Origin: Bacteroidales bacterium
GTDB lineage: Bacteria; Bacteroidota; Bacteroidia; Bacteroidales; WCHB1-69
Reading direction: 5' to 3'
Assembly: GCA_045600905.1 (NCBI GenBank)
Contig: JAZRYT010000189.1
Location: 33,748-97,747 of the forward strand
Length of the DNA stretch: 64,000 nt
Shown: positions 1 through 64,000 of the stretch, piece after piece
Numbering within the stretch: the first letter of the stretch is position 1
Layout: every line of letters starts with the position of its first letter
Notes under the pieces: model-generated
Told to the model about the DNA's origin: nothing
The model's input: only the letters and a program-made list of their open reading frames with translations
The model's database searches: none
Program-made: the position numbers and the translations under genes

Positions 1-1
1 C

Positions 2-1741
2 AGCAAGCAGTTTAAAAAGAATACCATCATCGGCCTCATCGCCGCCTTGGTCATTGTGCTTATTATAAACATCCTTTCCTCCTTCCTCTTCTTCCGCATT
101 GACCTCACGAAAGACAAGAGACATTCCCTCTCACCTTCCACTATCGAGATTCTCAAGAACCTGGAAGACAAGGTTTACATTCGTGTCTATCTGAAAGGGA
201 AAGACCAGCCTGCCGACTATCAGTTGTTCGCCAAACAGGTGGAACAGATGTTGCAGGATTTCCGCAGCTATTCCAAAAATGTCTATTTCGAATTCATTGA
301 TCCTTTGGAATCCAAAAGCAATGAAGAGGTAAACTCCATTTTGGCCGAATTCTTGAAGAAGGGATTGGAACCCATCCCCATCAGCCGGGAGGATGCCAAT
401 GGATATTCCACACACATGGTCATTCCCGGTGCCATCATCACTTACCGCAACCACGAATATCCCGCCCGTCTGGTCGTAGCAGACCCTTCCGGAGCAGACT
501 GGCTCCAATACTCCATTGAAGAATTGGAATACAACCTCGTCTCCCCTATCCGAAGACTCGTCAAAACGGAAAAACCAAGTGTCGCCTTTTTGGACGGTCA
601 CGGCGAATTGGATTTTTGGAACACCTGCTGGACAGCCATGCAACTTCAGCGCTTCTATAATGTTTCCCGCATCACCTTGGATGGGAAAATCAACAGTTTA
701 AGACACATCAGCATTGCCGATTCCGCCAAGCAGACACTCAAATTGGGAGAAAACAAATATGACGTCCTTATCGTCGCCCAACCGACGCAACCGTTTAAGG
801 AATACGACAAATACATCATTGACCAATTCATTATGCGCGGCGGCAAGGTGCTCTGGCTTATTGACAACACCACAGCCTCTTTGGACAGCTTGCAGTCCAC
901 CCCTGAATTCTTCGCCACTCCGCGTTCTCTTTACATCAACGACCTGTTTTTTACGTACGGTGTCCGTATCAATCCGAACTTGATACAAGACCTCAGCTGC
1001 ACTCCTATTCCGCAGCAAGTCAGCATGATTGGCGACCAACCGCAGTACAAATTCATGGCATTTCCCTATTGTCTGGACATCGTCAACTTCAGCGACCACC
1101 CTATTGTACGAAATATCAAGGAAATCAAGTCTGATTTTGCTGGAACCATCGACTTGGTCGGCAACAGTGAGAATTTGCAGAAAACCGTGTTGATGACATC
1201 TTCTGAACGTTCCAAACTGGTGCCTACTCCCTCCATCGTCACTTTGAAGGTCGGACTCACCAAGCCCAATATGCAGGAATATGCGTTCCACAACCTGCCT
1301 GTCGCCGTTTTGGTGGAAGGAGAGTTCAAATCCGCATTCAAGGGCATTTTGCCCATTGAATTCGACACTATCAGGGAACTCGACTACCGCGACAAGAGCG
1401 TGCCCACCCGTCAGATTTTCGTCTCCGACGGAGACATCATCCGCAACCCGTTTGACAGGAAACGCAACCAGCCCTACCCTGCCGGCTACGACATCTATAC
1501 ACGCACAATGTATGACAACACGCAATTCATCGTCAACTGCGTGAACTACCTCTGCGCCGACGACGACCTGCTCCAACTCCGAGCCAAGAACTTCAAAATC
1601 GGTTCCCTGAACAACGACATCTTACGCAAGCATAAAACGCTCCTATCCGTTCTCAACATCTGCATTCCTTTGGCGCTCGTCATCATTATGGGCATCATCC
1701 TAATTGTCTTGCGCAAAGTGAAATTTTCCAAAAAGAAATAA
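2..1741 (+). CDS. gldG: gliding-motility-associated ABC-transporter auxiliary protein GldG (5' end outside window)
   Basis: The frame stays open to base 2, and the track start at 47 is an internal TTG. An N-terminal TM helix is followed by RIDLTKDKRHSLS, and there is a C-terminal TM anchor (LSVLNICIPLALVIIMGIILIVL). Size and layout fit GldG. Confidence 0.7.
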   Translation, partial: SKQFKKNTIIGLIAALVIVLIINILSSFLFFRIDLTKDKRHSLSPSTIEILKNLEDKVYIRVYLKGKDQPADYQLFAKQVEQMLQDFRSYSKNVYFEFIDPLESKSNEEVNSILAEFLKKGLEPIPISREDANGYSTHMVIPGAIITYRNHEYPARLVVADPSGADWLQYSIEELEYNLVSPIRRLVKTEKPSVAFLDGHGELDFWNTCWTAMQLQRFYNVSRITLDGKINSLRHISIADSAKQTLKLGENKYDVLIVAQPTQPFKEYDKYIIDQFIMRGGKVLWLIDNTTASLDSLQSTPEFFATPRSLYINDLFFTYGVRINPNLIQDLSCTPIPQQVSMIGDQPQYKFMAFPYCLDIVNFSDHPIVRNIKEIKSDFAGTIDLVGNSENLQKTVLMTSSERSKLVPTPSIVTLKVGLTKPNMQEYAFHNLPVAVLVEGEFKSAFKGILPIEFDTIRELDYRDKSVPTRQIFVSDGDIIRNPFDRKRNQPYPAGYDIYTRTMYDNTQFIVNCVNYLCADDDLLQLRAKNFKIGSLNNDILRKHKTLLSVLNICIPLALVIIMGIILIVLRKVKFSKKK

Positions 1742-1765
1742 TTAATGTTCAAAATAACACGCTCA

Positions 1766-4576
1766 ATGAAAAAACTATTTTTAATTATCAGCATCATCCT
1801 GACAGCCTCTTTCGCTTTCGCCCAGGATGTTAAACTGGATGCGCCCATCAATCCGGATCCGCATGTCAAAATAGGCAAACTCAGCAATGGTATGACCTAT
1901 TACATCCGTCACAACGAACAACCCAAGAAAGTAGTTGAACTTCGTCTGGCCGTTAATGCCGGCTCCAATCAGGAAAACGAAAACCAACGCGGTCTGGCTC
2001 ACTTCACCGAGCACATGTCCTTCAACGGTATTGAAGGAATGCCCGGCAACACGATGATTGAAAAATTGCAATCCGTCGGTGTTGTTTTCGGTGCCGACCT
2101 AAACGCATATACCTCTTTTGATGAAACGGTTTATATGATTCCTATGCCGTTGGACAATCCTTCCAATCTCGATTTGGGATTGAAGATTTTGCGCGGCTGG
2201 GCACACGGCCTGCTTTATGACCACGCAGAAATCGATGCCGAGCGCGGTGTCATTTCCGAAGAATACCGTATGGGCCTCGGTGCCGACGACCGTATGCGCA
2301 AAGAATACTGGCCGGTTCTGATGAAGGATTCCCGCTATGCGGAACGCTTCCCAATCGGTTTGATTGAGGTTATCCAAGGATTCGAATATCAAACCATCAA
2401 AGATTTCTACCACGACTGGTACCGCCCTGATTTGCAAGCCGTCATCGTAGTCGGCGACATTGACGTTGACCAGGTGGAAGCCAAAATCAAGACGATGTTC
2501 GGAGACATTCCCGCCCTTGAAAATCCGCGCGTCAAGGAGAACTATCCCATCGGTATGAACAAAGAACCATTAGTGGCTGTCTGCACCGATAAAGAAGCTG
2601 CCGGCAACACCGTGATGCTCATCCGCAAATTCCCGCACTTCGCTATGAAGAACGTCGGCGACTACCGCAAACAACTGATGATTGACCTTTACAACGAGAT
2701 GTACGAAGCTCGTTTGGAGGAAATGGTGCAGGATTCCAAATGTCCGTTCATCGGTGCCAGCGCAGGCTACTCCAACTTCATCGGTTCCACCGATATGTAT
2801 GGTGCCCAAGCCGCTTGCAAAGAGAATAAAATCCTCGAATCCATCGAAGCGTTGATGAAAGAAGACTACCGCGTACTGCAATACGGTTTCCTTCAAACCG
2901 AGTTAGACCGTGCTAAGACCTCGCTGATGGAACGTCTTGAACGTGCTTCTAACGAAGTAAACAAAACGGAGTCCTCCACTTTCGCCAGCCAATATATCAA
3001 TAACTACCTTTACCACGACCCCATTCCTGGAGCCAAACGCGAATACACGCTTGCCAAAAAGTTGATGGACAACATCACGCTCCGCGAAGTCAATGCTTTT
3101 GCTAACGAATGGATTACTCCCGAAAACTTCGTGGCCATCGTGACCGCTCCAGACAAAGCTGGTGTCTCCGTGCCGACCAAAGAACAAGTTCTCAATGTCA
3201 TCAACGACAAGAGCCTCAAGAACGTACAGCCTTACGTTGACACATACAAAGAACAGGAAATCGTTGACAAAACCACTTTAAGACCAGGTGCCATTCTTAA
3301 GACAGAAGATATTGAATCCATCAAAGCAAAGAAAGTCACCCTTGCCAACGGCATCCAGGTAATCTTGAAAAAGACAGATTATAAGAACGACGAAATCCTC
3401 TTCGAAGCTATCAGCAAAGGCGGAAAATCCCTTTACGCAGAAAAGGACCTCGCATCCTTGGACTTCGCTGCAGACATCATCGACCGTGGCGGTATTGCCG
3501 ATCTTGACTACAACACTCTGACCAAGAAGCTCAAGACCAAACAAGCCGGCGTCACGCCCTTTATTGATGCCACCTCTGAAGGATTCACCGGTTCTTCCAC
3601 TCCTAAAGATTTGGAATTCTTCTTCCAATATCTCAATGCCTTCTTCACCAATCCGCGTGCCGACAAAAATGCATGCGACTTAGTGTTAACAGAAACTGCC
3701 GAACAAATCAAGATGCTCCAAGCCAACTCGATGTATCGTTTCTTCGGTTCCTTTATGGACGCAGCCACCAATCACGATCCTTATCAAGCCACTCCTCTCT
3801 CCTTCACTCAAGAATATCTTGACAAAGTGAACTTCGACAGAGCTGTAAAACTCTATCGCGAGCGCTTCGCCAATCCCGCCGACTTCACCTTTATCTTCGT
3901 CGGCAACTATGACGAAAAAGCCATGAACGAATACCTCAGCCTCTATTTGGGTTCTTTGAATACAACTACAAACCGCGAGAACTTCAATGCGGACGTTTTC
4001 AAGAAACAGGCTCCCGGCATCCAAAAATCCGTCGTCCAATATGGTCAGGAAAAACAGGGTTGGATGGGTCTCTACTTCGAACAACCTTACGACTATAACG
4101 CTAAAAACAATATGACTGTTACCGTTTTAGGCGATGTCCTGAAACAATATGTGTTGGAAATCATCCGTGAAAAGATGGGCGATGTCTATTCTCCGATGTT
4201 GCAAATGGGATATGAGAAATATCCTAAACCTTGCTTCCAACTGATGATTATGTTGAGCTGCAATCCTGACAACACCACCAAATTGGCCAACACCTGCATT
4301 CAGATTCTGCAAGATGTTCAAAAGAAAGGTCCGGACAAAAAAATCCTCGCCAATGTTCAAAAACAACTGATTTCCACCCGTGAGAAGAACATCCAGAGCA
4401 ACGAATTCTGGTTGAGCTACATCAATGGTAAAGTCTTTTATGAAGACGATATGAATGCGGTAAACGAATATGCCAACCTCGTCAATTCCATCACAAAAAA
4501 AGACATCGTCAACTTTATGAAGACCTACTTCAAATTTGACCAATACACTCGCGTGGATCTTTTACCTGAAAAATAA
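1766..4576 (+). CDS. M16 (pitrilysin/insulinase) family zinc peptidase, secreted
   Basis: Contains the HxxEH zinc motif (HFTEH) in a two-lobed ~930 aa layout. The signal peptide MKKLFLIISIILTASFAFA favours ATG 1766 over the in-frame ATG 1745. Confidence 0.85.
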   Translation: MKKLFLIISIILTASFAFAQDVKLDAPINPDPHVKIGKLSNGMTYYIRHNEQPKKVVELRLAVNAGSNQENENQRGLAHFTEHMSFNGIEGMPGNTMIEKLQSVGVVFGADLNAYTSFDETVYMIPMPLDNPSNLDLGLKILRGWAHGLLYDHAEIDAERGVISEEYRMGLGADDRMRKEYWPVLMKDSRYAERFPIGLIEVIQGFEYQTIKDFYHDWYRPDLQAVIVVGDIDVDQVEAKIKTMFGDIPALENPRVKENYPIGMNKEPLVAVCTDKEAAGNTVMLIRKFPHFAMKNVGDYRKQLMIDLYNEMYEARLEEMVQDSKCPFIGASAGYSNFIGSTDMYGAQAACKENKILESIEALMKEDYRVLQYGFLQTELDRAKTSLMERLERASNEVNKTESSTFASQYINNYLYHDPIPGAKREYTLAKKLMDNITLREVNAFANEWITPENFVAIVTAPDKAGVSVPTKEQVLNVINDKSLKNVQPYVDTYKEQEIVDKTTLRPGAILKTEDIESIKAKKVTLANGIQVILKKTDYKNDEILFEAISKGGKSLYAEKDLASLDFAADIIDRGGIADLDYNTLTKKLKTKQAGVTPFIDATSEGFTGSSTPKDLEFFFQYLNAFFTNPRADKNACDLVLTETAEQIKMLQANSMYRFFGSFMDAATNHDPYQATPLSFTQEYLDKVNFDRAVKLYRERFANPADFTFIFVGNYDEKAMNEYLSLYLGSLNTTTNRENFNADVFKKQAPGIQKSVVQYGQEKQGWMGLYFEQPYDYNAKNNMTVTVLGDVLKQYVLEIIREKMGDVYSPMLQMGYEKYPKPCFQLMIMLSCNPDNTTKLANTCIQILQDVQKKGPDKKILANVQKQLISTREKNIQSNEFWLSYINGKVFYEDDMNAVNEYANLVNSITKKDIVNFMKTYFKFDQYTRVDLLPEK

Positions 4577-4623
4577 TGTAGAGACGCAACAATGCAGAGA
4601 CGCAACAATGTTGCGTCTGTACA
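4577..4623 (+). repeat. duplicated hairpin arm: TGTAGAGACGCAACAA / TGCAGAGACGCAACAA direct repeat followed by inverted arm TTGCGTCTGTACA
   Basis: The 16-bp direct repeat (15/16 identical) occupies 4577-4592 and 4593-4608, and the inverted arm occupies 4611-4623. Either copy can pair with the arm. Confidence 0.85.
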
Positions 4624-4655
4624 ATAATAAATGTTAAACGAATAAAAACACAGAA

Positions 4656-6065
4656 ATGACTGATTACGAATTAAAAAACAAAGTTGCCGATATGTCATTG
4701 GCAGAATGGGGACGCAAAGACATTGATGTTTCCCAAAAGGAGATGCCGGGTTTGCTGGCATTGAGAGAAAAATACGGAGATTCCAAGCCGCTGAACGGCG
4801 TTCGCATTATGGGTTCCCTCCACATGACCATCCAAACCGCCGTGCTGATTGAGACGCTCGTCCACCTCGGTGCCGAAGTGAGATGGTGCAGCTGCAATAT
4901 TTTCTCCACACAGGACCACGCCGCTGCCGCTATTGCCGCCACCGGTGTAAACGTTTTTGCTTGGAAAGGCGAATCTTTGGAAGAATACTGGTGGTGTACC
5001 AACCAGGCACTCTCCTTCCCCGGAGGCAAAGGCCCGCAACTCATCGTTGACGATGGTGGCGATGCTACATTGCTCATCCACCTCGGATACAAAGCGGAAG
5101 AAGATCCTTCCATTTTGGACAAAGAACCTGAAAATCACGAACAAGCCGTTATCTTCCATACATTAAAGGAAATCCTCAAAGAAGACCCTCATAAATGGCA
5201 CAATATGGTTAAGGAAATCAAAGGTGTTTCCGAAGAAACCACCACTGGCGTTCACCGCCTCTATCAAATGATGGAGCGCGGCGAGTTGCTCTTCCCCGCC
5301 ATCAATGTTAACGACTCTGTGACCAAATCCAAATTCGACAACAAATACGGCTGCCGCGAATCCTTGGCAGACGGTATCAAACGTGCCACCGACATTATGC
5401 TTGCCGGCAAAGTGGTTGTCGTTTGCGGCTACGGCGATGTAGGTAAAGGTTGCGCCCAATCTATGAAATCTTACGGTGCCCGCGTCATTGTCACAGAAGT
5501 TGACCCCATTTGCGCACTGCAAGCTGCTATGGAAGGCTTTGAAGTTAAAACCGTGGAAGACGCACTTCCCGAAGGCAATGTCTATGTGACCACCACCGGC
5601 AACTGCGATGTCATTACCGTGGATCACCTCAACAAAATGAGAGACCAGGCTATCGTTTGCAATATCGGTCACTTCGACAACGAAATCCAAGTTTCCGCTT
5701 TCGAGAACCAACCTTCCATCAAGAAACGCAACATCAAACCGCAAGTTGACGAATACATCTTCCCCGACGGACACTCCATCTTTATTCTTGCAGAAGGACG
5801 TCTCGTAAACTTGGGCTGCGCCACAGGACACTCCTCCTTCGTGATGAGCAACTCCTTTACAAACCAGACAATGGCCCAATTGGATTTGTGGAAACACGAC
5901 TACAAGATTGGTGTCTATAACCTTCCCAAACATCTGGACGAAGAGGTTGCACGTCTGCATTTGGAAAAAATCGGTGTCAAGTTGACCAAGCTCACACAAA
6001 AGCAGGCCGACTACATCGGAGTCCCTGTTGAAGGGCCTTTCAAATCCGATCTTTACAGATACTAA
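4656..6065 (+). CDS. ahcY: adenosylhomocysteinase (S-adenosyl-L-homocysteine hydrolase)
   Basis: Full-length 469 aa with the NAD-binding GYGDVGKG motif, [19 protein letters not shown] and the C-terminal tail typical of SAH hydrolase. Confidence 0.95.
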
Positions 6066-6072
6066 TAACGAG

Positions 6073-6106
6073 AGAGGATGACTAAAATTAGTCATCCTCT
6101 TTTTTT
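6073..6106 (+). terminator. intrinsic terminator after ahcY
   Basis: Perfect 12-bp stem AGAGGATGACTA / TAGTCATCCTCT (6073-6084 / 6089-6100) with a 4-nt loop, followed by T6. The T-run overlaps the stop codon of the convergent FISUMP gene. Confidence 0.8.
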
Positions 6107-6809
6107 AATCTTTCAAACACCGCACCGAGCGGCCATAGCACTTATAATCCAAAATATTGTAGCAATCGCTATTATAGCTAAACAGGCCGCAACACCACGC
6201 ATTCTGCCTATCATACGTGGTTGAACTCCAGAAATGAGCATATCTTCCCGTATTGCCCAATCCGTCTTCTGTATAAACACCAGCGGGCAATGCTGAAAAT
6301 CCACTGAGAATTTCAGCTCTCACGGGTTCAATCCACTGCGAAGACGGGGATTTCATCACGGCACCGGCCTTTTGCGTGCCACCCAATGATTCCAACAATT
6401 GCGTCCACTCCGAATTGTTGGGCAAATGCCAACCTTTCGGACAAATGCCTCTACGCTTGTTATCCGAACAAGGATAGGCATACTCGTTGATATTCAAATC
6501 CATAGCTGCCGACCAATTGTATAAAATGCCATTCTGGGAATTTCTTGGCGTATAATAATAGGATTTAAAGACAGGGTTGTCCACAGAAAAAACGGGATTC
6601 TTAACCCACGATATCCCTGTAGGAGAAGACGTACAACGCATATTCTCCGCCATCCAGCACTGCTTGCCCAATTGAACGGTATGATACACATTTCCCTGAT
6701 GGTCAGAAACCGTAGGCACACCCTCACAGGGCAACCCGAAATTTGCAGTCTGCCCAACAACTATCTGTATAACAGCTAAAAAGAAGAATGTTATCAATAT
6801 TTTTTTCAT
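6105..6809 (-). CDS. FISUMP (Fibrobacter succinogenes major paralogous) domain protein, secreted
   Basis: Has a signal peptide and the motifs CWMAENM, GWHLPNNSEW and FWSST characteristic of the TIGR02145-type domain. Confidence 0.75.
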   Translation of the reverse strand: MKKILITFFFLAVIQIVVGQTANFGLPCEGVPTVSDHQGNVYHTVQLGKQCWMAENMRCTSSPTGISWVKNPVFSVDNPVFKSYYYTPRNSQNGILYNWSAAMDLNINEYAYPCSDNKRRGICPKGWHLPNNSEWTQLLESLGGTQKAGAVMKSPSSQWIEPVRAEILSGFSALPAGVYTEDGLGNTGRYAHFWSSTTYDRQNAWCCGLFSYNSDCYNILDYKCYGRSVRCLKD

Positions 6810-6825
6810 CCGAAAAAATGAGCTG

Positions 6826-6833
6826 CAAAGGTA
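6826..6833 (-). promoter_or_regulatory. Bacteroidota -7 box TACCTTTG (FISUMP gene)
   Basis: The reverse complement of CAAAGGTA matches TAnnTTTG, 17 nt upstream of ATG 6809. Confidence 0.5.
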
Positions 6834-6916
6834 GCATTTTTTCTATGCGGCATCAAAATACAAAAAACTAAAAAATAAGAAGAAAAACGTATTCTTGATT
6901 ATACCTTAACAGCCCG

Positions 6917-8035
6917 CTACCGTACCAAACCGTTTGCCTGACACAACCACATACCAAAAAACCGGTCATTTACCGCATAGTGGTTTGATTCCTGAGTTAT
7001 CAAATCCTTCTCAAGCAACTTATTCGTCGCAGATTGTACAGAACTTGCCGACATCAAATGATATTTTTTGACAAATGCGGCCGACTGCATTTGCACGGCT
7101 TTTCCCTCAAAAGCAATGGCCTTGAGTAATTTCTGCTGTTTCTCAGGCAGACTGTATAAAAGCGATGCATACACATCCTCATTGTCCAAAATACGCCTTT
7201 CAACAGCCTGATCTATCAACTCTTCCGTACAATCTGGCTGCGACATATAATATAGTAGGTAAAACACAGATTGTAGATACCAGGTATGTCCTTCAAATAA
7301 ATCATAAACTTTTGCAATATGCTCATTAGAAATATTCTTGCCAGCCTGCGAAAACTTTTCTCGCACAAACACTGAATACGAAGTTTTATCTATCGGCTTG
7401 AGTGACAAAATATTAGCACTATGGTAAAATGGCTTTGAAGCTGAGGCGAACATATTTTGCAACAGATGGCGCTGACTACCCGCAAAAAGAAATGTAGCGT
7501 TATTGCAATGTTGTATTTTCGTTCTCAACAACGCTTCCACATTCTTTTCCGGATAACGACTGATTTGTTGGAACTCATCTACAGCTATTACACAAGGTTT
7601 GTCTGCATTCGAAATATAGTCAAACAACTCATCTAATGTTCTATTCGCATCTTGAATGTCCCCAATTCCGAACGATGCTGACAAAAAGCCCTTTTCATCT
7701 ATCCCAATATTCAGCTTCAGAGATTTCACCACGCGTATAAAAATATCTAACGCATTCCTACTACGCAATTGTCGGACTAATTCATTGCCAAACACATAAA
7801 TAAAATCCTCCAAACAAAGTGTAGCATAAATGTCAATAAAGATATGATAAAAGTTCGCACTTATAACATCCTGATGAAAGCAATGTTGAATTAATCCTGT
7901 TTTACCCATACGTCGTGGGGAGATGATGACGGTGTGACTTCTACCTTGAATATCACGCAAAAGTTGTTCGGTCTCTTTCTGACGATCACAGAAATATTCT
8001 GGGGAAACATATCCGAAAGTGACAAATGGATTCAT
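6917..8035 (-). CDS. orphan AAA-type ATP-binding protein (Arch_ATPase/DUF234-like)
   Basis: Walker A SPRRMGKTG and Walker B VIAVDEFQ, with a helical C-terminal half. ATG 8035 was chosen because the track's TTG start at 8059 lies inside the -7 box. Confidence 0.6.
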   Translation of the reverse strand: MNPFVTFGYVSPEYFCDRQKETEQLLRDIQGRSHTVIISPRRMGKTGLIQHCFHQDVISANFYHIFIDIYATLCLEDFIYVFGNELVRQLRSRNALDIFIRVVKSLKLNIGIDEKGFLSASFGIGDIQDANRTLDELFDYISNADKPCVIAVDEFQQISRYPEKNVEALLRTKIQHCNNATFLFAGSQRHLLQNMFASASKPFYHSANILSLKPIDKTSYSVFVREKFSQAGKNISNEHIAKVYDLFEGHTWYLQSVFYLLYYMSQPDCTEELIDQAVERRILDNEDVYASLLYSLPEKQQKLLKAIAFEGKAVQMQSAAFVKKYHLMSASSVQSATNKLLEKDLITQESNHYAVNDRFFGMWLCQANGLVR

Positions 8036-8056
8036 AATCTTACTTTTTTGAAGCCG

Positions 8057-8064
8057 CAAAAGTA
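8057..8064 (-). promoter_or_regulatory. -7 box TACTTTTG (ATPase gene)
   Basis: The reverse complement of CAAAAGTA matches TAnnTTTG, 22 nt upstream of ATG 8035. Confidence 0.5.
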
Positions 8065-8106
8065 ATCATTTTTTTAGAATGATGTAAAAAAAATGACGAA
8101 AAGATG

Positions 8107-8114
8107 TATCTTCG
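8107..8114 (+). promoter_or_regulatory. -7-like box TATCTTCG (phosphodiester glycosidase gene)
   Basis: One mismatch to TAnnTTTG, 21 nt upstream of ATG 8135. The same variant occurs at 24563. Confidence 0.4.
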
Positions 8115-8134
8115 CGGCCTAATTTTCTTGCCCT

Positions 8135-9010
8135 ATGCGAATTGTTTTCTTCAAGTATTTCATACCGTCAGTCATACTTTTCTTCCTGATTTCAGGAAGA
8201 TTATCCGCTCAGAACGATTCCATCATCTTGTCCAATGCCCATTGGAATGCGGACACCATCAACGGGATGGTGCTCAAAACCGTTCATTTCTCCCAACAGG
8301 AATATTTTCACAGCAACCAATATATTTGCATTTTGGAATTGTCCCCATCATCTGGGCTGTCACTTCAATTGGGACATACGCCACGGCGCACCAAGACATC
8401 CGAAACGGCCAAGGCGCACGATGCTTTGGCAGCCGTCAACGGGTCGTTTTTCGATATGGACAGGCACAACCCCATCTGTTATTTGCGCATAAACGGAGAA
8501 GAGGTCGGCATTAACACGCCAGGCGCAGACACTGTAAATCGCAAATATTACCAATACGGGACATTGGTATTTGACTCGACAGACATCCGCATCGTACACA
8601 CGGACAGCGCCCGATTGTGGGAGCGCACCCTGCCCGACCGCAACATTATGACCGCCGGACCGCTTTTGATTTACAAAGGGCAAAATCAGCCTATGCGCAA
8701 CGACCTGTCCTTTGTCAACAGTCGCCACAACCGCACGGCAGTAGGCATCAAAGCCGACGGCACCATTCTGCTGTTCACGGTGGATGGACGTACCAAGCAA
8801 TCGGAGGGGATGACGTTGGACGAGCTCATAGCCACATTACGGTGGTTAGGCTGCCAAGATGCTCTGAACCTCGATGGCGGGGGTTCCACCACAATGTACG
8901 TGAAGGGGCAACCCTACAACGGTATCGTCAACTATCCATCCGACAACTTGCGCTTCGACCACCACGGCGAAAGAGCCGTCTCCAATGTGCTGATGGTCGT
9001 CGAGAAGTAA
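8135..9010 (+). CDS. phosphodiester glycosidase family protein (NAGPA/DUF2233-like), secreted
   Basis: Signal peptide present. The C-terminal ALNLDGGGSTTMY block and the AVNGSFFD motif are typical of the family. Confidence 0.65.
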   Translation: MRIVFFKYFIPSVILFFLISGRLSAQNDSIILSNAHWNADTINGMVLKTVHFSQQEYFHSNQYICILELSPSSGLSLQLGHTPRRTKTSETAKAHDALAAVNGSFFDMDRHNPICYLRINGEEVGINTPGADTVNRKYYQYGTLVFDSTDIRIVHTDSARLWERTLPDRNIMTAGPLLIYKGQNQPMRNDLSFVNSRHNRTAVGIKADGTILLFTVDGRTKQSEGMTLDELIATLRWLGCQDALNLDGGGSTTMYVKGQPYNGIVNYPSDNLRFDHHGERAVSNVLMVVEK

Positions 9011-9033
9011 GGGTTCAGGGTTCAGGGTTCAGG
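9011..9033. repeat. perfect heptamer tandem repeat (GGGTTCA)x3 + GG
   Basis: Read directly from the sequence. It begins one base after the TAA stop at 9008-9010. Confidence 0.95.
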
Positions 9034-9055
9034 AAATTTCTTCTGTAACTTCTCA

Positions 9056-9107
9056 CATTATCGCATTACCGCATTATCGTATTACCGCATTATCGCATTC
9101 ATCGCAT
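9056..9107. repeat. octamer tandem array CATTAYCG x6 (16-bp super-unit CATTATCGCATTACCG)
   Basis: Units are CATTATCG, CATTACCG, CATTATCG, TATTACCG, CATTATCG and CATTCATCG. The array spans the dprA stop (9082-9084) and its last 7 codons. Confidence 0.9.
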
Positions 9108-10191
9108 AGCGTTTCCCGGGACGGCAGACTATCACCCCTTTCAATTCCAAGCCCAACAGTATGCCGGCCAATTTGGAGGGGGAAAATTCCGATAGATTTT
9201 CGGACAGTGCGTCTATGGATATCTCGTTCGCCGCACGAATCAAATCCACCACCGGTTCTTCTTCCTTAGTAAGTTCCACAAAGAGAGAAGTCTGGACATT
9301 CTGAGGTTTGACTTCCCAATTCATCATCTCCATCAGTTCCGTACCTGAAGTGAGAATGGCTGCCACGTTTTTACGGATAAGTTCGTGGCAGCCGTCGTAA
9401 TGCACATCGAAAATAGAACCGGGGACGGCAAAGACATCCCGATTGTAGGACTGGGCGATGTAGGCCGTAATCATACTGCCGCCTTTGTTGGCTGTTTCCG
9501 CCACCAAAACAGCGTCCGACATTCCCGCAATAATCCTATTACGCTTGGGGAAATTCAATCTGTCAGGCGGTGTCTTGAAGTTATACTCGCTAACGAGCGT
9601 TCCTCCCTGCTCGACAATCTGCTCCGACAAATACAGATTTTGATAAGGATATATGGTTCCCAATCCGCAGCCCATAACGGCTATCGTCTTCAAACCGAAT
9701 TCCAGCGAGCGCGTGTGCGCCTCCGTATCTATTCCGTATGCCAAGCCACTGACCGTAGTCAGAGGAAAATCCTTCAACTCCGACAATATCTTGCGAACCG
9801 CATTCCTTCCATATTCCGTCGCCTCACGCGTGCCCACCACAGCCAATGAATACGGCACATTAAAATCAGAAGAACCTTTATAAAAAAAGGAAATCGGTGC
9901 ATCCGTACAGTTCTTCATTCGATACGGATATTCATTGTCCAAATAAAAACATAAGCGAATATGATGCTTATCCATCTGTTTCAACTCCTCATCCACCCTT
10001 CTTCGCGCATCATCGCTCACAATAGGTTTTGGAATATTTTGACATCTTTTCGTAATGGCGGAAGTCCACAATTCAGTCCGAAGAAACAGGTTGGTTGCAG
10101 ACCCAGACAAACGCAACATCTTTTTCAACGTCGCATTCCCATAGCCCTCAACATATTGTAATGCAATACGATAGAATTCTTCTGAATACAT
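9082..10191 (-). CDS. dprA: DNA-processing protein DprA (Smf)
   Basis: 369 aa with a Rossmann-like core containing GLAYGIDTEAHTRSL and PKRNRIIAG, plus a C-terminal winged-helix-like tail. Confidence 0.85.
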   Translation of the reverse strand: MYSEEFYRIALQYVEGYGNATLKKMLRLSGSATNLFLRTELWTSAITKRCQNIPKPIVSDDARRRVDEELKQMDKHHIRLCFYLDNEYPYRMKNCTDAPISFFYKGSSDFNVPYSLAVVGTREATEYGRNAVRKILSELKDFPLTTVSGLAYGIDTEAHTRSLEFGLKTIAVMGCGLGTIYPYQNLYLSEQIVEQGGTLVSEYNFKTPPDRLNFPKRNRIIAGMSDAVLVAETANKGGSMITAYIAQSYNRDVFAVPGSIFDVHYDGCHELIRKNVAAILTSGTELMEMMNWEVKPQNVQTSLFVELTKEEEPVVDLIRAANEISIDALSENLSEFSPSKLAGILLGLELKGVIVCRPGKRYAMNAIMR

Positions 10192-10251
10192 AAAAAAAAA
10201 ATTTTAACTCAAATACGAATTTCCTGTTTTCTACGTTAATAAACTCGGTTG

Positions 10252-10259
10252 CAAAAATA
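10252..10259 (-). promoter_or_regulatory. -7 box TATTTTTG (dprA)
   Basis: The reverse complement of CAAAAATA matches TAnnTTTG, 61 nt upstream of ATG 10191. Confidence 0.45.
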
Positions 10260-10310
10260 GCATTTTTTCAATCAAATATTTAAAAATAACATTGGATTAA
10301 ACATAATTTT

Positions 10311-11291
10311 ATGAAAAGATTACTATACACCATTCTTGTAATAAGTATTGTCTTGGTCAGCTCCTGCAAGCAGAAAGCCACCCCGGCGTTCAAAGAAGAC
10401 AATTTTTCCACGGGGAAAGCCGGCGAGATGATTTTAGCCATTGACACGACCTATTGGACGAAAGCCGCACGCACGCAGATTTACAATGTCATCCAACAGC
10501 CGCAGCCGGCCATCAACCAGATACAGCCGATGTTTGACGTCATCGAATGCAGCAACAAGGACTTTTTGGCTTCCTTCACGCGCCATCGCAACATCGTGCA
10601 ATTCGACTACAACAAGAACTACTCCAACAATTCCTACGAATTGAAGAAGAATCCCTATACAAGTCCTCAAATCCAGGTTGTCATCCGAGGCAACAGCTGC
10701 GATTCCTGTTTGGCGTTATTCCTCCAACATCAGGATGAAATCATCCAAGCCATGTATGACAACGACATCGCGCGCCTGCAGAATGCGCACCGCAAGCTCA
10801 ACAATCCCAATGTCGAGAAAAAAATAAAGGAGAAATTCGGTTTCAATATGACTATTCCCGAAAGCTATTTTGTGGGCAGAGAAGAAGCCGACTTCCTATG
10901 GTTGTGCTGCCGCACGCCGAAGAATGACCGTTTCATTATGATTTACAAGTCTCCGGCCTACGAGCTAAACACAGAGAACATTGTCTATGAACGCAATAGG
11001 ATTACCAAAGCCTATATTCAGGGTGCCGTACAGGGTGCATACCCCATTGTAGCTGACCTTGAAGGGTTCCCCTTGTCTCAAAAATACAACATCCATTATC
11101 ACAACGGCATTGAATTGCGCGGCCTTTGGGCATCCGTACGCGATAAAATGGGCGGACCATTTTACAGTTTTACGATGCTCAGCCCCGACAAAACTTCCTG
11201 TATTACCGTTGACGGCTTCGTTTATGCTCCTCAAGAACAGAAGAGAGACTACCTTCGCGAAGTTGAATCTATCGTTAAATCAATCAATTAA
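10311..11291 (+). CDS. uncharacterised lipoprotein (DUF4837-like)
   Basis: Lipoprotein signal ILVISIVLVSSC. The 326 aa sequence resembles, from memory, the Bacteroidota DUF4837 family. No catalytic motif was recognised. Confidence 0.45.
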   Translation: MKRLLYTILVISIVLVSSCKQKATPAFKEDNFSTGKAGEMILAIDTTYWTKAARTQIYNVIQQPQPAINQIQPMFDVIECSNKDFLASFTRHRNIVQFDYNKNYSNNSYELKKNPYTSPQIQVVIRGNSCDSCLALFLQHQDEIIQAMYDNDIARLQNAHRKLNNPNVEKKIKEKFGFNMTIPESYFVGREEADFLWLCCRTPKNDRFIMIYKSPAYELNTENIVYERNRITKAYIQGAVQGAYPIVADLEGFPLSQKYNIHYHNGIELRGLWASVRDKMGGPFYSFTMLSPDKTSCITVDGFVYAPQEQKRDYLREVESIVKSIN

Positions 11292-11309
11292 TAAAAATTT
11301 TTCATCGCC

Positions 11310-11339
11310 TGTCACGAAATCGGTCTTTGTTACGTCTAA
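11310..11339 (+). promoter_or_regulatory. candidate ECF-type promoter TGTCAC-N17-CGTCTAA
   Basis: A -10-like CGTC(TAA) lies 10 nt upstream of the sigma-factor ATG, with a -35-like hexamer 17 nt further up. The match to generic ECF promoters is only approximate. Confidence 0.3.
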
Positions 11340-11348
11340 GCAAGCGTG

Positions 11349-11906
11349 ATGAAAGAGATTTACTCATTTGATGAAATAATAGACGGCTGTCTGAAGAACG
11401 ACCGCAAAGCACAACACAGACTTTACGATGTTTTTTCAGGAAGTATGTACGTACTCTGTCTTCGCTATGCGCAAAGCAAAGAGGAAGCGGAGGATATTCT
11501 CATCGATGGTTTTTCGAATGTGTTTTCCCACTTGCAGGAATTTCAACGAAACAGCTCATTGAAGACCTGGATTCACCGCATTTTCATCAACACGGCATTG
11601 GATGCCTTGCGGTCTAACCGAAAGTATCGTTTTAATGAGTCTTTTGATGAAACGACAGATGAATTCGAGCAAAGCCAGCTGGATTGCGACATCATCACCA
11701 AGTTGGAAGCAAAGGAGATTCTCAACCTAATGAGTAAAATGCCGGACGAATACCGAATCATTTTCAACTTACGGGTCTTTGATGGCTGTTCCTTTAAAGA
11801 AATCGCCCAAGAGCTCGGCAAGAAGGAGGACACGGCACGAATGTACTTTCACCGAGCGCGACAATGGCTGATAAAAGCCTTTGGAGAAGAAGAGGACAAA
11901 TCATAG
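11349..11906 (+). CDS. RNA polymerase sigma-70 factor, ECF subfamily
   Basis: Region 2 (EEAEDILIDGFSNVF..., WIHRIFINTALDALR) and region 4 (FKEIAQELGKKEDTARMYFHRARQWL). ATG 11349 is preferred over GTG 11346. Confidence 0.85.
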   Translation: MKEIYSFDEIIDGCLKNDRKAQHRLYDVFSGSMYVLCLRYAQSKEEAEDILIDGFSNVFSHLQEFQRNSSLKTWIHRIFINTALDALRSNRKYRFNESFDETTDEFEQSQLDCDIITKLEAKEILNLMSKMPDEYRIIFNLRVFDGCSFKEIAQELGKKEDTARMYFHRARQWLIKAFGEEEDKS

Positions 11907-11961
11907 CCACTTCCAAAATCCCGAACTCAAGTCGAAACAGTAACGATGAAAAATTAGAATT

Positions 11962-12882
11962 ATGAAAAATATAAACGACATATTAGCCCACTACGAAGAG
12001 CAGCCACCCGCAGAGTGTTGGGACAAGCTCAGCAGCCATTTAGACAAGATTATGCCCACCGGGGAGAGTGCTGCAACTTCGACCTCCGCTGCAGTAAAAG
12101 GGGCTACCGCCACACTTTCCAAGGCCGTTACCGCTAGTATCATCGGCGCAGTGGCCGTGGCCGCTATCACCATTGTGGCTGTAACCGCCGCACACAAGTC
12201 TTCAGCCGAAAAGCCGACAGCCGACAACCAGACGAATGTAGTAGCAGACAGCAGCATTGTTGAGAATATTGAAGATGCCCCATCCATCTATCTTACTGAG
12301 GCGAAAGAGGCAAGCAGCGCTTCCCCAAAAACCGAAAACGAAGTCGCCCCATCGTCTAACACTTCTGCGAAATCTGCAGAAAATCCCACCCCAGAGAGCA
12401 ACATTCCCTTTGTCAGTCAAACGGCCCAAATGAATGTTCCTTCCGCTTCCGTACAACCGAAGGCCGCCCCTACGGTCACCAAGACAATAGCCCCGATTCA
12501 ATCAGCTTCTGTAACCAAGGCTCCGCTTCCCAAGAACTCGACCATTGCGCAACAGCATCAAAACGATCCTGTTGTTCAAAGCCATTCGGAGGAAGAAGAT
12601 TTCAGTTGGAATACACCTGTCAAATTAGAGATCCCCAATGTTTTCACGCCCAACGGAGACGGATACAATGAAGTGTTTATGATTAAAGGGTTAGAGAACT
12701 GTTCCAAGCGGCAACTCGTTGTTCGAAACCGAAGCGGCAAAATCGTCTATCGTTCAAACAATTACGAAAACACTTGGAACGGCGACAATTGTCCAGACGG
12801 CACATATACCTACCAACTCTTCTACAACAACAATGGCATAGACCAGAGTATGAGCGGCACAGTCGCCATCATTCGAAAATAA
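11962..12882 (+). CDS. membrane-anchored anti-sigma-like protein ending in a T9SS type-B sorting domain (gliding-motility C-terminal / CHU_C domain)
   Basis: The N-terminus HYEEQPPAECWDKLSSHLDK is followed by a single TM helix (AVTASIIGAVAVAAITIVAVTAA) and an A/S/P/T-rich linker. The last ~90 aa (PNVFTPNGDGYNEVFMIKGLE...NRSGKIVY...NTWNGD...DGTYTYQL...GTVAIIRK) match the type-B CTD consensus by eye. Confidence 0.6.
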   Translation: MKNINDILAHYEEQPPAECWDKLSSHLDKIMPTGESAATSTSAAVKGATATLSKAVTASIIGAVAVAAITIVAVTAAHKSSAEKPTADNQTNVVADSSIVENIEDAPSIYLTEAKEASSASPKTENEVAPSSNTSAKSAENPTPESNIPFVSQTAQMNVPSASVQPKAAPTVTKTIAPIQSASVTKAPLPKNSTIAQQHQNDPVVQSHSEEEDFSWNTPVKLEIPNVFTPNGDGYNEVFMIKGLENCSKRQLVVRNRSGKIVYRSNNYENTWNGDNCPDGTYTYQLFYNNNGIDQSMSGTVAIIRK

Positions 12883-12891
12883 AAGGAGGAA

Positions 12892-15495
12892 CTACTTCTT
12901 CCCTGTCAGCAGTTGTTGAATTTCATTCAACTTCATCAAAGCCTCCACAGGGGTCAGGCCGTTGATATTCAATCCTACAATAATATCCTTGACTTCCAAC
13001 AAAAGAGGGTCATCCAAATTGATAAAACTCAACTGATAACCAGGGGAAGATTTCTCAATGGTGGGTTTTCCTTTGTTGGAATCATCGCGGTTCTTTTCCA
13101 ACTGTTTGAGGACCTCTTCGGCACGTTTCAGCACCTTTGTCGGCATTCCGGCCATTCGTGCCACGTGAATACCGAAGCTGTGCTCACTACCACCGGGTTC
13201 CAATTTGCGAAGGAAAAACACCTTGTTGTCGATTTCCTTGACCGACACGTGGAAATTCTTAATGCGAGGGAATTGGGATGCCATATCGTTCAGCTCGTGA
13301 TAATGGGTGGCGAATAGAACTTTAGCGCGATGATAGGGATTCTCGTGCAGAAATTCCGCAATAGACCAGGCAATGGAGACGCCGTCGTAGGTACTGGTTC
13401 CGCGTCCGATTTCATCCAGCAGGATGAGGCTGCGGTTGGAGATATTATTCAAAATACTGGCCGTTTCATTCATTTCCACCATAAAGGTAGATTCTCCTGT
13501 CGAAATGTTGTCGGAAGCACCGACACGGGTGAAAATCTTATCTACAATGCCGATTTCCGCTTTCCTGGCAGGGACAAAGCAACCCATCTGCGCCATCAGG
13601 ACAATGAGGGCGGTCTGACGCAACAGCGCGGACTTACCGGACATATTGGGGCCGGTAATGATAATAATCTGCTGTTTGTCATTATCCAACATCACGTCAT
13701 TGGAAATATAGGGCTCTCCCGGGGGCAATTGCTGTTCGATAACCGGATGTCTGCCGTCTTTAATTTTCAACATCGTACCCTCGTTCACATCGGGCTTCAC
13801 ATAACGGTTTTCTTTGGAAACGTTGGCGAAACAGAGCAGGACGTCCAAACGTGCCGCCAATCTCGCATCCAACTGAATCATTGACATATAGTCCAACAAA
13901 CCGACCAACAGTTCGTTGAAGAGTCTGGCCTCAATTTCGAGCATCTTGTCTTGTGCGCCCAAAATCCTGGTTTCCAGTTCCTTTAATTCCTCGGTTATGT
14001 AACGTTCGCCGTTGGTAAGTGTCTGTTTGCGTGTCCATTCGGGTGGTACTTTCGATTTGTGTACGTTCGTCACTTCCAGATAGTAGCCGAACACGTTGTT
14101 AAAGCCGATTTTCAGGGACGGGATTCCTGTACGTGCTGATTCTCGATGTTGGATATCATAAAGCACGCTGCGACTGTTGGTTGCCAATGCGAACAATTCA
14201 TCCAGTTCCTTATCCACACCACGTTTAAAAACATTTCCTTTGCTGACTAGTACAGGAGGATCTTCCTGAATGGACTTTTCAATTCGTTTGCAAATCGTAA
14301 GACATGGGTTCAACTGTTCGGCAATTTTGGTCAATGCCGGATGTTCTGCTTTCTGGCAGAGATGCTTAGTCTCCTCCACGGCACGCAAAGCCCGGGAAAG
14401 TTGGAGCACTTCTCTCGGATTGATTTTTCCGGTGGCAATTTTGGACACGGTACGTTCGATATCGCCGATTCGCTTCAATGTGACCGTTAAATCCTGCGCC
14501 AAGTCCTCGTTTTGCATAAAGTACTCAACGATGGACAGACGTTCATCAATCCAGACTTTTTCCTTGAGGGGCATCAGCATCCATTTGCGCAACATTCGGG
14601 AGCCCATCGGGGTCTGCGTCTGGTCAAGCACCTGCAGCAAAGTCACGGCATTCTCATTCGGACTTTGTACGAGTTCCAGATTGCGAATGGTGAAGCGGTC
14701 GAGCCAGACGTAATGTTCTTCTTCAATGCGGTTGATTTTGTTTATATGTTGGATTTTATGGTTCTGCGTTTCGTACAGATAATGTAGTGCCGCGCCTGCC
14801 GCAATGATGCCGTTGGGAAGATTATCCACGCCAAAGCCTTTTAAAGAAGTGGTTTGGAAATGTTTTGTCAAAAGTTCATTGGCAAAATCCGTCATAAAGA
14901 CCCAATCGTCAAGGGTGGTCAAGAGCATTTTTTCGCCGAAATGTTCTTTAAAGGCAGAGACTTTGGCCTTTTGGATAACGAGTTCTGAAGGTTTGAAGTT
15001 TTGGAACAGTTTATCCACGTAATCGTAATCACCTTCCGCGAGATAGAACTCGCCTGTGGAAATATCCACGAAGGCGACGCCTGAGTTTTTGTCCGTCAAC
15101 TGTATGGCTGCCAAAAAGTTGTTCTCACGCTGTTCGAGGACTTTGTCATTGATGGAGACACCCGGTGTGACCATTTCGGTAATGCCTCGTTTGACGAGGG
15201 TTTTGGTCAATTTGGGGTCTTCGAGTTGTTCGCATATAGCCACGCGCATACCGGCGCGGACGAGCCTCGGCAGATAAACATCAAGCGCGTGATGTGGGAA
15301 GCCTGCCAGTTCCGTTTGGGAAGGGCCTTTCCCGTGTTTGGTCAGTGTAATGCCCAAAATCTTGGAAGATTTAAGCGCATCTTCCCCGTAGGTTTCATAG
15401 AAATCGCCCACTCGGAAGAGCAGGATAGCATCGGGGTGTTGGGCTTTGAACTTGTTGTATTGCTTCATCAACGGGGTTTCGACAGACTTTTCCAT
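12892..15495 (-). CDS. mutS: DNA mismatch repair protein MutS
   Basis: 867 aa with the N-terminal mismatch-binding GDFYE motif, Walker A GPNMSGKS and STFMVEM. Confidence 0.95.
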
Positions 15496-15516
15496 AGGCT
15501 TAGTTTAAAAGGATGG

Positions 15517-15524
15517 CAAAGGTA
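15517..15524 (-). promoter_or_regulatory. -7 box TACCTTTG (mutS)
   Basis: The reverse complement of CAAAGGTA matches TAnnTTTG, 22 nt upstream of ATG 15495. Confidence 0.5.
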
Positions 15525-15670
15525 CAAAAAAAACAACAGGTTTCAGACAAGCAAAGAAGAAAAAGTTTCAGATTTCAAGAGAGAGCTCCGCACTCAGGTC
15601 CCTTATCTTAAATGTATTGGATTCGGTTTGTTCCTCTCCTATTCGAAATTCTCAACAACTTTCCACTTAT

Positions 15671-15683
15671 TGTTCATTGAACA
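15671..15683. promoter_or_regulatory. perfect palindrome TGTTCA-T-TGAACA, candidate operator
   Basis: The 6-1-6 inverted repeat was read directly. It lies 13 nt upstream of the TTTG -33 element of the ferredoxin promoter. Confidence 0.3.
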
Positions 15684-15696
15684 TTGCAAATTGTCC

Positions 15697-15726
15697 TTTG
15701 CACATTCATAAAAAAGTGTATTTTTG
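15697..15726 (+). promoter_or_regulatory. Bacteroidota promoter: -33 TTTG, 18-nt spacer, -7 TATTTTTG (ferredoxin)
   Basis: TTTG at 15697-15700 and TATTTTTG at 15719-15726, with the ATG at 15760. Confidence 0.55.
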
Positions 15727-15759
15727 CGCCCACAAAACAAACAACTAAATTTTATAAAA

Positions 15760-15930
15760 ATGGCTTACAAAATCAACCCGGATCTTTGCGCAGCTTGCGG
15801 TACATGCGCTGGCGAATGCCCTCAAGAAGCTATCTCTGAAGGCGCTGCTTATTCTATCAATCCTGATCTCTGCATCGAATGCGGCGCTTGCGCTGACGTT
15901 TGTCCTTGCGAAGCTATCAGCTTAGAATAA
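15760..15930 (+). CDS. 2x[4Fe-4S] clostridial-type ferredoxin (56 aa)
   Basis: Two CxxCxxCxxxCP motifs (CAACGTCAGECP and CIECGACADVCP). ATG 15760 is preferred over the track's TTG at 15724, which overlaps the -7 box. Confidence 0.85.
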   Translation: MAYKINPDLCAACGTCAGECPQEAISEGAAYSINPDLCIECGACADVCPCEAISLE

Positions 15931-15951
15931 TCTGCAAAGATTTAAAAACTA

Positions 15952-15981
15952 AAAAAGGGCACGGAAATCCGCGCCCTTTTT
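15952..15981. terminator. bidirectional terminator between ferredoxin and ompH
   Basis: AAAAAGGGCACGG-AAAT-CCGCGCCCTTTTT: a GC-rich stem with one A/C mismatch, flanked by A5 and T5. Confidence 0.65.
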
Positions 15982-16001
15982 ATTTTTATTGATTTTTCGA
16001 A

Positions 16002-16505
16002 TTATTTCGTTATACCGAGTTGTTTTTTGACAGCTTCCGTCAAATCATCAGAATCAGCGTGGAATGCCAACGTGGTAATATCAAAAACGTATGTGTAGTT
16101 GCCAGCTTCCGCCACTTTCTTAATAGCTTCTATTATTTTTTCCTGAAAGGGTTTTAAAAGTTCCATCTGCTTGTTTTGGAGTTCTTCTTCGCTGATGGAG
16201 GCAAATTCCTGAATACGGGCATAGAGTTTGGTCATTTCATCCTCTTTGACTTTCAAAATAGCAGAAGAAGCTCCAGAATTAGCCATTTGGGCGTAAGCCG
16301 CTTCTTTCTCCTTAAACTCACTGACCATTTGTTGGCCGGTCTCTTCCAATTCCTTCTGATAATCACGAAGGGCAGCTTGTGCCGTATCAATACCGGGTAC
16401 GTTTTGCATAATAGTGCCATAATCCACGTGACCAAACTTCGCTTTTTGGGAGAAGCCAGCGACTGTGAGAAGAAGGCAGAAAAGAATCAATGTTAGTTTT
16501 TTCAT
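16002..16505 (-). CDS. OmpH/Skp family periplasmic chaperone (paralog 3)
   Basis: Signal peptide, 167 aa, coiled-coil-rich, with a C-terminal YTYVFD motif. It is the third gene downstream of bamA. Confidence 0.8.
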   Translation of the reverse strand: MKKLTLILFCLLLTVAGFSQKAKFGHVDYGTIMQNVPGIDTAQAALRDYQKELEETGQQMVSEFKEKEAAYAQMANSGASSAILKVKEDEMTKLYARIQEFASISEEELQNKQMELLKPFQEKIIEAIKKVAEAGNYTYVFDITTLAFHADSDDLTEAVKKQLGITK

Positions 16506-16517
16506 AGCTCGATTCCC

Positions 16518-17015
16518 TTATTTAATTCCTAATTCTTTCTTTACCAGTGGAGTGATGTCATCGCCATTGCCATAATAGAGCAGAATCTTGGTATCGAAGA
16601 TATAGGCATAGCCATGTTCTTTGGCCACTTTGTTAATAGCGTTTTGAATGGCATCCTGAAAGGGTTTGGCCAATTCATACTGCTTTTCTTCCATATCATC
16701 TTGCGCATTGGCTTGGAATTCCTGAATACGAACACCCAGGTCTTCCAATTCTTTTTCGCGAACTTGTCTTACGGCAGAAGACATCGTACCAACTTCACGG
16801 TCGAATTTGTCCTTTTTCTGTTGGTATTCGGTCATCATACTCTGATACATAGCCTGTAAATCATCTTGGAAAGCCTTCAATTTGATTTGAAGAGAGTCAA
16901 CGCCCGGCATCACTTCCAGAATTTCGCTGGAATTGATATGACCATACTTTTGAGCGTCAGCAGTGCCCACAGAGAATAAAACAGCAGCTGCAACGAGTAA
17001 TAAAATCTTTTTCAT
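16518..17015 (-). CDS. OmpH/Skp family periplasmic chaperone (paralog 2)
   Basis: Signal peptide, 165 aa, with a YAYIFD motif. Confidence 0.8.
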   Translation of the reverse strand: MKKILLLVAAAVLFSVGTADAQKYGHINSSEILEVMPGVDSLQIKLKAFQDDLQAMYQSMMTEYQQKKDKFDREVGTMSSAVRQVREKELEDLGVRIQEFQANAQDDMEEKQYELAKPFQDAIQNAINKVAKEHGYAYIFDTKILLYYGNGDDITPLVKKELGIK

Positions 17016-17051
17016 AATACGTATAAATGTGTTTTAAGTTATTAATTTCAA

Positions 17052-17582
17052 TTAGTCTTCCAATTCTTCATTGACGGAAACGCCCAATTTTTGGAGGATT
17101 GCCTGATTGATATCCCATTTGGGATCAGCATAGATGATGGTCATTTCGCCTGCGGTATCGAAGACGAACGCGTAACCTTTTTCCTTCGCATAATCATTGA
17201 CCGTGGAAATCACTCTGTCCTGAATCGGTTTCACCAGTTCTTCTCTTTTTTTGAAGAGGTCGCCATCTTGACCGAAACGTTTTTTCTGCAAATCCTTGGC
17301 AGCTTTTTCCTGATTGATAATAGCTTCTTCACGGTTCTTTTTGATTTGCTCCGGCATAGTCACAGCCTCAACCTGGTATTTTCTGTACATAGAGTCAATA
17401 GAGGCGAATTTGGCTTCTATTTCCTTTTGCCATAAGACGGCTACTCTGTTGAGTTCGGCCTGCGCTTCTTTATATTCTGACATATTGGAGAGAATATATT
17501 CGGAATTGATGTAGGCATATTTTTGTGCGAATCCAGTGAGGGAAAGAAGCACAACCATTGCAGATAATAATAGTTTTTTCAT
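17052..17582 (-). CDS. OmpH/Skp family periplasmic chaperone (paralog 1)
   Basis: Signal peptide, 176 aa, with a YAFVFD motif. It lies immediately downstream of bamA. Confidence 0.8.
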   Translation of the reverse strand: MKKLLLSAMVVLLSLTGFAQKYAYINSEYILSNMSEYKEAQAELNRVAVLWQKEIEAKFASIDSMYRKYQVEAVTMPEQIKKNREEAIINQEKAAKDLQKKRFGQDGDLFKKREELVKPIQDRVISTVNDYAKEKGYAFVFDTAGEMTIIYADPKWDINQAILQKLGVSVNEELED

Positions 17583-17635
17583 TGTTTCAAATTTTAAAAA
17601 CGTGTTGGTAACGTGATAATGTCGTTTTTATTGTA

Positions 17636-20263
17636 TTAATCGATAGATTGGTTAATAGAAATGTGGAAATGGCTACCCCAATCTGCTTTTTGGCGACCGG
17701 GCACCTCGTCGAAGCCGTAACCCCAGTCGAAGCCCAACAAGCCGAACATCGGCAGATAGACGCGTACACCAAGACCGGCGGACTTATACAGGTTGAACGG
17801 ATTATATTGGCGTTTGTCAATCCAACCCTTGCCAGCTTCCAGGAAGGCCAGCACATAGATCGTGGCCGAAGGATTCAGCGTTATCGGATAGCGCAATTCC
17901 GCTGTAAACTTGTTGTAAATGCAAGCACCCGTTGACATACCATCTTGATATGGTGAAAGGACTTCGTCCGAATAGCCGCGCATACCGATGACCTCACGGC
18001 CGTCGTACGCGAATGTCGATAATCCATCGCCACCCAAATAGAATCTACCAAACGGTGTGATGCCGATAGATTTATTGTAGCAGCCCATAAAGCCCATTTT
18101 CAAACGTACGTTCAACACGAGGTTATCGACAATGCGTGTAAACCACGAAGCGTTGAACTTCCATTTATGGAACTCCAGCCATCTGTATTTATCTTGGTCG
18201 GTAGCACCTGTGAAATCCTTACCGCCAATCAGTGAATACGGCGGTGTCAGCTGCACACTGAACATTATATTTGAGCCTTCACGCGGATAAATCGGCGCAT
18301 TCACAGAATTTCTGGAAAGTGTGAAAATATAGCTTAAACTATTGGCATAACCATTGTTAAACACATAATAGCCAGACCAATTCGTCACTGTATAATATTC
18401 GTAAGACAAGGTATGGGACATTTGGAAATAGTCATCCGGCCATTTCAGCTGACTTGCCAAAGAGATGGAAGCACCTGCAATGCTGGAGGAGCGATAGGAC
18501 GTGGTATCGCTTTTCTTCATACCGTTGGTTTGTTTTTGATAATAGACGCCCATTGTCAAAGCATTGGGTTTCTTGCCGCCCAACCAGGGTTCCGTAAACG
18601 AGAGATTGTAGTATTGATACCAAGAGCCGTTTGTGGAGACATTGAACGCGAGACGTTGTCCGTCGCCACCTGGAATCGGAGCCCAAGCCTCTTTTTTGAA
18701 GAAATTGCGTGTTGAGAAGTTGTTAAACGCGATACCGGCGGTAATCACAAAACCGGTAGCACCATAACCGGCGCTCAGGGACAGCTGGTCTGAAGAGGTT
18801 TCCTCTACCACATAATTGATATCCACTGTACCGTCGGCCTCGTTCGGTTTGGGCTGCACATCCATCTTCTCCTGATTGAAATAGCCCAAAGACATCAGCA
18901 CCTGCTGGGTTCTGATAATGTCCGCTCGGTTGAACAACTGGCCGGGAATCGTAGTGATTTCACGCATGATCACATTGTCATTCGTTTTGGTATTTCCCGA
19001 GATTGTGATTTCATCATAACGTGCAATCTTACCTTCCCGGATACGGATTTCTATATCAATGGAATCATTGACGACGGCAACTTCAACAGGATTGGCATTG
19101 AAGAACAAATAACCATTATTCATATACAAAGATGCCAAATCCTCACCATCCTCCTTCATCGTCAGATTCTTCGTCAACAGTGTCTGATTATAGACATCAC
19201 CCTTGTTGATACCCAGCAATCTAGACAGGAGAGATGTGGGATAAACGGTATTGCCGACGAAGGTGATATTTCTAAAATAGTAGCGGGGACCTTCATTGAC
19301 ATCAATGTCAATATGCATATCATGTCCCTCCAGATAATACGTATCACGTACAATGACGGCATCACGATAACCCAGCTCATTGTACTTGTCTATCAATTTG
19401 AGCTTATCGGCTTCGTAAGTTTCCTTGGTGAATTTTGATTTTTTGAAGATACGGAGTTTCACACGATCTGCAAAATAATCATCCAAATGTTCCATAATAT
19501 CCTTGGACTCGTAATAGCCGGGGTGCTTCGTGCAATAGGCAATAGCTGTATCCATTTTATACATCGGCATAAAGAGGAATTTTTCCTTTGTTTCCTTCAT
19601 AGAGCGAAGCAGTTTGGCATCCGTCACCCCTTCATTGCCATTGATATTGATTTTGGAAATTTTGACTTTTTTGGATTTTTGGATATCGAAAAGGATGCTC
19701 ATCGCATTCTTCATTTTCTCATCGGGAATTTCCTGCACATTGACGGTACAGCTATAGAAGCCCTTATCAACATAATACCTGCGAATAATGTTGGCGCAGG
19801 TGGTCTTCATATTGTCGTTAATGATGTTACCCTGGGAGATGTTGAGTTTCTCACGCAAATCGTTTTCCTCGGTTTTGGTTGTGCCCTTAAAGCCGAAAGA
19901 CACCAGACGGGCGCGGTCTTCCAAGCGGACGTCCAAGAAGGCAATGTCGCCGGCCACACGAGTGACTGTTATTTCAACATCATCATAAAGACCTGTTTTC
20001 CATAAGGATTTAACGCTTTTGGAAATTTCATCACCGGGGATTTCTATTCTATCGCCCACGTGGAAACTAAGCAGACGTTGGTCCAACGGTGCTGTTCCTG
20101 ACGAGGTGATACCGCCGATTTCGTATTCAACAGGATGGGCATAATCTATGCGAACAGGCTCACTGCCAGACCCGGAGCCCACAACCACCTGCCCGTAAGA
20201 CCTTACAGTACACGTTGTTACGACAATCAACAGGAAAATTATTACACGATAATAAAATCTCAT
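17636..20263 (-). CDS. bamA: outer membrane protein assembly factor BamA
   Basis: 875 aa with a signal peptide, repeated POTRA-like N-terminal modules and a C-terminal beta-barrel (…FGFDWGYGF…HFHISINQS). Confidence 0.9.
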   Translation of the reverse strand: MRFYYRVIIFLLIVVTTCTVRSYGQVVVGSGSGSEPVRIDYAHPVEYEIGGITSSGTAPLDQRLLSFHVGDRIEIPGDEISKSVKSLWKTGLYDDVEITVTRVAGDIAFLDVRLEDRARLVSFGFKGTTKTEENDLREKLNISQGNIINDNMKTTCANIIRRYYVDKGFYSCTVNVQEIPDEKMKNAMSILFDIQKSKKVKISKININGNEGVTDAKLLRSMKETKEKFLFMPMYKMDTAIAYCTKHPGYYESKDIMEHLDDYFADRVKLRIFKKSKFTKETYEADKLKLIDKYNELGYRDAVIVRDTYYLEGHDMHIDIDVNEGPRYYFRNITFVGNTVYPTSLLSRLLGINKGDVYNQTLLTKNLTMKEDGEDLASLYMNNGYLFFNANPVEVAVVNDSIDIEIRIREGKIARYDEITISGNTKTNDNVIMREITTIPGQLFNRADIIRTQQVLMSLGYFNQEKMDVQPKPNEADGTVDINYVVEETSSDQLSLSAGYGATGFVITAGIAFNNFSTRNFFKKEAWAPIPGGDGQRLAFNVSTNGSWYQYYNLSFTEPWLGGKKPNALTMGVYYQKQTNGMKKSDTTSYRSSSIAGASISLASQLKWPDDYFQMSHTLSYEYYTVTNWSGYYVFNNGYANSLSYIFTLSRNSVNAPIYPREGSNIMFSVQLTPPYSLIGGKDFTGATDQDKYRWLEFHKWKFNASWFTRIVDNLVLNVRLKMGFMGCYNKSIGITPFGRFYLGGDGLSTFAYDGREVIGMRGYSDEVLSPYQDGMSTGACIYNKFTAELRYPITLNPSATIYVLAFLEAGKGWIDKRQYNPFNLYKSAGLGVRVYLPMFGLLGFDWGYGFDEVPGRQKADWGSHFHISINQSID

Positions 20264-20286
20264 TCTATTTTATAAAAATAAGGCGG

Positions 20287-20294
20287 CAAAAATA
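20287..20294 (-). promoter_or_regulatory. -7 box TATTTTTG (bamA)
   Basis: The reverse complement of CAAAAATA matches TAnnTTTG, 24 nt upstream of ATG 20263. Confidence 0.5.
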
Positions 20295-20357
20295 CACTTA
20301 TTTTTCGTTTTTAGGCATTTTTCAGGGCAAAATTGTTTCAAGCTGTATGACAGCACA

Positions 20358-21254
20358 TTACATCTCAAGAGCACATTTTTGAAGAAATTCCACCGCCTGG
20401 ATGTTACGGGGTGATACGACATCTATCCAGCCGCTTTCAATCGGATAGACGTGTCCGTTTTTCACGGCATCCAGCATCGTATAAGGATGCTGCGAGCAAA
20501 ATGCCTTGTAATCTTCTTGTCGGATAAGGATAATGTCCGGATTGGATTGGAACAGGAATTCGCGGCTAACATTCCAGCCTGTCAGGGAGGTACCGACATT
20601 CTCGCATCCGGCCAATTGGATAATCTCGTGGATATGGGAGCTCTTGGGTGCCGTGAAATCGCCGGCGTCACCAAAACCTACCACGTAATAGACCGATGGG
20701 TGCTTCCCCACTCTTTGTGCCGTTTGCTTCTTCATTAGCGAGATACGGTCGCGCCACTGCTGAGCCTCTTGTCCGGCGGTCTGCTCGTGACGGGTGATTT
20801 TCCCCATCACCTCAATCATATCCGCCATTCCCTCTATCGAGTTTTCCTCTTTGACAGTGATGACCGGCACGTTCATTTTCTCTATTGCCGACACATCTTT
20901 TTTGGAGACAATAGAGCCAATAAGGACAACGTCAGGATGCAATTCGACCAACGCTTCCATATTGATGTTCTGCATTCCGCCCACTTTGGGAAGATTTTCA
21001 GTCTCTTCGGGATAATCGCAGAAGTCCGACACAGCGACCAGTTTATCCTGTGCGCCAATGAGATAGATAATTTCCGTAATGGCGGGCGAGAGGGAGACGA
21101 TGCGCATCGGCTCCTTTTCCAAAGAGACCTGGCGTCCGTAGGCATCGGTCCATTCGAAAAAAGAAGTTTGCTTTGACTTCTTCTGAGGATGGCATCCCGA
21201 AAAAAAGCCAGAGCAAACCGTTAAAATCAGAATAGTCGCAAAAATTCTTTTCAC
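20358..21254 (-). CDS. BtuF/FecB-type periplasmic binding lipoprotein (cobalamin or iron-chelate ABC substrate-binding protein)
   Basis: Lipoprotein signal LTVCSGFFSGC. RIVSLSPAITEIIYLIGAQDKLVAVSDFCDYP...LPKVGG...NMEALVELHPDVVL fits the PF01497-type fold. The start lies 3 nt after the mutA stop. Confidence 0.7.
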   Translation of the reverse strand: MKRIFATILILTVCSGFFSGCHPQKKSKQTSFFEWTDAYGRQVSLEKEPMRIVSLSPAITEIIYLIGAQDKLVAVSDFCDYPEETENLPKVGGMQNINMEALVELHPDVVLIGSIVSKKDVSAIEKMNVPVITVKEENSIEGMADMIEVMGKITRHEQTAGQEAQQWRDRISLMKKQTAQRVGKHPSVYYVVGFGDAGDFTAPKSSHIHEIIQLAGCENVGTSLTGWNVSREFLFQSNPDIILIRQEDYKAFCSQHPYTMLDAVKNGHVYPIESGWIDVVSPRNIQAVEFLQKCALEM

Positions 21255-21257
21255 GGA

Positions 21258-23096
21258 CTATTTCAATAACATATTATTGTAAGATTTCAGACTTTCCAAG
21301 ATATTGGTTCTGACGTGGATGAAGTCGCTTGCGCCAGCAGCCTTGAGTGCGTCGATAGCCTCGGTCGGATTACCGGCCACGAGGAACGGCGTATTCGGGA
21401 ACTGAGCTTTGCATTTTTGAGCGGCTTCCACACCGAGTGTGGCGTATTCTTCGTCAGAGCTGCAGACCACGATCAAATCGGGATTTGCCTCTGCCACAGC
21501 CTTGATGCCATCATCGACCGTTGCGAAGCCGGCGGGTTCTACGATTTCGTAGCCGGCGCATCCGAAGAAGTTGGTGATGAAGCCGGCGCGTGCCTGACGC
21601 ATTGCCAAGTTGCCGAGTTTCAACAAATAGACTTTCGGGCGGTGACTGCTCTTTTCGGTTGCCAGGCGGACTTCTTCGAAAGCGATAGCGCCACGATACG
21701 TTTTGAGGCCTTCGTTTTCATCTTTCACGATGCGCTCGATTTTGTCGGCCATTTTCTCATTGATGTTCGGATACTGGTTGGTGCCGAGGAGAATGTAGCG
21801 GCGGGTGGCGATGTCCATATCGCGTTTTTGGCAGCTCTTTTCGATTTCAGCCTGCAAAGAGCCATCGGCGATAATTTTGAGCGCGCCACCGGCAGTTTCT
21901 ACGCTTTGGAAGAGTTTCCAAGCCTGTTCTGCGATGGAATTGGTCAAAGTCTCGATATAATAGGAACCGGCAGCGGGATCCACTACGCGGTCCATAAAGG
22001 ATTCTTCTTTGAGAAGGACCTGCACGTTGCGAGCGATACGGCGGGAGAAATCGTCAGACTCTTTGAAAGCGACATCAAACGGCTGCAAAGAGATGGCGTC
22101 AGAGCCACCGATAACAGCAGACATACCTTCTGTCGTGCTGCGGAGCATATTCACGTACGGATCGTAAAGTGTTTTGTTCCAAGTTGAAGCCACTGTGTTG
22201 ATACGGATTTTGTAAGCGCATTGGCAACCCGGGTTATATTGGGAGACCATGGTGGACCAAAGCAGACGGGCGGCGCGCAACTTGGCTATTTCCATAAAGT
22301 AGTTGGAACCGACAGAAAGGGTGAGTTGCATTCTGGATGCCACCTTTTCAACCTTCACACCCTGTTCGGTGCAGAATGAGAGGTATTCATTGGCCAATGC
22401 CAACGTATAACCCAACTCTTGAACGATTGTGGAACCGGCGTTGTGCAACAAAATACCGTTCACATTGATAAGTTTGAACTTCGGCATTTCTTCTACCATA
22501 TTCAGCAGTTCTACAGCCTGCATCATATCTTCTTTTTCAGAATAGTAGAATTTGTTGTGTTTCAAACGATACGTCAGCGGATCGAAATTGATGCAGCCGG
22601 ATACATTCTTTCTGTCATATTTGTTGGCATCGACATATTCCAAGAAAAGTTTGACGAATTCAACATAATTTTTCACATGGTTGAATTGGACACCGACCTT
22701 ATTCAAATCGATATCTTTTAGCAACTTGGCCATAGCGTCAGCAGACTCGACACCCTGAGCGTTGACTGCAATGGTATTGGCACCGCGATTGAGTGCATCC
22801 ACAGCGATGGCATTGGCTTTTACTGGGCAGCATTCTTCAATTTCTTGAACGATTTCCCACTGGTTGTTATCAGCCTTGGCACCACGCGTATAAGGGAATT
22901 GACCAGGAAGCGTGTCCAAATAGTTGATGCTTTCGAGGTTCTCGGCACGATAGTAAGGGCGAACATTGAAGCCCTCATCGGTACGCCATACCAACTTCTT
23001 TTCGTAGTCGGCACCTTTTAAATCTTTATTGATAGTAGCTTCCCATTCTTCTGTGGAAATGGGAGGAAATTCGGTAAATAATTTTTCGTCTGCCAT
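21258..23096 (-). CDS. mutA: methylmalonyl-CoA mutase small (beta) subunit
   Basis: FPYTRGAKADNNQWEIVQEI... replaces the large-subunit FTRGPYATMY motif, and the C-terminal LAMRQARAGFITNFFGCAGYEI resembles a cobalamin-domain fold without the DxHxxG ligand. ATG 23096 (MADEKLF) is used because the track start at 23138 lies inside the -7 box. Confidence 0.8.
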   Translation of the reverse strand: MADEKLFTEFPPISTEEWEATINKDLKGADYEKKLVWRTDEGFNVRPYYRAENLESINYLDTLPGQFPYTRGAKADNNQWEIVQEIEECCPVKANAIAVDALNRGANTIAVNAQGVESADAMAKLLKDIDLNKVGVQFNHVKNYVEFVKLFLEYVDANKYDRKNVSGCINFDPLTYRLKHNKFYYSEKEDMMQAVELLNMVEEMPKFKLINVNGILLHNAGSTIVQELGYTLALANEYLSFCTEQGVKVEKVASRMQLTLSVGSNYFMEIAKLRAARLLWSTMVSQYNPGCQCAYKIRINTVASTWNKTLYDPYVNMLRSTTEGMSAVIGGSDAISLQPFDVAFKESDDFSRRIARNVQVLLKEESFMDRVVDPAAGSYYIETLTNSIAEQAWKLFQSVETAGGALKIIADGSLQAEIEKSCQKRDMDIATRRYILLGTNQYPNINEKMADKIERIVKDENEGLKTYRGAIAFEEVRLATEKSSHRPKVYLLKLGNLAMRQARAGFITNFFGCAGYEIVEPAGFATVDDGIKAVAEANPDLIVVCSSDEEYATLGVEAAQKCKAQFPNTPFLVAGNPTEAIDALKAAGASDFIHVRTNILESLKSYNNMLLK

Positions 23097-23135
23097 ATTA
23101 TTTTGATATTTATTTCTATTTGGAAAAAACGGCTG

Positions 23136-23143
23136 CAAAAATA
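23136..23143 (-). promoter_or_regulatory. -7 box TATTTTTG (mutA operon)
   Basis: The reverse complement of CAAAAATA matches TAnnTTTG, 40 nt upstream of ATG 23096. Confidence 0.5.
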
Positions 23144-23150
23144 CAAAAAA

Positions 23151-23178
23151 AGTTATGAGTTATGAATTATAAATTACG
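23151..23178. repeat. degenerate heptamer array AGTTATG AGTTATG AATTATA AATTACG
   Basis: Read directly. It starts 8 nt beyond the mutA -7 box, over the expected -33 region. Confidence 0.85.
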
Positions 23179-23276
23179 AGCTAACGGGAGGGGCTTAATA
23201 ATGGGATATCATTGCTATATGATTTCCTTTTTGACATTCTCTTTTCCAACAGCTCGAAACTAAAAACTATTTTATG

Positions 23277-23284
23277 TACATTTG
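23277..23284 (+). promoter_or_regulatory. -7 box TACATTTG (PAP2 gene)
   Basis: Matches TAnnTTTG, 19 nt upstream of ATG 23303. Confidence 0.5.
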
Positions 23285-23302
23285 CGGCTCACTTTCAAAG
23301 CG

Positions 23303-23926
23303 ATGACATATCTATCCATTATTTCCATTATAGAGCTTATAGACAGAAAGTTGCTATTGCTAATCAATGGTACCCACGCACCTTGGGCGGATCAGTTGTT
23401 CTGGTCCGTCACCCAGACTTACGCGTGGATTCCCTTTTATCTGATGGCCATCTTTTTGATTTGGTTCTGTTACCGCAAAAAAGCCTGGAAAGTATTATTA
23501 ATCATCGCGTTGGCAGTAGCTATGGCGGACATTGTTTCGTCAGGCATACTCAAGCCCCTGGTACAGCGGCCGCGCCCCACACACACTCCCGGACTGTCCG
23601 AGCAGCTACATCTCTACCTCCGGCCCAACGGGACTTATTACAAAGGAGGGCCTTACAGTTTCCCCTCCTCGCACGCCACCAACAGTTCCACCATCGCCAT
23701 CCTGCTGTTCCATTTTCTAAAACCTTTCCAAAGGAAGCATTGGCCGCTGGCTCTCTTCCTAATATTCTACGTGCTTATTTTCTGCTATACCCGACCATAC
23801 TTCGGCGTTCACTATCCAACGGACATTCTGACGGGTTGGCTCTTAGGTCTCGCACTCTGCCTGCCGATAACGACATTGACCAAACCGAACGCCAAAATGG
23901 GACATTCTATCCATAAAAGTTGTTAA
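23303..23926 (+). CDS. PAP2 family phosphatase (membrane lipid phosphatase)
   Basis: Contains the three acid-phosphatase motifs KPLVQRPRP, PSSHAT and RPYFGVHYPTD, with multiple TM helices. ATG 23303 is preferred over TTG 23282. Confidence 0.8.
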   Translation: MTYLSIISIIELIDRKLLLLINGTHAPWADQLFWSVTQTYAWIPFYLMAIFLIWFCYRKKAWKVLLIIALAVAMADIVSSGILKPLVQRPRPTHTPGLSEQLHLYLRPNGTYYKGGPYSFPSSHATNSSTIAILLFHFLKPFQRKHWPLALFLIFYVLIFCYTRPYFGVHYPTDILTGWLLGLALCLPITTLTKPNAKMGHSIHKSC

Positions 23927-23973
23927 TTCGCCGCTCAGAAATTTCAAACATCAACCTTTAAATACTAATAATT

Positions 23974-24495
23974 ATGCTTAACAAAAAAATCGAAGACGCT
24001 ATCAATGCGCAAATCAACGCAGAACTATGGTCTGCTTACCTTTATCTCTCTATGGCGACCCAATGTCACGAGCTCGGACAGCCCGGTATGGCGAACTGGT
24101 TTGAAATCCAATTCAAAGAAGAACAAGACCACGCTCAGATTTTCTACAACTACATCGTTTCCCGCGGTGGTCGCGTCATTCTGAAGCCCATCGAAGCTGT
24201 TCAAACTGAATGGAAGAACTCCCTCGCTATGTTCGAACACACCCTCGAGCACGAACAAAAAGTCACCTCTTTAATCAATGACCTTTACGCTTTGGCTATC
24301 GAAGAAAAAGACTACGCCACCCAAAGTATGCTCAAGTGGTTCATCGACGAGCAAGTGGAAGAAGAAGAAAACGCTCGCGATATGATTGACAAACTCAAAC
24401 TCATCAAGGACAACGGTTACGGACTTTATATGCTCGACAACGAACTCGCAGCCAGAGTATATACTCAAGCTTCTCCGCTGACAAAGGCCGAATAA
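23974..24495 (+). CDS. ftnA: non-haem ferritin
   Basis: 173 aa four-helix-bundle pattern: QINAELWSAYLYLSMA...FKEEQDHA...LEHEQKVT... Confidence 0.85.
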   Translation: MLNKKIEDAINAQINAELWSAYLYLSMATQCHELGQPGMANWFEIQFKEEQDHAQIFYNYIVSRGGRVILKPIEAVQTEWKNSLAMFEHTLEHEQKVTSLINDLYALAIEEKDYATQSMLKWFIDEQVEEEENARDMIDKLKLIKDNGYGLYMLDNELAARVYTQASPLTKAE

Positions 24496-24521
24496 TCCTC
24501 GGTTAGCGTTCATTTCCTATT

Positions 24522-24561
24522 AGCCATTGGTTTTTCCTCGGAAACTCCAATGGCTTTTTTT
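24522..24561 (+). terminator. terminator after ferritin gene
   Basis: 9-bp stem AGCCATTGG / CCAATGGCT with a 16-nt loop, followed by T7. Confidence 0.55.
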
Positions 24562-24562
24562 G

Positions 24563-24570
24563 TATCTTCG
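24563..24570 (+). promoter_or_regulatory. -7-like box TATCTTCG (DPP4-like gene)
   Basis: One mismatch to TAnnTTTG, 47 nt upstream of ATG 24617. Confidence 0.4.
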
Positions 24571-24616
24571 CGGCCGTTTTTATTTTCCATTGATTATTGT
24601 TCAAAATATATCTTAT

Positions 24617-26752
24617 ATGAAAAAAAAACTCGTACTATTTCTGCTGTATATCAGCACTTTCGCCCTTTTCGCGCAAAATGAGACCATTGATTTGAACGGC
24701 TACTTCAAAGGCAAATACATCGCCGACAAGCTTACCGGCCTGAGTTGGCAGCCCGGCACCAACAACTACGCCTACATCGATGACAACAAAAACGTCAAGT
24801 TGGTGAATGCCAAAACTGGCAAAGAGAGCATTCTCTTTCAAGCCTCTGCCCTATCCGACAACAAGCTACGCGATTTTCGCTATATGGAATGGATTGATGC
24901 CAACACCCTTTATTTTCCCAGACACCACGCCACTCTCGCACTGAAAGACGGCAAAGTCGTATTTGACGATATGAAGGATGTCGATTGGGACAATATCGTG
25001 GATTGTTCCGTCAAGAACAACGTTTTCGTCACCCAAAACGACAACCACGTATTCGTCGTCACGCCGCTCAACGGCTACAAGCCCATCCTGCTCTGTCCCG
25101 ACACGGGCAAGCACATCGTTTTCGGTTCTACTGTGCACCGCAGCGAATGGGGCATTGACGAAGGTCAGTATTTTTCACCCAAAGGCAACTACATCGCCTT
25201 CTACCGTATGGATGAAAGTATGGTGGAAGACTATCCGTTGGTCAACACCGGCACACCGATTGCCACCGTGGAATATATGAAATACCCGATGGCAGGCCGC
25301 ACTTCCCATCAGGTCAAAGTCGGCATCTTCGACGTGGCAAAGTCCGCGCAGGCCGGCAAAGCCGTCTATCACTACATCAACACAGACCTCAACGACGGCG
25401 AATTTCTCACCAACGTAACCTTCTCTCCCGATGAGAAATATCTGTACATATCTCATTTGAACCGCGCACAAAACCACTCCAAGCTTATACGCTACGACTT
25501 GCAAACCGGCAACAAACTGAAAGTCCTCATCGAAGAAATCGACGAGCGCTATGTGGAACCGTCCGACCGTATGATTTTCCTCAGCGACGGCCGCTTCCTG
25601 TGGTTCAGCGAAACCGACGGATGGAGACATCTGTACCTTTATGATGCGGAAGGCAAGCTCATCCGCAAAGTGGTAGATGGCCGCTTCGACGTCATCAACT
25701 ACTGCGGTGTGGATGCTAAAAACCAGTATGCCTATTTCACAATAGCCCCCACTGAAAAACCGGTCAACCAATATGTCTGCAAGACCTCTTTGAAAGATGG
25801 CAAAGTCACTCGTCTAGCCGCTTTCGACGGCGTTAACGAGCCTGTATTCAGCGAAGATATGGCCTATTTTGTAGATCATTTCGACAACGTCAGCACGCCA
25901 CACGACATCTACCTGATGACCAATCAGGGCAAAAACGTGAAGACGCTGCTCTCCTCCAAAAATCCGTACAAGGATTGCGCTATGGGCACCACCACTATCT
26001 TCCCGATTCTGAACAAAGAAGGCGACTCCCTCTGGTGCCGTTTAATCACACCTCCCAATATGGACAAGAACAAAAAATATCCGTGTTTGATTTATGTGTA
26101 TGGCGGTCCTCACTCCCAATTGGTGACCAACAGTTTCATCTCCGGCGGCGTGTTCTTGGAATATATGGCGCAGCAAGGTTACGTGGTCTTCACTTTGGAC
26201 AACAGAGGCACGCAAAACCGCGGTGCCGAATTTGAGAAGTGCATTCACCGCAACCTCGGCGTTAAAGAGGTTGAGGACCAGATGTGCGGCGTTGACTACG
26301 TCAAATCACTGCCTTACGTAGATGCCGACCGCATCGGTTTGGACGGCTGGAGCTACGGCGGCTTTATGACGCTCTCCTTAGTGACAGAGCATCCCGAAGC
26401 ATTCCGCGCAGCTTCCTGCGGCGGCCCCGTGGTCAACTGGGAGTGGTACGAAGTGATGTACGGCGAACGCTATATGGACACGCCGCAAGAGAATCCCGAC
26501 GGCTATGCGCACGCCAACATCATCCCGAAAATCAAAAACGTGAAGTGCCCGCTGCTCGTTATGCACGGCTGTCAGGACCACACCGTGGTTTGGCAACAGA
26601 GCCTCGAGCTGATGCGCCAAGCTGTCACCGACGGCATTGAAATCGAGTACTTCCCCTACACGATTTACGACCACAACGTCATCGGACCCGAGCGCGTGCA
26701 TCTTTGGAACAAGCTGCTCCAATTCCACAACCAGAATCTCAAAGGCGAATAA
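24617..26752 (+). CDS. S9 family serine peptidase, dipeptidyl-peptidase IV-like
   Basis: Signal peptide MKKKLVLFLLYISTFALFA, an N-terminal beta-propeller region and a C-terminal alpha/beta hydrolase with the nucleophile elbow GWSYGG. Confidence 0.85.
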   Translation: MKKKLVLFLLYISTFALFAQNETIDLNGYFKGKYIADKLTGLSWQPGTNNYAYIDDNKNVKLVNAKTGKESILFQASALSDNKLRDFRYMEWIDANTLYFPRHHATLALKDGKVVFDDMKDVDWDNIVDCSVKNNVFVTQNDNHVFVVTPLNGYKPILLCPDTGKHIVFGSTVHRSEWGIDEGQYFSPKGNYIAFYRMDESMVEDYPLVNTGTPIATVEYMKYPMAGRTSHQVKVGIFDVAKSAQAGKAVYHYINTDLNDGEFLTNVTFSPDEKYLYISHLNRAQNHSKLIRYDLQTGNKLKVLIEEIDERYVEPSDRMIFLSDGRFLWFSETDGWRHLYLYDAEGKLIRKVVDGRFDVINYCGVDAKNQYAYFTIAPTEKPVNQYVCKTSLKDGKVTRLAAFDGVNEPVFSEDMAYFVDHFDNVSTPHDIYLMTNQGKNVKTLLSSKNPYKDCAMGTTTIFPILNKEGDSLWCRLITPPNMDKNKKYPCLIYVYGGPHSQLVTNSFISGGVFLEYMAQQGYVVFTLDNRGTQNRGAEFEKCIHRNLGVKEVEDQMCGVDYVKSLPYVDADRIGLDGWSYGGFMTLSLVTEHPEAFRAASCGGPVVNWEWYEVMYGERYMDTPQENPDGYAHANIIPKIKNVKCPLLVMHGCQDHTVVWQQSLELMRQAVTDGIEIEYFPYTIYDHNVIGPERVHLWNKLLQFHNQNLKGE

Positions 26753-27309
26753 TGAAACGATTGTTCATCGCCACTAAGATAACCCTTAGTCCCGAATACC
26801 ATCAACTCGTGGCGCAGTTACAACAAGAGCTGCGCCACGATGATATCACGTGGGTGAAGGACGAGGTCTGTCACCTGACCTTACGGTTTTTAGGCGCCAC
26901 CCCGGACTTCAAAATTCCGGCACTGAAAGAAGCTATAGCTGAAGCCTGCGCGCCCAGCTCCCCATTCTATTTGGAACTGAACAAATTGGGCGTATTCGGC
27001 AGCCACTACAAACCCGAAGTGCTGTGGTTGGGCTTTGAGGAGTTCTTCTTCTTCCGCCAACTTTTCGACCGCTTGGAACCGAAGCTGTTAGAACAGGGCT
27101 TTGAACCGGCATACGGCAACTTCGTACCACACATCACAGTGGGGCGCATCAAAAACATACTCAACAAACAGCGCTTCTGGAAAACCTTTGAGTCCCTCCG
27201 ACCGGATTTCTCACAGATGATACCCATCTCGGAGATAACGCTATACCAGAGCTTCCTGCACAACGACGGACCGGAGTACAAGGTATTGGGGAAGTTTAAG
27301 TTGGAATAA
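26752..27309 (+). CDS. thpR: RNA 2',3'-cyclic phosphodiesterase (2H phosphoesterase, LigT/ThpR)
   Basis: Two HxT/S motifs (HLTLRF and HITVGR). The ATG overlaps the upstream stop (TAATG). Confidence 0.8.
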   Translation: MKRLFIATKITLSPEYHQLVAQLQQELRHDDITWVKDEVCHLTLRFLGATPDFKIPALKEAIAEACAPSSPFYLELNKLGVFGSHYKPEVLWLGFEEFFFFRQLFDRLEPKLLEQGFEPAYGNFVPHITVGRIKNILNKQRFWKTFESLRPDFSQMIPISEITLYQSFLHNDGPEYKVLGKFKLE

Positions 27310-27321
27310 GGAGGGTGGGGG

Positions 27322-27342
27322 CAGGTCTCAAGTTTCAGATTT
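27322..27342. repeat. heptamer array CAGGTCT CAAGTTT CAGATTT
   Basis: Read directly. It starts 12 nt after the thpR stop and is preceded by the G-run GGAGGGTGGGGGCAGG. Confidence 0.85.
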
Positions 27343-27421
27343 ATTCACTACGTTCATATTCTCCTGGCAGCTCAGCAAAGCCAAACAAGTTATGTCTTTG
27401 CTTTCGCTTGCTGCGTCGAAA

Positions 27422-27442
27422 CAGGTTTTAAGTTTCAGGTTT
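27422..27442. repeat. heptamer array CAGGTTT TAAGTTT CAGGTTT
   Basis: Read directly. It lies exactly 100 bp from the array at 27322 and ends 1 nt before the yfhO-like stop codon (27444-27446). Confidence 0.85.
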
Positions 27443-27443
27443 T

Positions 27444-29558
27444 CTAACGTTTTTCTTTTCTGCCAAGCCAGAGCAGCAATCCTATTGTCAAGACAGACAA
27501 GGCGACTTGCAGAACAAAAGCCCACACATAGAGGGGTCTTTTATACTCCAGTTCGACAGTGTGCTTTCCAGATGGGATGTACAAGGACATCATAGAAAAA
27601 TTCGCCGGTACGATTTCCAATGGATGTCTGCCGTCCAGCGTCGCGCGCCAACCTTTATAGAAATTCTGGCAAAGCACCACAGGCCGTAGTGTGTCGGTGG
27701 AAGCATTGATCACGATGTGACCAGGTTCAAAACAACGAAGGGTGCACCAGGCAGCTGAATTATATGTTGCCGCCAATGACGGATTGTCCGTATATATGGT
27801 GTCACTATTCAACCAATGCGATGCTGTATCAAACACCACGTTTGTCGGACAAAAAACCACAGGCATTCTCATCGGCGTTTCTTCTGACAGATACAAAGCC
27901 AACATTTTCGAATATGTGTTTAGCTTTACGGGATTCAGGCTGCACCATTCGACTTCCTTAAAAAAAGGACCGATATTCTGCCAATATGACCAAGCTTCGT
28001 GCTTATGCACGATGTCAACACAATCGAGTGTTTCCTGTGGGATAGGATAACCGGGCACAGAATATGCTTTCGCCATCTGGGCCATATCCTTATTCGTATC
28101 ATAAATCGTCTTTGGTCCACAGAGATTAGCTTGAAGAACAATGTCAGATATCAATATGAACGTCAAAAAGACGACAGCTGATTTTTCATTTTTGATATGG
28201 AAAGCTACAACAAAGAGGAACGAAAAGAAGGCTGCCATACAGGATTCAACCAAACATTTCTGTGCCACACCGCCCTCTTTCCAGTTTGACAACGGAGATT
28301 GTCCTTTCAGAGTTATGGCCAACAATATTGAAATAACGAGGAAAACGGCAAAAAACAAGAGACCCACGATTTTCATACGGTTCCTGTTTTCAGTATGATT
28401 TTCCAAAACATTCTGAACTCCCACTGTCACCAAAAGTAGGATTGACAAGATGAAGAATATTCGGAACAGAGCTGGCAGACGGATGAAGCATATAAGGGGG
28501 ATATACTTGAAAACCAGTCTGAAAAGAGTAGTCTGAGCGCCAAACGCCATCACTAAGCAGAGCAGTCCGAATGCGGCAATAGTCCATACCGTCACGTTCT
28601 TGTTTTTCAGAATTCCATAAATGGCAAACGGAATGACAAACAGTCCCATATAGATACTTGCCATAGAGATATCGGTATGGGTAAAGGCAGAATCACTGAC
28701 AGCAAGATAGGGGAAGAATACGGAGACAAGACTCGGGATAGTAAAAGGTTGGGTAGTCTGCTCGATAGTGAGTTTCATTCCTCTGGAAATGAGCGGTTTG
28801 ATTTCCAATTGCGATATCAGAGTCGGAGCGCACAATACTATTGTCAGGAACAGGGTCGAAAATCCGCAAAGCAGCAGTTTCCAGATATAGGACCAATTGC
28901 GCTGAAGTAAGGCTCGAACAATATATACGACCAACAATGTCAAAATCAGATAGAACAATATGAAGTACGTACCCGGATAGCCTCCCGACACCATTAATGA
29001 TAGCGGCAGCGGAGGCAACAGTAGCGTTTTCCAAGAAGGATTTTCCAAAAGTCGGCAAAAGGCATAGACTATCCAGGGAATCCAAGTTGCAGACACTATC
29101 CAAACAAGATGTTCAGCATTTCCTATGAAGAAACCGGATAAAGCATAACAGCAAGCAGTCTCAAATGACGCCACCCTATTACCTGTGAAATGCCAGGCTA
29201 ACAGATAAAATCCCACTGCGGCCATAAAGGTATGGAATATAAACTCTATGCCGCAAAACAGCGTGGTGTATTTTCCACAGAAGGCGAAAAGCCACATTGG
29301 CAGATAAAAGACACCGGCCTGCGGGTCGGAATGCAAAGGAGTTCCCATAGACTGATACGGATTCCATAGAGGGAATATGCCGTTGCGAATACATTCCGTG
29401 GTGAAATAACGACAAGGGAAAAATTGATTTATGAAATCATATATGGGAGCATTCCATAGAAACGCCCCGTATCCGGCGAGACAGACAAACAACATAAGAA
29501 ACACATAAAAGCCGTGTGTTTTACTGATGTTGCGTATGATTTCGTTGAATTTGCTCAT
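27444..29558 (-). CDS. YfhO-like polytopic membrane protein (putative glycosyl/lipid-linked transferase family)
   Basis: 704 aa with more than 12 predicted TM helices, the N-terminal WNPYQSMGTPLHSDPQ motif and a C-terminal extracytoplasmic domain ending in a final TM helix. Confidence 0.55.
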   Translation of the reverse strand: MSKFNEIIRNISKTHGFYVFLMLFVCLAGYGAFLWNAPIYDFINQFFPCRYFTTECIRNGIFPLWNPYQSMGTPLHSDPQAGVFYLPMWLFAFCGKYTTLFCGIEFIFHTFMAAVGFYLLAWHFTGNRVASFETACCYALSGFFIGNAEHLVWIVSATWIPWIVYAFCRLLENPSWKTLLLPPLPLSLMVSGGYPGTYFILFYLILTLLVVYIVRALLQRNWSYIWKLLLCGFSTLFLTIVLCAPTLISQLEIKPLISRGMKLTIEQTTQPFTIPSLVSVFFPYLAVSDSAFTHTDISMASIYMGLFVIPFAIYGILKNKNVTVWTIAAFGLLCLVMAFGAQTTLFRLVFKYIPLICFIRLPALFRIFFILSILLLVTVGVQNVLENHTENRNRMKIVGLLFFAVFLVISILLAITLKGQSPLSNWKEGGVAQKCLVESCMAAFFSFLFVVAFHIKNEKSAVVFLTFILISDIVLQANLCGPKTIYDTNKDMAQMAKAYSVPGYPIPQETLDCVDIVHKHEAWSYWQNIGPFFKEVEWCSLNPVKLNTYSKMLALYLSEETPMRMPVVFCPTNVVFDTASHWLNSDTIYTDNPSLAATYNSAAWCTLRCFEPGHIVINASTDTLRPVVLCQNFYKGWRATLDGRHPLEIVPANFSMMSLYIPSGKHTVELEYKRPLYVWAFVLQVALSVLTIGLLLWLGRKEKR

Positions 29559-29616
29559 AGCAAAAGCATTTGTGTGTATTCATACTTTATAAACTATTGA
29601 AGAACTTTTCTCAGCC

Positions 29617-30228
29617 TCACCCTCCGAATGCTTCCAATAGGCTGTTGCCATCGGTAATGTGCATTGTTCGCAAGCCGCACAACTGCGCACCTTTGAGATG
29701 TTGCGGGGAATCATCCACAACGAGTGTTTCTGAAGGATTCAAGCCATTCTCTTCAAGGATTAATTTAAAGCCCTCGGGCTTGGGTTTGCGTATATGGATA
29801 AGTTGTGAGAAATAGCATTTCTCAAAATATCGGTCAAAGATATCATAACCGAACTGTTCGCGCATTTGCGCACGGAAAGCCTCATAGTTCAACTCATTGG
29901 TATTGCTGAACAGGAACAGCCGATACTGCTGGCTGAGACGCTGCAACAACTGTTCGTGTTCTTTAGGAAAACCCAAAAGGATGGAGTTCCAACATTCGTC
30001 AATCTGCTGGTCTGAGAGGTCGTTATCGGCCAACGTGCGGATATAGTCTCGAAAATCCGGCGTGGGGAGAAAGCCCTCCTCATAAAGGTCCATCACCTCG
30101 TTTTGTTTCTTCTTGGAATAGATTTCTTCAAAATGGGGCAGCCCGCAACGGTCAAATGCCTCTGGGATATTCTGATAACGGATATTATACAACACTCCGC
30201 CGAAATCCAATATCAAGTTTCTTATCAT
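29617..30228 (-). CDS. HAD-superfamily hydrolase (subfamily IA-like)
   Basis: Motif I LILDFGGVLY, motif II SNTN, and VVDDS near the C-terminus. ATG 30228 is chosen because the track's 49-aa extension has no homology signal and covers the repeat array. Confidence 0.7.
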   Translation of the reverse strand: MIRNLILDFGGVLYNIRYQNIPEAFDRCGLPHFEEIYSKKKQNEVMDLYEEGFLPTPDFRDYIRTLADNDLSDQQIDECWNSILLGFPKEHEQLLQRLSQQYRLFLFSNTNELNYEAFRAQMREQFGYDIFDRYFEKCYFSQLIHIRKPKPEGFKLILEENGLNPSETLVVDDSPQHLKGAQLCGLRTMHITDGNSLLEAFGG

Positions 30229-30247
30229 ACTATGTTCTTTATGGTAT

Positions 30248-30296
30248 CTGTGAACTGTTTTTTGTGAGCTGTGAGCAGTGAACTGTGATCTGAATG
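30248..30296. repeat. seven-unit degenerate heptamer array CTGTGAA CTGTTTT TTGTGAG CTGTGAG CAGTGAA CTGTGAT CTGAATG
   Basis: Read directly, 20 nt upstream of the HAD gene ATG. On the coding strand the units read CAGNTCA. Confidence 0.9.
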
Positions 30297-30377
30297 GGAA
30301 TGACAGATTTATTATCAATAATATATTGAATAGTGGTGCTTTTATTTTTGATATGAAGGAAGGGGCGCAAAACACTG

Positions 30378-30998
30378 CTAACGTTTGTCTAATTCCTTTT
30401 GGATTTTTTCCGCCAATTCATAATCCTCACTTTCAATAGCGCCTTCGAGCAAAGTTTGCAATTCATCAGCGGACATTTCCTTCAACTTCTGATCTATGAA
30501 GGCATCATTCACACCATTTTCGTCCTCATCAGGAGTTAATTCTTCCATCAATTCGTTGTACTCTTTTTCTTCAGATTCCTCGTCAGAAGGGAGGTCTTCC
30601 ATACAATTGGCCACAAAAATATCTTCGTTCATAAAGAACGGGGCATTGAATTTCAAAGCCAAAGATATGGCGTCCGATGGACGGGCATCCAGATGGAACA
30701 GTGTGCCGTCGCTACGTTTCATCAGCATATCGGCATAATAGACGCCATTCGCATAATGGACGATATCCACTTCTGTCAATGCGCAATTGAAGTTGTCAGC
30801 CAATGACACGAAAAGTTCGTGCGTCAGCGGTCGATGTGTGGGCGACTGGTTCAGTTCCACCAGAATCGCGCGGGCCTCGCTCATCCCGATGATGATAGGC
30901 ACATAGCGTTCACCCTCCTTTTCCTTGAGTATCAAAGAAAAGGCTTCGGACGGACGTGCCGCCGCGTGAATGTCCGCAACCTGAAGCTCGATTTTCAT
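30378..30998 (-). CDS. bifunctional nuclease family protein (DUF151) with C-terminal UVR motif
   Basis: VPIIIGMSEARAILVEL...RPLTHELF is the core of the DNase/RNase family. It is followed by an acidic linker and ELQTLLEGAIESEDYELAEKIQKELDKR, which is UvrB/C-like. Confidence 0.7.
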   Translation of the reverse strand: MKIELQVADIHAAARPSEAFSLILKEKEGERYVPIIIGMSEARAILVELNQSPTHRPLTHELFVSLADNFNCALTEVDIVHYANGVYYADMLMKRSDGTLFHLDARPSDAISLALKFNAPFFMNEDIFVANCMEDLPSDEESEEKEYNELMEELTPDEDENGVNDAFIDQKLKEMSADELQTLLEGAIESEDYELAEKIQKELDKR

Positions 30999-31045
30999 AA
31001 TTATTTGGTTAAAATGAAATGAGGAATTTGAATAGAGGAATTATA

Positions 31046-31909
31046 TTATTGTGCTTTCCATGTCGAATTAAACCATTGACGTTGCTTCAACCATTGTTTA
31101 GATGCCTGCAAAGCGTGATTGATGAAAATTTCAAAATCTATTGAAAGTGGATAAATTCTATCTTGAATTTCTTTCTCCGACAAAACATACATTCCATGCC
31201 ACCCATTAGTGGGAAATTCCTTCGAACCACCATTTACCATAAATTTGAATTTAGGTAATTTCAAAAATTCTCCATCCAAGACGAAAGCCACACTCCAAAA
31301 AAAAGACTCCATTGCATGCAAGGATGGTTCACGATCCCTCGTCACTCTATCCCTAACACTCGTTTTACATTGTACGCAACCAAAACAATATTTCTTGCCA
31401 TTGTCATTTACAATACAAAACAAATCAAAAATATTACCTTTTACCTGTTCTCTTAGCCAACTCAAATCTCGAGGTTCATTTTTCAATTCTTCATTCTTCA
31501 ATAAAACATTCAAATCTCTCTGTAGAATAATTTCTATACCATATTCTTTCAATGACAACGACGACAATTCCTTGATCACTTCTTCAAAAGCATGACCGCT
31601 TGATTTTTTCCAGCTTTGTTCTGCACTGATAACCTTTTGGATAGTTTCTATATCTCCTATTCCAGATTTTCTAAATAAATGGACTTGATAAATAGCATTC
31701 CACAATTGCGAAACACATGGATCCTTGAAATTTTTCAATCCCTCAACAATACAACAACGAATTGCTGATTTTTGCGCTTCTTTATCCCACTTTTCTTTAA
31801 TAGAATCTGGCGAAGTATCTCTTTTAAAGTTCTTTTCACAAGTATTCATATAAGATTCATATTCATTAGAATATGTCTTATAACAAAATTCATAATACTT
31901 ATTTTCCAT
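31046..31909 (-). CDS. type II restriction endonuclease, PD-(D/E)xK fold (candidate CCGG/CCNGG-family)
   Basis: Overlaps the m5C methyltransferase gene by 11 nt. Contains D-x17-Q-x-K-x3-R-D-R-x5-E (FDLFCIV...GCVQCKTSVRDRVTRDRE). The region is AT-rich. Confidence 0.6.
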   Translation of the reverse strand: MENKYYEFCYKTYSNEYESYMNTCEKNFKRDTSPDSIKEKWDKEAQKSAIRCCIVEGLKNFKDPCVSQLWNAIYQVHLFRKSGIGDIETIQKVISAEQSWKKSSGHAFEEVIKELSSLSLKEYGIEIILQRDLNVLLKNEELKNEPRDLSWLREQVKGNIFDLFCIVNDNGKKYCFGCVQCKTSVRDRVTRDREPSLHAMESFFWSVAFVLDGEFLKLPKFKFMVNGGSKEFPTNGWHGMYVLSEKEIQDRIYPLSIDFEIFINHALQASKQWLKQRQWFNSTWKAQ

Positions 31910-33086
31910 TATAATTTAGATTAAACAAATAAATGATTTGCACTCCCCAAGCATAAGCTAACAGAGGAGGGACAGCATCGCCAATCTGCTCATACTTATC
32001 TTGAACTGCTCGATCAATATGAGGAACTATATAAGGACCTCCAACAAAATCATACGAGTCTGGGAAAGACTGTAAACGCGCACATTCCCTAACCGTTAAA
32101 CACCTATCATAATTTGGATGAACAAATTCATCCAAGCAATGACTTGTCACTGTGGGAGATGGTGCATCGGGAACAAGACGATAATTTCGTTTTATGAATA
32201 ATTTTTTAGGCAACACCCTTTCTAACTGCAATTTCTGTCGTTCCTCTCCTTGATATCGATCAAAAAGAGATTTGAGGCTTTCACCTTGATTTAAAAGATG
32301 GAATCTTTTCAAAGTACATGCTCGATGATTCATTGGTTTATGATTCATAATACATCCTGAAGACATTGTCTCTCGTTTCCAAAAAGAATCATCACGCATT
32401 AACGTTTGATATTCCGATATTTCATCTGTATATTCTGTTTGTTCTTCATTCGAATTTGGTATTACATTTGGCAGTCCCGCCAAAGCATCTCTAACTGTTA
32501 CTGCTTTTCTATATTGATTTGGTTCTGACAACCACCATTGTTCAAAACGAGTTGCCAATATGAAAAAACGATTCCGCTTTTGAGGAACACCAAATTTAGT
32601 AGCATCAAGAACCACTTGAATCATATTTCCATAACCAGCATCCTTTAATTCTTCACGGAGTACCTCAACTATCAATTTGTTTGCATCTTTAGATACTTTT
32701 TTTGAAGTAATGGCAGGGACATTTTCAAAGAGAATCATTTTAGCATTGGACATTTTTGCTATTCTAATACCTTCTCTAAATAAGAACTGTCTATGGTCAT
32801 AAAAAGAGCGGGAAGTATTTCCTGCCGTTGAAAAGGTTTCACACGGCATTCCAGAAGTAACAAGATCAACACCTTCTTCAGGAACAAAAGGAAGAACTTG
32901 TTCTTCAGTAACATCTCTTATATCCGAGTTTATAACATGAACTTCAGGATGATTGGCAGAATAAGTCTCGCAACAACTTTGAATGTATTCAATCGCAACA
33001 AGTGTTTTGAAACCAGCAGCATGAAGGCCTGTACAAATCCCTCCGGGACCTGCAAAACAATCTATATGCGTAAATACTTGTTTCAT
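31899..33086 (-). CDS. DNA (cytosine-5)-methyltransferase
   Basis: Motif I FAGPGG, motif IV GMPCETFS, motif VI ENV, motif VIII QKRNRFF and motif X GDAVPP. Confidence 0.9.
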   Translation of the reverse strand: MKQVFTHIDCFAGPGGICTGLHAAGFKTLVAIEYIQSCCETYSANHPEVHVINSDIRDVTEEQVLPFVPEEGVDLVTSGMPCETFSTAGNTSRSFYDHRQFLFREGIRIAKMSNAKMILFENVPAITSKKVSKDANKLIVEVLREELKDAGYGNMIQVVLDATKFGVPQKRNRFFILATRFEQWWLSEPNQYRKAVTVRDALAGLPNVIPNSNEEQTEYTDEISEYQTLMRDDSFWKRETMSSGCIMNHKPMNHRACTLKRFHLLNQGESLKSLFDRYQGEERQKLQLERVLPKKLFIKRNYRLVPDAPSPTVTSHCLDEFVHPNYDRCLTVRECARLQSFPDSYDFVGGPYIVPHIDRAVQDKYEQIGDAVPPLLAYAWGVQIIYLFNLNYNGK

Positions 33087-33113
33087 AACGAAGACTGGCT
33101 TTTTATTGAATTA

Positions 33114-36100
33114 CTAGCGTCTAAAGTAGTTCACTGCATTTTTGAAAAGATCTTGGCACTTGTCGCCTTCGATATTCTTGTACAGATTCTCGCCTTTACG
33201 TTCGCTGTGGCCCATCTTGCCGAGGATAAGTCCGTCGGCGGAAACGATGCCTTCGATGGCGTAGAATGAGCCGTTCGGGTTGTCGGCCGGGTCCATACTC
33301 ACGTTGCCATTTTCATCGCAATATTGGAAGGCCACCTGTCCGTGTTCGAACAACTCCTTGGCCAGTTCCTTAGTGACCACGAATTTGCCTTCACCGTGGC
33401 TGACGGCGATGTTGTGCATATCGCCAACCTTGAAAGAGGTGAGCCAAGGAGAAGCCACCGTTGCGATGCGCGTACGCACGAGACGGGAAATGTGGCGATT
33501 GATGTTGTTGCGGTACAGCGTCGGGGATTCGGGAGTGATATCACCCAAACGTCCGTAAGGCAGCAAACCGGATTTCACCAAAGCCTGGAAGCCGTTGCAG
33601 ATACCGAGAACCAGTCCCTTGCGGGCAAGCAGGTCGTTAATGGCAGCCTTAATCTCCGCATTGTTCAACACCGTAGCGATAAACTTGCCACTGCCGTCAG
33701 GCTCGTCACCGGAGCTGAAACCGCCGCTGAGTGCCAAAATCTGAGATTCGCGTATAGCAGCGGACAACTCTTGGATGGAACCGTTGATTTCGGTTTCATT
33801 GAGGTTACGGAAAACGAAGATGCGCGGATCGGCACCAGCATCTTCAAATGCTTTGGCCGTGTCATAATCGCAGTTCGTGCCAGGGAACACCGGCAGGATG
33901 ACTTTGGGCTTTTCAATGCGGACGGGCGATTTCATCACCGGAGCGCATTTGCTGTTGACTGCAAATTCAGAGCCTGTGGATGTCGTTTCGTTGGCAGCCA
34001 TCTCCGGATAAAGTTTTCCATAGACGCCACGCCAAGCGGCCAGGCAGGCTGCCTTATCCATAGCTTCGCCATTGACGATGAATTGGTCATCGACCACACC
34101 CAATTCAACAGCGAACTCAGAGTTCAGCTTTTCGGTTGTTTCCACCACGAAGCTTGCATAACCGTAATCAAACAGATTAACAGCGGTATTCACGTTGAAT
34201 CCGAGGTCGTTACCGAAACTCATTTTGCAAAGTGCTTCCATAATGCCGCCGTATTGCAGCGTGAAAGCGGAAACAATCTTGCCGTTGAGAATGTTCTCGC
34301 GCATATATTCAAATTCGCGCTTCGTATAGTCAATATCGGGAAGATTATCAACGATTTTATTCTTTATCAAATAGATATGATTGCCTTTTTGTTTGAATTC
34401 AGGAGAAATGATATTTCCCGCATTTTCAGTGGTGATGGCAAATGAGACGAATGTCGGTGGAACATTCATTTTCTTGAACGTGCCGCTCATAGAGTCCTTG
34501 CCGCCCAAAGAAGCGAGGCGGAACTGGTGCAGCATCCAAACAGAGCCGAGCATAGCGGCACAGGGCTTGCCCCAACGGGTCGGTTCGTGGCCCATCTTCT
34601 CGAAATATTCTTGGAAGGTGAATCTGATTTTGCGATAATCAGCACCTGTGGCCACAATCTTGGACATAGATTCCAAAATAGCATACACAGCGGCGTGGAA
34701 CGGGGAACGCAACGCGATGTACGGGTTATAGCCGAACGCCATAATACTTGTCGTGTTGGTATGGCCGTGCAAGACGGGAAGTTTCTGAGCGGAAACCTGG
34801 GCTTCCGTCAATTGGTTCTTGCCACCGAACGGCATCAGCACGGTGGTAGCGCCAATCGTTGCGTCAAACATTTCAATGAGACCCTTTTGAGAAGCCACAT
34901 TCGGATTGGTCAGCACACTGACAGCTTTTTCCTGCATAGTGTCGCCTGTTACGGGTTGGCCTTCCAACACATTGTCGGGCACAGCGTTGATGACGACTTC
35001 CGTCTTCTGGCGCACGCCGTTGGTATTGATAAAGTCGCGGTTGAGGTCAACGATGGTTTTGCCGCGCCACGTCATACGCAGGCGGTTGGTATCTGTCACG
35101 TGGGCAATGATGTTGGCTTCAATATTTTCCTGACGGCAATAGTCGAAGAACACCTCGACATCTTTGGGGTCCACCACGACGCTCATACGTTCCTGTGATT
35201 CGCTGATGGCCACTTCTGAGCCATTCAAGCCTTTGTATTTTGTTCTTACGGTATCCAAATCGATATCCAAACCGTCGGCCAGCTCACCGATAGCGACGCT
35301 GACACCACCAGCGCCGAAGTCATTGGACTTCTTCACCAGACGGGTTACTTCGGGGCGGCGGAAGAGATGTTGGATTTTACGTTCTTCCGGAGCATTACCT
35401 TTTTGAACCTCAGCGGCGCAAGTATCGAGAGATTTCTCGTTGTGTTCCTTGGAGGAGCCGGTTGCGCCTCCGATACCGTCACGGCCTGTGCGTCCACCGA
35501 ACATAATGACCACATCGCCGGGTTTTGGTGTGTCGCGACGCACGTGGTCAACGGGAGCAGCACCTACCACGGCACCGATTTCCAGACGTTTGGCCTGATA
35601 ATCGTTGTGATAGATTTCGCGCACGTGCGTGGTTGCCAAACCGATTTGGTTGCCGTATGAGGAATAGCCGGATGCAGCGCTTTTGGAAATCACAGACTGC
35701 GGGAGTTTGCCTTCGAGAGTTTCGCTCATTGGCGCATTGATGTTGCCGGCGCCGGTCACGCGGAGAGCCTGATAGACGTAGCTACGGCCGCTCAGCGGGT
35801 CGCGAATAGCACCGCCCACGCAGGTGGCAGCTCCACCAAACGGTTCGATTTCCGTCGGATGGTTGTGCGTCTCGTTCTTGAACATCAACAGCCATTTCTC
35901 TATTTTTCCATCCACATCCACATCAATATAGATGCTGCAGGCATTGTTTTCTTCGGAAACCTCCATATCTTCCAAATTGCCGGACATCCGTTCGAACTTG
36001 CCATTGATGGAAGCCATATCCATCAAAGTCTGCGGTTTCACACGATCCTTATAGACCTGCTTGCGCATTTCAAGGTAGTCGTTGTACGCAGCTTGGATTT

Positions 36101-36827
36101 GGTTTTGGAAATTGGAGGGTGTAAACGTAATCCGGGCTAATTCTGTTTCAAAGGTCGTATGGCGGCAGTGGTCGCTCCAATAGGTGTCCAACAACTTGAG
36201 TTCCGTATCGGAAGGCTCGCGTTTTTCCTCATTTTTGAAGTATTCTTGAATGAAACAGATGTCTTCCAAAGACATTGCGAAACCCATTTTCACGCGGAAA
36301 GCTTCCAATTCGTCTTTGCTCCACTGATTGAATTGTTCATAAACGGGGACATCCTGGACATCGGGATTTTCAGCCAATTCCAGCACACTCATATCCTTTT
36401 GACGGGCTTCCACTTCGTTTATGCAGAACTTTTTCACACTGGCAAATTGTTCGGGAGTGAAATCCGCATCAAAGACATAGACTTTTGCACTCTTAATAAC
36501 GGCTTCCGTTTTAGGATCCAAAAGGGAAAGGCACTGCATAGCGCTGTCGGCACGTTGGTCGAACTGGCCGGGTAAGAATTCCACGGCGAAGTATGTTTTG
36601 CCTTCCAATGGAAAGTCCTCATAGATATTATCCACCACAGGTTCGGAAAGCACGCCCACCTTGGCTCTTTCCAAAAGGGTTTCATCCACGTTGAAAATAT
36701 CATAGACCACCAACTGGCGAAGATTCTTGATATTCAAGTTAAAGTTATGATTAAGAGTTTCTTTCAAGCTGACGGCTTCCACATCGAAACCGGCTTTTTT
36801 TTCTACAAAAATACGAGCATTGCGCAT
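33114..36827 (-). CDS. purL: phosphoribosylformylglycinamidine synthase (single-chain large PurL)
   Basis: ~1240 aa comprising an N-terminal domain, an FGAM synthetase core and a C-terminal glutaminase (GICNGFQ). ATG 36827 (MRNARIFVEKK) is preferred over 36842, which lies only 12 nt from the -7 box. The start remains uncertain. Confidence 0.9.
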   Translation of the reverse strand: MRNARIFVEKKAGFDVEAVSLKETLNHNFNLNIKNLRQLVVYDIFNVDETLLERAKVGVLSEPVVDNIYEDFPLEGKTYFAVEFLPGQFDQRADSAMQCLSLLDPKTEAVIKSAKVYVFDADFTPEQFASVKKFCINEVEARQKDMSVLELAENPDVQDVPVYEQFNQWSKDELEAFRVKMGFAMSLEDICFIQEYFKNEEKREPSDTELKLLDTYWSDHCRHTTFETELARITFTPSNFQNQIQAAYNDYLEMRKQVYKDRVKPQTLMDMASINGKFERMSGNLEDMEVSEENNACSIYIDVDVDGKIEKWLLMFKNETHNHPTEIEPFGGAATCVGGAIRDPLSGRSYVYQALRVTGAGNINAPMSETLEGKLPQSVISKSAASGYSSYGNQIGLATTHVREIYHNDYQAKRLEIGAVVGAAPVDHVRRDTPKPGDVVIMFGGRTGRDGIGGATGSSKEHNEKSLDTCAAEVQKGNAPEERKIQHLFRRPEVTRLVKKSNDFGAGGVSVAIGELADGLDIDLDTVRTKYKGLNGSEVAISESQERMSVVVDPKDVEVFFDYCRQENIEANIIAHVTDTNRLRMTWRGKTIVDLNRDFINTNGVRQKTEVVINAVPDNVLEGQPVTGDTMQEKAVSVLTNPNVASQKGLIEMFDATIGATTVLMPFGGKNQLTEAQVSAQKLPVLHGHTNTTSIMAFGYNPYIALRSPFHAAVYAILESMSKIVATGADYRKIRFTFQEYFEKMGHEPTRWGKPCAAMLGSVWMLHQFRLASLGGKDSMSGTFKKMNVPPTFVSFAITTENAGNIISPEFKQKGNHIYLIKNKIVDNLPDIDYTKREFEYMRENILNGKIVSAFTLQYGGIMEALCKMSFGNDLGFNVNTAVNLFDYGYASFVVETTEKLNSEFAVELGVVDDQFIVNGEAMDKAACLAAWRGVYGKLYPEMAANETTSTGSEFAVNSKCAPVMKSPVRIEKPKVILPVFPGTNCDYDTAKAFEDAGADPRIFVFRNLNETEINGSIQELSAAIRESQILALSGGFSSGDEPDGSGKFIATVLNNAEIKAAINDLLARKGLVLGICNGFQALVKSGLLPYGRLGDITPESPTLYRNNINRHISRLVRTRIATVASPWLTSFKVGDMHNIAVSHGEGKFVVTKELAKELFEHGQVAFQYCDENGNVSMDPADNPNGSFYAIEGIVSADGLILGKMGHSERKGENLYKNIEGDKCQDLFKNAVNYFRR

Positions 36828-36853
36828 AATAATGGGTTTCAAAAATTAGGGCG

Positions 36854-36861
36854 CAAAGGTA
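36854..36861 (-). promoter_or_regulatory. -7 box TACCTTTG (purL)
   Basis: The reverse complement of CAAAGGTA matches TAnnTTTG. Confidence 0.5.
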
Positions 36862-36916
36862 CACAAAAAACGAATTTTTTATCCCAATCAAAAGAAATAT
36901 CCGATAATTTTCCCCA

Positions 36917-38557
36917 TCATTTCTTTCCCACATACGTTCTGCCATCGGACAACCGGCGAACGCGCTCCACATTATATTGCGCGTTGAACATACTGCGTGC
37001 AGGCTGAAATATGGGCGACGACACATTGGACAAATCTATGAAAGTATGAAACAAATCATCGATCATATAGGGTTGATGCAGCAATTTTCTAAGGGAATCC
37101 GCGCGTTGCAAATCCCTGGCATTATACGGATTTGTCCATAAGACAAAGGGGATTTCAGCTATGGAATACGGAATAGTATCCGCCACGTCGTGTCCGGCAT
37201 TTTGACCGTCGTCATACACATTTTCGCCATGGTCGGAAATGTACAGTGCGGAGACTCTTGTCTGCGGATGCTTTTTCGCATACGCATCCAGAATGTCCAA
37301 CATCGCATTCACGATATAATCACTGTAAAGCACCGAGTTGTCGTACGCATCAATCGTGCGCTGGCGTTTGTCCTTGCCCTCCTTAAAGACATTGAAATTT
37401 GACGGATAGCGCTTGTCATATTGGGAATGGCTGCCCATCAGATGCAGCACAATCCATTTCTTTGGAGCATTGTCATCCTCCAAGACCTTTTGCAACGGGG
37501 CAAGCAACATATCGTCATACGAGGCAATCTGCGTGCTCTCAAAAGAGGAATTGCCGCCTAAGTTCACGTATCGCACCACATCCGAGAGGTTGGCGATGCT
37601 GGCCACGGCATTGTCCCACACACCTATCGGAGACTGGTTGGAGATCCAAAACGTCTTGAATCCGGCAGATGCCAGAACCTCCTGCAGCAGCACACATTGC
37701 TCTATCGGGCGTTCCTCGTCCATATTGCTTTCCGACAACAGATGCAGAACGGAAGCCATCGTATAGGAATACGGCGACACCACATTGTCGAAGACCAAAA
37801 TATCCTTGCGTTTTGAAAGCTCCGGTGATGTATTGCGTGCATAACCGTAAAGCAACATATGGTTGCGATTGCAGGATTCTCCCAAAATCAGGATAGTCAC
37901 CTGCGATTCCTCAGAAGTTGCCGCGGTCACCTCTTTCAATTCTCTTTTTTGCAGCAATTTGTAAGAGCTGCTTCCCTGCGCAAATGAAATCACCGCCTTG
38001 GCGGTTGGCGGCACCGTCATACGCAGAAAACGCTTATTCACAGCGGCTTCTGTCAAAAACAGAAGACAGGCGACGGTTAAAGCGCCGACAATCATTTTCA
38101 TCCATTTGGACCTCAACGAAAAATTCGGGACCCGCTTCATCGCGACAACAAACAAGACAACATTCGGAATGAGCAGCAGCCAGCGGGGCGACTGCTTCAA
38201 GGACATAAATTCAGTGGCTTCCTGCGCGTTGGTATTGAAGAATACGAACAGTGAGGACGCACTAATCGGGCATTTGAGGACAAGCCAGTGCGCCAGGTTC
38301 ACAAAGCCTTCTACAAAGAGCGACACAACCGCGGCACGGTACAGCCATTGTTTTCGACACAGCATAGCCGGCAACGTGAGCAGGAACACCCAAACCGAAA
38401 GGACCAACAGCAGATGCGCATCCCAAATCGGCGGATTCACGAGCAGTGTCACAAGCGGGACATAGGACACCATCGCCCAAAGCCACAGATAGGGGCGCCA
38501 TTGTCCAACGCTTTGCACGGTGTCAACATTATTCAATATTTCCGACGGATTGTTCAA
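36917..38557 (-). CDS. phosphoethanolamine transferase (EptA/sulfatase family)
   Basis: N-terminal TM helices plus ILGESCNRNHMLLYGY, HLMGSHSQYDKRYP and YDNSVLYSDY. The start is either TTG 38557, which lies inside the repeat array, or ATG 38473. Confidence 0.75.
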   Translation of the reverse strand: MNNPSEILNNVDTVQSVGQWRPYLWLWAMVSYVPLVTLLVNPPIWDAHLLLVLSVWVFLLTLPAMLCRKQWLYRAAVVSLFVEGFVNLAHWLVLKCPISASSLFVFFNTNAQEATEFMSLKQSPRWLLLIPNVVLFVVAMKRVPNFSLRSKWMKMIVGALTVACLLFLTEAAVNKRFLRMTVPPTAKAVISFAQGSSSYKLLQKRELKEVTAATSEESQVTILILGESCNRNHMLLYGYARNTSPELSKRKDILVFDNVVSPYSYTMASVLHLLSESNMDEERPIEQCVLLQEVLASAGFKTFWISNQSPIGVWDNAVASIANLSDVVRYVNLGGNSSFESTQIASYDDMLLAPLQKVLEDDNAPKKWIVLHLMGSHSQYDKRYPSNFNVFKEGKDKRQRTIDAYDNSVLYSDYIVNAMLDILDAYAKKHPQTRVSALYISDHGENVYDDGQNAGHDVADTIPYSIAEIPFVLWTNPYNARDLQRADSLRKLLHQPYMIDDLFHTFIDLSNVSSPIFQPARSMFNAQYNVERVRRLSDGRTYVGKK

Positions 38558-38582
38558 GGTTTAAGGTTTAAAGTTCAAGGTT
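38555..38582. repeat. heptamer array CAAGGTT TAAGGTT TAAAGTT CAAGGTT
   Basis: Read directly. It overlaps the candidate TTG start of the eptA-like gene. The last unit plus one base reads TAACCTTG on the coding strand, which is -7-box-like. Confidence 0.9.
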
Positions 38583-38629
38583 ATATTTTGTGCGGGTAGA
38601 TTGTTATTTGGGAAAGCACAAGAATCATA

Positions 38630-41581
38630 TCAACATTTTTTATCAGCTAATTTCTGATACAATTTCATCAATTCCGTCACACATTCTGTTTCTGTCAAAT
38701 TTGTAATAAATCCGTATGCAGCCATCACAGCCTTATCGTTCTCTTTATGTGCCTTTCGAAGGAGAGGAGGCATTGTATTATCATCATATAGATCTGCCAT
38801 CGAGCAATCTGGGAATAATAATCTGGCATCCAAAATTGCTTTGGCTGTTGTTTCTATTTTGATTTTCTGTTTATATGTTGGTTGAGGCCAGGGGAAATTA
38901 TTATAAACGATTTCCTTACTATAACGATAATCAGATTTCAAGCGACCGCAGACTTTGCGCATCCAAGCTTGGTGAACGAAGGAAGTCAACACCCCGAAAT
39001 GGAACAAAGACGCATTCGGTATTATTTGAACGGCATCTGAAGCAATCGTATCACCTTCAATAAAGTCAATAGGTATGTAGTAACGTCGTTCTGAGGATGT
39101 ACGTGGTATGACCAAATAGGGGACGTTATCGGGTTGAGTGATTTGAGCAAACAAATGTGGAACTTTGGCATAGCCGTTTGTCGTTTTAGCTTGGGATTTT
39201 TCTCTAAACCTCCTCACTGCTTGGACGCGTTCGTAAAGTACTTTGTTCTGTTTGATAATGGCTGGCGAGGCGTCTTTAAGCCACAGACAATAACGTTTTT
39301 TACCGTTAATAAATTCATCCGCACCCATATAAGGTCGTATCCACATTTTTAAAGTTGCATCTTTCAACAACAATTCATTTTTTTCCAGCTCAGTCAGGAT
39401 GAGGAAACCGCCATCACGAGGTTGATTGCCGAAATTCATTTTAGGAGCATCACAAAGGACATCTTTTCGAGCCTCAACAAGAACATTCGGACCTGGAAGA
39501 AGATACGGGTTGATATTGTCAACTGACTTTTGTGAAGTACCATCTGCTCCATAAAGTGTTCTTTTGTTTTTACATCCTCGATAAGAGAATCCTACGATTA
39601 CGCAATAAACAGAGGCTTTTTCAGAAGACTCACTATTCCATTTGAATGTTGGATGGGCAAAGTCAATCGTAATATCATAAGTATTCAACAACTCATTCCA
39701 CAATATTGGCACTTGCGCGCCTTGGCAAATAGAATTAGTTGAAACGAAACCCACCTGCGTATCCGTACCTTTAATCAGTTGGGCAGCTTTTTTATACCAC
39801 CCACACACATAGTCCAAATCCTGCACGTCTTTGATTTTGCCGAACAAGTCCTCTATATCTCTCTTTTGTTCACTTCCCTGTGCCATCATTCTTGCCCCTA
39901 CAAAAGGAGGATTCCCCATAATGTAATTGAAATTGACTTTGTGAGGTTTTGTTTGCTGAGCATTCACCAATATCTCTTTTGTACGCAAGTTGATCTCACC
40001 ATATTTGATAATATCCTCATTAGCGATAGGGCTTTGTTCCTGTGGCAAAACATACAGATTTGTTTTATCTGCCACAATGGTTGGGACATCTGCAGACAAA
40101 TCCCAATACTCCCAATTCTCGCGCAGAGCATTACCCTTCTTTATATTTTTATACGTCTTCAGCGGAAGCACATCCAAGTCTCTATCTATGATTTTAGAAG
40201 TCTCTGACATCATTTGACTCTCGGCTATCCACAATGCGGTTGTAGCCACATCCACGGCAAAGTCATTGATTTCAATTCCGTAAAATTGATGAATATCAAC
40301 CTTAATAGGATTTACCTCTTCAAAGCCAATTAAGGTTTGACCTTTTGTAAGTTCAACAATTGCTTGATTTTCCAAGCGACGCAAAGACAAATATGTTTCC
40401 GTCAAAAAATTACCTGATCCACAGGCCGGGTCAAGGAATGTCAGTGAGGCAATTTTATCTTGGAAAAGTTTTAATGACGACATTCTTTCTTTTTCCACCG
40501 TGATATTTCGAATGTCGGAAAACTCATGTTTCAAATCATCTAAAAACAGGGGGTCTATAACCTTGTGGATATTTTCAATGCTTGTATAATGCATTCCACC
40601 CTTTCGACGTGTTTTAGGATTCAGTGTGCTTTCAAAGACAGCACCGAAAATAGTAGGAGAAATCTCGCTCCAATCAAAATCCAGACTCGCATTTTTCAAT
40701 AACAAGGAAGCAATTTTCTCATTAAAATACGGTATCTCAATATTCTTTTCTGAAAACAATCCTCCGTTGCAATACGGGAATGCTTTCAAATCTACCGGCA
40801 AATAAGGATCTCTTTGTGGTATCGGCGTATTCAGAACCTCAAACAAATCCTTCAATGCCCTCCTCATATCACCCTCTCCCGCTTTAAATTTGGACAGATA
40901 ATCATAGAACATACTTTTACCACCAAACACTCCCGCATCTTCCGCATACAAACAGAACACAATCCGTACGCACAAAATATTCAGACTCCTCAATGTTTCT
41001 GCTGAAGTGGGATTCAAGTATTGTTTCAAAAGTTCATCATAAATTTCTCCAATAATTTCCCCAGCCTTCATCGAAATCTCCATCTCGCGCCGAATATGCT
41101 CACTTTGCTCTTCAACTAAAAAAGACAAGCGATAATATTCTTTTGCTAAATCTTCCAACAAGATTTCTTCCGGTTCCTTATTGGGTTGTTCCATATCATA
41201 AATCAGGAAGGATTTAAAATTACTGGTGACAATCCAACGTGGGCGTTCACTATAAGGCAAATCGGCTGAATACCTTTTAGCCTGTTGAAATGGAGTGAGG
41301 AAACTGCCGCCACTTTGCTTAATTGGAGAATACAGACTCTTATCCTTGCTTTTCTGCTCAATTAAAACGTGCGTTTTATGAATATATCCATCCATAAAGC
41401 TAGTATGATCCAACTTTACCTGACTTTCGAATTCAATAACCTGCTCTGGTTTCTCAACGCCAAACACATCTCGCAGAAGCCCCAACCAAAAAGGTTGGCA
41501 CTCCCCTTTTTCGTATCCTTTGTCCTTCCAATACGAAACGAACGATTTTGCTGCTTTTTCCTGCTGTACTTTTGTTATCAT
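38630..41581 (-). CDS. type IIL restriction-modification enzyme, MmeI family (fused endonuclease / N6-adenine methyltransferase / specificity domain)
   Basis: The N-terminal nuclease motif D-x10-E-Q-K (FMDGYIHKTHVLIEQKSKD) sits in the FW..LL..VFG...FE..VK context of MmeI. SAM motif LDPACGSGNFL, catalytic NPPF, and a C-terminal LYDDNTMPPLLRKAH tail. 983 aa, AT-rich. Confidence 0.8.
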   Translation of the reverse strand: MITKVQQEKAAKSFVSYWKDKGYEKGECQPFWLGLLRDVFGVEKPEQVIEFESQVKLDHTSFMDGYIHKTHVLIEQKSKDKSLYSPIKQSGGSFLTPFQQAKRYSADLPYSERPRWIVTSNFKSFLIYDMEQPNKEPEEILLEDLAKEYYRLSFLVEEQSEHIRREMEISMKAGEIIGEIYDELLKQYLNPTSAETLRSLNILCVRIVFCLYAEDAGVFGGKSMFYDYLSKFKAGEGDMRRALKDLFEVLNTPIPQRDPYLPVDLKAFPYCNGGLFSEKNIEIPYFNEKIASLLLKNASLDFDWSEISPTIFGAVFESTLNPKTRRKGGMHYTSIENIHKVIDPLFLDDLKHEFSDIRNITVEKERMSSLKLFQDKIASLTFLDPACGSGNFLTETYLSLRRLENQAIVELTKGQTLIGFEEVNPIKVDIHQFYGIEINDFAVDVATTALWIAESQMMSETSKIIDRDLDVLPLKTYKNIKKGNALRENWEYWDLSADVPTIVADKTNLYVLPQEQSPIANEDIIKYGEINLRTKEILVNAQQTKPHKVNFNYIMGNPPFVGARMMAQGSEQKRDIEDLFGKIKDVQDLDYVCGWYKKAAQLIKGTDTQVGFVSTNSICQGAQVPILWNELLNTYDITIDFAHPTFKWNSESSEKASVYCVIVGFSYRGCKNKRTLYGADGTSQKSVDNINPYLLPGPNVLVEARKDVLCDAPKMNFGNQPRDGGFLILTELEKNELLLKDATLKMWIRPYMGADEFINGKKRYCLWLKDASPAIIKQNKVLYERVQAVRRFREKSQAKTTNGYAKVPHLFAQITQPDNVPYLVIPRTSSERRYYIPIDFIEGDTIASDAVQIIPNASLFHFGVLTSFVHQAWMRKVCGRLKSDYRYSKEIVYNNFPWPQPTYKQKIKIETTAKAILDARLLFPDCSMADLYDDNTMPPLLRKAHKENDKAVMAAYGFITNLTETECVTELMKLYQKLADKKC

Positions 41582-41600
41582 CGATTAAAAATTTCGGGCG

Positions 41601-41608
41601 CAAAAATA
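41601..41608 (-). promoter_or_regulatory. -7 box TATTTTTG (MmeI-like gene)
   Basis: The reverse complement of CAAAAATA matches TAnnTTTG, 20 nt upstream of ATG 41581. Confidence 0.5.
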
Positions 41609-41625
41609 CGAAAAATATATAAAAA

Positions 41626-43275
41626 TTAAGAATTTGTCTTCTTAATTTTTACTCTCTTCAGGTTCAGCATATTGACGGGATTTGTGCCCAATCCGGAAAC
41701 CTTGGCGCGGGTGAAACGAACCACTTTATCATAATACAGAACCACCACGGGAGCATCTGACACCAACATAGAATCCATTTGGATATAATACTCCGTGCGT
41801 TTGTCCTCATCGTAACTGCGCTGCGAAGCCTCGTATAATCTGTCAAAAGCGGGATTCACATAATACGTGTAATTCGAGCCGACAGGTTGTAGGTTTTTGG
41901 AATAAAAAAGAGCCATATAGTTTTCGGCATCTGGATAGTCGCAAATCCAGGAGCCTCTGAAAAACGGCAGCTGGTAGTTGCGCATCATCTGGCGCTGCTG
42001 CGCACCCTGAACCACGTCCAACTTCAATTCGATGCCGATGTTGGCCAATTCGTGTTGAATATACTGGCAGAGGTCGGCGTATGACGCGGATACGGAAAGC
42101 GAGATGGGCGGCAGCCCCTTACCATTGGGGTAACCTGCCTCCGCCAGCAGTTGCAACGCCTTTTGCGGATTGTAACTGTAACCGCCGGTGCGTTCCGGGC
42201 AGTACGACGGCATTCCTTTCGGCACAAAACCGGCCTCACCCGCATAGCCGACGTTATTGCGCAGATACTTCATCATCTTCTCCCTGTCAAATCCATAGTT
42301 TATGGCTTGGCGAACGCGCTTGTCCAAAATCGGATTGTCCTTGTCGCCCGGTTTGAGCATAAAGCCAAGGTACTCCGTATTCAAATAGGGTCCCGTCAGC
42401 AGCTTAATTTGATTCTTATATTCAGGATTCAACTTTCCGTCTTTCGTTAGCAGCGCGTCCTTATAGCAAGCCTCCACGCCAGACATAAAGTCCAACGTCC
42501 CCTTCATAAATTCCATAAAAACAGACTGTTTGTCTATAATGAAGGAAACGGCGACGGCATCCAGATAAGGCAGTCTTTGTCCATTTTCATCTTTTTCAAA
42601 ATAGTCAGGATTTTTACGGAGCACCAGTTTCACGCCCTCCTGCCAAAGTTGGAATTGGAAGGGGCCCGTGCCGACCGGGTGGTTTCTAAAGTCCTTGCCG
42701 TAATGTGCCACCACTTCTTTGGGTACGACGGAACAATATTTCATTGTCAGAATGCCGAGGAAAGGAGGAAACGCCTCTGTAAGTTCAATCTGGAAGGTCG
42801 TATCGTTCAAGGCCGTAAAAGCCGGTTTCCCCTGTTTGTCACGTTTTACCTTTTGGAAAATCCAGGCTCCGGGAGAGGCCACATCCGGATCCAAAATGCG
42901 CGAAAAGCTATAGACAAAATCCTGTGCCGTAACGTACCGTTTTTCCTTAAATGGGAAAGATTCCGTATTGTGAAACGTCACGTCATCGTGCAAAGTGAAC
43001 GTATAGACACGGCCGTCATCAGAAATCGTCCAACTTTTGGCTATAGCCGGCACGATATTCAGGGAATCGTCCAAATCGACCAATCCGTTAAACAACTGGT
43101 TGCAGGGCCAAATCACAGCCTGGCCCGAAGCATACGCGGGGTCAAGGGTTTGAATTCCGCTGGATTCGTTGTAATGGAAAATCATCTTGTCGCTGTTATC
43201 CACTTTGGTTTTACAGGCGGCAAGCAGGCAAACGAGCAGCGCGAATGTTAAGAAGTGACGAAAATCTATAGCCAT
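41626..43275 (-). CDS. ABC transporter substrate-binding lipoprotein, family 5 (peptide/nickel type)
   Basis: Lipoprotein signal FALLVCLLAAC after ATG 43275, which is preferred over the track's 48-aa extension. The SBP_bac_5-like length and motifs were read by eye. Confidence 0.7.
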   Translation of the reverse strand: MAIDFRHFLTFALLVCLLAACKTKVDNSDKMIFHYNESSGIQTLDPAYASGQAVIWPCNQLFNGLVDLDDSLNIVPAIAKSWTISDDGRVYTFTLHDDVTFHNTESFPFKEKRYVTAQDFVYSFSRILDPDVASPGAWIFQKVKRDKQGKPAFTALNDTTFQIELTEAFPPFLGILTMKYCSVVPKEVVAHYGKDFRNHPVGTGPFQFQLWQEGVKLVLRKNPDYFEKDENGQRLPYLDAVAVSFIIDKQSVFMEFMKGTLDFMSGVEACYKDALLTKDGKLNPEYKNQIKLLTGPYLNTEYLGFMLKPGDKDNPILDKRVRQAINYGFDREKMMKYLRNNVGYAGEAGFVPKGMPSYCPERTGGYSYNPQKALQLLAEAGYPNGKGLPPISLSVSASYADLCQYIQHELANIGIELKLDVVQGAQQRQMMRNYQLPFFRGSWICDYPDAENYMALFYSKNLQPVGSNYTYYVNPAFDRLYEASQRSYDEDKRTEYYIQMDSMLVSDAPVVVLYYDKVVRFTRAKVSGLGTNPVNMLNLKRVKIKKTNS

Positions 43276-43321
43276 AGGCAGGAAGAAAGTTTCTACATAC
43301 GGGCACTTATCTTTCAGCATA

Positions 43322-44284
43322 TTAAGAGAGTGCCTGATTAACACGTTTAGAGGATTCGAGCAATTTGTTGTATTCTTCAGGTGTAATTTCCGCATTGAAA
43401 TAATAGACTGGATTGACACGTTGTCCGCCTTTGATCACTTCGTAATGGAGGTGAGAGCCGGTGGACATACCGGTGGAGCCGACGTAGCCAATCACCTGAC
43501 CGCGTTTCACTTTCTGGCCGGGTTTCACCGTTTTTTTGGAAAGGTGGGCGTACAGTGTCTTATAGGAATAGCCGTGGTTGATTACGATTACGAGGCCGTA
43601 GCCGCCGCCTGGTGATTCGCTCGTCACCGTGCCGTCGGCAGTGGCGAATACCGGTGTTCCTTTCGGAGCGGCGATATCCACGCCGGTATGGACGCGCAAA
43701 CGTTTCAAGATCGGATGATAACGGCGGCCGAAACCGGACGTGATGGAATACATATTCTTCAACGGGCGGATAGCCGGAATGCAGGTCAGCATTTCCGCCT
43801 TATTGCCGGATATCATTTCCAATTCTTTCAAGGATTTGGCCTGAGTTGCCAAACGGACAGTCAGTTTGTCGGCCTTCTTGTTAGCTTCTTTCAAAAGCGT
43901 GTATGCCTCCGAACGCGATATGCTGTCGAAACGCGGATTGTCCAAAATCAGCGGATAGCGTTCCGACGCAGGCACGGGGTCCGCCTCCAACACCGTTCTA
44001 TAGACATTGTCATCTCTGTCCTCTATATCTAACAAGACGTCTGACATTTTATCTATCCGCGAACTCAAATAATCGACTTCTCCTTTCAGCTCGTTATTCT
44101 CCTTTTCCAATATCTTCACTTTGGGAGAATCGACAAAGTAGAATGCCACCCACACAAAAATCAATGCCAAAGCAAAGCCACTGGCAAAAGCCCAAATCAC
44201 GCGCTTGAAGACTTGCTTGAAACCAAGCTTCACCTTCTCGTACGAGAGTGTTTCCGGATTAAAATGATAAAATGACTTCGGCAT
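43322..44284 (-). CDS. M23 family metallopeptidase (peptidoglycan endopeptidase)
   Basis: N-terminal TM helix and coiled coil, followed by HTGVDIAAPKGTPV...GSHLHYEV. Confidence 0.85.
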   Translation of the reverse strand: MPKSFYHFNPETLSYEKVKLGFKQVFKRVIWAFASGFALALIFVWVAFYFVDSPKVKILEKENNELKGEVDYLSSRIDKMSDVLLDIEDRDDNVYRTVLEADPVPASERYPLILDNPRFDSISRSEAYTLLKEANKKADKLTVRLATQAKSLKELEMISGNKAEMLTCIPAIRPLKNMYSITSGFGRRYHPILKRLRVHTGVDIAAPKGTPVFATADGTVTSESPGGGYGLVIVINHGYSYKTLYAHLSKKTVKPGQKVKRGQVIGYVGSTGMSTGSHLHYEVIKGGQRVNPVYYFNAEITPEEYNKLLESSKRVNQALS

Positions 44285-44320
44285 TGTTTTCTACATTACT
44301 TATAATATGGCACAGCACCA

Positions 44321-45574
44321 TTATTTGCACCCGATGCAAATTCTGTCTCCAACGCTATAACTGCTGATTGCACCGCTGTTCCGCTTGATGATTATTTTCA
44401 ATTGAATACCATATTTCTGAGCAATATACCTATAGGTGTCTCCTATTTCCAACGTATGGTATTCGACCGCTGATTTTGTACTTTTCATTTCCACGTACAC
44501 CACCTCGTCCTCAATCGGTTCGGAATCATCATATACATCATTATAAAGGCGAAGATTCTTTTCTGAGAGCTGCAATGCGGCCGCCAGGCTTTTGTATGTA
44601 TCACCAGCCTTGGCAATGATGAATTTCGTCTTATTGTTCTCGTATGTCGGACGAGAAGTATATGGATAATAGGCTGCCTTAAATGGGACGGAATAAGGAT
44701 TCAGCACAAAGATATTTTTACCCTGCACCTTTTCCGGGCTGGGAATGGTGGCAACTATGGTATCGTATTTCACCTCTTTAGGCTTATCGGATTTCATCAC
44801 TACCACGTCAATTCCATTGACATTCATTGTGTCAGCTTTACTCTTTTGCACTGACGTTGCAGGTTGTTCGGTCGTTGTTGGAGCAGCTTGTGTTTTAGGC
44901 GCAGGCGTCGTCTCAGGAACAGGCGCAGGTCGAGTTTGTGGAGCATTTTCCGCTTTCGGGCGGACCATATTGTCCAATGGGTTTTCATCAATACGTTGAG
45001 GCTGAGGCTTGGACATCGCATTCAAAGCCGTCGTATCACCCATTTTCTGGGCAACCTTTCTATCATAGTGCATCAAATAGTATTTCTCAATGATAGAAAT
45101 CAGGGTGTCCGCATAACGCGGATTGCCGGAATAGCCGGCTTCTTTCAAACCGTTAGCCCAGGATTTGTAATCCGTTATCGGGAAATAGAACAACTTCACG
45201 TAGCGGCTGCGCTGCGACAAGAACAATGAATGGTCCCTATAGGATTCTTGTACTGTAGCATATTTGCGGAAGCAGTAATCGCTGCTGTGGTTGTCGGTTT
45301 CATAGAAAGTCTCGCCCGTCCATTCGCTGGTATGGCACATAATGCCGAAATGGTTGTTGGCCTCTTTAGCCACACGGTTGGTACCTATTTTTGAAGCATA
45401 TATGGCCTGAGCCAAGGTGATGCTGGCCGGAACTTTGTAAAGTTCCATCTCCTGCATTGCCATATCCTTATAAGCATCGATATAGTCGTAAATCTGATCC
45501 TCGAGGGAATAGTTTTGGGCTTGCGCCACAGCGAATCCCAACAAAATTGAAGTAATAAAGAATATCTTTTTCAT
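44321..45574 (-). CDS. glucosaminidase-domain protein with two LysM repeats
   Basis: Signal peptide. N-terminal mannosyl-glycoprotein endo-beta-N-acetylglucosaminidase block (IPASITLAQAIYAS...NNHFGI...), a Pro/Thr linker and two C-terminal LysM-like repeats. Confidence 0.75.
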   Translation of the reverse strand: MKKIFFITSILLGFAVAQAQNYSLEDQIYDYIDAYKDMAMQEMELYKVPASITLAQAIYASKIGTNRVAKEANNHFGIMCHTSEWTGETFYETDNHSSDYCFRKYATVQESYRDHSLFLSQRSRYVKLFYFPITDYKSWANGLKEAGYSGNPRYADTLISIIEKYYLMHYDRKVAQKMGDTTALNAMSKPQPQRIDENPLDNMVRPKAENAPQTRPAPVPETTPAPKTQAAPTTTEQPATSVQKSKADTMNVNGIDVVVMKSDKPKEVKYDTIVATIPSPEKVQGKNIFVLNPYSVPFKAAYYPYTSRPTYENNKTKFIIAKAGDTYKSLAAALQLSEKNLRLYNDVYDDSEPIEDEVVYVEMKSTKSAVEYHTLEIGDTYRYIAQKYGIQLKIIIKRNSGAISSYSVGDRICIGCK

Positions 45575-45585
45575 AGCTTGATTTT

Positions 45586-46653
45586 TTAATGTCTTAATAA
45601 TATTTGATCGCCCGGATGGATAATTGTATTTTCATCCATCATATTGTATTTCATTATATAATGTAACTGAACACCATAACGTTGCGCGATGTAGCGCAAG
45701 GTCTCTCCGGCCTGGACAATATGCACGCGATTGGTATTGCTTTTCGCTTTTGCCTCTATATAGACGATTTCATTTTCAACAGGTTGGCTTCCATCCTGCA
45801 CATCATTGAACTTTCTCAAATTAACAGCGGCGACCTGCACATCGCCCGCTATCTTTTCGTAGGTGTCATTTTTCTGTGCGATAATGAAGAAAGTGTGATT
45901 GTTTTCAAAGACCTTACGATAGCTGAACGGGCTGTTTCCGGCCGGATAGTCATTCCCAATAGCAGTAAAGACCTTCATTGAGCCTGTCGGTTTTGGCTCG
46001 GATTTTTTGGCAGGCACATCCTTGTTTTCATTGGCAGGCGCCTGCGGTTTCTGGACAGGGGTCGTGCGTTCTGCCAAATTTCCACCATTTTGGCAAAGGG
46101 TGTCCAAACGAGCTATATGGTATCTTTCGATGAGGCTTATCAAGCGGTCGGCATACTGGGGATTCGTTGCATAGCCGTCCTGCTTGAGTGTTCTGGCCCA
46201 TCCGGGATAATCCATAATGTCCAATTCGAACAGATTGGCGTAACGTTTACGCTGAGTCAGGAAAAGCGAATGGTCCGTATAGGATTCCGAAACGGTAACG
46301 TATTTTCTAAAACACTCCTGCAATTCATCGTCATCAATCAAGATGGTATCGCCGGTCCAATCGTTGTGGCACTTTATTCCGAAATGGTTGTTGCCGTCAA
46401 CGGCGAGGTGGCTTTTCCCGCAGGCGCTTTCAAAAATCCCCTGCGCTATCGTTATGCTGGCAGGAATTTTATATTCCACCATCTTCTGCATAGCCACATC
46501 TTTATATTGTTCGATATAGGCATAGATGTCCTTCTCTGAATACTGGGCAAAAAGCAGACTCGGCGCAAGCAGGCAAAACAATGCTACGCCTATCATTTTT
46601 TGGAAATTCGCAAAACAACTATAAAAAATATTCACACGCTCCTTCTTATTCAT
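45586..46653 (-). CDS. glucosaminidase-domain protein with two LysM repeats (tandem paralog)
   Basis: Same architecture as the downstream neighbour, with roughly half of the catalytic-domain residues identical by eye. The alternative start ATG 46596 gives a cleaner signal peptide. Confidence 0.75.
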   Translation of the reverse strand: MNKKERVNIFYSCFANFQKMIGVALFCLLAPSLLFAQYSEKDIYAYIEQYKDVAMQKMVEYKIPASITIAQGIFESACGKSHLAVDGNNHFGIKCHNDWTGDTILIDDDELQECFRKYVTVSESYTDHSLFLTQRKRYANLFELDIMDYPGWARTLKQDGYATNPQYADRLISLIERYHIARLDTLCQNGGNLAERTTPVQKPQAPANENKDVPAKKSEPKPTGSMKVFTAIGNDYPAGNSPFSYRKVFENNHTFFIIAQKNDTYEKIAGDVQVAAVNLRKFNDVQDGSQPVENEIVYIEAKAKSNTNRVHIVQAGETLRYIAQRYGVQLHYIMKYNMMDENTIIHPGDQILLRH

Positions 46654-46663
46654 ACTGTTTTCC

Positions 46664-47647
46664 CTATTTTTTCAAAGCTTCCATCACCATTCTGGTATAG
46701 AAATCCTTGATATCAAAACCATTGTATTTCACCTGTTCTGGAACGATGCTTAACGCGGTTTGTCCCGGAATAGTATTCACTTCCAAGAAATAAGGAATTC
46801 CGTCATCTTCAGAGAGGATGAAATCCACACGGACCACGCCGCGGCAGTCGAGCTGTTTGAAAATCATCTGCGCATACTTACGCACAATTTGTTCGTCTTC
46901 AGCGGAAATGGCGGCAGGTGTCAGCAGTTTGTGGCCGACAGCCGTATATTTCGCATCATAATCGTAAAATTCGTTGGTGGCCACGACTTCCGTGACGGCC
47001 AGCACGCGGACATCGCCATAAACGGAAGTCACACCGCAAGTCAATTCGCGGCCGCGCACGAATTTTTCAACCATCAGCTGGTTGTCATATTTGAAGGCTT
47101 CTGCAAAAGCACCTGTCAGTTCTTCCCTGCCATGCACTTTGGTAACGCCGACACTGGAACCGGAGTTACAGGATTTTACGAAACAGGGATAGCCACAGAC
47201 GCTCTCAATCTTCTCATAATCAATTTCTTCTGTATCATAAAAATGCAAAGACGGAGAGATGGGCAATCCGATATTGGCGACCGCCTGATTGCAAAAATAC
47301 TTGTTAAACGTCAAAGCAGAGCTGAAGCTGCCACAACCCGTATAGGGCTGTTTTATCATTTCAAAATAGCTTTGCAACTTCCCGTTTTCACCTGGTGTGC
47401 CGTGAATGGCAATAAAAGCGACATCGAATTTTATGGTATTTCCCTTCACATTGAGGGTGAAATCATTCTTGTCTATGGAATACTTGTTTCCTTCCTCATC
47501 CGTATAGCTCCAATCCGCTCCTTTGAAATGGACAAGGTATGAATTAAACTTTTCATTATCAAGCTGATGCATAATATTATCAGCCGTTTTGAGGGATATT
47601 TCGTATTCACCGGAGTCCCCGCCGGCAATCACAGCGACATTATACAT
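46664..47647 (-). CDS. ddl: D-alanine--D-alanine ligase
   Basis: 327 aa ATP-grasp protein, beginning NVAVIAGGDSGEYEISL and ending with LEVNTIPG. Confidence 0.9.
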   Translation of the reverse strand: MYNVAVIAGGDSGEYEISLKTADNIMHQLDNEKFNSYLVHFKGADWSYTDEEGNKYSIDKNDFTLNVKGNTIKFDVAFIAIHGTPGENGKLQSYFEMIKQPYTGCGSFSSALTFNKYFCNQAVANIGLPISPSLHFYDTEEIDYEKIESVCGYPCFVKSCNSGSSVGVTKVHGREELTGAFAEAFKYDNQLMVEKFVRGRELTCGVTSVYGDVRVLAVTEVVATNEFYDYDAKYTAVGHKLLTPAAISAEDEQIVRKYAQMIFKQLDCRGVVRVDFILSEDDGIPYFLEVNTIPGQTALSIVPEQVKYNGFDIKDFYTRMVMEALKK

Positions 47648-47670
47648 AATACATTAAATATTAAAACGCG

Positions 47671-47678
47671 CAAAAATA
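47671..47678 (-). promoter_or_regulatory. -7 box TATTTTTG (ddl operon)
   Basis: The reverse complement of CAAAAATA matches TAnnTTTG, 24 nt upstream of ATG 47647. Confidence 0.5.
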
Positions 47679-47745
47679 CCCTTTCGATTTCAAGATGTCA
47701 AGAAGAAGAATTTCGTTTTTTAAACACTTCTTTGTGTATAAAAAA

Positions 47746-49575
47746 CTACTGTTGAATGGTATGGAAATGATAGTATTCGCCTTTCAGCGACAACAGTTCG
47801 TCGTGGCTGCCCATTTCGACGATTCTTCCGTCACGTACGAAAAGAATCGTATCGGCGAACCGGATGGTGCTGAGTCGGTGCGCGATAATGACCGCCGTAT
47901 GTTCTTTGACAAACGGCATTAAAGCTTCTTGGAAAAGATATTCGGACTCATTGTCCAAAGCCGAGGTAGCTTCATCCAGAATAAGGACTTCCGGTTTGCG
48001 CAACAACGCGCGGGCGATGCTCAATCGCTGGCGTTGGCCGCCGGACAAACGCATTCCGCGGTCGCCGATCACCGTTTGGTAACCGTTTTCCATTTCCATA
48101 ATAAACTGATGGGCCTGGGCGGTCTTGGCTGCCGCATAGACCTGCTCTTCCGTCACATCCGGCATTCCGAACACAATATTATTATAGACCGTATCATTAA
48201 ACAGGATCACATCCTGACTGACGATTCCGAACAACGCGCGCAAGTCTGAAATACGATACTGCCGATTGGGGATTCCGTCAATCAAAATGTTCCCGAACCG
48301 GATGTCGTAAAAGCGCGGCAGCAAATCCACCAGCGTAGATTTTCCGCTTCCAGACGGGCCCACAATCGCGATGGTCTGCCCGCGCCGCAAAGTGAAACTA
48401 AGATGATGCAGGATATCGCATTCTTCGGCATTGGATTTCTCACTATAAGAAAACGACACGTCCTGATATTCAATTTTGTCCTTCAACTCCGTAATGGATA
48501 TAGGATGTTCGCACTCCAAGATTTTTTCATCCGCATCAATGATTTCATACACGCGTGCGGCGGCTGTCATACCCTTCTGCATCGTATAGAAGGTGGAGAC
48601 CAGTGATTTAGCCGGCACAATGGCACGCGCAAAGACCACAAAGAAAAGCATAAACAGCGGGCCCTTCCCCACAGAAAGCGACGGATACAGGACCAGACCG
48701 ATTACGGTAATCAACAAGAGGGAAAACACGCATAGGAATTCCACCAAAGGCCCGCCCAGCTCATTGATTCTAAACACCTTCTTATTAGCACGATAAAACT
48801 GGGAATTCTGTTTTTCGAATTTTTCGTAAGTATGCTCGATAGCGCCGTAACCTTTGATGACACGCAATCCGCCGATGGCCTCCTCAAAGAGCGAGCTCAT
48901 CTGTCCGAGCAGCTGCTGTGATTTGAGCGAGTACAATTTGATTCGTTTTCCAATATTAGCCAGAAGAAAACCCATAAGTGGGAAAATAACCAAAGATATC
49001 AAAGTCAACTTGACACTTATGGCGAACATTGCGATAATATAGACGATGATCATAAACGGGTCGCGGCAGAGAGTCTGCAAAGCGGAGAACACCGTCCATT
49101 CGACCTCTTGCACGTCAGCGCCTATACGGCTGATGATATCTCCTTTTCGTTGTTCTGAAAAGAATGACAGCGGAAGAACCAACAGTCTGTGGTACATATC
49201 ATTACGCAGGTCCTTCATAATACCCGAACGGATAGGGGCCAGAAGATACTGTCCGGCATAGCGGAAGAAATTAGACAGGAAGGAGAGCACCACCATCACG
49301 CCTGCGATATAAAACAACGCAGACACCTTGCCGAAGCGAAGGATTACCAGCCCCATATAGTAATAGAAAAGGTCAATCACATATCTGGCGGAAAGGGAAA
49401 AGACGGGACGTACGGCAACCTGCTGCACCTGTTCAAACAAAACGGACAAAAAGGGGACAATCATGCCAAGTGTGAATACCGAACAAATGGCATACAAGAC
49501 GTTAGCCACCAATGTCAAGGCGATAGACAGCTTATATTGAGGAAGATAGCCTAATAAACGTTTAAACAGTTTCAT
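47746..49575 (-). CDS. ABC transporter permease/ATP-binding fusion protein (MsbA-like exporter)
   Basis: Six-TM N-terminal domain, Walker A GPSGSGKST, signature LSGGQRQR and Walker B ILILDEATS. ATG 49575 (MKLFKRLLGYL) is preferred. Confidence 0.85.
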   Translation of the reverse strand: MKLFKRLLGYLPQYKLSIALTLVANVLYAICSVFTLGMIVPFLSVLFEQVQQVAVRPVFSLSARYVIDLFYYYMGLVILRFGKVSALFYIAGVMVVLSFLSNFFRYAGQYLLAPIRSGIMKDLRNDMYHRLLVLPLSFFSEQRKGDIISRIGADVQEVEWTVFSALQTLCRDPFMIIVYIIAMFAISVKLTLISLVIFPLMGFLLANIGKRIKLYSLKSQQLLGQMSSLFEEAIGGLRVIKGYGAIEHTYEKFEKQNSQFYRANKKVFRINELGGPLVEFLCVFSLLLITVIGLVLYPSLSVGKGPLFMLFFVVFARAIVPAKSLVSTFYTMQKGMTAAARVYEIIDADEKILECEHPISITELKDKIEYQDVSFSYSEKSNAEECDILHHLSFTLRRGQTIAIVGPSGSGKSTLVDLLPRFYDIRFGNILIDGIPNRQYRISDLRALFGIVSQDVILFNDTVYNNIVFGMPDVTEEQVYAAAKTAQAHQFIMEMENGYQTVIGDRGMRLSGGQRQRLSIARALLRKPEVLILDEATSALDNESEYLFQEALMPFVKEHTAVIIAHRLSTIRFADTILFVRDGRIVEMGSHDELLSLKGEYYHFHTIQQ

Positions 49576-49591
49576 CTTTATAAATGGGCGG

Positions 49592-49599
49592 CAAACATA
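49592..49599 (-). promoter_or_regulatory. -7 box TATGTTTG (ABC exporter gene)
   Basis: The reverse complement of CAAACATA matches TAnnTTTG, 17 nt upstream of ATG 49575 and divergent from the ftsX promoter. Confidence 0.45.
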
Positions 49600-49621
49600 C
49601 ATAAAAGTTTTGATTTTTTTG

Positions 49622-49629
49622 TATTTTTG
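49622..49629 (+). promoter_or_regulatory. -7 box TATTTTTG (ftsX operon)
   Basis: Matches TAnnTTTG, 24 nt upstream of ATG 49653. Confidence 0.5.
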
Positions 49630-49652
49630 CCGCCTTTCAAAATAATGCATAT

Positions 49653-50537
49653 ATGGGGAAATATCCAGACTCAATAGATAGAATCACGAAAGCACGGCTG
49701 CGGTTGTCGGCATTCGGCTCCATCTTCAGCATAGCAATCACGATGTTGTTCATCGGGATATTGGTGATTTTCGCTTTTTATTCTACCAAATTCATCCAGA
49801 ACCTATCGCAAAAAATCGAGATGGAAGTGCTTTTTTACTCCGAAGTCAAAGAAGCAGACATCATCGCATTGGAGCAACAGATTAAGCTCAAACCATACAT
49901 TGCCGCTTCAAGAGTCTCTTCCAGAGAGGACAACACCAAGAACGCCATCGAAATTGTCGGCAGTGACTTCACCGAAATCATCGACAATCCGATTAACGCG
50001 TCCATCATCATCAGCGTCGCTCCGGCCTACGCCAATTCCGACTCTTTGGACAAGATATCAAAAGAGCTGAAGAAAAACGAAATCGTACAGGATGTTGACT
50101 ATCCAAAGCCCATAGTCACTTCCGTCAGCAACAACTTCCACAAGATACAATGGTTTATTTTCGGCATCTGCGCTATTTTCATGCTGATTTCCATGTTGCT
50201 GATTGCCAACTGCATTCGTTTGAATATTTATGCCAAACGCTTTAACATCAAGAGTATGCTCCTAGTGGGCGCCACTCCGAAATTTGTCCGCAAACCATTT
50301 GTCAACAAGGGACTTGTCCAAGGCATTTGGGGCGGGATCATCGCCATCCTCATACTGGCCGTTCTTCTGCACATCGGCAACAAAACTTTCCCGAACTTCA
50401 TCGACTTTTCCCAATTGCTGTACATCGCCATCATTTTGGCAGGGCTCCTGCTGTTCAGCATCCTGTTCACCGTCATCATATCCATTGTTTCAGTGAACCG
50501 ATATATCAGAATCAAAGACGAAAGACTTTACTTATAA
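49653..50537 (+). CDS. ftsX: cell division protein FtsX-like permease
   Basis: One TM helix, a periplasmic domain and three C-terminal TM helices, 294 aa. It sits in the conserved Bacteroidota context ftsX-DUF3098-uppP-truB. Confidence 0.7.
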   Translation: MGKYPDSIDRITKARLRLSAFGSIFSIAITMLFIGILVIFAFYSTKFIQNLSQKIEMEVLFYSEVKEADIIALEQQIKLKPYIAASRVSSREDNTKNAIEIVGSDFTEIIDNPINASIIISVAPAYANSDSLDKISKELKKNEIVQDVDYPKPIVTSVSNNFHKIQWFIFGICAIFMLISMLLIANCIRLNIYAKRFNIKSMLLVGATPKFVRKPFVNKGLVQGIWGGIIAILILAVLLHIGNKTFPNFIDFSQLLYIAIILAGLLLFSILFTVIISIVSVNRYIRIKDERLYL

Positions 50538-50551
50538 ATCATCAATAAAAA

Positions 50552-50863
50552 ATGGCAACAACATTTTCCACCAAAAAATTCGACAAAAACAATAACAAAC
50601 AAGAGGTGAAACGCGCCCCGTTGTTTCGCAAGATGAACTACATCCTGATGGGTGTCGGTCTTTTAGTGCTCATCATCGGTTATTTATGCCTCAGAGGCGG
50701 TGCCGTTTCCGATCCGAACACTTTTGACGGCAAAATCTTCGACGCACGCCGCATCAACGTGGCGCCCATCCTGATGTTCCTCGGCCTCGTCATCGAAGTC
50801 GTCGCCATTATGTGGCATCCCCGCGCCAAAAAGAATTCCGAAGAAACTCCCGCAGAAGCTTAA
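50552..50863 (+). CDS. small membrane protein (DUF3098-like)
   Basis: 103 aa with two TM helices, in the conserved position between ftsX and uppP. Confidence 0.55.
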   Translation: MATTFSTKKFDKNNNKQEVKRAPLFRKMNYILMGVGLLVLIIGYLCLRGGAVSDPNTFDGKIFDARRINVAPILMFLGLVIEVVAIMWHPRAKKNSEETPAEA

Positions 50864-50866
50864 TCT

Positions 50867-51688
50867 ATGAGTTGGCTGGAATCACTTTTACTCGGCATCA
50901 TTCAGGGACTGACCGAGTTTTTGCCCGTGAGCAGTAGCGGACATCTTACTATCTTGTCCAACCTTTTCGGTCTGTCAGGAGAGGAAAATCTAACAACCAC
51001 TGTCGTACTGCACATAGCCACCGTGCTCAGCACACTATTCATCCTTTGGAAAGAAATCGTCTGGATTTTCAAAGACATATTTTCCAAACAGGATTGGAAA
51101 ACATACGAAGGTCTGAACGAAGGCACCAAATTTGCCATCAACATTCTCATTTCTATGATTCCTGTGGCTGTCGTCGGCTTTCTTTTCAAAGACAAGGTTG
51201 AAGAAATCTTCGGCTCCGGTCTGTTGATCGTAGGCATTATGCTTCTCGTCACAGCCACCCTGCTGACCTTCTCCTATTTTGCCAAACCACGTCCTAAGGA
51301 AAACATCTCCAAGCTACACGCGTTCATCATCGGAGTTGGACAGGCAATCGCCGTATTACCGGGTCTATCCCGTTCCGGAACAACCATTGCCACAGGTCTT
51401 CTGTTAGGCAACAAAAAAGAGAAGCTGGCCCAATTCTCCTTTTTGATGGTCATACCGCCCGTCATTGGAGAAGCCCTGCTGGACGTTATGGATATCGCAG
51501 AAGTCGGTTTCGACACGGCTATGAACGGGATATCCGCATTTTCCCTTCTCGTCGGATTCCTGGCCGCCTTCATCACCGGCTGCTTCGCCTGCAAATGGAT
51601 GATTAACATCGTGAAGAAAGGCAAACTCATCTGGTTCGCCGTCTATTGCGCCATTGTCGGACTTATCGCTATAATTTTCGGAGCCTAA
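50867..51688 (+). CDS. uppP: undecaprenyl-diphosphate phosphatase
   Basis: [15 protein letters not shown]-terminal motif, [10 protein letters not shown], and eight TM helices. Confidence 0.9.
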
Positions 51689-52395
51689 TGAGAAACAAAC
51701 TCGTCCATCAGACCACCTTCACCCTTCCCGAGTTCGAAGTGAACCCGGAATGTGATGTGCTGCTCTTTGACAAGCCTTATAGATGCACATCTTTTGACAT
51801 TGTCGGCAAAGTGCGGCACATCGTCCAAAAACAGGTCGGCCACAAAGTGAAGGTCGGGCACGCCGGCACATTAGATCCTTTGGCCACGGGTCTGCTCATC
51901 ATCTGCGTGGGAAAGATGACCAAACAGATAGACACCATCCAAGCCGAGAGCAAAGAATATACGGGAACTTTCAAATTAGGGGCCACTACGCCGAGCTATG
52001 ATTTGGAACATCCCATAGACCAAGAATATCCATACGATCATATCACCCGACAGCTGGCTGAAGAGACGGCGAAAAGCTTTATCGGCAATATCCAGCAACG
52101 GCCGCCATTGTTTTCCGCAGTCAATTTGGATGGGCGCCGTGCTTACGAATTGGCACGCGAAGGAGAGGATGTGAAGCTCGCCCCCAAGAGCATCACTATC
52201 TACGACTTTGAGCTACCGCGTTTCGAGTTGCCGGAAATAGACTTCCGCATACGTTGTTCCAAAGGGACCTACATCCGCGCCATCGCGCGCGATTTTGGCG
52301 AAGCACTTCAGAGTGGTGCCCATTTGACCGCCTTGCGCCGCACCCGCATAGGGGATTATGACGTCGAGAACGCCATACGGCCAATAATACTGTAA
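51688..52395 (+). CDS. truB: tRNA pseudouridine(55) synthase
   Basis: Catalytic GHAGTLDPLATGLL motif. The ATG overlaps the uppP stop (TAATG). Confidence 0.9.
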   Translation: MRNKLVHQTTFTLPEFEVNPECDVLLFDKPYRCTSFDIVGKVRHIVQKQVGHKVKVGHAGTLDPLATGLLIICVGKMTKQIDTIQAESKEYTGTFKLGATTPSYDLEHPIDQEYPYDHITRQLAEETAKSFIGNIQQRPPLFSAVNLDGRRAYELAREGEDVKLAPKSITIYDFELPRFELPEIDFRIRCSKGTYIRAIARDFGEALQSGAHLTALRRTRIGDYDVENAIRPIIL

Positions 52396-52481
52396 AATAT
52401 TAAATATCATATAGTTGGCATTTTTTATCGTATGTGAAAAAATAAATTTTCATAACGGCTTGAATTATATGGAAAAAAGTG

Positions 52482-52489
52482 TATTTTTG
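52482..52489 (+). promoter_or_regulatory. -7 box TATTTTTG (L31 gene)
   Basis: Matches TAnnTTTG, 38 nt upstream of ATG 52527. Confidence 0.5.
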
Positions 52490-52526
52490 CGCTCCAATTT
52501 TTAGACAACAAAAAATCAAGAATAAA

Positions 52527-52796
52527 ATGAAAAAAGGTATCCATCCAAAAGAGTATAGAACGGTTGTATTTAAGGATATGTCAAACGATTACGCTTTCTT
52601 GACAAAGTCCACCGTTAGTACAAAAGACACGATTCAATGGGAAGACGGAAATGAATATCCGCTTGTAAAATTAGAAATTTCTAACACATCTCACCCTTTC
52701 TTTACAGGTAAGATGAAACTTGTTGACACCGCAGGTCGTGTTGATAAGTTCCGTAACAAGTATGCTCGCCATCTTGACGCAAACAAATCTAAATAA
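52527..52796 (+). CDS. rpmE: 50S ribosomal protein L31, type B (no Cys zinc ribbon)
   Basis: Begins [10 protein letters not shown] and contains HPFFTG. No cysteines, which indicates the zinc-independent type B form. Confidence 0.9.
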
Positions 52797-52818
52797 TCCA
52801 TAATATTTTGTACTTTTG

Positions 52819-52857
52819 CTGACCTTTTTTGTTACCCAAAAAAGGTCAGTTTTTTTT
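52819..52857 (+). terminator. intrinsic terminator after rpmE
   Basis: Perfect 12-bp stem CTGACCTTTTTT / AAAAAAGGTCAG with a 7-nt loop, followed by T8. Confidence 0.8.
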
Positions 52858-52874
52858 ATATTAACGTACTATTT

Positions 52875-55292
52875 ATGAAAGAATTATCGCTGCTAGACGA
52901 TTTCATCAACAACGAATCCAACTTCATTCCATTGTTTTCTTCTGATGACGAAGAGAATCTCAGGAAAGTAGAAGTTCCTGAGGAAATCGCCCTCCTTCCA
53001 CTACGAAACACCCTTCTTTTCCCCGGAATGGTTATTCCCATCAATGTAGGAAGAACTAAATCCATCAAGCTCGCCCAAGAATACTCTCGCACCAGCGAGC
53101 CCATCGGTGTTATCGCCCAACGCACGAATGAAGTGGAAGAGCCTACGGCCCAAGACCTCTACGAGGTTGGCACAATGGCGCATATCATCAAATATATCAC
53201 CATGCCTGACGGCGGTGTCACCATCATTGTTCAAGGCATCAAAAGTTTCAGACTCAAAGAAATAACCCAAACAGAGCCCTATTACAGATGTTCTATAGAG
53301 CCTTTTGAAACCAACGAGTTCGACCCTGCCATCGTCAACCACAAGAACTTCAAGGCACTGATATCCTCTATCCGGGATACCGCAACGCGGATGATAAAGT
53401 TATCACCCAATGTGCCCAAAGAAGCTTCCATCGCATTGAAGAACATTGAAAGCAACTCTTTCCTTCTCAATTTTCTGACTTCCAACTTGTCCGTGCCATT
53501 GGCAGACAAGCAATCAATTTTGGAAACGGAAGATGTTGTCACTCGCGCCAAACAAGTGCTCAAATTGCTCCATCGCGATTTGCAAATGATTGAGCTTAAA
53601 AATCAAATCCAAGACAAGTCCAAGCAGGAGCTTGACAAGCAGCAGCGCGAATATTTCCTCACCCAGCAAATGAAGACCATTCAGGAGGAGTTGGGTGGTT
53701 CACCTTCAGAGAAAGACTATCTTTCCTTGAAAGAACGCGCTGCCAAAAAGAAATGGGATAAGGAAACCGCCAACCTTTTCAACAAAGAGTTGGACAAGCT
53801 TCAGAGGACCAATCCAATGGCGCCCGATTATTCCGTCCAGCTCAACTATTTGGAATTGCTCGTTGACCTGCCGTGGAACGAATATAGCACCGACAACTTC
53901 GATTTGCACAAAGCTCGCAAAGTATTGGACAAAGACCATTACGGACTGGACAAAGTGAAAGAGCGAATCATCGAATATTTGGCCGTACTCAAGCTGAAAG
54001 GGGATATGAAATCACCGATTCTCTGTTTGGCAGGTCCTCCGGGAGTGGGCAAAACGTCTCTCGGCAAATCCGTTGCCGCCGCCCTCGGCCGCAAATACGT
54101 GCGCGTCTCTTTAGGCGGTCTTCGCGACGAATCTGAAATCCGCGGACACCGTAAGACCTACATCGGCGCTATGCCCGGACGCATCATCCAAAATATGCGC
54201 AAAGCAGGCTATGCCAACCCCGTATTCGTGCTTGACGAAATTGATAAAATTTCAGGAATGAACGTTCAAGGCGACCCTTCAGCAGCCTTGCTCGAAGTGA
54301 TGGATCCCGAACAGAACAACGCTTTCTACGACAACTATTTGGAAACCGCCTTTGATCTTTCCCGCGTTCTATTTATTGCCACCGCCAACAACCTCAACAA
54401 CGTACACCCCGCCCTGCTCGACCGTATGGAAATCATTGATATCGCTGGCTACCTGGCAGAAGAAAAATTGGAAATCGCCAAACATCATCTTGTTCCCAAA
54501 CAACTGAAAGAAAACGGTCTGGACAAGAAGTTGCTCCAAATCCCAGAGAAAACCATTGAAGCCGTCATCAACGATTACACCAGAGAATCCGGCGTACGCA
54601 CACTTGAACGCACCATCGCGAAAATCATCCGCAAACGCGCCGCCCAATACGTACAGGAAGGCTCCATTGATAAGAAAGTAAACCCCTGCGATTTGAAAGA
54701 GATTCTCGGTTCGCCCATCTTCCAACTGGAAAAGGCTTTCGACAACTCCGTACCCGGTGTGGCCACCGGTTTGGCTTGGACCGCCGTAGGCGGAGAAATT
54801 CTCTTTGTAGAAGCGCTCACCAGTGCAGGAAAAGGCGAACTTACTATGACAGGCAGTCTTGGAGATGTAATGAAAGAATCTGCCACCATCGCGTACGAAT
54901 TCCTCAAAGCCCACGCTGAAGACTTCGGCATCGATCCCGCTGTTTTTGAGAAAAAGAAAGTACATATCCACGTTCCTGAAGGAGCCACTCCAAAAGATGG
55001 CCCTTCCGCCGGCATTACGATTCTGACCGCCTTGATTTCCGCCTTCACCGGCAAGATACCGCGCGACAAAATCGCTATGACGGGCGAAATCACCTTGCGT
55101 GGAAAACTCCTCCCCGTAGGCGGCATTAAAGAGAAAATCCTCGCAGCCAAACGCAGCGGCATTTACGACATCGTAATGTGCGCCGACAATAAAAAAGACA
55201 TCGACGACATCAAGGAGAACTTCATTGACGGAATGCATTTCCACTACTTCTCAACTATGAAGGATGCCGTCAGCTTCAATTTCGGAAAATAA
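52875..55292 (+). CDS. lon: ATP-dependent endopeptidase La (Lon protease)
   Basis: LON N-domain, AAA+ Walker [10 protein letters not shown], and a C-terminal proteolytic domain with the catalytic serine in PKDGPSAG. Confidence 0.95.
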
Positions 55293-55299
55293 TCATAAT

Positions 55300-55321
55300 G
55301 GGACGCAACAAATTGCGTCCC
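55300..55321 (+). terminator. GACGCAA-type hairpin after lon (GGGACGCAA-CAAA-TTGCGTCCC)
   Basis: 9-bp GC-rich stem with a 4-nt loop and no T-tract. It shares its core with the element at 4577-4623. Confidence 0.45.
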
Positions 55322-55347
55322 ACAATATTAAAAATGTAAATCATCAA

Positions 55348-56418
55348 ATGGCAGACAATTTTCAATCGGCATTGACAGAAAGAGAAGGCATTGAGCAACC
55401 CTTACAGGTAAATCCGAACCTTGTGAAACGCAAACGTAGGAACCTGACTTTGGACGAATATGTTCAAGGAATCCTTTCCGGGGACCGTATGATTCTGAGT
55501 CGTGCCATCACAATGGTGGAGAGTGCCAACCCGGAGCATCTTTCTATAGCACAGAATATTATCGAGCAATGCATGCCCCATTCGGGCAAATCCCTACGTA
55601 TTGGCATAACAGGGGTCCCCGGAGTTGGGAAAAGCACATTCATTGAAGCCTTCGGCAAACTGCTCACCAGCTTGGGGCACAAGGTCGCCGTACTGGCCAT
55701 TGACCCGAGCAGCGAGCGAACAAAAGGCAGCATCCTGGGTGACAAAACGCGAATGGAGTCCTTATCCGTTGACTCTGACGCCTTCATCCGTCCTTCGCCA
55801 TCCGGCAGCACCTTAGGCGGTGTCGCACGCAAAACACGAGAAACCATCGTACTTTGCGAAGCCGCCGGCTTTGATGTCATCATCGTGGAAACCGTGGGAG
55901 TCGGGCAATCCGAAACCGTCGTGAAATCAATGGTCGATTTCTTCCTCCTGCTAATGCTCGCAGGTGCCGGAGACGAACTGCAAGGCATCAAACGCGGCAT
56001 TATGGAGATGGCCGACGGACTTATCATCAACAAAGCAGATGGGGACAATAAAACCAAAGCCATTGCCGCCCAAGCGCAATATCGTGCCGCCCTCAAGCTG
56101 TTCCCAAAGAACGAGAACAATTGGGACGTGCCCGTGGAAGTCTGCTCCGCATTGGAAGGCTTTGCCATAGACAAAGTATGGGATATGATTACCCGATATG
56201 CCGAACAGACCAAGGACAATGGTTATTTCGAGCGAAACAGGACCGAACAAAACGTCAATATTTTCTACAACTGGATAAATTTCACGCTGCAGAATAATTT
56301 CTTCAACAACACCTACAATCAGCAACGCATTGAAGAACTGCTCCCGCTCATCCGCAACAAAAAGATATCACCCTATAAGGCAGCCGCAGAGCTGATGACC
56401 ACATACACTGGCAGATGA
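55348..56418 (+). CDS. meaB: methylmalonyl-CoA mutase-associated GTPase MeaB (ArgK-type G3E GTPase)
   Basis: P-loop GVPGVGKST, VETVGVGQSE and INKADG motifs. ATG 55348 is preferred over the track's 28-aa extension, which overlaps lon. Confidence 0.85.
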   Translation: MADNFQSALTEREGIEQPLQVNPNLVKRKRRNLTLDEYVQGILSGDRMILSRAITMVESANPEHLSIAQNIIEQCMPHSGKSLRIGITGVPGVGKSTFIEAFGKLLTSLGHKVAVLAIDPSSERTKGSILGDKTRMESLSVDSDAFIRPSPSGSTLGGVARKTRETIVLCEAAGFDVIIVETVGVGQSETVVKSMVDFFLLLMLAGAGDELQGIKRGIMEMADGLIINKADGDNKTKAIAAQAQYRAALKLFPKNENNWDVPVEVCSALEGFAIDKVWDMITRYAEQTKDNGYFERNRTEQNVNIFYNWINFTLQNNFFNNTYNQQRIEELLPLIRNKKISPYKAAAELMTTYTGR

Positions 56419-57410
56419 TCGGCGAAACCGCCGATGTAGCGCGGGCCGAGATAGGTACGGAAAGTTTTCTCGCCTCCAAATTTATCATCAAGAACCATCA
56501 TAAAATCCGCTTTGAAAATGTGCGGGAGATGATTCTCAATCCTCAACCCTGTTTGATCGTATAGCAATCCACGTGACACGATCATCTGATCCAGACATCC
56601 CCAAAAATCCTCGTGTTTGTGCGAGCCGACATTGTTTTGATCAACGAAAAAATACATTAGATTGAATAGCGAATCAGGAACGTTTTCCTCATCGAAACGG
56701 CGGGCGCGCAAGTGCTTTTCCATACTTTCATCTGTCGCATAATCGTTAAAATCGCCCATCAGTAAAATATTGGCATCCGCATTCAAAGACAGCAGCGAAT
56801 CCGCGATTTGCCGAACCACATCCGCATAATAATTGCGCTTGGGGATGGTAGCCGCATATCCGCCGTAACGCGAAGTCCAGTGATTGACAACAACGTGCAA
56901 GGAATCGCCATTCGGGAACTGCGCACAAACGTAAAGCAAATCGCGATTGCGCGTATGGGGCTCAAAAGGGAAAATAACCGGAATTTTTTTCGAGCGTAAA
57001 ATGGTGACACAACTATCCCGATAGAGCAAAGCGACGTCCACGCCACGACTATCCGGCGAATCGTAATGCACATATTTGTAACCGAATTTCTTCAACGGAG
57101 ACTGATAGCACAAATCCATCAGCACGCGCTCGTTTTCAATTTCCGCGAGCCCGACGATTGCGGCCGGCCTGCCCTGCCCCATCGCAAGCAATACTTTGGC
57201 CACATTTGCAACCTTCTTGAAATACTTCTTATAACTCCAATGATAGAGTCCGCTTGGCGTAAAATCATCGTCCGCCGTCAGTGAGTCATCGGACGGATGA
57301 AAGAGATTTTCCACATTGTAGAAAGCAACGATAAATTGGTCGAAAGTCTGCTGGGCGTTGACATTCACGCCCAACAGACTGAATAAAAAAACAATAAAAA
57401 ATCTTTTCAT
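56373..57410 (-). CDS. endonuclease/exonuclease/phosphatase (EEP) family protein, secreted
   Basis: Signal peptide, N-terminal FYNVENLF and a C-terminal ADHLPV catalytic His motif. The 3' end overlaps the meaB 3' end by 46 nt. Confidence 0.7.
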   Translation of the reverse strand: MKRFFIVFLFSLLGVNVNAQQTFDQFIVAFYNVENLFHPSDDSLTADDDFTPSGLYHWSYKKYFKKVANVAKVLLAMGQGRPAAIVGLAEIENERVLMDLCYQSPLKKFGYKYVHYDSPDSRGVDVALLYRDSCVTILRSKKIPVIFPFEPHTRNRDLLYVCAQFPNGDSLHVVVNHWTSRYGGYAATIPKRNYYADVVRQIADSLLSLNADANILLMGDFNDYATDESMEKHLRARRFDEENVPDSLFNLMYFFVDQNNVGSHKHEDFWGCLDQMIVSRGLLYDQTGLRIENHLPHIFKADFMMVLDDKFGGEKTFRTYLGPRYIGGFADHLPVYVVISSAAAL

Positions 57411-57459
57411 ATAATTCCACAGTCATCAAATTATCAAAAACTACACAAAAACACCGCGG

Positions 57460-57467
57460 CAAATATA
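57460..57467 (-). promoter_or_regulatory. -7 box TATATTTG (EEP gene)
   Basis: The reverse complement of CAAATATA matches TAnnTTTG, 50 nt upstream of ATG 57410. Confidence 0.45.
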
Positions 57468-57490
57468 TTTATTTTTTTAATGTTTTAACT

Positions 57491-57543
57491 AAAAATATCG
57501 TCTGTCTTATTTTTAACTATCAATTGTTAAAAACAAGACAGAC
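57491..57543 (-). terminator. long hairpin terminator downstream of the LolA-like remnant
   Basis: 18-bp stem GTCTGTCTTATTTTTAAC / GTTAAAAACAAGACAGAC with one mismatch and an 8-nt loop, followed on the minus strand by T5. A second 7-bp hairpin (57549-57568) overlaps the stop codon. Confidence 0.6.
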
Positions 57544-57565
57544 ATACGTAGCTGTTTCCATACAG

Positions 57566-58102
57566 CTATTTTACAAAGACACTATTACTGACTGTAACAT
57601 TTCGTTTGACGCCCGTCAGCTCATACGTGTTAATCAAATGGTTGAACTCCTCGTTTCCCATATAGATGAGCACGCAGTCGGATTTGCGGTATTTCAAGGT
57701 GATTTTGGAAAAAACCTGGGCAGCCGTTTTCTTCGCGGTAAGCTTTATCACATAGTTTTTGCCATCATCCGTAACAAAACAATTGGCATTATTGATTTTG
57801 GCAATTTCATTCACCTGACCTGCAAAAGCCTTCAGCAGATAATCAGCCAACTTATTCATCACCGGACTTTTGGACAAAGTATATTGCGTTGATTTAGCTC
57901 CCGTTTTGACATACATAAGGCCATTACTGATAATGAATTTATCGGTAGCCGGCTGAGAATAGAGCATTGACAACTGTCGCGTATTCTTATAATACAATTT
58001 TCCAGACATAGAGACTTTCACCTTAGCGACATTCGTTCTAGTCTGTTTGAAAGTACTTTCAACAGAGGTCGTCTGCTTGTTTGCGGAAGCAATCCTGACC
58101 AA
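57566..58102 (-). pseudogene. LolA-like lipoprotein-carrier domain gene lacking start codon and signal peptide
   Basis: 178 aa of LolA-like beta-sheet sequence (…SGKLYYKNTRQLSMLY…). The frame is open upstream to ~58316, but it contains no ATG/GTG/TTG before TTG 58102 and no hydrophobic signal sequence. Confidence 0.5.
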
Positions 58103-58146
58103 AATATCGCCGTCGTTGGTTGCAGATAAAGAGAAGCAAGCACTTG

Positions 58147-59083
58147 TTACCCAAGATTGAATTCTATTCCGAGTAGCGCCATCGTACCCTGAACGACATA
58201 CCAGCTCAAGAACATAGGCAGAAAGGCCAGTAAAGACAACAGCAGGCTGCGGAAATGGAGGATTAGCACGAGCAAGACGAACAAGGAGGAGATTATCAGA
58301 ACCACATTGAAATTGTTATGCACGATGGCCACCATACCATCGGTATAATAAAATGGATCCATTACCAAGGCGTGTGGCAAGGCACAAACTATATCGCTAA
58401 CAGAATCAACCGAGGCAGCATCCGTCAACATAGACAAAAAGACGAGATAGTCATCTCCCACTTTTTCTATAAAGTTGGACGACAATTCTTTAGGAATCCA
58501 AGGAGCTTCTAAAATCGATTCCGGTTGATAATCCGCATCCAAAATAGCATAGAAAGGAGTGAGAATTTCAGGGTCAAGATTGCATTTGACTGCGGCAGCG
58601 GATATTGATTTTCGGATATTGGAAACATATTCAGGCGTCCATACGACTTCCATGCATCAATATTCTCCTGTTGTTTGCTTAACGGCAAAAAAGCATCCGC
58701 CACTCCCGAGCACTGCTTGACCAAACCTTCCCGTCGAAGGGAATCCATCACCTGCATCATTCGACGATTATAGGTCAATGCCGAATCAAGATTTTTGGAT
58801 GAAGCCGCGTAATACGTGACGGGATAGCCGTTATTGACCTTTTGGTTATATAAATCCTGCGACTTCCGCACGACATCCGACACAAAACCGATGTTATTCA
58901 AGTCATTGTCGAATTTCACCTTGAAAGACAAAAAGACGCAAACCACGCTATAGATTATCAGCACCGCAAGGAGCCAATATTTCTTATCAAGCGGATTTCC
59001 AACTGGGCAAAAGAAAAATATATCAGGGGAAAGGGGCCAGTCTGCTTCTCTTGAAGCACGTGATTGAAAGTTGTCACAGGCAT
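58147..59083 (-). pseudogene. MMPL/RND-type exporter remnant (frameshifted and 3'-truncated)
   Basis: An N-terminal TM helix (KKYWLLAVLIIYSVVCVFLSFKVKF) and a periplasmic loop are followed by a frame switch near 58650 (…QQENIDAWK | VVWTPEYVSN…). The reading frame ends inside the conserved TM block …MALLGIEFNLG*. No start codon is present. Confidence 0.55.
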
Positions 59084-59222
59084 AAAATCACAACCGTGAG
59101 GATGAACCCGCAATTGGAAGAGAACAACAAGGTTCAATCGCTTTTCGACCAATTTGAAGTCAAACCGTTTTTACGAAGACGCAGCTACACTATAACATTA
59201 TAATATAATGTATTCTAATAAT

Positions 59223-59250
59223 AAAAAAGGGCAGCGAATGCTGCCCTTTT
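59223..59250 (-). terminator. intrinsic terminator after the hydrogenase operon
   Basis: 7-bp GC stem GGGCAGC / GCTGCCC with a 4-nt loop. T6 follows on the minus strand and T4 on the plus strand. Confidence 0.8.
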
Positions 59251-59269
59251 CATATATGGGGAAATACAA

Positions 59270-59755
59270 TTAGTTTCCTCTGTATTCGTTTACGATGTCT
59301 TTCACCATAGCGGGAACGAGACGGCCGTAAACTTTACCGTCAACCATTGCAACAGGAGCCAAACCGCAGGCACCTACGCAACGCAAAGAGGTAAGGGAGA
59401 ATTCGCCGTTAGCGTCGGTTTCACCAACTTCGATGCCGAGTTCGCTTTTGAAGGCATCGAGGATTTTTTCGCCGCCACGAACGTAGCAAGCAGTACCCAT
59501 ACAAACAGATACGGGGTGTTTGCCCTTCGGGGTCATGGTGAAGAAAGCGTAGAATGATACAACGCCGAAAACCTTAGCTGTAGGCATGTGCAAACATTCA
59601 GCGATTAATTCCTGAGCTTCTGCGGGCAGATAACCGAGGAAATCCTGTGTCTGATGCAATACATTGATCAATTCACCGGGATCGTTGTTGAAATTATTAC
59701 AAATAGCAACGATCTTATCATGAGTTTCTTTATTAATTTTAACTGTTATTGCCAT
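59270..59755 (-). CDS. NuoE-like [2Fe-2S] subunit of bifurcating [FeFe]-hydrogenase (HydC-type)
   Basis: 161 aa thioredoxin-like [2Fe-2S] protein with CMGTACYVRG...CVGACGLAP. Confidence 0.8.
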   Translation of the reverse strand: MAITVKINKETHDKIVAICNNFNNDPGELINVLHQTQDFLGYLPAEAQELIAECLHMPTAKVFGVVSFYAFFTMTPKGKHPVSVCMGTACYVRGGEKILDAFKSELGIEVGETDANGEFSLTSLRCVGACGLAPVAMVDGKVYGRLVPAMVKDIVNEYRGN

Positions 59756-59781
59756 AATTTATAATTTTACAGATTAATTAA

Positions 59782-61563
59782 TTATTCAGCCTCCACTTTG
59801 ATTTGGTTGTCAAAGTAGTGAGTGTGCAGCAATTCGTGAGAGAGATGACCGCAAGGTTCGCCAAGATATTCTTTGTAGATAGCTTGGATGGACGGATTCT
59901 CATGAGATTTACGGATCGGCATTTCTCTATCGGCTTGGTAAGTAGCTTCCCAACGAGCTTTGATGATGCTGGAATCGCCATGGTGATAAGGTTGGCCAGC
60001 GCCGTCGATACAGCCACCAGGACAAGCCATAACTTCGATTGCGTGGTACGGGCATTCGCCTTTTTCGATGAGTTCGAGCATCTTACGAGCGTTGCCTAAG
60101 CCGTGTACGATGGCGAGTTTGAGGTCCAAACCGTCTTGTACGTGTACGGTAGCTTCTTTAACGCCTTCGAGGCCACGGAGTTCTTCGAAATCAACTTTCG
60201 GGAGAGTCTTGCCTGTGATAACTTCGTAAGCGGTACGAACAGCAGCTTCCATCACGCCGCCAGTTGCGCCGAAGATAACAGCAGCACCTGTTGATTCGCC
60301 GAGCGGGCTGTCGAATTCAGCATCGGGAAGGTTGTTGAAGTCAATGTTGGCCATCTTGATGAGGCGTGCCAATTCACGAGTGGTGATGGAGTAGTCAACA
60401 TCAGGATTTCCGTTCTTAGCGAGTTCTTCACGACCGGTTTCGTATTTCTTAGCAACGCAAGGCATTACGGAAACACAAACCATATCTTCGCGTTTGCAGC
60501 CGATTTTGTCTGCGAAGTAGTTCTTAGCGATAGCGCCGAACATCTGTTGCGGAGATTTAGCGGTTGAAGGATATTCTCTTAATTGCGGGAAATGTTTTTC
60601 ATAGAAGTTAACCCATGCAGGGCAGCAAGAGGTCATCAAAGGAATCTTAACGCTCTTATCGCCAGCAAGATATTTGGTGAGGCGGCCGATCAATTCGGTA
60701 CCTTCTTCCATAATGGTCAAGTCGGCAGACCAGTCAGTATCGAACACATAGTCGAAGCCGATAGCCTTGAGGGCTGCGGTGAGTTTCTTGGTTACGATGG
60801 AACCAGGAGCCATGCCGAATTCTTCGCCGAGAGCAACACGTACAGCAGGAGCAACTTGGACAACCGTCTTCTTGGCAGGATCAGCGATGTCGCGGAGAAC
60901 CTTGCCGTTGTTGTCAACTTCTGTAAGAGCGCCAACCGGGCAAACTGCAACACATTGGCCGCAGAATACGCAAGGAGTTTCGGTGAGTTGTTTTTCGAAA
61001 GCTGTAGAAACAACTGCAGGGAAACCACGGTGGATAGCGGAGAGAGCGCCAACGCTTTGGATTTCGTTACACATTGTTTCGCAGCGACGGCACATAACGC
61101 ACTTGTTCATATCGCGAACGATAGAAGGTGAAAGTTCTACTTTGTAAGTAGATTGTGTGTGTTCAGCACCTGTGAACGGGTTTTTGCGGATGCCGAAGCG
61201 GATAGCGAGGTCTTGGAGCTCGCAGTTTCCGCTCTTTGCGCATTGCAAACAATCGTTTGGATGATCGGAAAGAATCAGTTCCAACACGGTTTTGCGAGCG
61301 TTGAGAACGCGCATGGAGTTGGTTCTGACAACCATATCCGGCATACATTCGGTAACGCAGGCAGGAGCGAGGTTACGACGGCCAGCGACTTCCACTACGC
61401 AAACACGGCAACCACCGGGTTTGTTGTGGAATTTGAAACCTTCCAATTCAAAATGGCAAAGGGTAGGAATATCGATACCCATGCCTTTAGCGGCTTTAAG
61501 AATAGTGGTACCTCTTGGTACTTCAACTTCTCTATTATCTATTGTTAATTTAATCAAATCCAT
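59782..61563 (-). CDS. hydA: [FeFe]-hydrogenase catalytic subunit (HydA-type)
   Basis: N-terminal [2Fe-2S] and [4Fe-4S] domains plus the three H-cluster motifs TSCCPAW, MPCVAKKYE and EVMACPGGCIDG. Confidence 0.9.
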   Translation of the reverse strand: MDLIKLTIDNREVEVPRGTTILKAAKGMGIDIPTLCHFELEGFKFHNKPGGCRVCVVEVAGRRNLAPACVTECMPDMVVRTNSMRVLNARKTVLELILSDHPNDCLQCAKSGNCELQDLAIRFGIRKNPFTGAEHTQSTYKVELSPSIVRDMNKCVMCRRCETMCNEIQSVGALSAIHRGFPAVVSTAFEKQLTETPCVFCGQCVAVCPVGALTEVDNNGKVLRDIADPAKKTVVQVAPAVRVALGEEFGMAPGSIVTKKLTAALKAIGFDYVFDTDWSADLTIMEEGTELIGRLTKYLAGDKSVKIPLMTSCCPAWVNFYEKHFPQLREYPSTAKSPQQMFGAIAKNYFADKIGCKREDMVCVSVMPCVAKKYETGREELAKNGNPDVDYSITTRELARLIKMANIDFNNLPDAEFDSPLGESTGAAVIFGATGGVMEAAVRTAYEVITGKTLPKVDFEELRGLEGVKEATVHVQDGLDLKLAIVHGLGNARKMLELIEKGECPYHAIEVMACPGGCIDGAGQPYHHGDSSIIKARWEATYQADREMPIRKSHENPSIQAIYKEYLGEPCGHLSHELLHTHYFDNQIKVEAE

Positions 61564-61578
61564 ATTAATACCCTTTTA

Positions 61579-63372
61579 CTATTTAATACTAATTGCGTTG
61601 AACTTACATTTTTCAATACAGGTACCGCACTTGATACAAGCGTTTTGATCAATTTCGTGAGGCATCTTGACTGTACCGTGGATAGCGCCGACAGGACAAT
61701 TGCGTGCGCAAGCCGTACAACCCTTACATTTTTCAGGATCGATGACATATTGTTTCAGATCCTTGCATTGACCGGCAGGACATTTCTTGTCAACAACGTG
61801 AGCGACGTATTCGTCCCAGAAGTTGTCGATAGTAGAAAGTACAGGGTTCGGGGAAGTTTGACCAAGACCGCAGAGAGCTGTGTCTTTGATAACTTTTGCA
61901 AGATTCTTGAGTTTTTCAAGATCTTCCATTGTACCTTGTCCCTTCGTGATTTTGTCGAGGATTTCGCAAAGTCTCTTGTTACCGATACGGCAAGGAGAAC
62001 ATTTACCGCAGGATTCTTCAACGGTGAAGTCGAGGTAGAACTTAGCAACGGAAACCATACAGGAGGTTTCGTCCATAACGATCATACCACCAGAACCCAT
62101 CATAGAGCCTGCTGCCACGAGGTTATCATAGTCGATAGGAGTATCGAGGAATTTTTCTGTCAAGCAACCACCGGAAGGGCCACCCGTTTGAACGGCTTTG
62201 AATTTGCGTCCGCCTTTGATACCGCCACCGATTTCGTAAATAACTTCGCGAAGTGTGATACCCATCGGGACTTCGATCAAACCAACGTTGTTGATTTGGC
62301 CTGCCAATGCGAACACTTTCGTACCTTTAGATTTTTCTGTACCGATTGAAGAGAACCATTCCCAGCCCTTGTTGATGATAACAGGGATGTTGGCGTATGT
62401 TTCAACGTTGTTCACGTTGGACGGTTTCTTCATATAACCTTCAACTGCAGGGAATGGCGGTTTGAAGGTAGGTTCACCACGTTTGCCTTCCATAGAGTGG
62501 ATAAGGGCCGTTTCCTCACCGCAGACGAATGCGCCGGCACCGTAGCGAAGGATGATGTCGAAGTTGAAGTCTGTACCGAAGATGTTTTTGCCGAGCAAGC
62601 CAGCTTCGCGTGCTTGTCCGATAGCGACTTGCAAGCGGTGAATAGCGAGTGGGTATTCTGCACGGATATAGACCAAACCGATGGAAGCACCGATACAGAA
62701 ACCGCCGATAGCCATTGCTTCAATGATGGAGTGAGGGTCACCTTCGAGGATGGAACGATCCATAAATGCGCCCGGGTCACCTTCATCGGCATTACAGATG
62801 ATGTATTTCTGATCAGCAGCGTTTTTAGCGCAGAGTTCCCATTTCAGACCAGTCGGGAAACCAGCACCACCACGGCCACGCAAACCAGCTTTCTTCAAAA
62901 GATCGATGGTTGCCTTAGGATCGTTTTGTTCGAGAACGGAAGCGAGAGCTTTGTAACCGTCACGTGCGATATATTCGTCGATGTTTTCAGGATCGATGAA
63001 ACCGCAGTTACGCAAAGCGATACGCATTTGTTTTTTGTAGAAACCCATGTGTTTGGAGTCGGAGATGTGCTCCTTGTTTTCAGGGTTCTCATAAAGTAAT
63101 CTTTGTACTTTTCTACCTTTAACGATGTGCTCGTCGATGATTTCGCGGCAATCTTCAGGTTTTACCTGGGTGTAGAATGTGTTATCGGGCAGAATCTTAA
63201 CGATCGGGCCCTTTTCGCAGAAACCGAAACAACCGGTGGCGATTACTTGTACGTCGTCGGCAAGATTCTTTTCTGCAAGAATTTGTTCGAAATTAGCTTT
63301 GATTTTCGGGCTATCTGAAGCTGTACAACCGGTACCGCCGCAGAGCAAAATGTGATATTTGTAATTTGCCAT
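61579..63372 (-). CDS. NuoF-like flavoprotein subunit of bifurcating [FeFe]-hydrogenase (HydB-type)
   Basis: N-terminal thioredoxin-like [2Fe-2S], the NADH/FMN site GAGAFVCGEETALI, the N3-type cluster SCGKCSPCR, and two C-terminal ferredoxin-type CxxCxxCxxxCP motifs. Confidence 0.9.
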   Translation of the reverse strand: MANYKYHILLCGGTGCTASDSPKIKANFEQILAEKNLADDVQVIATGCFGFCEKGPIVKILPDNTFYTQVKPEDCREIIDEHIVKGRKVQRLLYENPENKEHISDSKHMGFYKKQMRIALRNCGFIDPENIDEYIARDGYKALASVLEQNDPKATIDLLKKAGLRGRGGAGFPTGLKWELCAKNAADQKYIICNADEGDPGAFMDRSILEGDPHSIIEAMAIGGFCIGASIGLVYIRAEYPLAIHRLQVAIGQAREAGLLGKNIFGTDFNFDIILRYGAGAFVCGEETALIHSMEGKRGEPTFKPPFPAVEGYMKKPSNVNNVETYANIPVIINKGWEWFSSIGTEKSKGTKVFALAGQINNVGLIEVPMGITLREVIYEIGGGIKGGRKFKAVQTGGPSGGCLTEKFLDTPIDYDNLVAAGSMMGSGGMIVMDETSCMVSVAKFYLDFTVEESCGKCSPCRIGNKRLCEILDKITKGQGTMEDLEKLKNLAKVIKDTALCGLGQTSPNPVLSTIDNFWDEYVAHVVDKKCPAGQCKDLKQYVIDPEKCKGCTACARNCPVGAIHGTVKMPHEIDQNACIKCGTCIEKCKFNAISIK

Positions 63373-63386
63373 TGGAAACCTCCTTA

Positions 63387-63785
63387 TTATTTGTTATCGA
63401 TTTTTTCGTAGTTAACAGGAATTACACCTTCCAAAATCTCATCATTCAGGATGTACTTTGTAACGAGTTCCTGACCTTTCTTCACGTCAACGTGACCGAA
63501 GACGATAGGATCTTGACCCGGTTTTTTAACTTCAACTGTAGGTTCTGCATAGCAATAGCCCATACAGCCAGTTTGTGTTACAACAGCCTTTACATTTTGG
63601 TTTTTGCATTCCTCAATGATAGCTTCCATTGTTTGTTTTGCACCAGAAGCGATACCGCAGGTAGCCATAGCAACCTTGATTTGTACCAGGTTCTCTACGT
63701 TGTCACCTTCTTCACGCAAATCAATCTTGGATTGGAGTTGTTCTCTTCTCTTTTTGAGATCTGCCAATGATTTAATTTTTTCCAT
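63387..63785 (-). CDS. thioredoxin-like [2Fe-2S] ferredoxin-domain protein (first gene of hydrogenase operon)
   Basis: 132 aa with ATCGIASGA...TGCMGYCYAEP. Confidence 0.7.
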   Translation of the reverse strand: MEKIKSLADLKKRREQLQSKIDLREEGDNVENLVQIKVAMATCGIASGAKQTMEAIIEECKNQNVKAVVTQTGCMGYCYAEPTVEVKKPGQDPIVFGHVDVKKGQELVTKYILNDEILEGVIPVNYEKIDNK

Positions 63786-63878
63786 ACTTTAATTTTTTAG
63801 TAAGTTGTTGAATTATAGTATAATATATTTCTTTTTTTTGTTTTTTACACAAAAAAACACGGCACCGAAATGCGGGGG

Positions 63879-63886
63879 CAAATGTA
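63879..63886 (-). promoter_or_regulatory. -7 box TACATTTG (hydrogenase operon)
   Basis: The reverse complement of CAAATGTA matches TAnnTTTG, 94 nt upstream of ATG 63785. Confidence 0.45.
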
Positions 63887-63964
63887 GCATAATTTCAATA
63901 ACAAACCTATACCAAAAAAGAATAATTTTTCCACATTCACTCTACCCTATTCTGCAAACGAATA

Positions 63965-64000
63965 CAAAAAAAACGAGCCTCGCACTTGGCGGCTCGTTTC
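63965..64000 (-). terminator. terminator of a minus-strand gene lying beyond the right window edge
   Basis: Stem AAACGAGCC / GGCTCGTTT with an 11-nt loop. T8 follows on the minus strand. Confidence 0.45.

Follow-up and report, generated by a model that had tools for sequence, protein, structure and literature searches.

The sigma factor gene and its probable operon

The window analyzed here is a stretch of Bacteroidales DNA of 64,000 nucleotides. On its forward strand, a gene for an ECF sigma factor (11349-11906) is followed, after a gap of 55 nt (11907-11961), by an ORF of 306 aa (11962-12882). An initial annotation had described the same arrangement with a sigma factor of 186 aa; this length is obtained from an in-frame GTG at 11346, and the ATG at 11349 gives a protein of 185 aa. 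The locus comprises the following features.

11309-11340, forward strand: ECF-type promoter-like site, cTGTCAC-N17-CGTCTAAg, upstream of the sigma gene
11349-11906, forward strand: ECF (group 4) sigma-70 factor, with matches to Sigma70_r2, Sigma70_r4_2 and TIGR02937
11907-11961, forward strand: intergenic spacer of 55 nt, without terminator-like structure
11962-12066, forward strand: N-terminal module, residues 1-35 of the 306-aa protein, MKNINDILAHYEEQPPAECWDKLSSHLDKIMPTGE, predicted as two short helices
12124-12192, forward strand: predicted single transmembrane (TM) helix, residues 55-77, AVTASIIGAVAVAAITIVAVTAA, a hydrophobic stretch of 23 residues
12196-12627, forward strand: S/A/P/T-rich linker, residues 79-222, predicted as disordered from pLDDT
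12628-12882, forward strand: T9SS type-B CTD (CHU_C), residues 223-306, and the stop codon, with matches to PF13585 and TIGR04131

The sigma factor matches Sigma70_r2 (3.6e-11), Sigma70_r4_2 (1.3e-15) and TIGR02937 (89.7 bits, cutoff 42.9). It has sigma-2 and sigma-4 domains only, and its 185 aa agree with the size of ECF (group 4) proteins, which is about 170-200 aa. The closest solved relative is SigW of B. subtilis (E=1.3e-15). The best specific NCBIfam model, NF058625, reaches 88 bits against a cutoff of 130, and NCBIfam models do not discriminate ECF groups. The protein is 36-49% identical to the sigma partners of the homologs of the 306-aa protein described below and 38% identical to the partner of a barrel-type protein of the Dma architecture, as against 26% to an unrelated ECF sigma factor from a carrier genome. 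The higher identity to the barrel-type partner is indirect evidence for a possible place in the ECF21 group of Das1/EcfO-like sigma factors. Similarly, the sigma partners of proteins sharing the N-terminal module are 35-49% identical among themselves and 26% identical to an unrelated ECF sigma factor.

The site at 11309-11340 is presumed to be the promoter of an autoregulated operon. In 17 of 23 ortholog loci, the sigma gene is preceded at an equal distance by the same layout (TGTAAC or GCAAC, 17 nt, CG(T/A)C), with TGTAAC-N17-CGTC as the recurring consensus. When the 64 kb were searched with the conserved pattern and a PWM, only the operon's own site was recovered, and no regulon members were found in the window. 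The PWM score was reached by 2 of 20 shuffles and is not significant within the window alone, so that the assignment relies on positional conservation.

The two genes are probably co-transcribed, since the spacer carries no terminator-like structure and the intergenic distance in homologous loci is short (-3 to 64 nt), the genes often overlapping. Terminator-like sites were absent throughout 11100-13100. In each of the 23 homolog loci whose upstream DNA is long enough, an ECF sigma gene in the same orientation lies directly upstream, and the flanks vary. Thus, the synteny whose absence had been named in advance as an argument against the pair is kept. A control was provided by a contig scan in which the full-length alignment was reduced to the generic motif TPNGDGxN[DE], returning 79 ordinary CHU_C loci and only one member of the family; an ECF sigma gene directly preceded 1 of these 79. 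The pairing of sigma factor and CHU_C protein is therefore not a chance juxtaposition, and the two genes are presumed to form an autoregulated ECF sigma/anti-sigma operon.

The conserved neighborhood of the pair consists of three OmpH/Skp genes and BamA, and not of T9SS genes. The 64-kb window contains no core T9SS genes, only a GldG-like gene. No linked T9SS gene, PorP/SprF-like gene or regulon member was found with the pair, either in the window or at the homolog loci, and a PorP/SprF-like gene adjoined the pair in none of eight gene-called loci.

Architecture of the 306-aa protein

The N-terminal module is the second most conserved part of the protein. Mean pairwise identity is 44% in this module, 14% in the linker and 57% in the CTD. 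W20 is invariant, and P15, L27 and P32 are nearly so. An AlphaFold2 model built on an alignment of 28 sequences places helices at residues 4-10 and 17-30 (pLDDT ~75), followed by disorder over residues 36-125 and beyond. The module has no match in Pfam, NCBIfam or the PDB. Models of classical anti-sigma domains from Pfam and NCBIfam (ZAS/zf-HC2, RskA, FecR, class I ASD) and the HxxxCxxC pattern likewise gave no match in the 306-aa protein at E<=0.1. The module is presumed to be a cytoplasmic sigma-binding peptide.

An exhaustive profile search of cluster representatives with the module matched 256 of them. The matches include sigma-adjacent proteins in which three to seven tandem copies of the motif are followed by a TM helix and a C-terminal outer-membrane beta-barrel, and E-values go down to ~1e-19 against sigma-adjacent proteins of the Dma architecture. 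One of these, P0144, combines the module (E=9e-10) with a TM helix, an intrinsically disordered region and an OMP_b-brl_2 barrel (6.3e-13), and has a sigma gene directly upstream. These profile matches show homology of the module with the N-terminal part of other single-pass proteins encoded beside sigma genes in Bacteroidota, among them proteins of the Dma architecture, as distinct from Dma1 itself. The position and topology-compatible layout of an anti-sigma factor, proposed in the initial annotation, are upheld, and the shared module adds to them.

Residues 55-77 form a hydrophobic segment with a mean Kyte-Doolittle value of 2.48. Such a segment is present in all 76 homologs, beginning at residues 50-73, and no cleavage motif is conserved after it. 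With 23 residues and 54 residues before it, the segment is too long and too distal for the h-region of a signal peptide. As judged by these heuristics, the protein has no cleavable Sec signal peptide of the kind found in T9SS cargo, its first hydrophobic segment lying behind the conserved module of 35 aa, and the N-terminus does not resemble the cleaved signal peptide that would have spoken against an anti-sigma factor.

The linker shows pLDDT below 50 over most of its length. It had been described as A/S/P/T-rich, without a recognizable fold and about 130 aa long; composition and lack of fold are as stated, whereas the distance from the end of the TM helix to the PNVFTPN motif is 150 aa in the window protein. 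The length from TM end to CTD is kept within 129-157 aa (mean 145, sd 7, n=76), despite the 14% pairwise identity. A single TM helix followed by a long disordered tether, as in Dma proteins, is thus found throughout the 76 homologs, and the place of the functional passenger domain of T9SS cargo is taken by this poorly conserved linker. A DPVVQ motif (residues 202-206, nt 12565-12579) is conserved in the alignment ~20 residues before the CTD.

The C-terminal sorting domain

The last part of the protein matches CHU_C (PF13585) over residues 223-301 of 306, with E=2e-19 and 69.9 bits (cutoff 27). The type-B model TIGR04131 gives 47.9 bits (cutoff 35), and the type-A model TIGR04183 stays at 13.4 bits, under its cutoff of 23. 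The domain is thus a T9SS type-B CTD, including the extreme C-terminal position typical of this class. With an HMM trained on 83 ordinary cargo CTDs, the window CTD scored 106.8 bits, the family 88-110 bits (median 102) and the cargo itself 73-121 bits (median 104.5). By this measure, the family CTDs are as near the cargo consensus as real cargo CTDs. These HMM results agree with the initial description of a type-B CTD as the only folded extracytoplasmic part of the protein. In a few family members, the TPNGDGxND motif has decayed.

AlphaFold2 predicts the CTD as a beta-sandwich with pLDDT 85-95. The top PDB matches found by Foldseek include, all with weak E-values, the CTD of PorZ, the CTD of NucA in the T9SS translocon complex 8glk and the CTD of mirolase. 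Many unrelated Ig-like domains are also among the Foldseek matches. A disulfide between Cys247 and Cys277 was considered and rejected, both residues being present in 97 sequences, only the first in 58 (some of which are regex failures) and neither in 35.

Extent of the family

Around 80 full-length homologs share the architecture of N-terminal module, TM helix, linker and CHU_C, and the N-terminal profile alone yields at least 88 further CHU_C-bearing cluster representatives. A word-index protein search with the N-terminal alignment returned 0 matches, although the same profile gives family members ~100 bits. Judged on sequence and gene order, the sigma factor with its CTD-ended putative regulator is a real, conserved family from uncultured Bacteroidales. 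In NCBI and JGI, the only label given to the homologs is that of gliding motility-associated C-terminal domain proteins; a regulatory role is thus invisible in current annotation.

P0218, in which the N-terminal module is joined to a Por_Secre_tail domain downstream of a sigma gene, was considered as a variant with a type-A CTD and rejected as the product of a chimeric metagenome scaffold. Its identity is 95% to a CHU_C member of the family over residues 1-109, 97% to an LpxI protein over residues 102-132 and 71% to a real type-A cargo protein over residues 149-206.

Comparison with known systems

The initial annotation knew of no comparable pair, a view that is overstated in the light of two described systems. 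The Dma proteins of Bacteroidota, a family of anti-sigma factors that span both membranes, comprise a sigma-binding peptide at the N-terminus, a TM helix, a disordered tether and a beta-barrel in the outer membrane (Pardue et al., PNAS 2024, PMC10927553). Residues 1-40 of Dma1 suffice for sigma binding, and full-length Dma1 reaches both membranes (PMC10927553). In P. gingivalis, the CTD of PorA already connects the T9SS with the sigma factor SigP through PorY (PMC7712824, PMC12152298).

The 306-aa protein has much of the Dma body plan. Its gene lies directly downstream of an ECF sigma gene, a short N-terminal region and one TM helix precede a long, presumably periplasmic disordered tether, the C-terminal module is of a kind normally destined for the outer membrane, and both families are confined to Bacteroidota. 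In contrast, the eight-stranded barrel (OMP_b-brl_2) of Dma is absent and a CHU_C beta-sandwich stands in its place, which is why the protein is not filed as a Dma member but only as a variant of the body plan. The homologous N-terminal module in sigma-adjacent proteins of Dma architecture indicates that the type-B CTD is carried where Dma carries its barrel. The tether of ~145 aa compares with roughly 250 aa, estimated from the sequences, in the barrel-type proteins P0144 and P0098, and the N-terminal module is present as a single copy, unlike the three to seven tandem copies of many barrel-type relatives. Whereas Dma is inserted into the outer membrane by BAM, the 306-aa protein would depend on the T9SS or on a PorP-like protein. 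It looks like an undescribed variant of the Dma-type anti-sigma body plan.

With PorA-PorXY-SigP, the pair would have in common that a T9SS CTD serves as the input of a regulatory pathway ending in an ECF sigma factor. The CTD of PorA binds PorY in the periplasm and activates PorXY-SigP, and PorA tethered to the inner membrane still signals (PMC12152298); it has been proposed that a feedback loop reports on T9SS function (PMC7712824, PMC12152298). PorA differs in being a cargo protein with a signal peptide and a type-A CTD, in acting through the two-component proteins PorY and PorX and in its restriction to Porphyromonas, while in the 306-aa protein a type-B CTD is fused directly to the presumed anti-sigma factor. 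Type-B CTDs bind PorP/SprF-like outer-membrane barrels (PMC9143113, PMC12618676), and orphan type-B CTDs exist in F. johnsoniae (PMC12618676). The CTD resembles those of type-B cargo (SprB/SprF, PG1035/PorP, Fjoh_3952/3951) in consensus strength and extreme C-terminal place (PMC9143113, PMC12618676). Unlike such cargo, the protein lacks a cleavable signal peptide, a passenger domain and an adjoining PorP/SprF-like gene, and it has instead a predicted inner-membrane anchor behind a conserved N-terminal module, next to a sigma factor.

A third point of comparison is cell-surface signaling, in which an outer-membrane beta-barrel signals to an anti-sigma factor of the inner membrane, and this in turn to an ECF sigma factor, a route that the pair may share. 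In FecA/FecR/FecI and in SusC-like/anti-sigma/ECF systems, the periplasmic domain of the anti-sigma factor contacts the N-terminal extension of a TonB-dependent transducer. The contact module of the 306-aa protein would be a sorting domain instead, with the T9SS or a PorP-like barrel as its partner. No FecR domain was found in the protein and no TonB-dependent receptor nearby.

Proposed mechanism and alternative explanations

The leading explanation, to which a probability of about 0.45 is assigned, is a trans-envelope anti-sigma tether whose CTD is docked to the T9SS or to a PorP-like outer-membrane protein and from which the sigma factor is freed by proteolysis. In the cytoplasm, residues 1 to ~35-50 would retain the sigma factor; residues 55-77 would cross the inner membrane, and the disordered tether of ~145 aa would cross the periplasm. 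Type-B CTDs are a class that the T9SS recognizes, and this CTD would most likely fix the outer end of the tether by docking to the T9SS or to a PorP-like outer-membrane protein, which would then act as a barrel in trans. Loss or change of docking, possibly triggered by T9SS failure or overload, outer-membrane damage or changed envelope spacing, would expose the tether to proteolysis, and intramembrane cleavage would then free the sigma factor. What we infer for this pair is that the sigma factor is bound, that the protein lies N-in/C-out, that the CTD docks to the T9SS or a PorP-like protein and that proteolysis releases the sigma factor, along with the direction of signaling. A point against the docked tether is that proteins secreted as T9SS cargo usually have their signal peptide cleaved and their N-terminus free. 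The lack of a known anti-sigma domain in the N-terminal module, of an adjoining PorP/SprF-like gene in the gene-called loci, of core T9SS genes in the window and of a recognized regulon member, as well as the decayed TPNGDGxND motif of a few members, also count against it. A tentative reading takes the anti-sigma factor as a built-in 'reporter cargo', its type-B CTD being recognized by the T9SS as in other substrates while its other end stays fixed in the inner membrane and holds the sigma factor. Engagement, pulling or failure of the T9SS would then directly cause the tether to be cleaved and the sigma factor to be set free; this is possible, though doubtful. If true, the protein would be a single-polypeptide sensor of secretion-system activity, and a T9SS substrate could stay threaded across the whole envelope.

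The CTD might also stay in the periplasm and never dock to the outer membrane, the protein being an anti-sigma factor with a soluble-type sensor on a long leash. Such a CTD could compete with the CTDs of cargo for T9SS components in the periplasm, or could be bound or degraded when unsecreted cargo builds up. Full translocation of a protein without a free N-terminus is awkward, no PorP/SprF-like gene adjoins the pair, and there is a precedent in the binding of the PorA CTD to PorY, with inner-membrane-tethered PorA still signaling (PMC12152298). However, a leash of 145 +/- 7 aa without conserved sequence fits a spanning tether better, the nearest relatives by N-terminal module use a barrel embedded in the outer membrane (PMC10927553) and a complete cargo-like CTD consensus is kept, which leaves the periplasmic sensor a possible but rather unlikely explanation. 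The same consensus bears on whether the domain has any tie to the T9SS at all. CTDs are generic beta-sandwiches, the Foldseek matches are weak and include many unrelated Ig-like domains, TPNGDGxND is lost in some members, and the neighborhood of three OmpH/Skp genes and BamA is not one of T9SS genes; CHU_C could thus be a small Ig-like ligand-binding domain of the periplasm in a conventional envelope-stress sigma/anti-sigma pair. An unconstrained domain would be expected to drift, yet the family CTDs score like cargo on the cargo-trained HMM (median 102 against 104.5 bits) and occupy the extreme C-terminus, as the sorting function requires. Such reuse of the fold is considered improbable.

The cargo-grade type-B CTD could instead mark an ordinary secreted product, a T9SS cargo protein with a long leader or signal anchor, released at the surface and controlled by the sigma factor instead of controlling it. 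Behind its hydrophobic segment, the window protein reads VTA|A, which looks like an AXA signal-peptidase site, and the NCBI and JGI annotation as gliding motility-associated C-terminal domain proteins mentions nothing else. On the other hand, this AXA-like motif is not conserved in the homologs, the 23-residue hydrophobic segment starts only at residue 55, and a non-conserved disordered linker is found where a passenger domain should be. The module before the TM helix, second in conservation and recurring, sometimes in three to seven copies, in sigma-adjacent membrane proteins with other C-termini, would be unexpected for a leader peptide, and a secreted product is regarded as very unlikely.

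Significance of the family

The existence of a widespread sister family with a T9SS sorting domain in place of the barrel suggests a general principle, namely that the far end of the tether needs only a module routed to the outer membrane. The barrel and CTD versions are expected to follow different assembly routes, through BAM or through the T9SS and PorP-like proteins, and would therefore constitute a natural experiment. Outside Porphyromonas, the docked tether would tie T9SS function directly to transcription, in a way that can be tested. In these uncultured Bacteroidales, the pair may connect gene expression with the outer membrane or with the secretion apparatus.

The gene pair and its domains

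An ECF sigma gene is followed after 55 nt by a 306-aa ORF, and no terminator-like structure was found between the two.

Features of the gene pair in the window
11309-11340, upstream of the sigma gene: ECF-type promoter layout recurring in homolog loci
11349-11906, + strand: ECF sigma gene (ATG start; alternative in-frame GTG at 11346)
11962-12882, + strand: 306-aa ORF, CHU_C-ending presumed anti-sigma factor

The product of 11349-11906 is an ECF sigma factor, with domain HMM matches to Sigma70_r2 (3.6e-11) and Sigma70_r4_2 (1.3e-15) and 89.7 bits against TIGR02937 (cutoff 42.9). The 306-aa protein comprises an N-module (residues 1-35), a 23-residue hydrophobic helix (residues 55-77), a segment rich in S, A, P and T, and a T9SS type-B C-terminal sorting domain (CTD). 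In agreement with the type-B assignment of the initial annotation, the C-terminus matches PF13585 (CHU_C; 2e-19, 69.9 bits, residues 223-301) and the type-B sorting model TIGR04131 (47.9 bits, cutoff 35), and scores 13.4 bits with the type-A model, under its cutoff of 23. AlphaFold2, with a 28-sequence alignment, predicts N-terminal helices at residues 4-10 and 17-30 (pLDDT about 75), a long middle region under 50, and a CTD folded as a beta-sandwich (85-95). The topology is predicted from heuristics and analogy. The ORFs, ECF sigma factor, transmembrane helix and CTD described initially were all recovered; the linker has the S/A/P/T-rich composition noted then, but measures nearer 145-150 aa than the ~130 aa proposed.

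Conservation and sigma synteny

A search of 5.8 billion proteins yielded about 80 full-length homologs of the same layout (291-320 aa), all from metagenomes or MAGs, the named ones being Bacteroidales. Mean pairwise identity in the family alignment is 44% over residues 1-35, 57% in the CTD and 14% in the linker; in the N-module, W20 is invariant and P15, L27 and P32 are near-invariant. Despite its low identity, the linker keeps a length of 129-157 aa (mean 145, sd 7, n=76 homologs). The motif DPVVQ (window 12565-12579, residues 202-206), about 20 residues before the CTD, stands in this otherwise unconserved linker and is conserved in most of the family; it might serve as a protease site or extend the surface by which the CTD is recognized.

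At all gene-called contigs (six diverse homologs and one GTDB locus) an ECF sigma gene lies directly upstream, often overlapping, and the outer flanks vary. Scanning metagenomes with the N-terminal motif as seed added 17 loci, 15 of them with enough upstream DNA; in each of these 15 a sigma gene is present, at -3 to +64 nt. With window-type and scan loci pooled, adjacency holds at 23/23 informative loci, compared with only 1 of 79 loci of ordinary CHU_C proteins, where the small proteins bear plain signal peptides together with passenger domains. The pairing is not due to chance, and the synteny check suggested earlier for orthologs comes out in its favor.

The window site, already proposed as a candidate promoter, is one copy of a layout (TGTAAC or GCAAC, 17 nt, CG(T/A)C) found at the same distance upstream of the sigma gene in 17/23 loci. 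The pattern is present once in the window, which is not significant on its own, and no regulon members were found.

Genomic surroundings

The window contains a GldG-like gene (ABC_transp_aux 7.6e-77); no core T9SS genes or other CTD proteins were found within it. CTD cargo genes adjoin the pair in two homolog loci, and no PorP/SprF-like gene linked to the pair was found in the window or the homolog loci.

A recurrent neighborhood surrounds the pair (window 10311-11291 and 16002-20263; homolog loci L081, L085 and L086). Directly upstream, the window and 3/7 other gene-called loci have a same-strand gene for a DUF4837 lipoprotein, and the conserved promoter falls between this gene and that of the sigma factor. 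The opposite strand carries, downstream, three OmpH/Skp genes and BamA (POTRA), or Peripla_BP_2 and MM_CoA_mutase. At the two deepest-branching family loci (L087:1788-3140, L001:1479-2831), a gene just upstream, in divergent orientation to the pair, encodes a sigma-54-dependent response regulator (Response_reg and Sigma54_activat). Farther along the window, two restriction-modification systems (31046-33086 and 38630-41581) lie on either side of purL (33114-36842) and a sulfatase gene; one comprises a BsaWI-like endonuclease and a C-5 cytosine methyltransferase, the other an MmeI-family type IIG enzyme in which all five MmeI domains are present.

The N-module and its relatives

The N-module has no match in Pfam, NCBIfam or PDB. 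An exhaustive search of 1.84 billion cluster representatives with a profile of residues 1-80 returned 256 proteins, most of them from the same CHU_C family, with the CTD present in 88 new representatives. About 30 differ: in these, a single copy or 3-7 tandem copies of a 22-residue core, NYExxPPxxxWxxIxxxLD, precede a transmembrane helix and a long low-complexity region. These end in an outer-membrane beta-barrel (P0144, OMP_b-brl_2 6.3e-13; P0206 and P0098 weaker) or in an unannotated C-terminal domain. An ECF sigma gene lies directly upstream in 4/4 of those looked up, and the partner sigma factors share 35-38% identity with the window sigma, which reaches into the lower part of the range within the family (36-49%) and exceeds the 26% of an unrelated ECF sigma encoded in a carrier genome. 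The adjacency and the closer partners argue that the N-module is a sigma-linked, predicted cytoplasmic module common to proteins with different extracytoplasmic ends.

A third sigma-adjacent class has the N-terminal motif in 2-6 tandem copies, a transmembrane helix, a linker and, at the C-terminus, a conserved domain (...W(K/R)xKFxxWRxKM...PSxxNFLDI...) that matches nothing in Pfam or NCBIfam. Its members include P0122, P0126, P0129, P0131, P0134, P0140, P0168, P0172 and P0196, among others, and the locus L090:1519-2733; the gene directly upstream of P0134 encodes an ECF sigma.

Another two sigma-adjacent membrane proteins (L031:2380-4249; P0220 at L110:2-1809) combine a CHU_C or CHU_C-like end with Ig-like passenger regions. 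The former (428 aa) has F for W in the motif and was missed by the family profile; the latter (512 aa) repeats the N-motif three times and matches CHU_C weakly (26.7 bits). On the basis of these two proteins, the sigma-linked CTD architecture may have had more than one origin. An apparent N-module with a type-A CTD (P0218, locus L109) was discarded as a chimeric metagenome scaffold, which joins three parts, one from a CHU_C family member, one from the N-terminus of LpxI and one from the tail of a type-A cargo, and cautions against relying on single short scaffolds.

Comparison with Dma proteins

The Dma (dual membrane-spanning anti-sigma) family, described in 2024 in Bacteroides thetaiotaomicron, is defined by an N-terminal sigma-binding peptide, a transmembrane helix, a disordered tether and an outer-membrane beta-barrel, and by a gene that adjoins that of an ECF21 sigma (PMC10927553). 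Residues 1-40 of Dma1 are enough to pull down its sigma factor Das1, the full-length protein is detected through both N- and C-terminal tags, and the barrel is present in outer-membrane vesicles; the authors proposed that outer-membrane perturbation leads to proteolysis and sigma release (PMC10927553). The orthologous Reo/EcfO pair of P. vulgatus responds to envelope-damaging toxins (PMC13114119).

The window protein resembles Dma in its sigma adjacency, transmembrane helix and tether, and its N-module is common to proteins of Dma architecture, but it lacks the defining barrel. It is therefore a variant of the Dma body plan rather than a Dma member.

Proposed mechanism and alternatives

The adjacency at 23/23 loci and an N-module common to sigma-adjacent proteins support the anti-sigma reading well, and the two genes are very probably a sigma/anti-sigma pair. 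Type-B CTDs are needed for T9SS export, and cognate PorP/SprF-like outer-membrane beta-barrel shuttles bind them and anchor them at the surface (PMC9143113, PMC12618676). The CTD of a T9SS cargo can also act in regulation: that of the P. gingivalis cargo PorA signals via PorY/PorX to the ECF sigma SigP (PMC7712824, PMC12152298). Combining this knowledge with the Dma precedent, we infer every step beyond the architecture itself. The N-module would keep the sigma factor at the inner membrane and the ~145-aa tether would span the periplasm, a role supported by its constrained length. Its contour length is roughly 50 nm, by our estimate about twice the expected periplasm width. The CTD would dock the far end to the T9SS or a PorP-like barrel, so that the barrel is supplied in trans, not in cis, and lost or changed docking would lead to proteolysis and sigma release. 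This full model is held tentatively, at a probability of about 0.45; secretion-sensing by the pair is a plausible hypothesis.

The main competitor, which we consider improbable, is that the CTD stays periplasmic and acts like that of PorA. Reuse of the CHU_C fold with no T9SS connection is distinctly less likely. Against a cargo HMM built from 83 ordinary cargo CTDs, a set picked for similarity to this CTD, family CTDs scored 88-110 bits (median 102; window CTD 106.8), and cargo CTDs 73-121 bits (median 104.5); these scores suggest that the family CTD has kept the cargo consensus without drift. Foldseek top PDB matches include the CTDs of PorZ, of NucA in the T9SS translocon (8glk) and of mirolase; the E-values are weak, with many generic Ig-like folds among the matches. 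The TPNGDGxND motif has decayed in a few family members. Slightly less probable still is that the 306-aa protein is secreted in the ordinary way and has a long leader. The docked, tethered anti-sigma remains the preferred reading.

In a termite- or rumen-type subgroup (L095:825-1730, L102:85-963) the hallmark TPNGDGxND is lost (IPNIFTPDENGRNYRF, IPNIFTPSDNGKSYYF); the remaining CHU_C domain and sigma adjacency are kept. C247 and C277 (nt 12700-12702 and 12790-12792) are common in family CTDs and absent from the generic CHU_C consensus. A conserved disulfide between them is unsupported since co-occurrence is not clean (97 with both, 58 scored with the first only, some of these being regex failures, and 35 with neither).

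A CTD-bearing version is mentioned neither in the Dma papers nor in a full-text search on Dma1 and type IX secretion. The initial claim that nothing comparable had been described is nevertheless reduced by the Dma and PorA precedents. What is new is a widespread, unannotated, Dma-like family of probable anti-sigma factors that carry a T9SS type-B sorting domain as their outer end.
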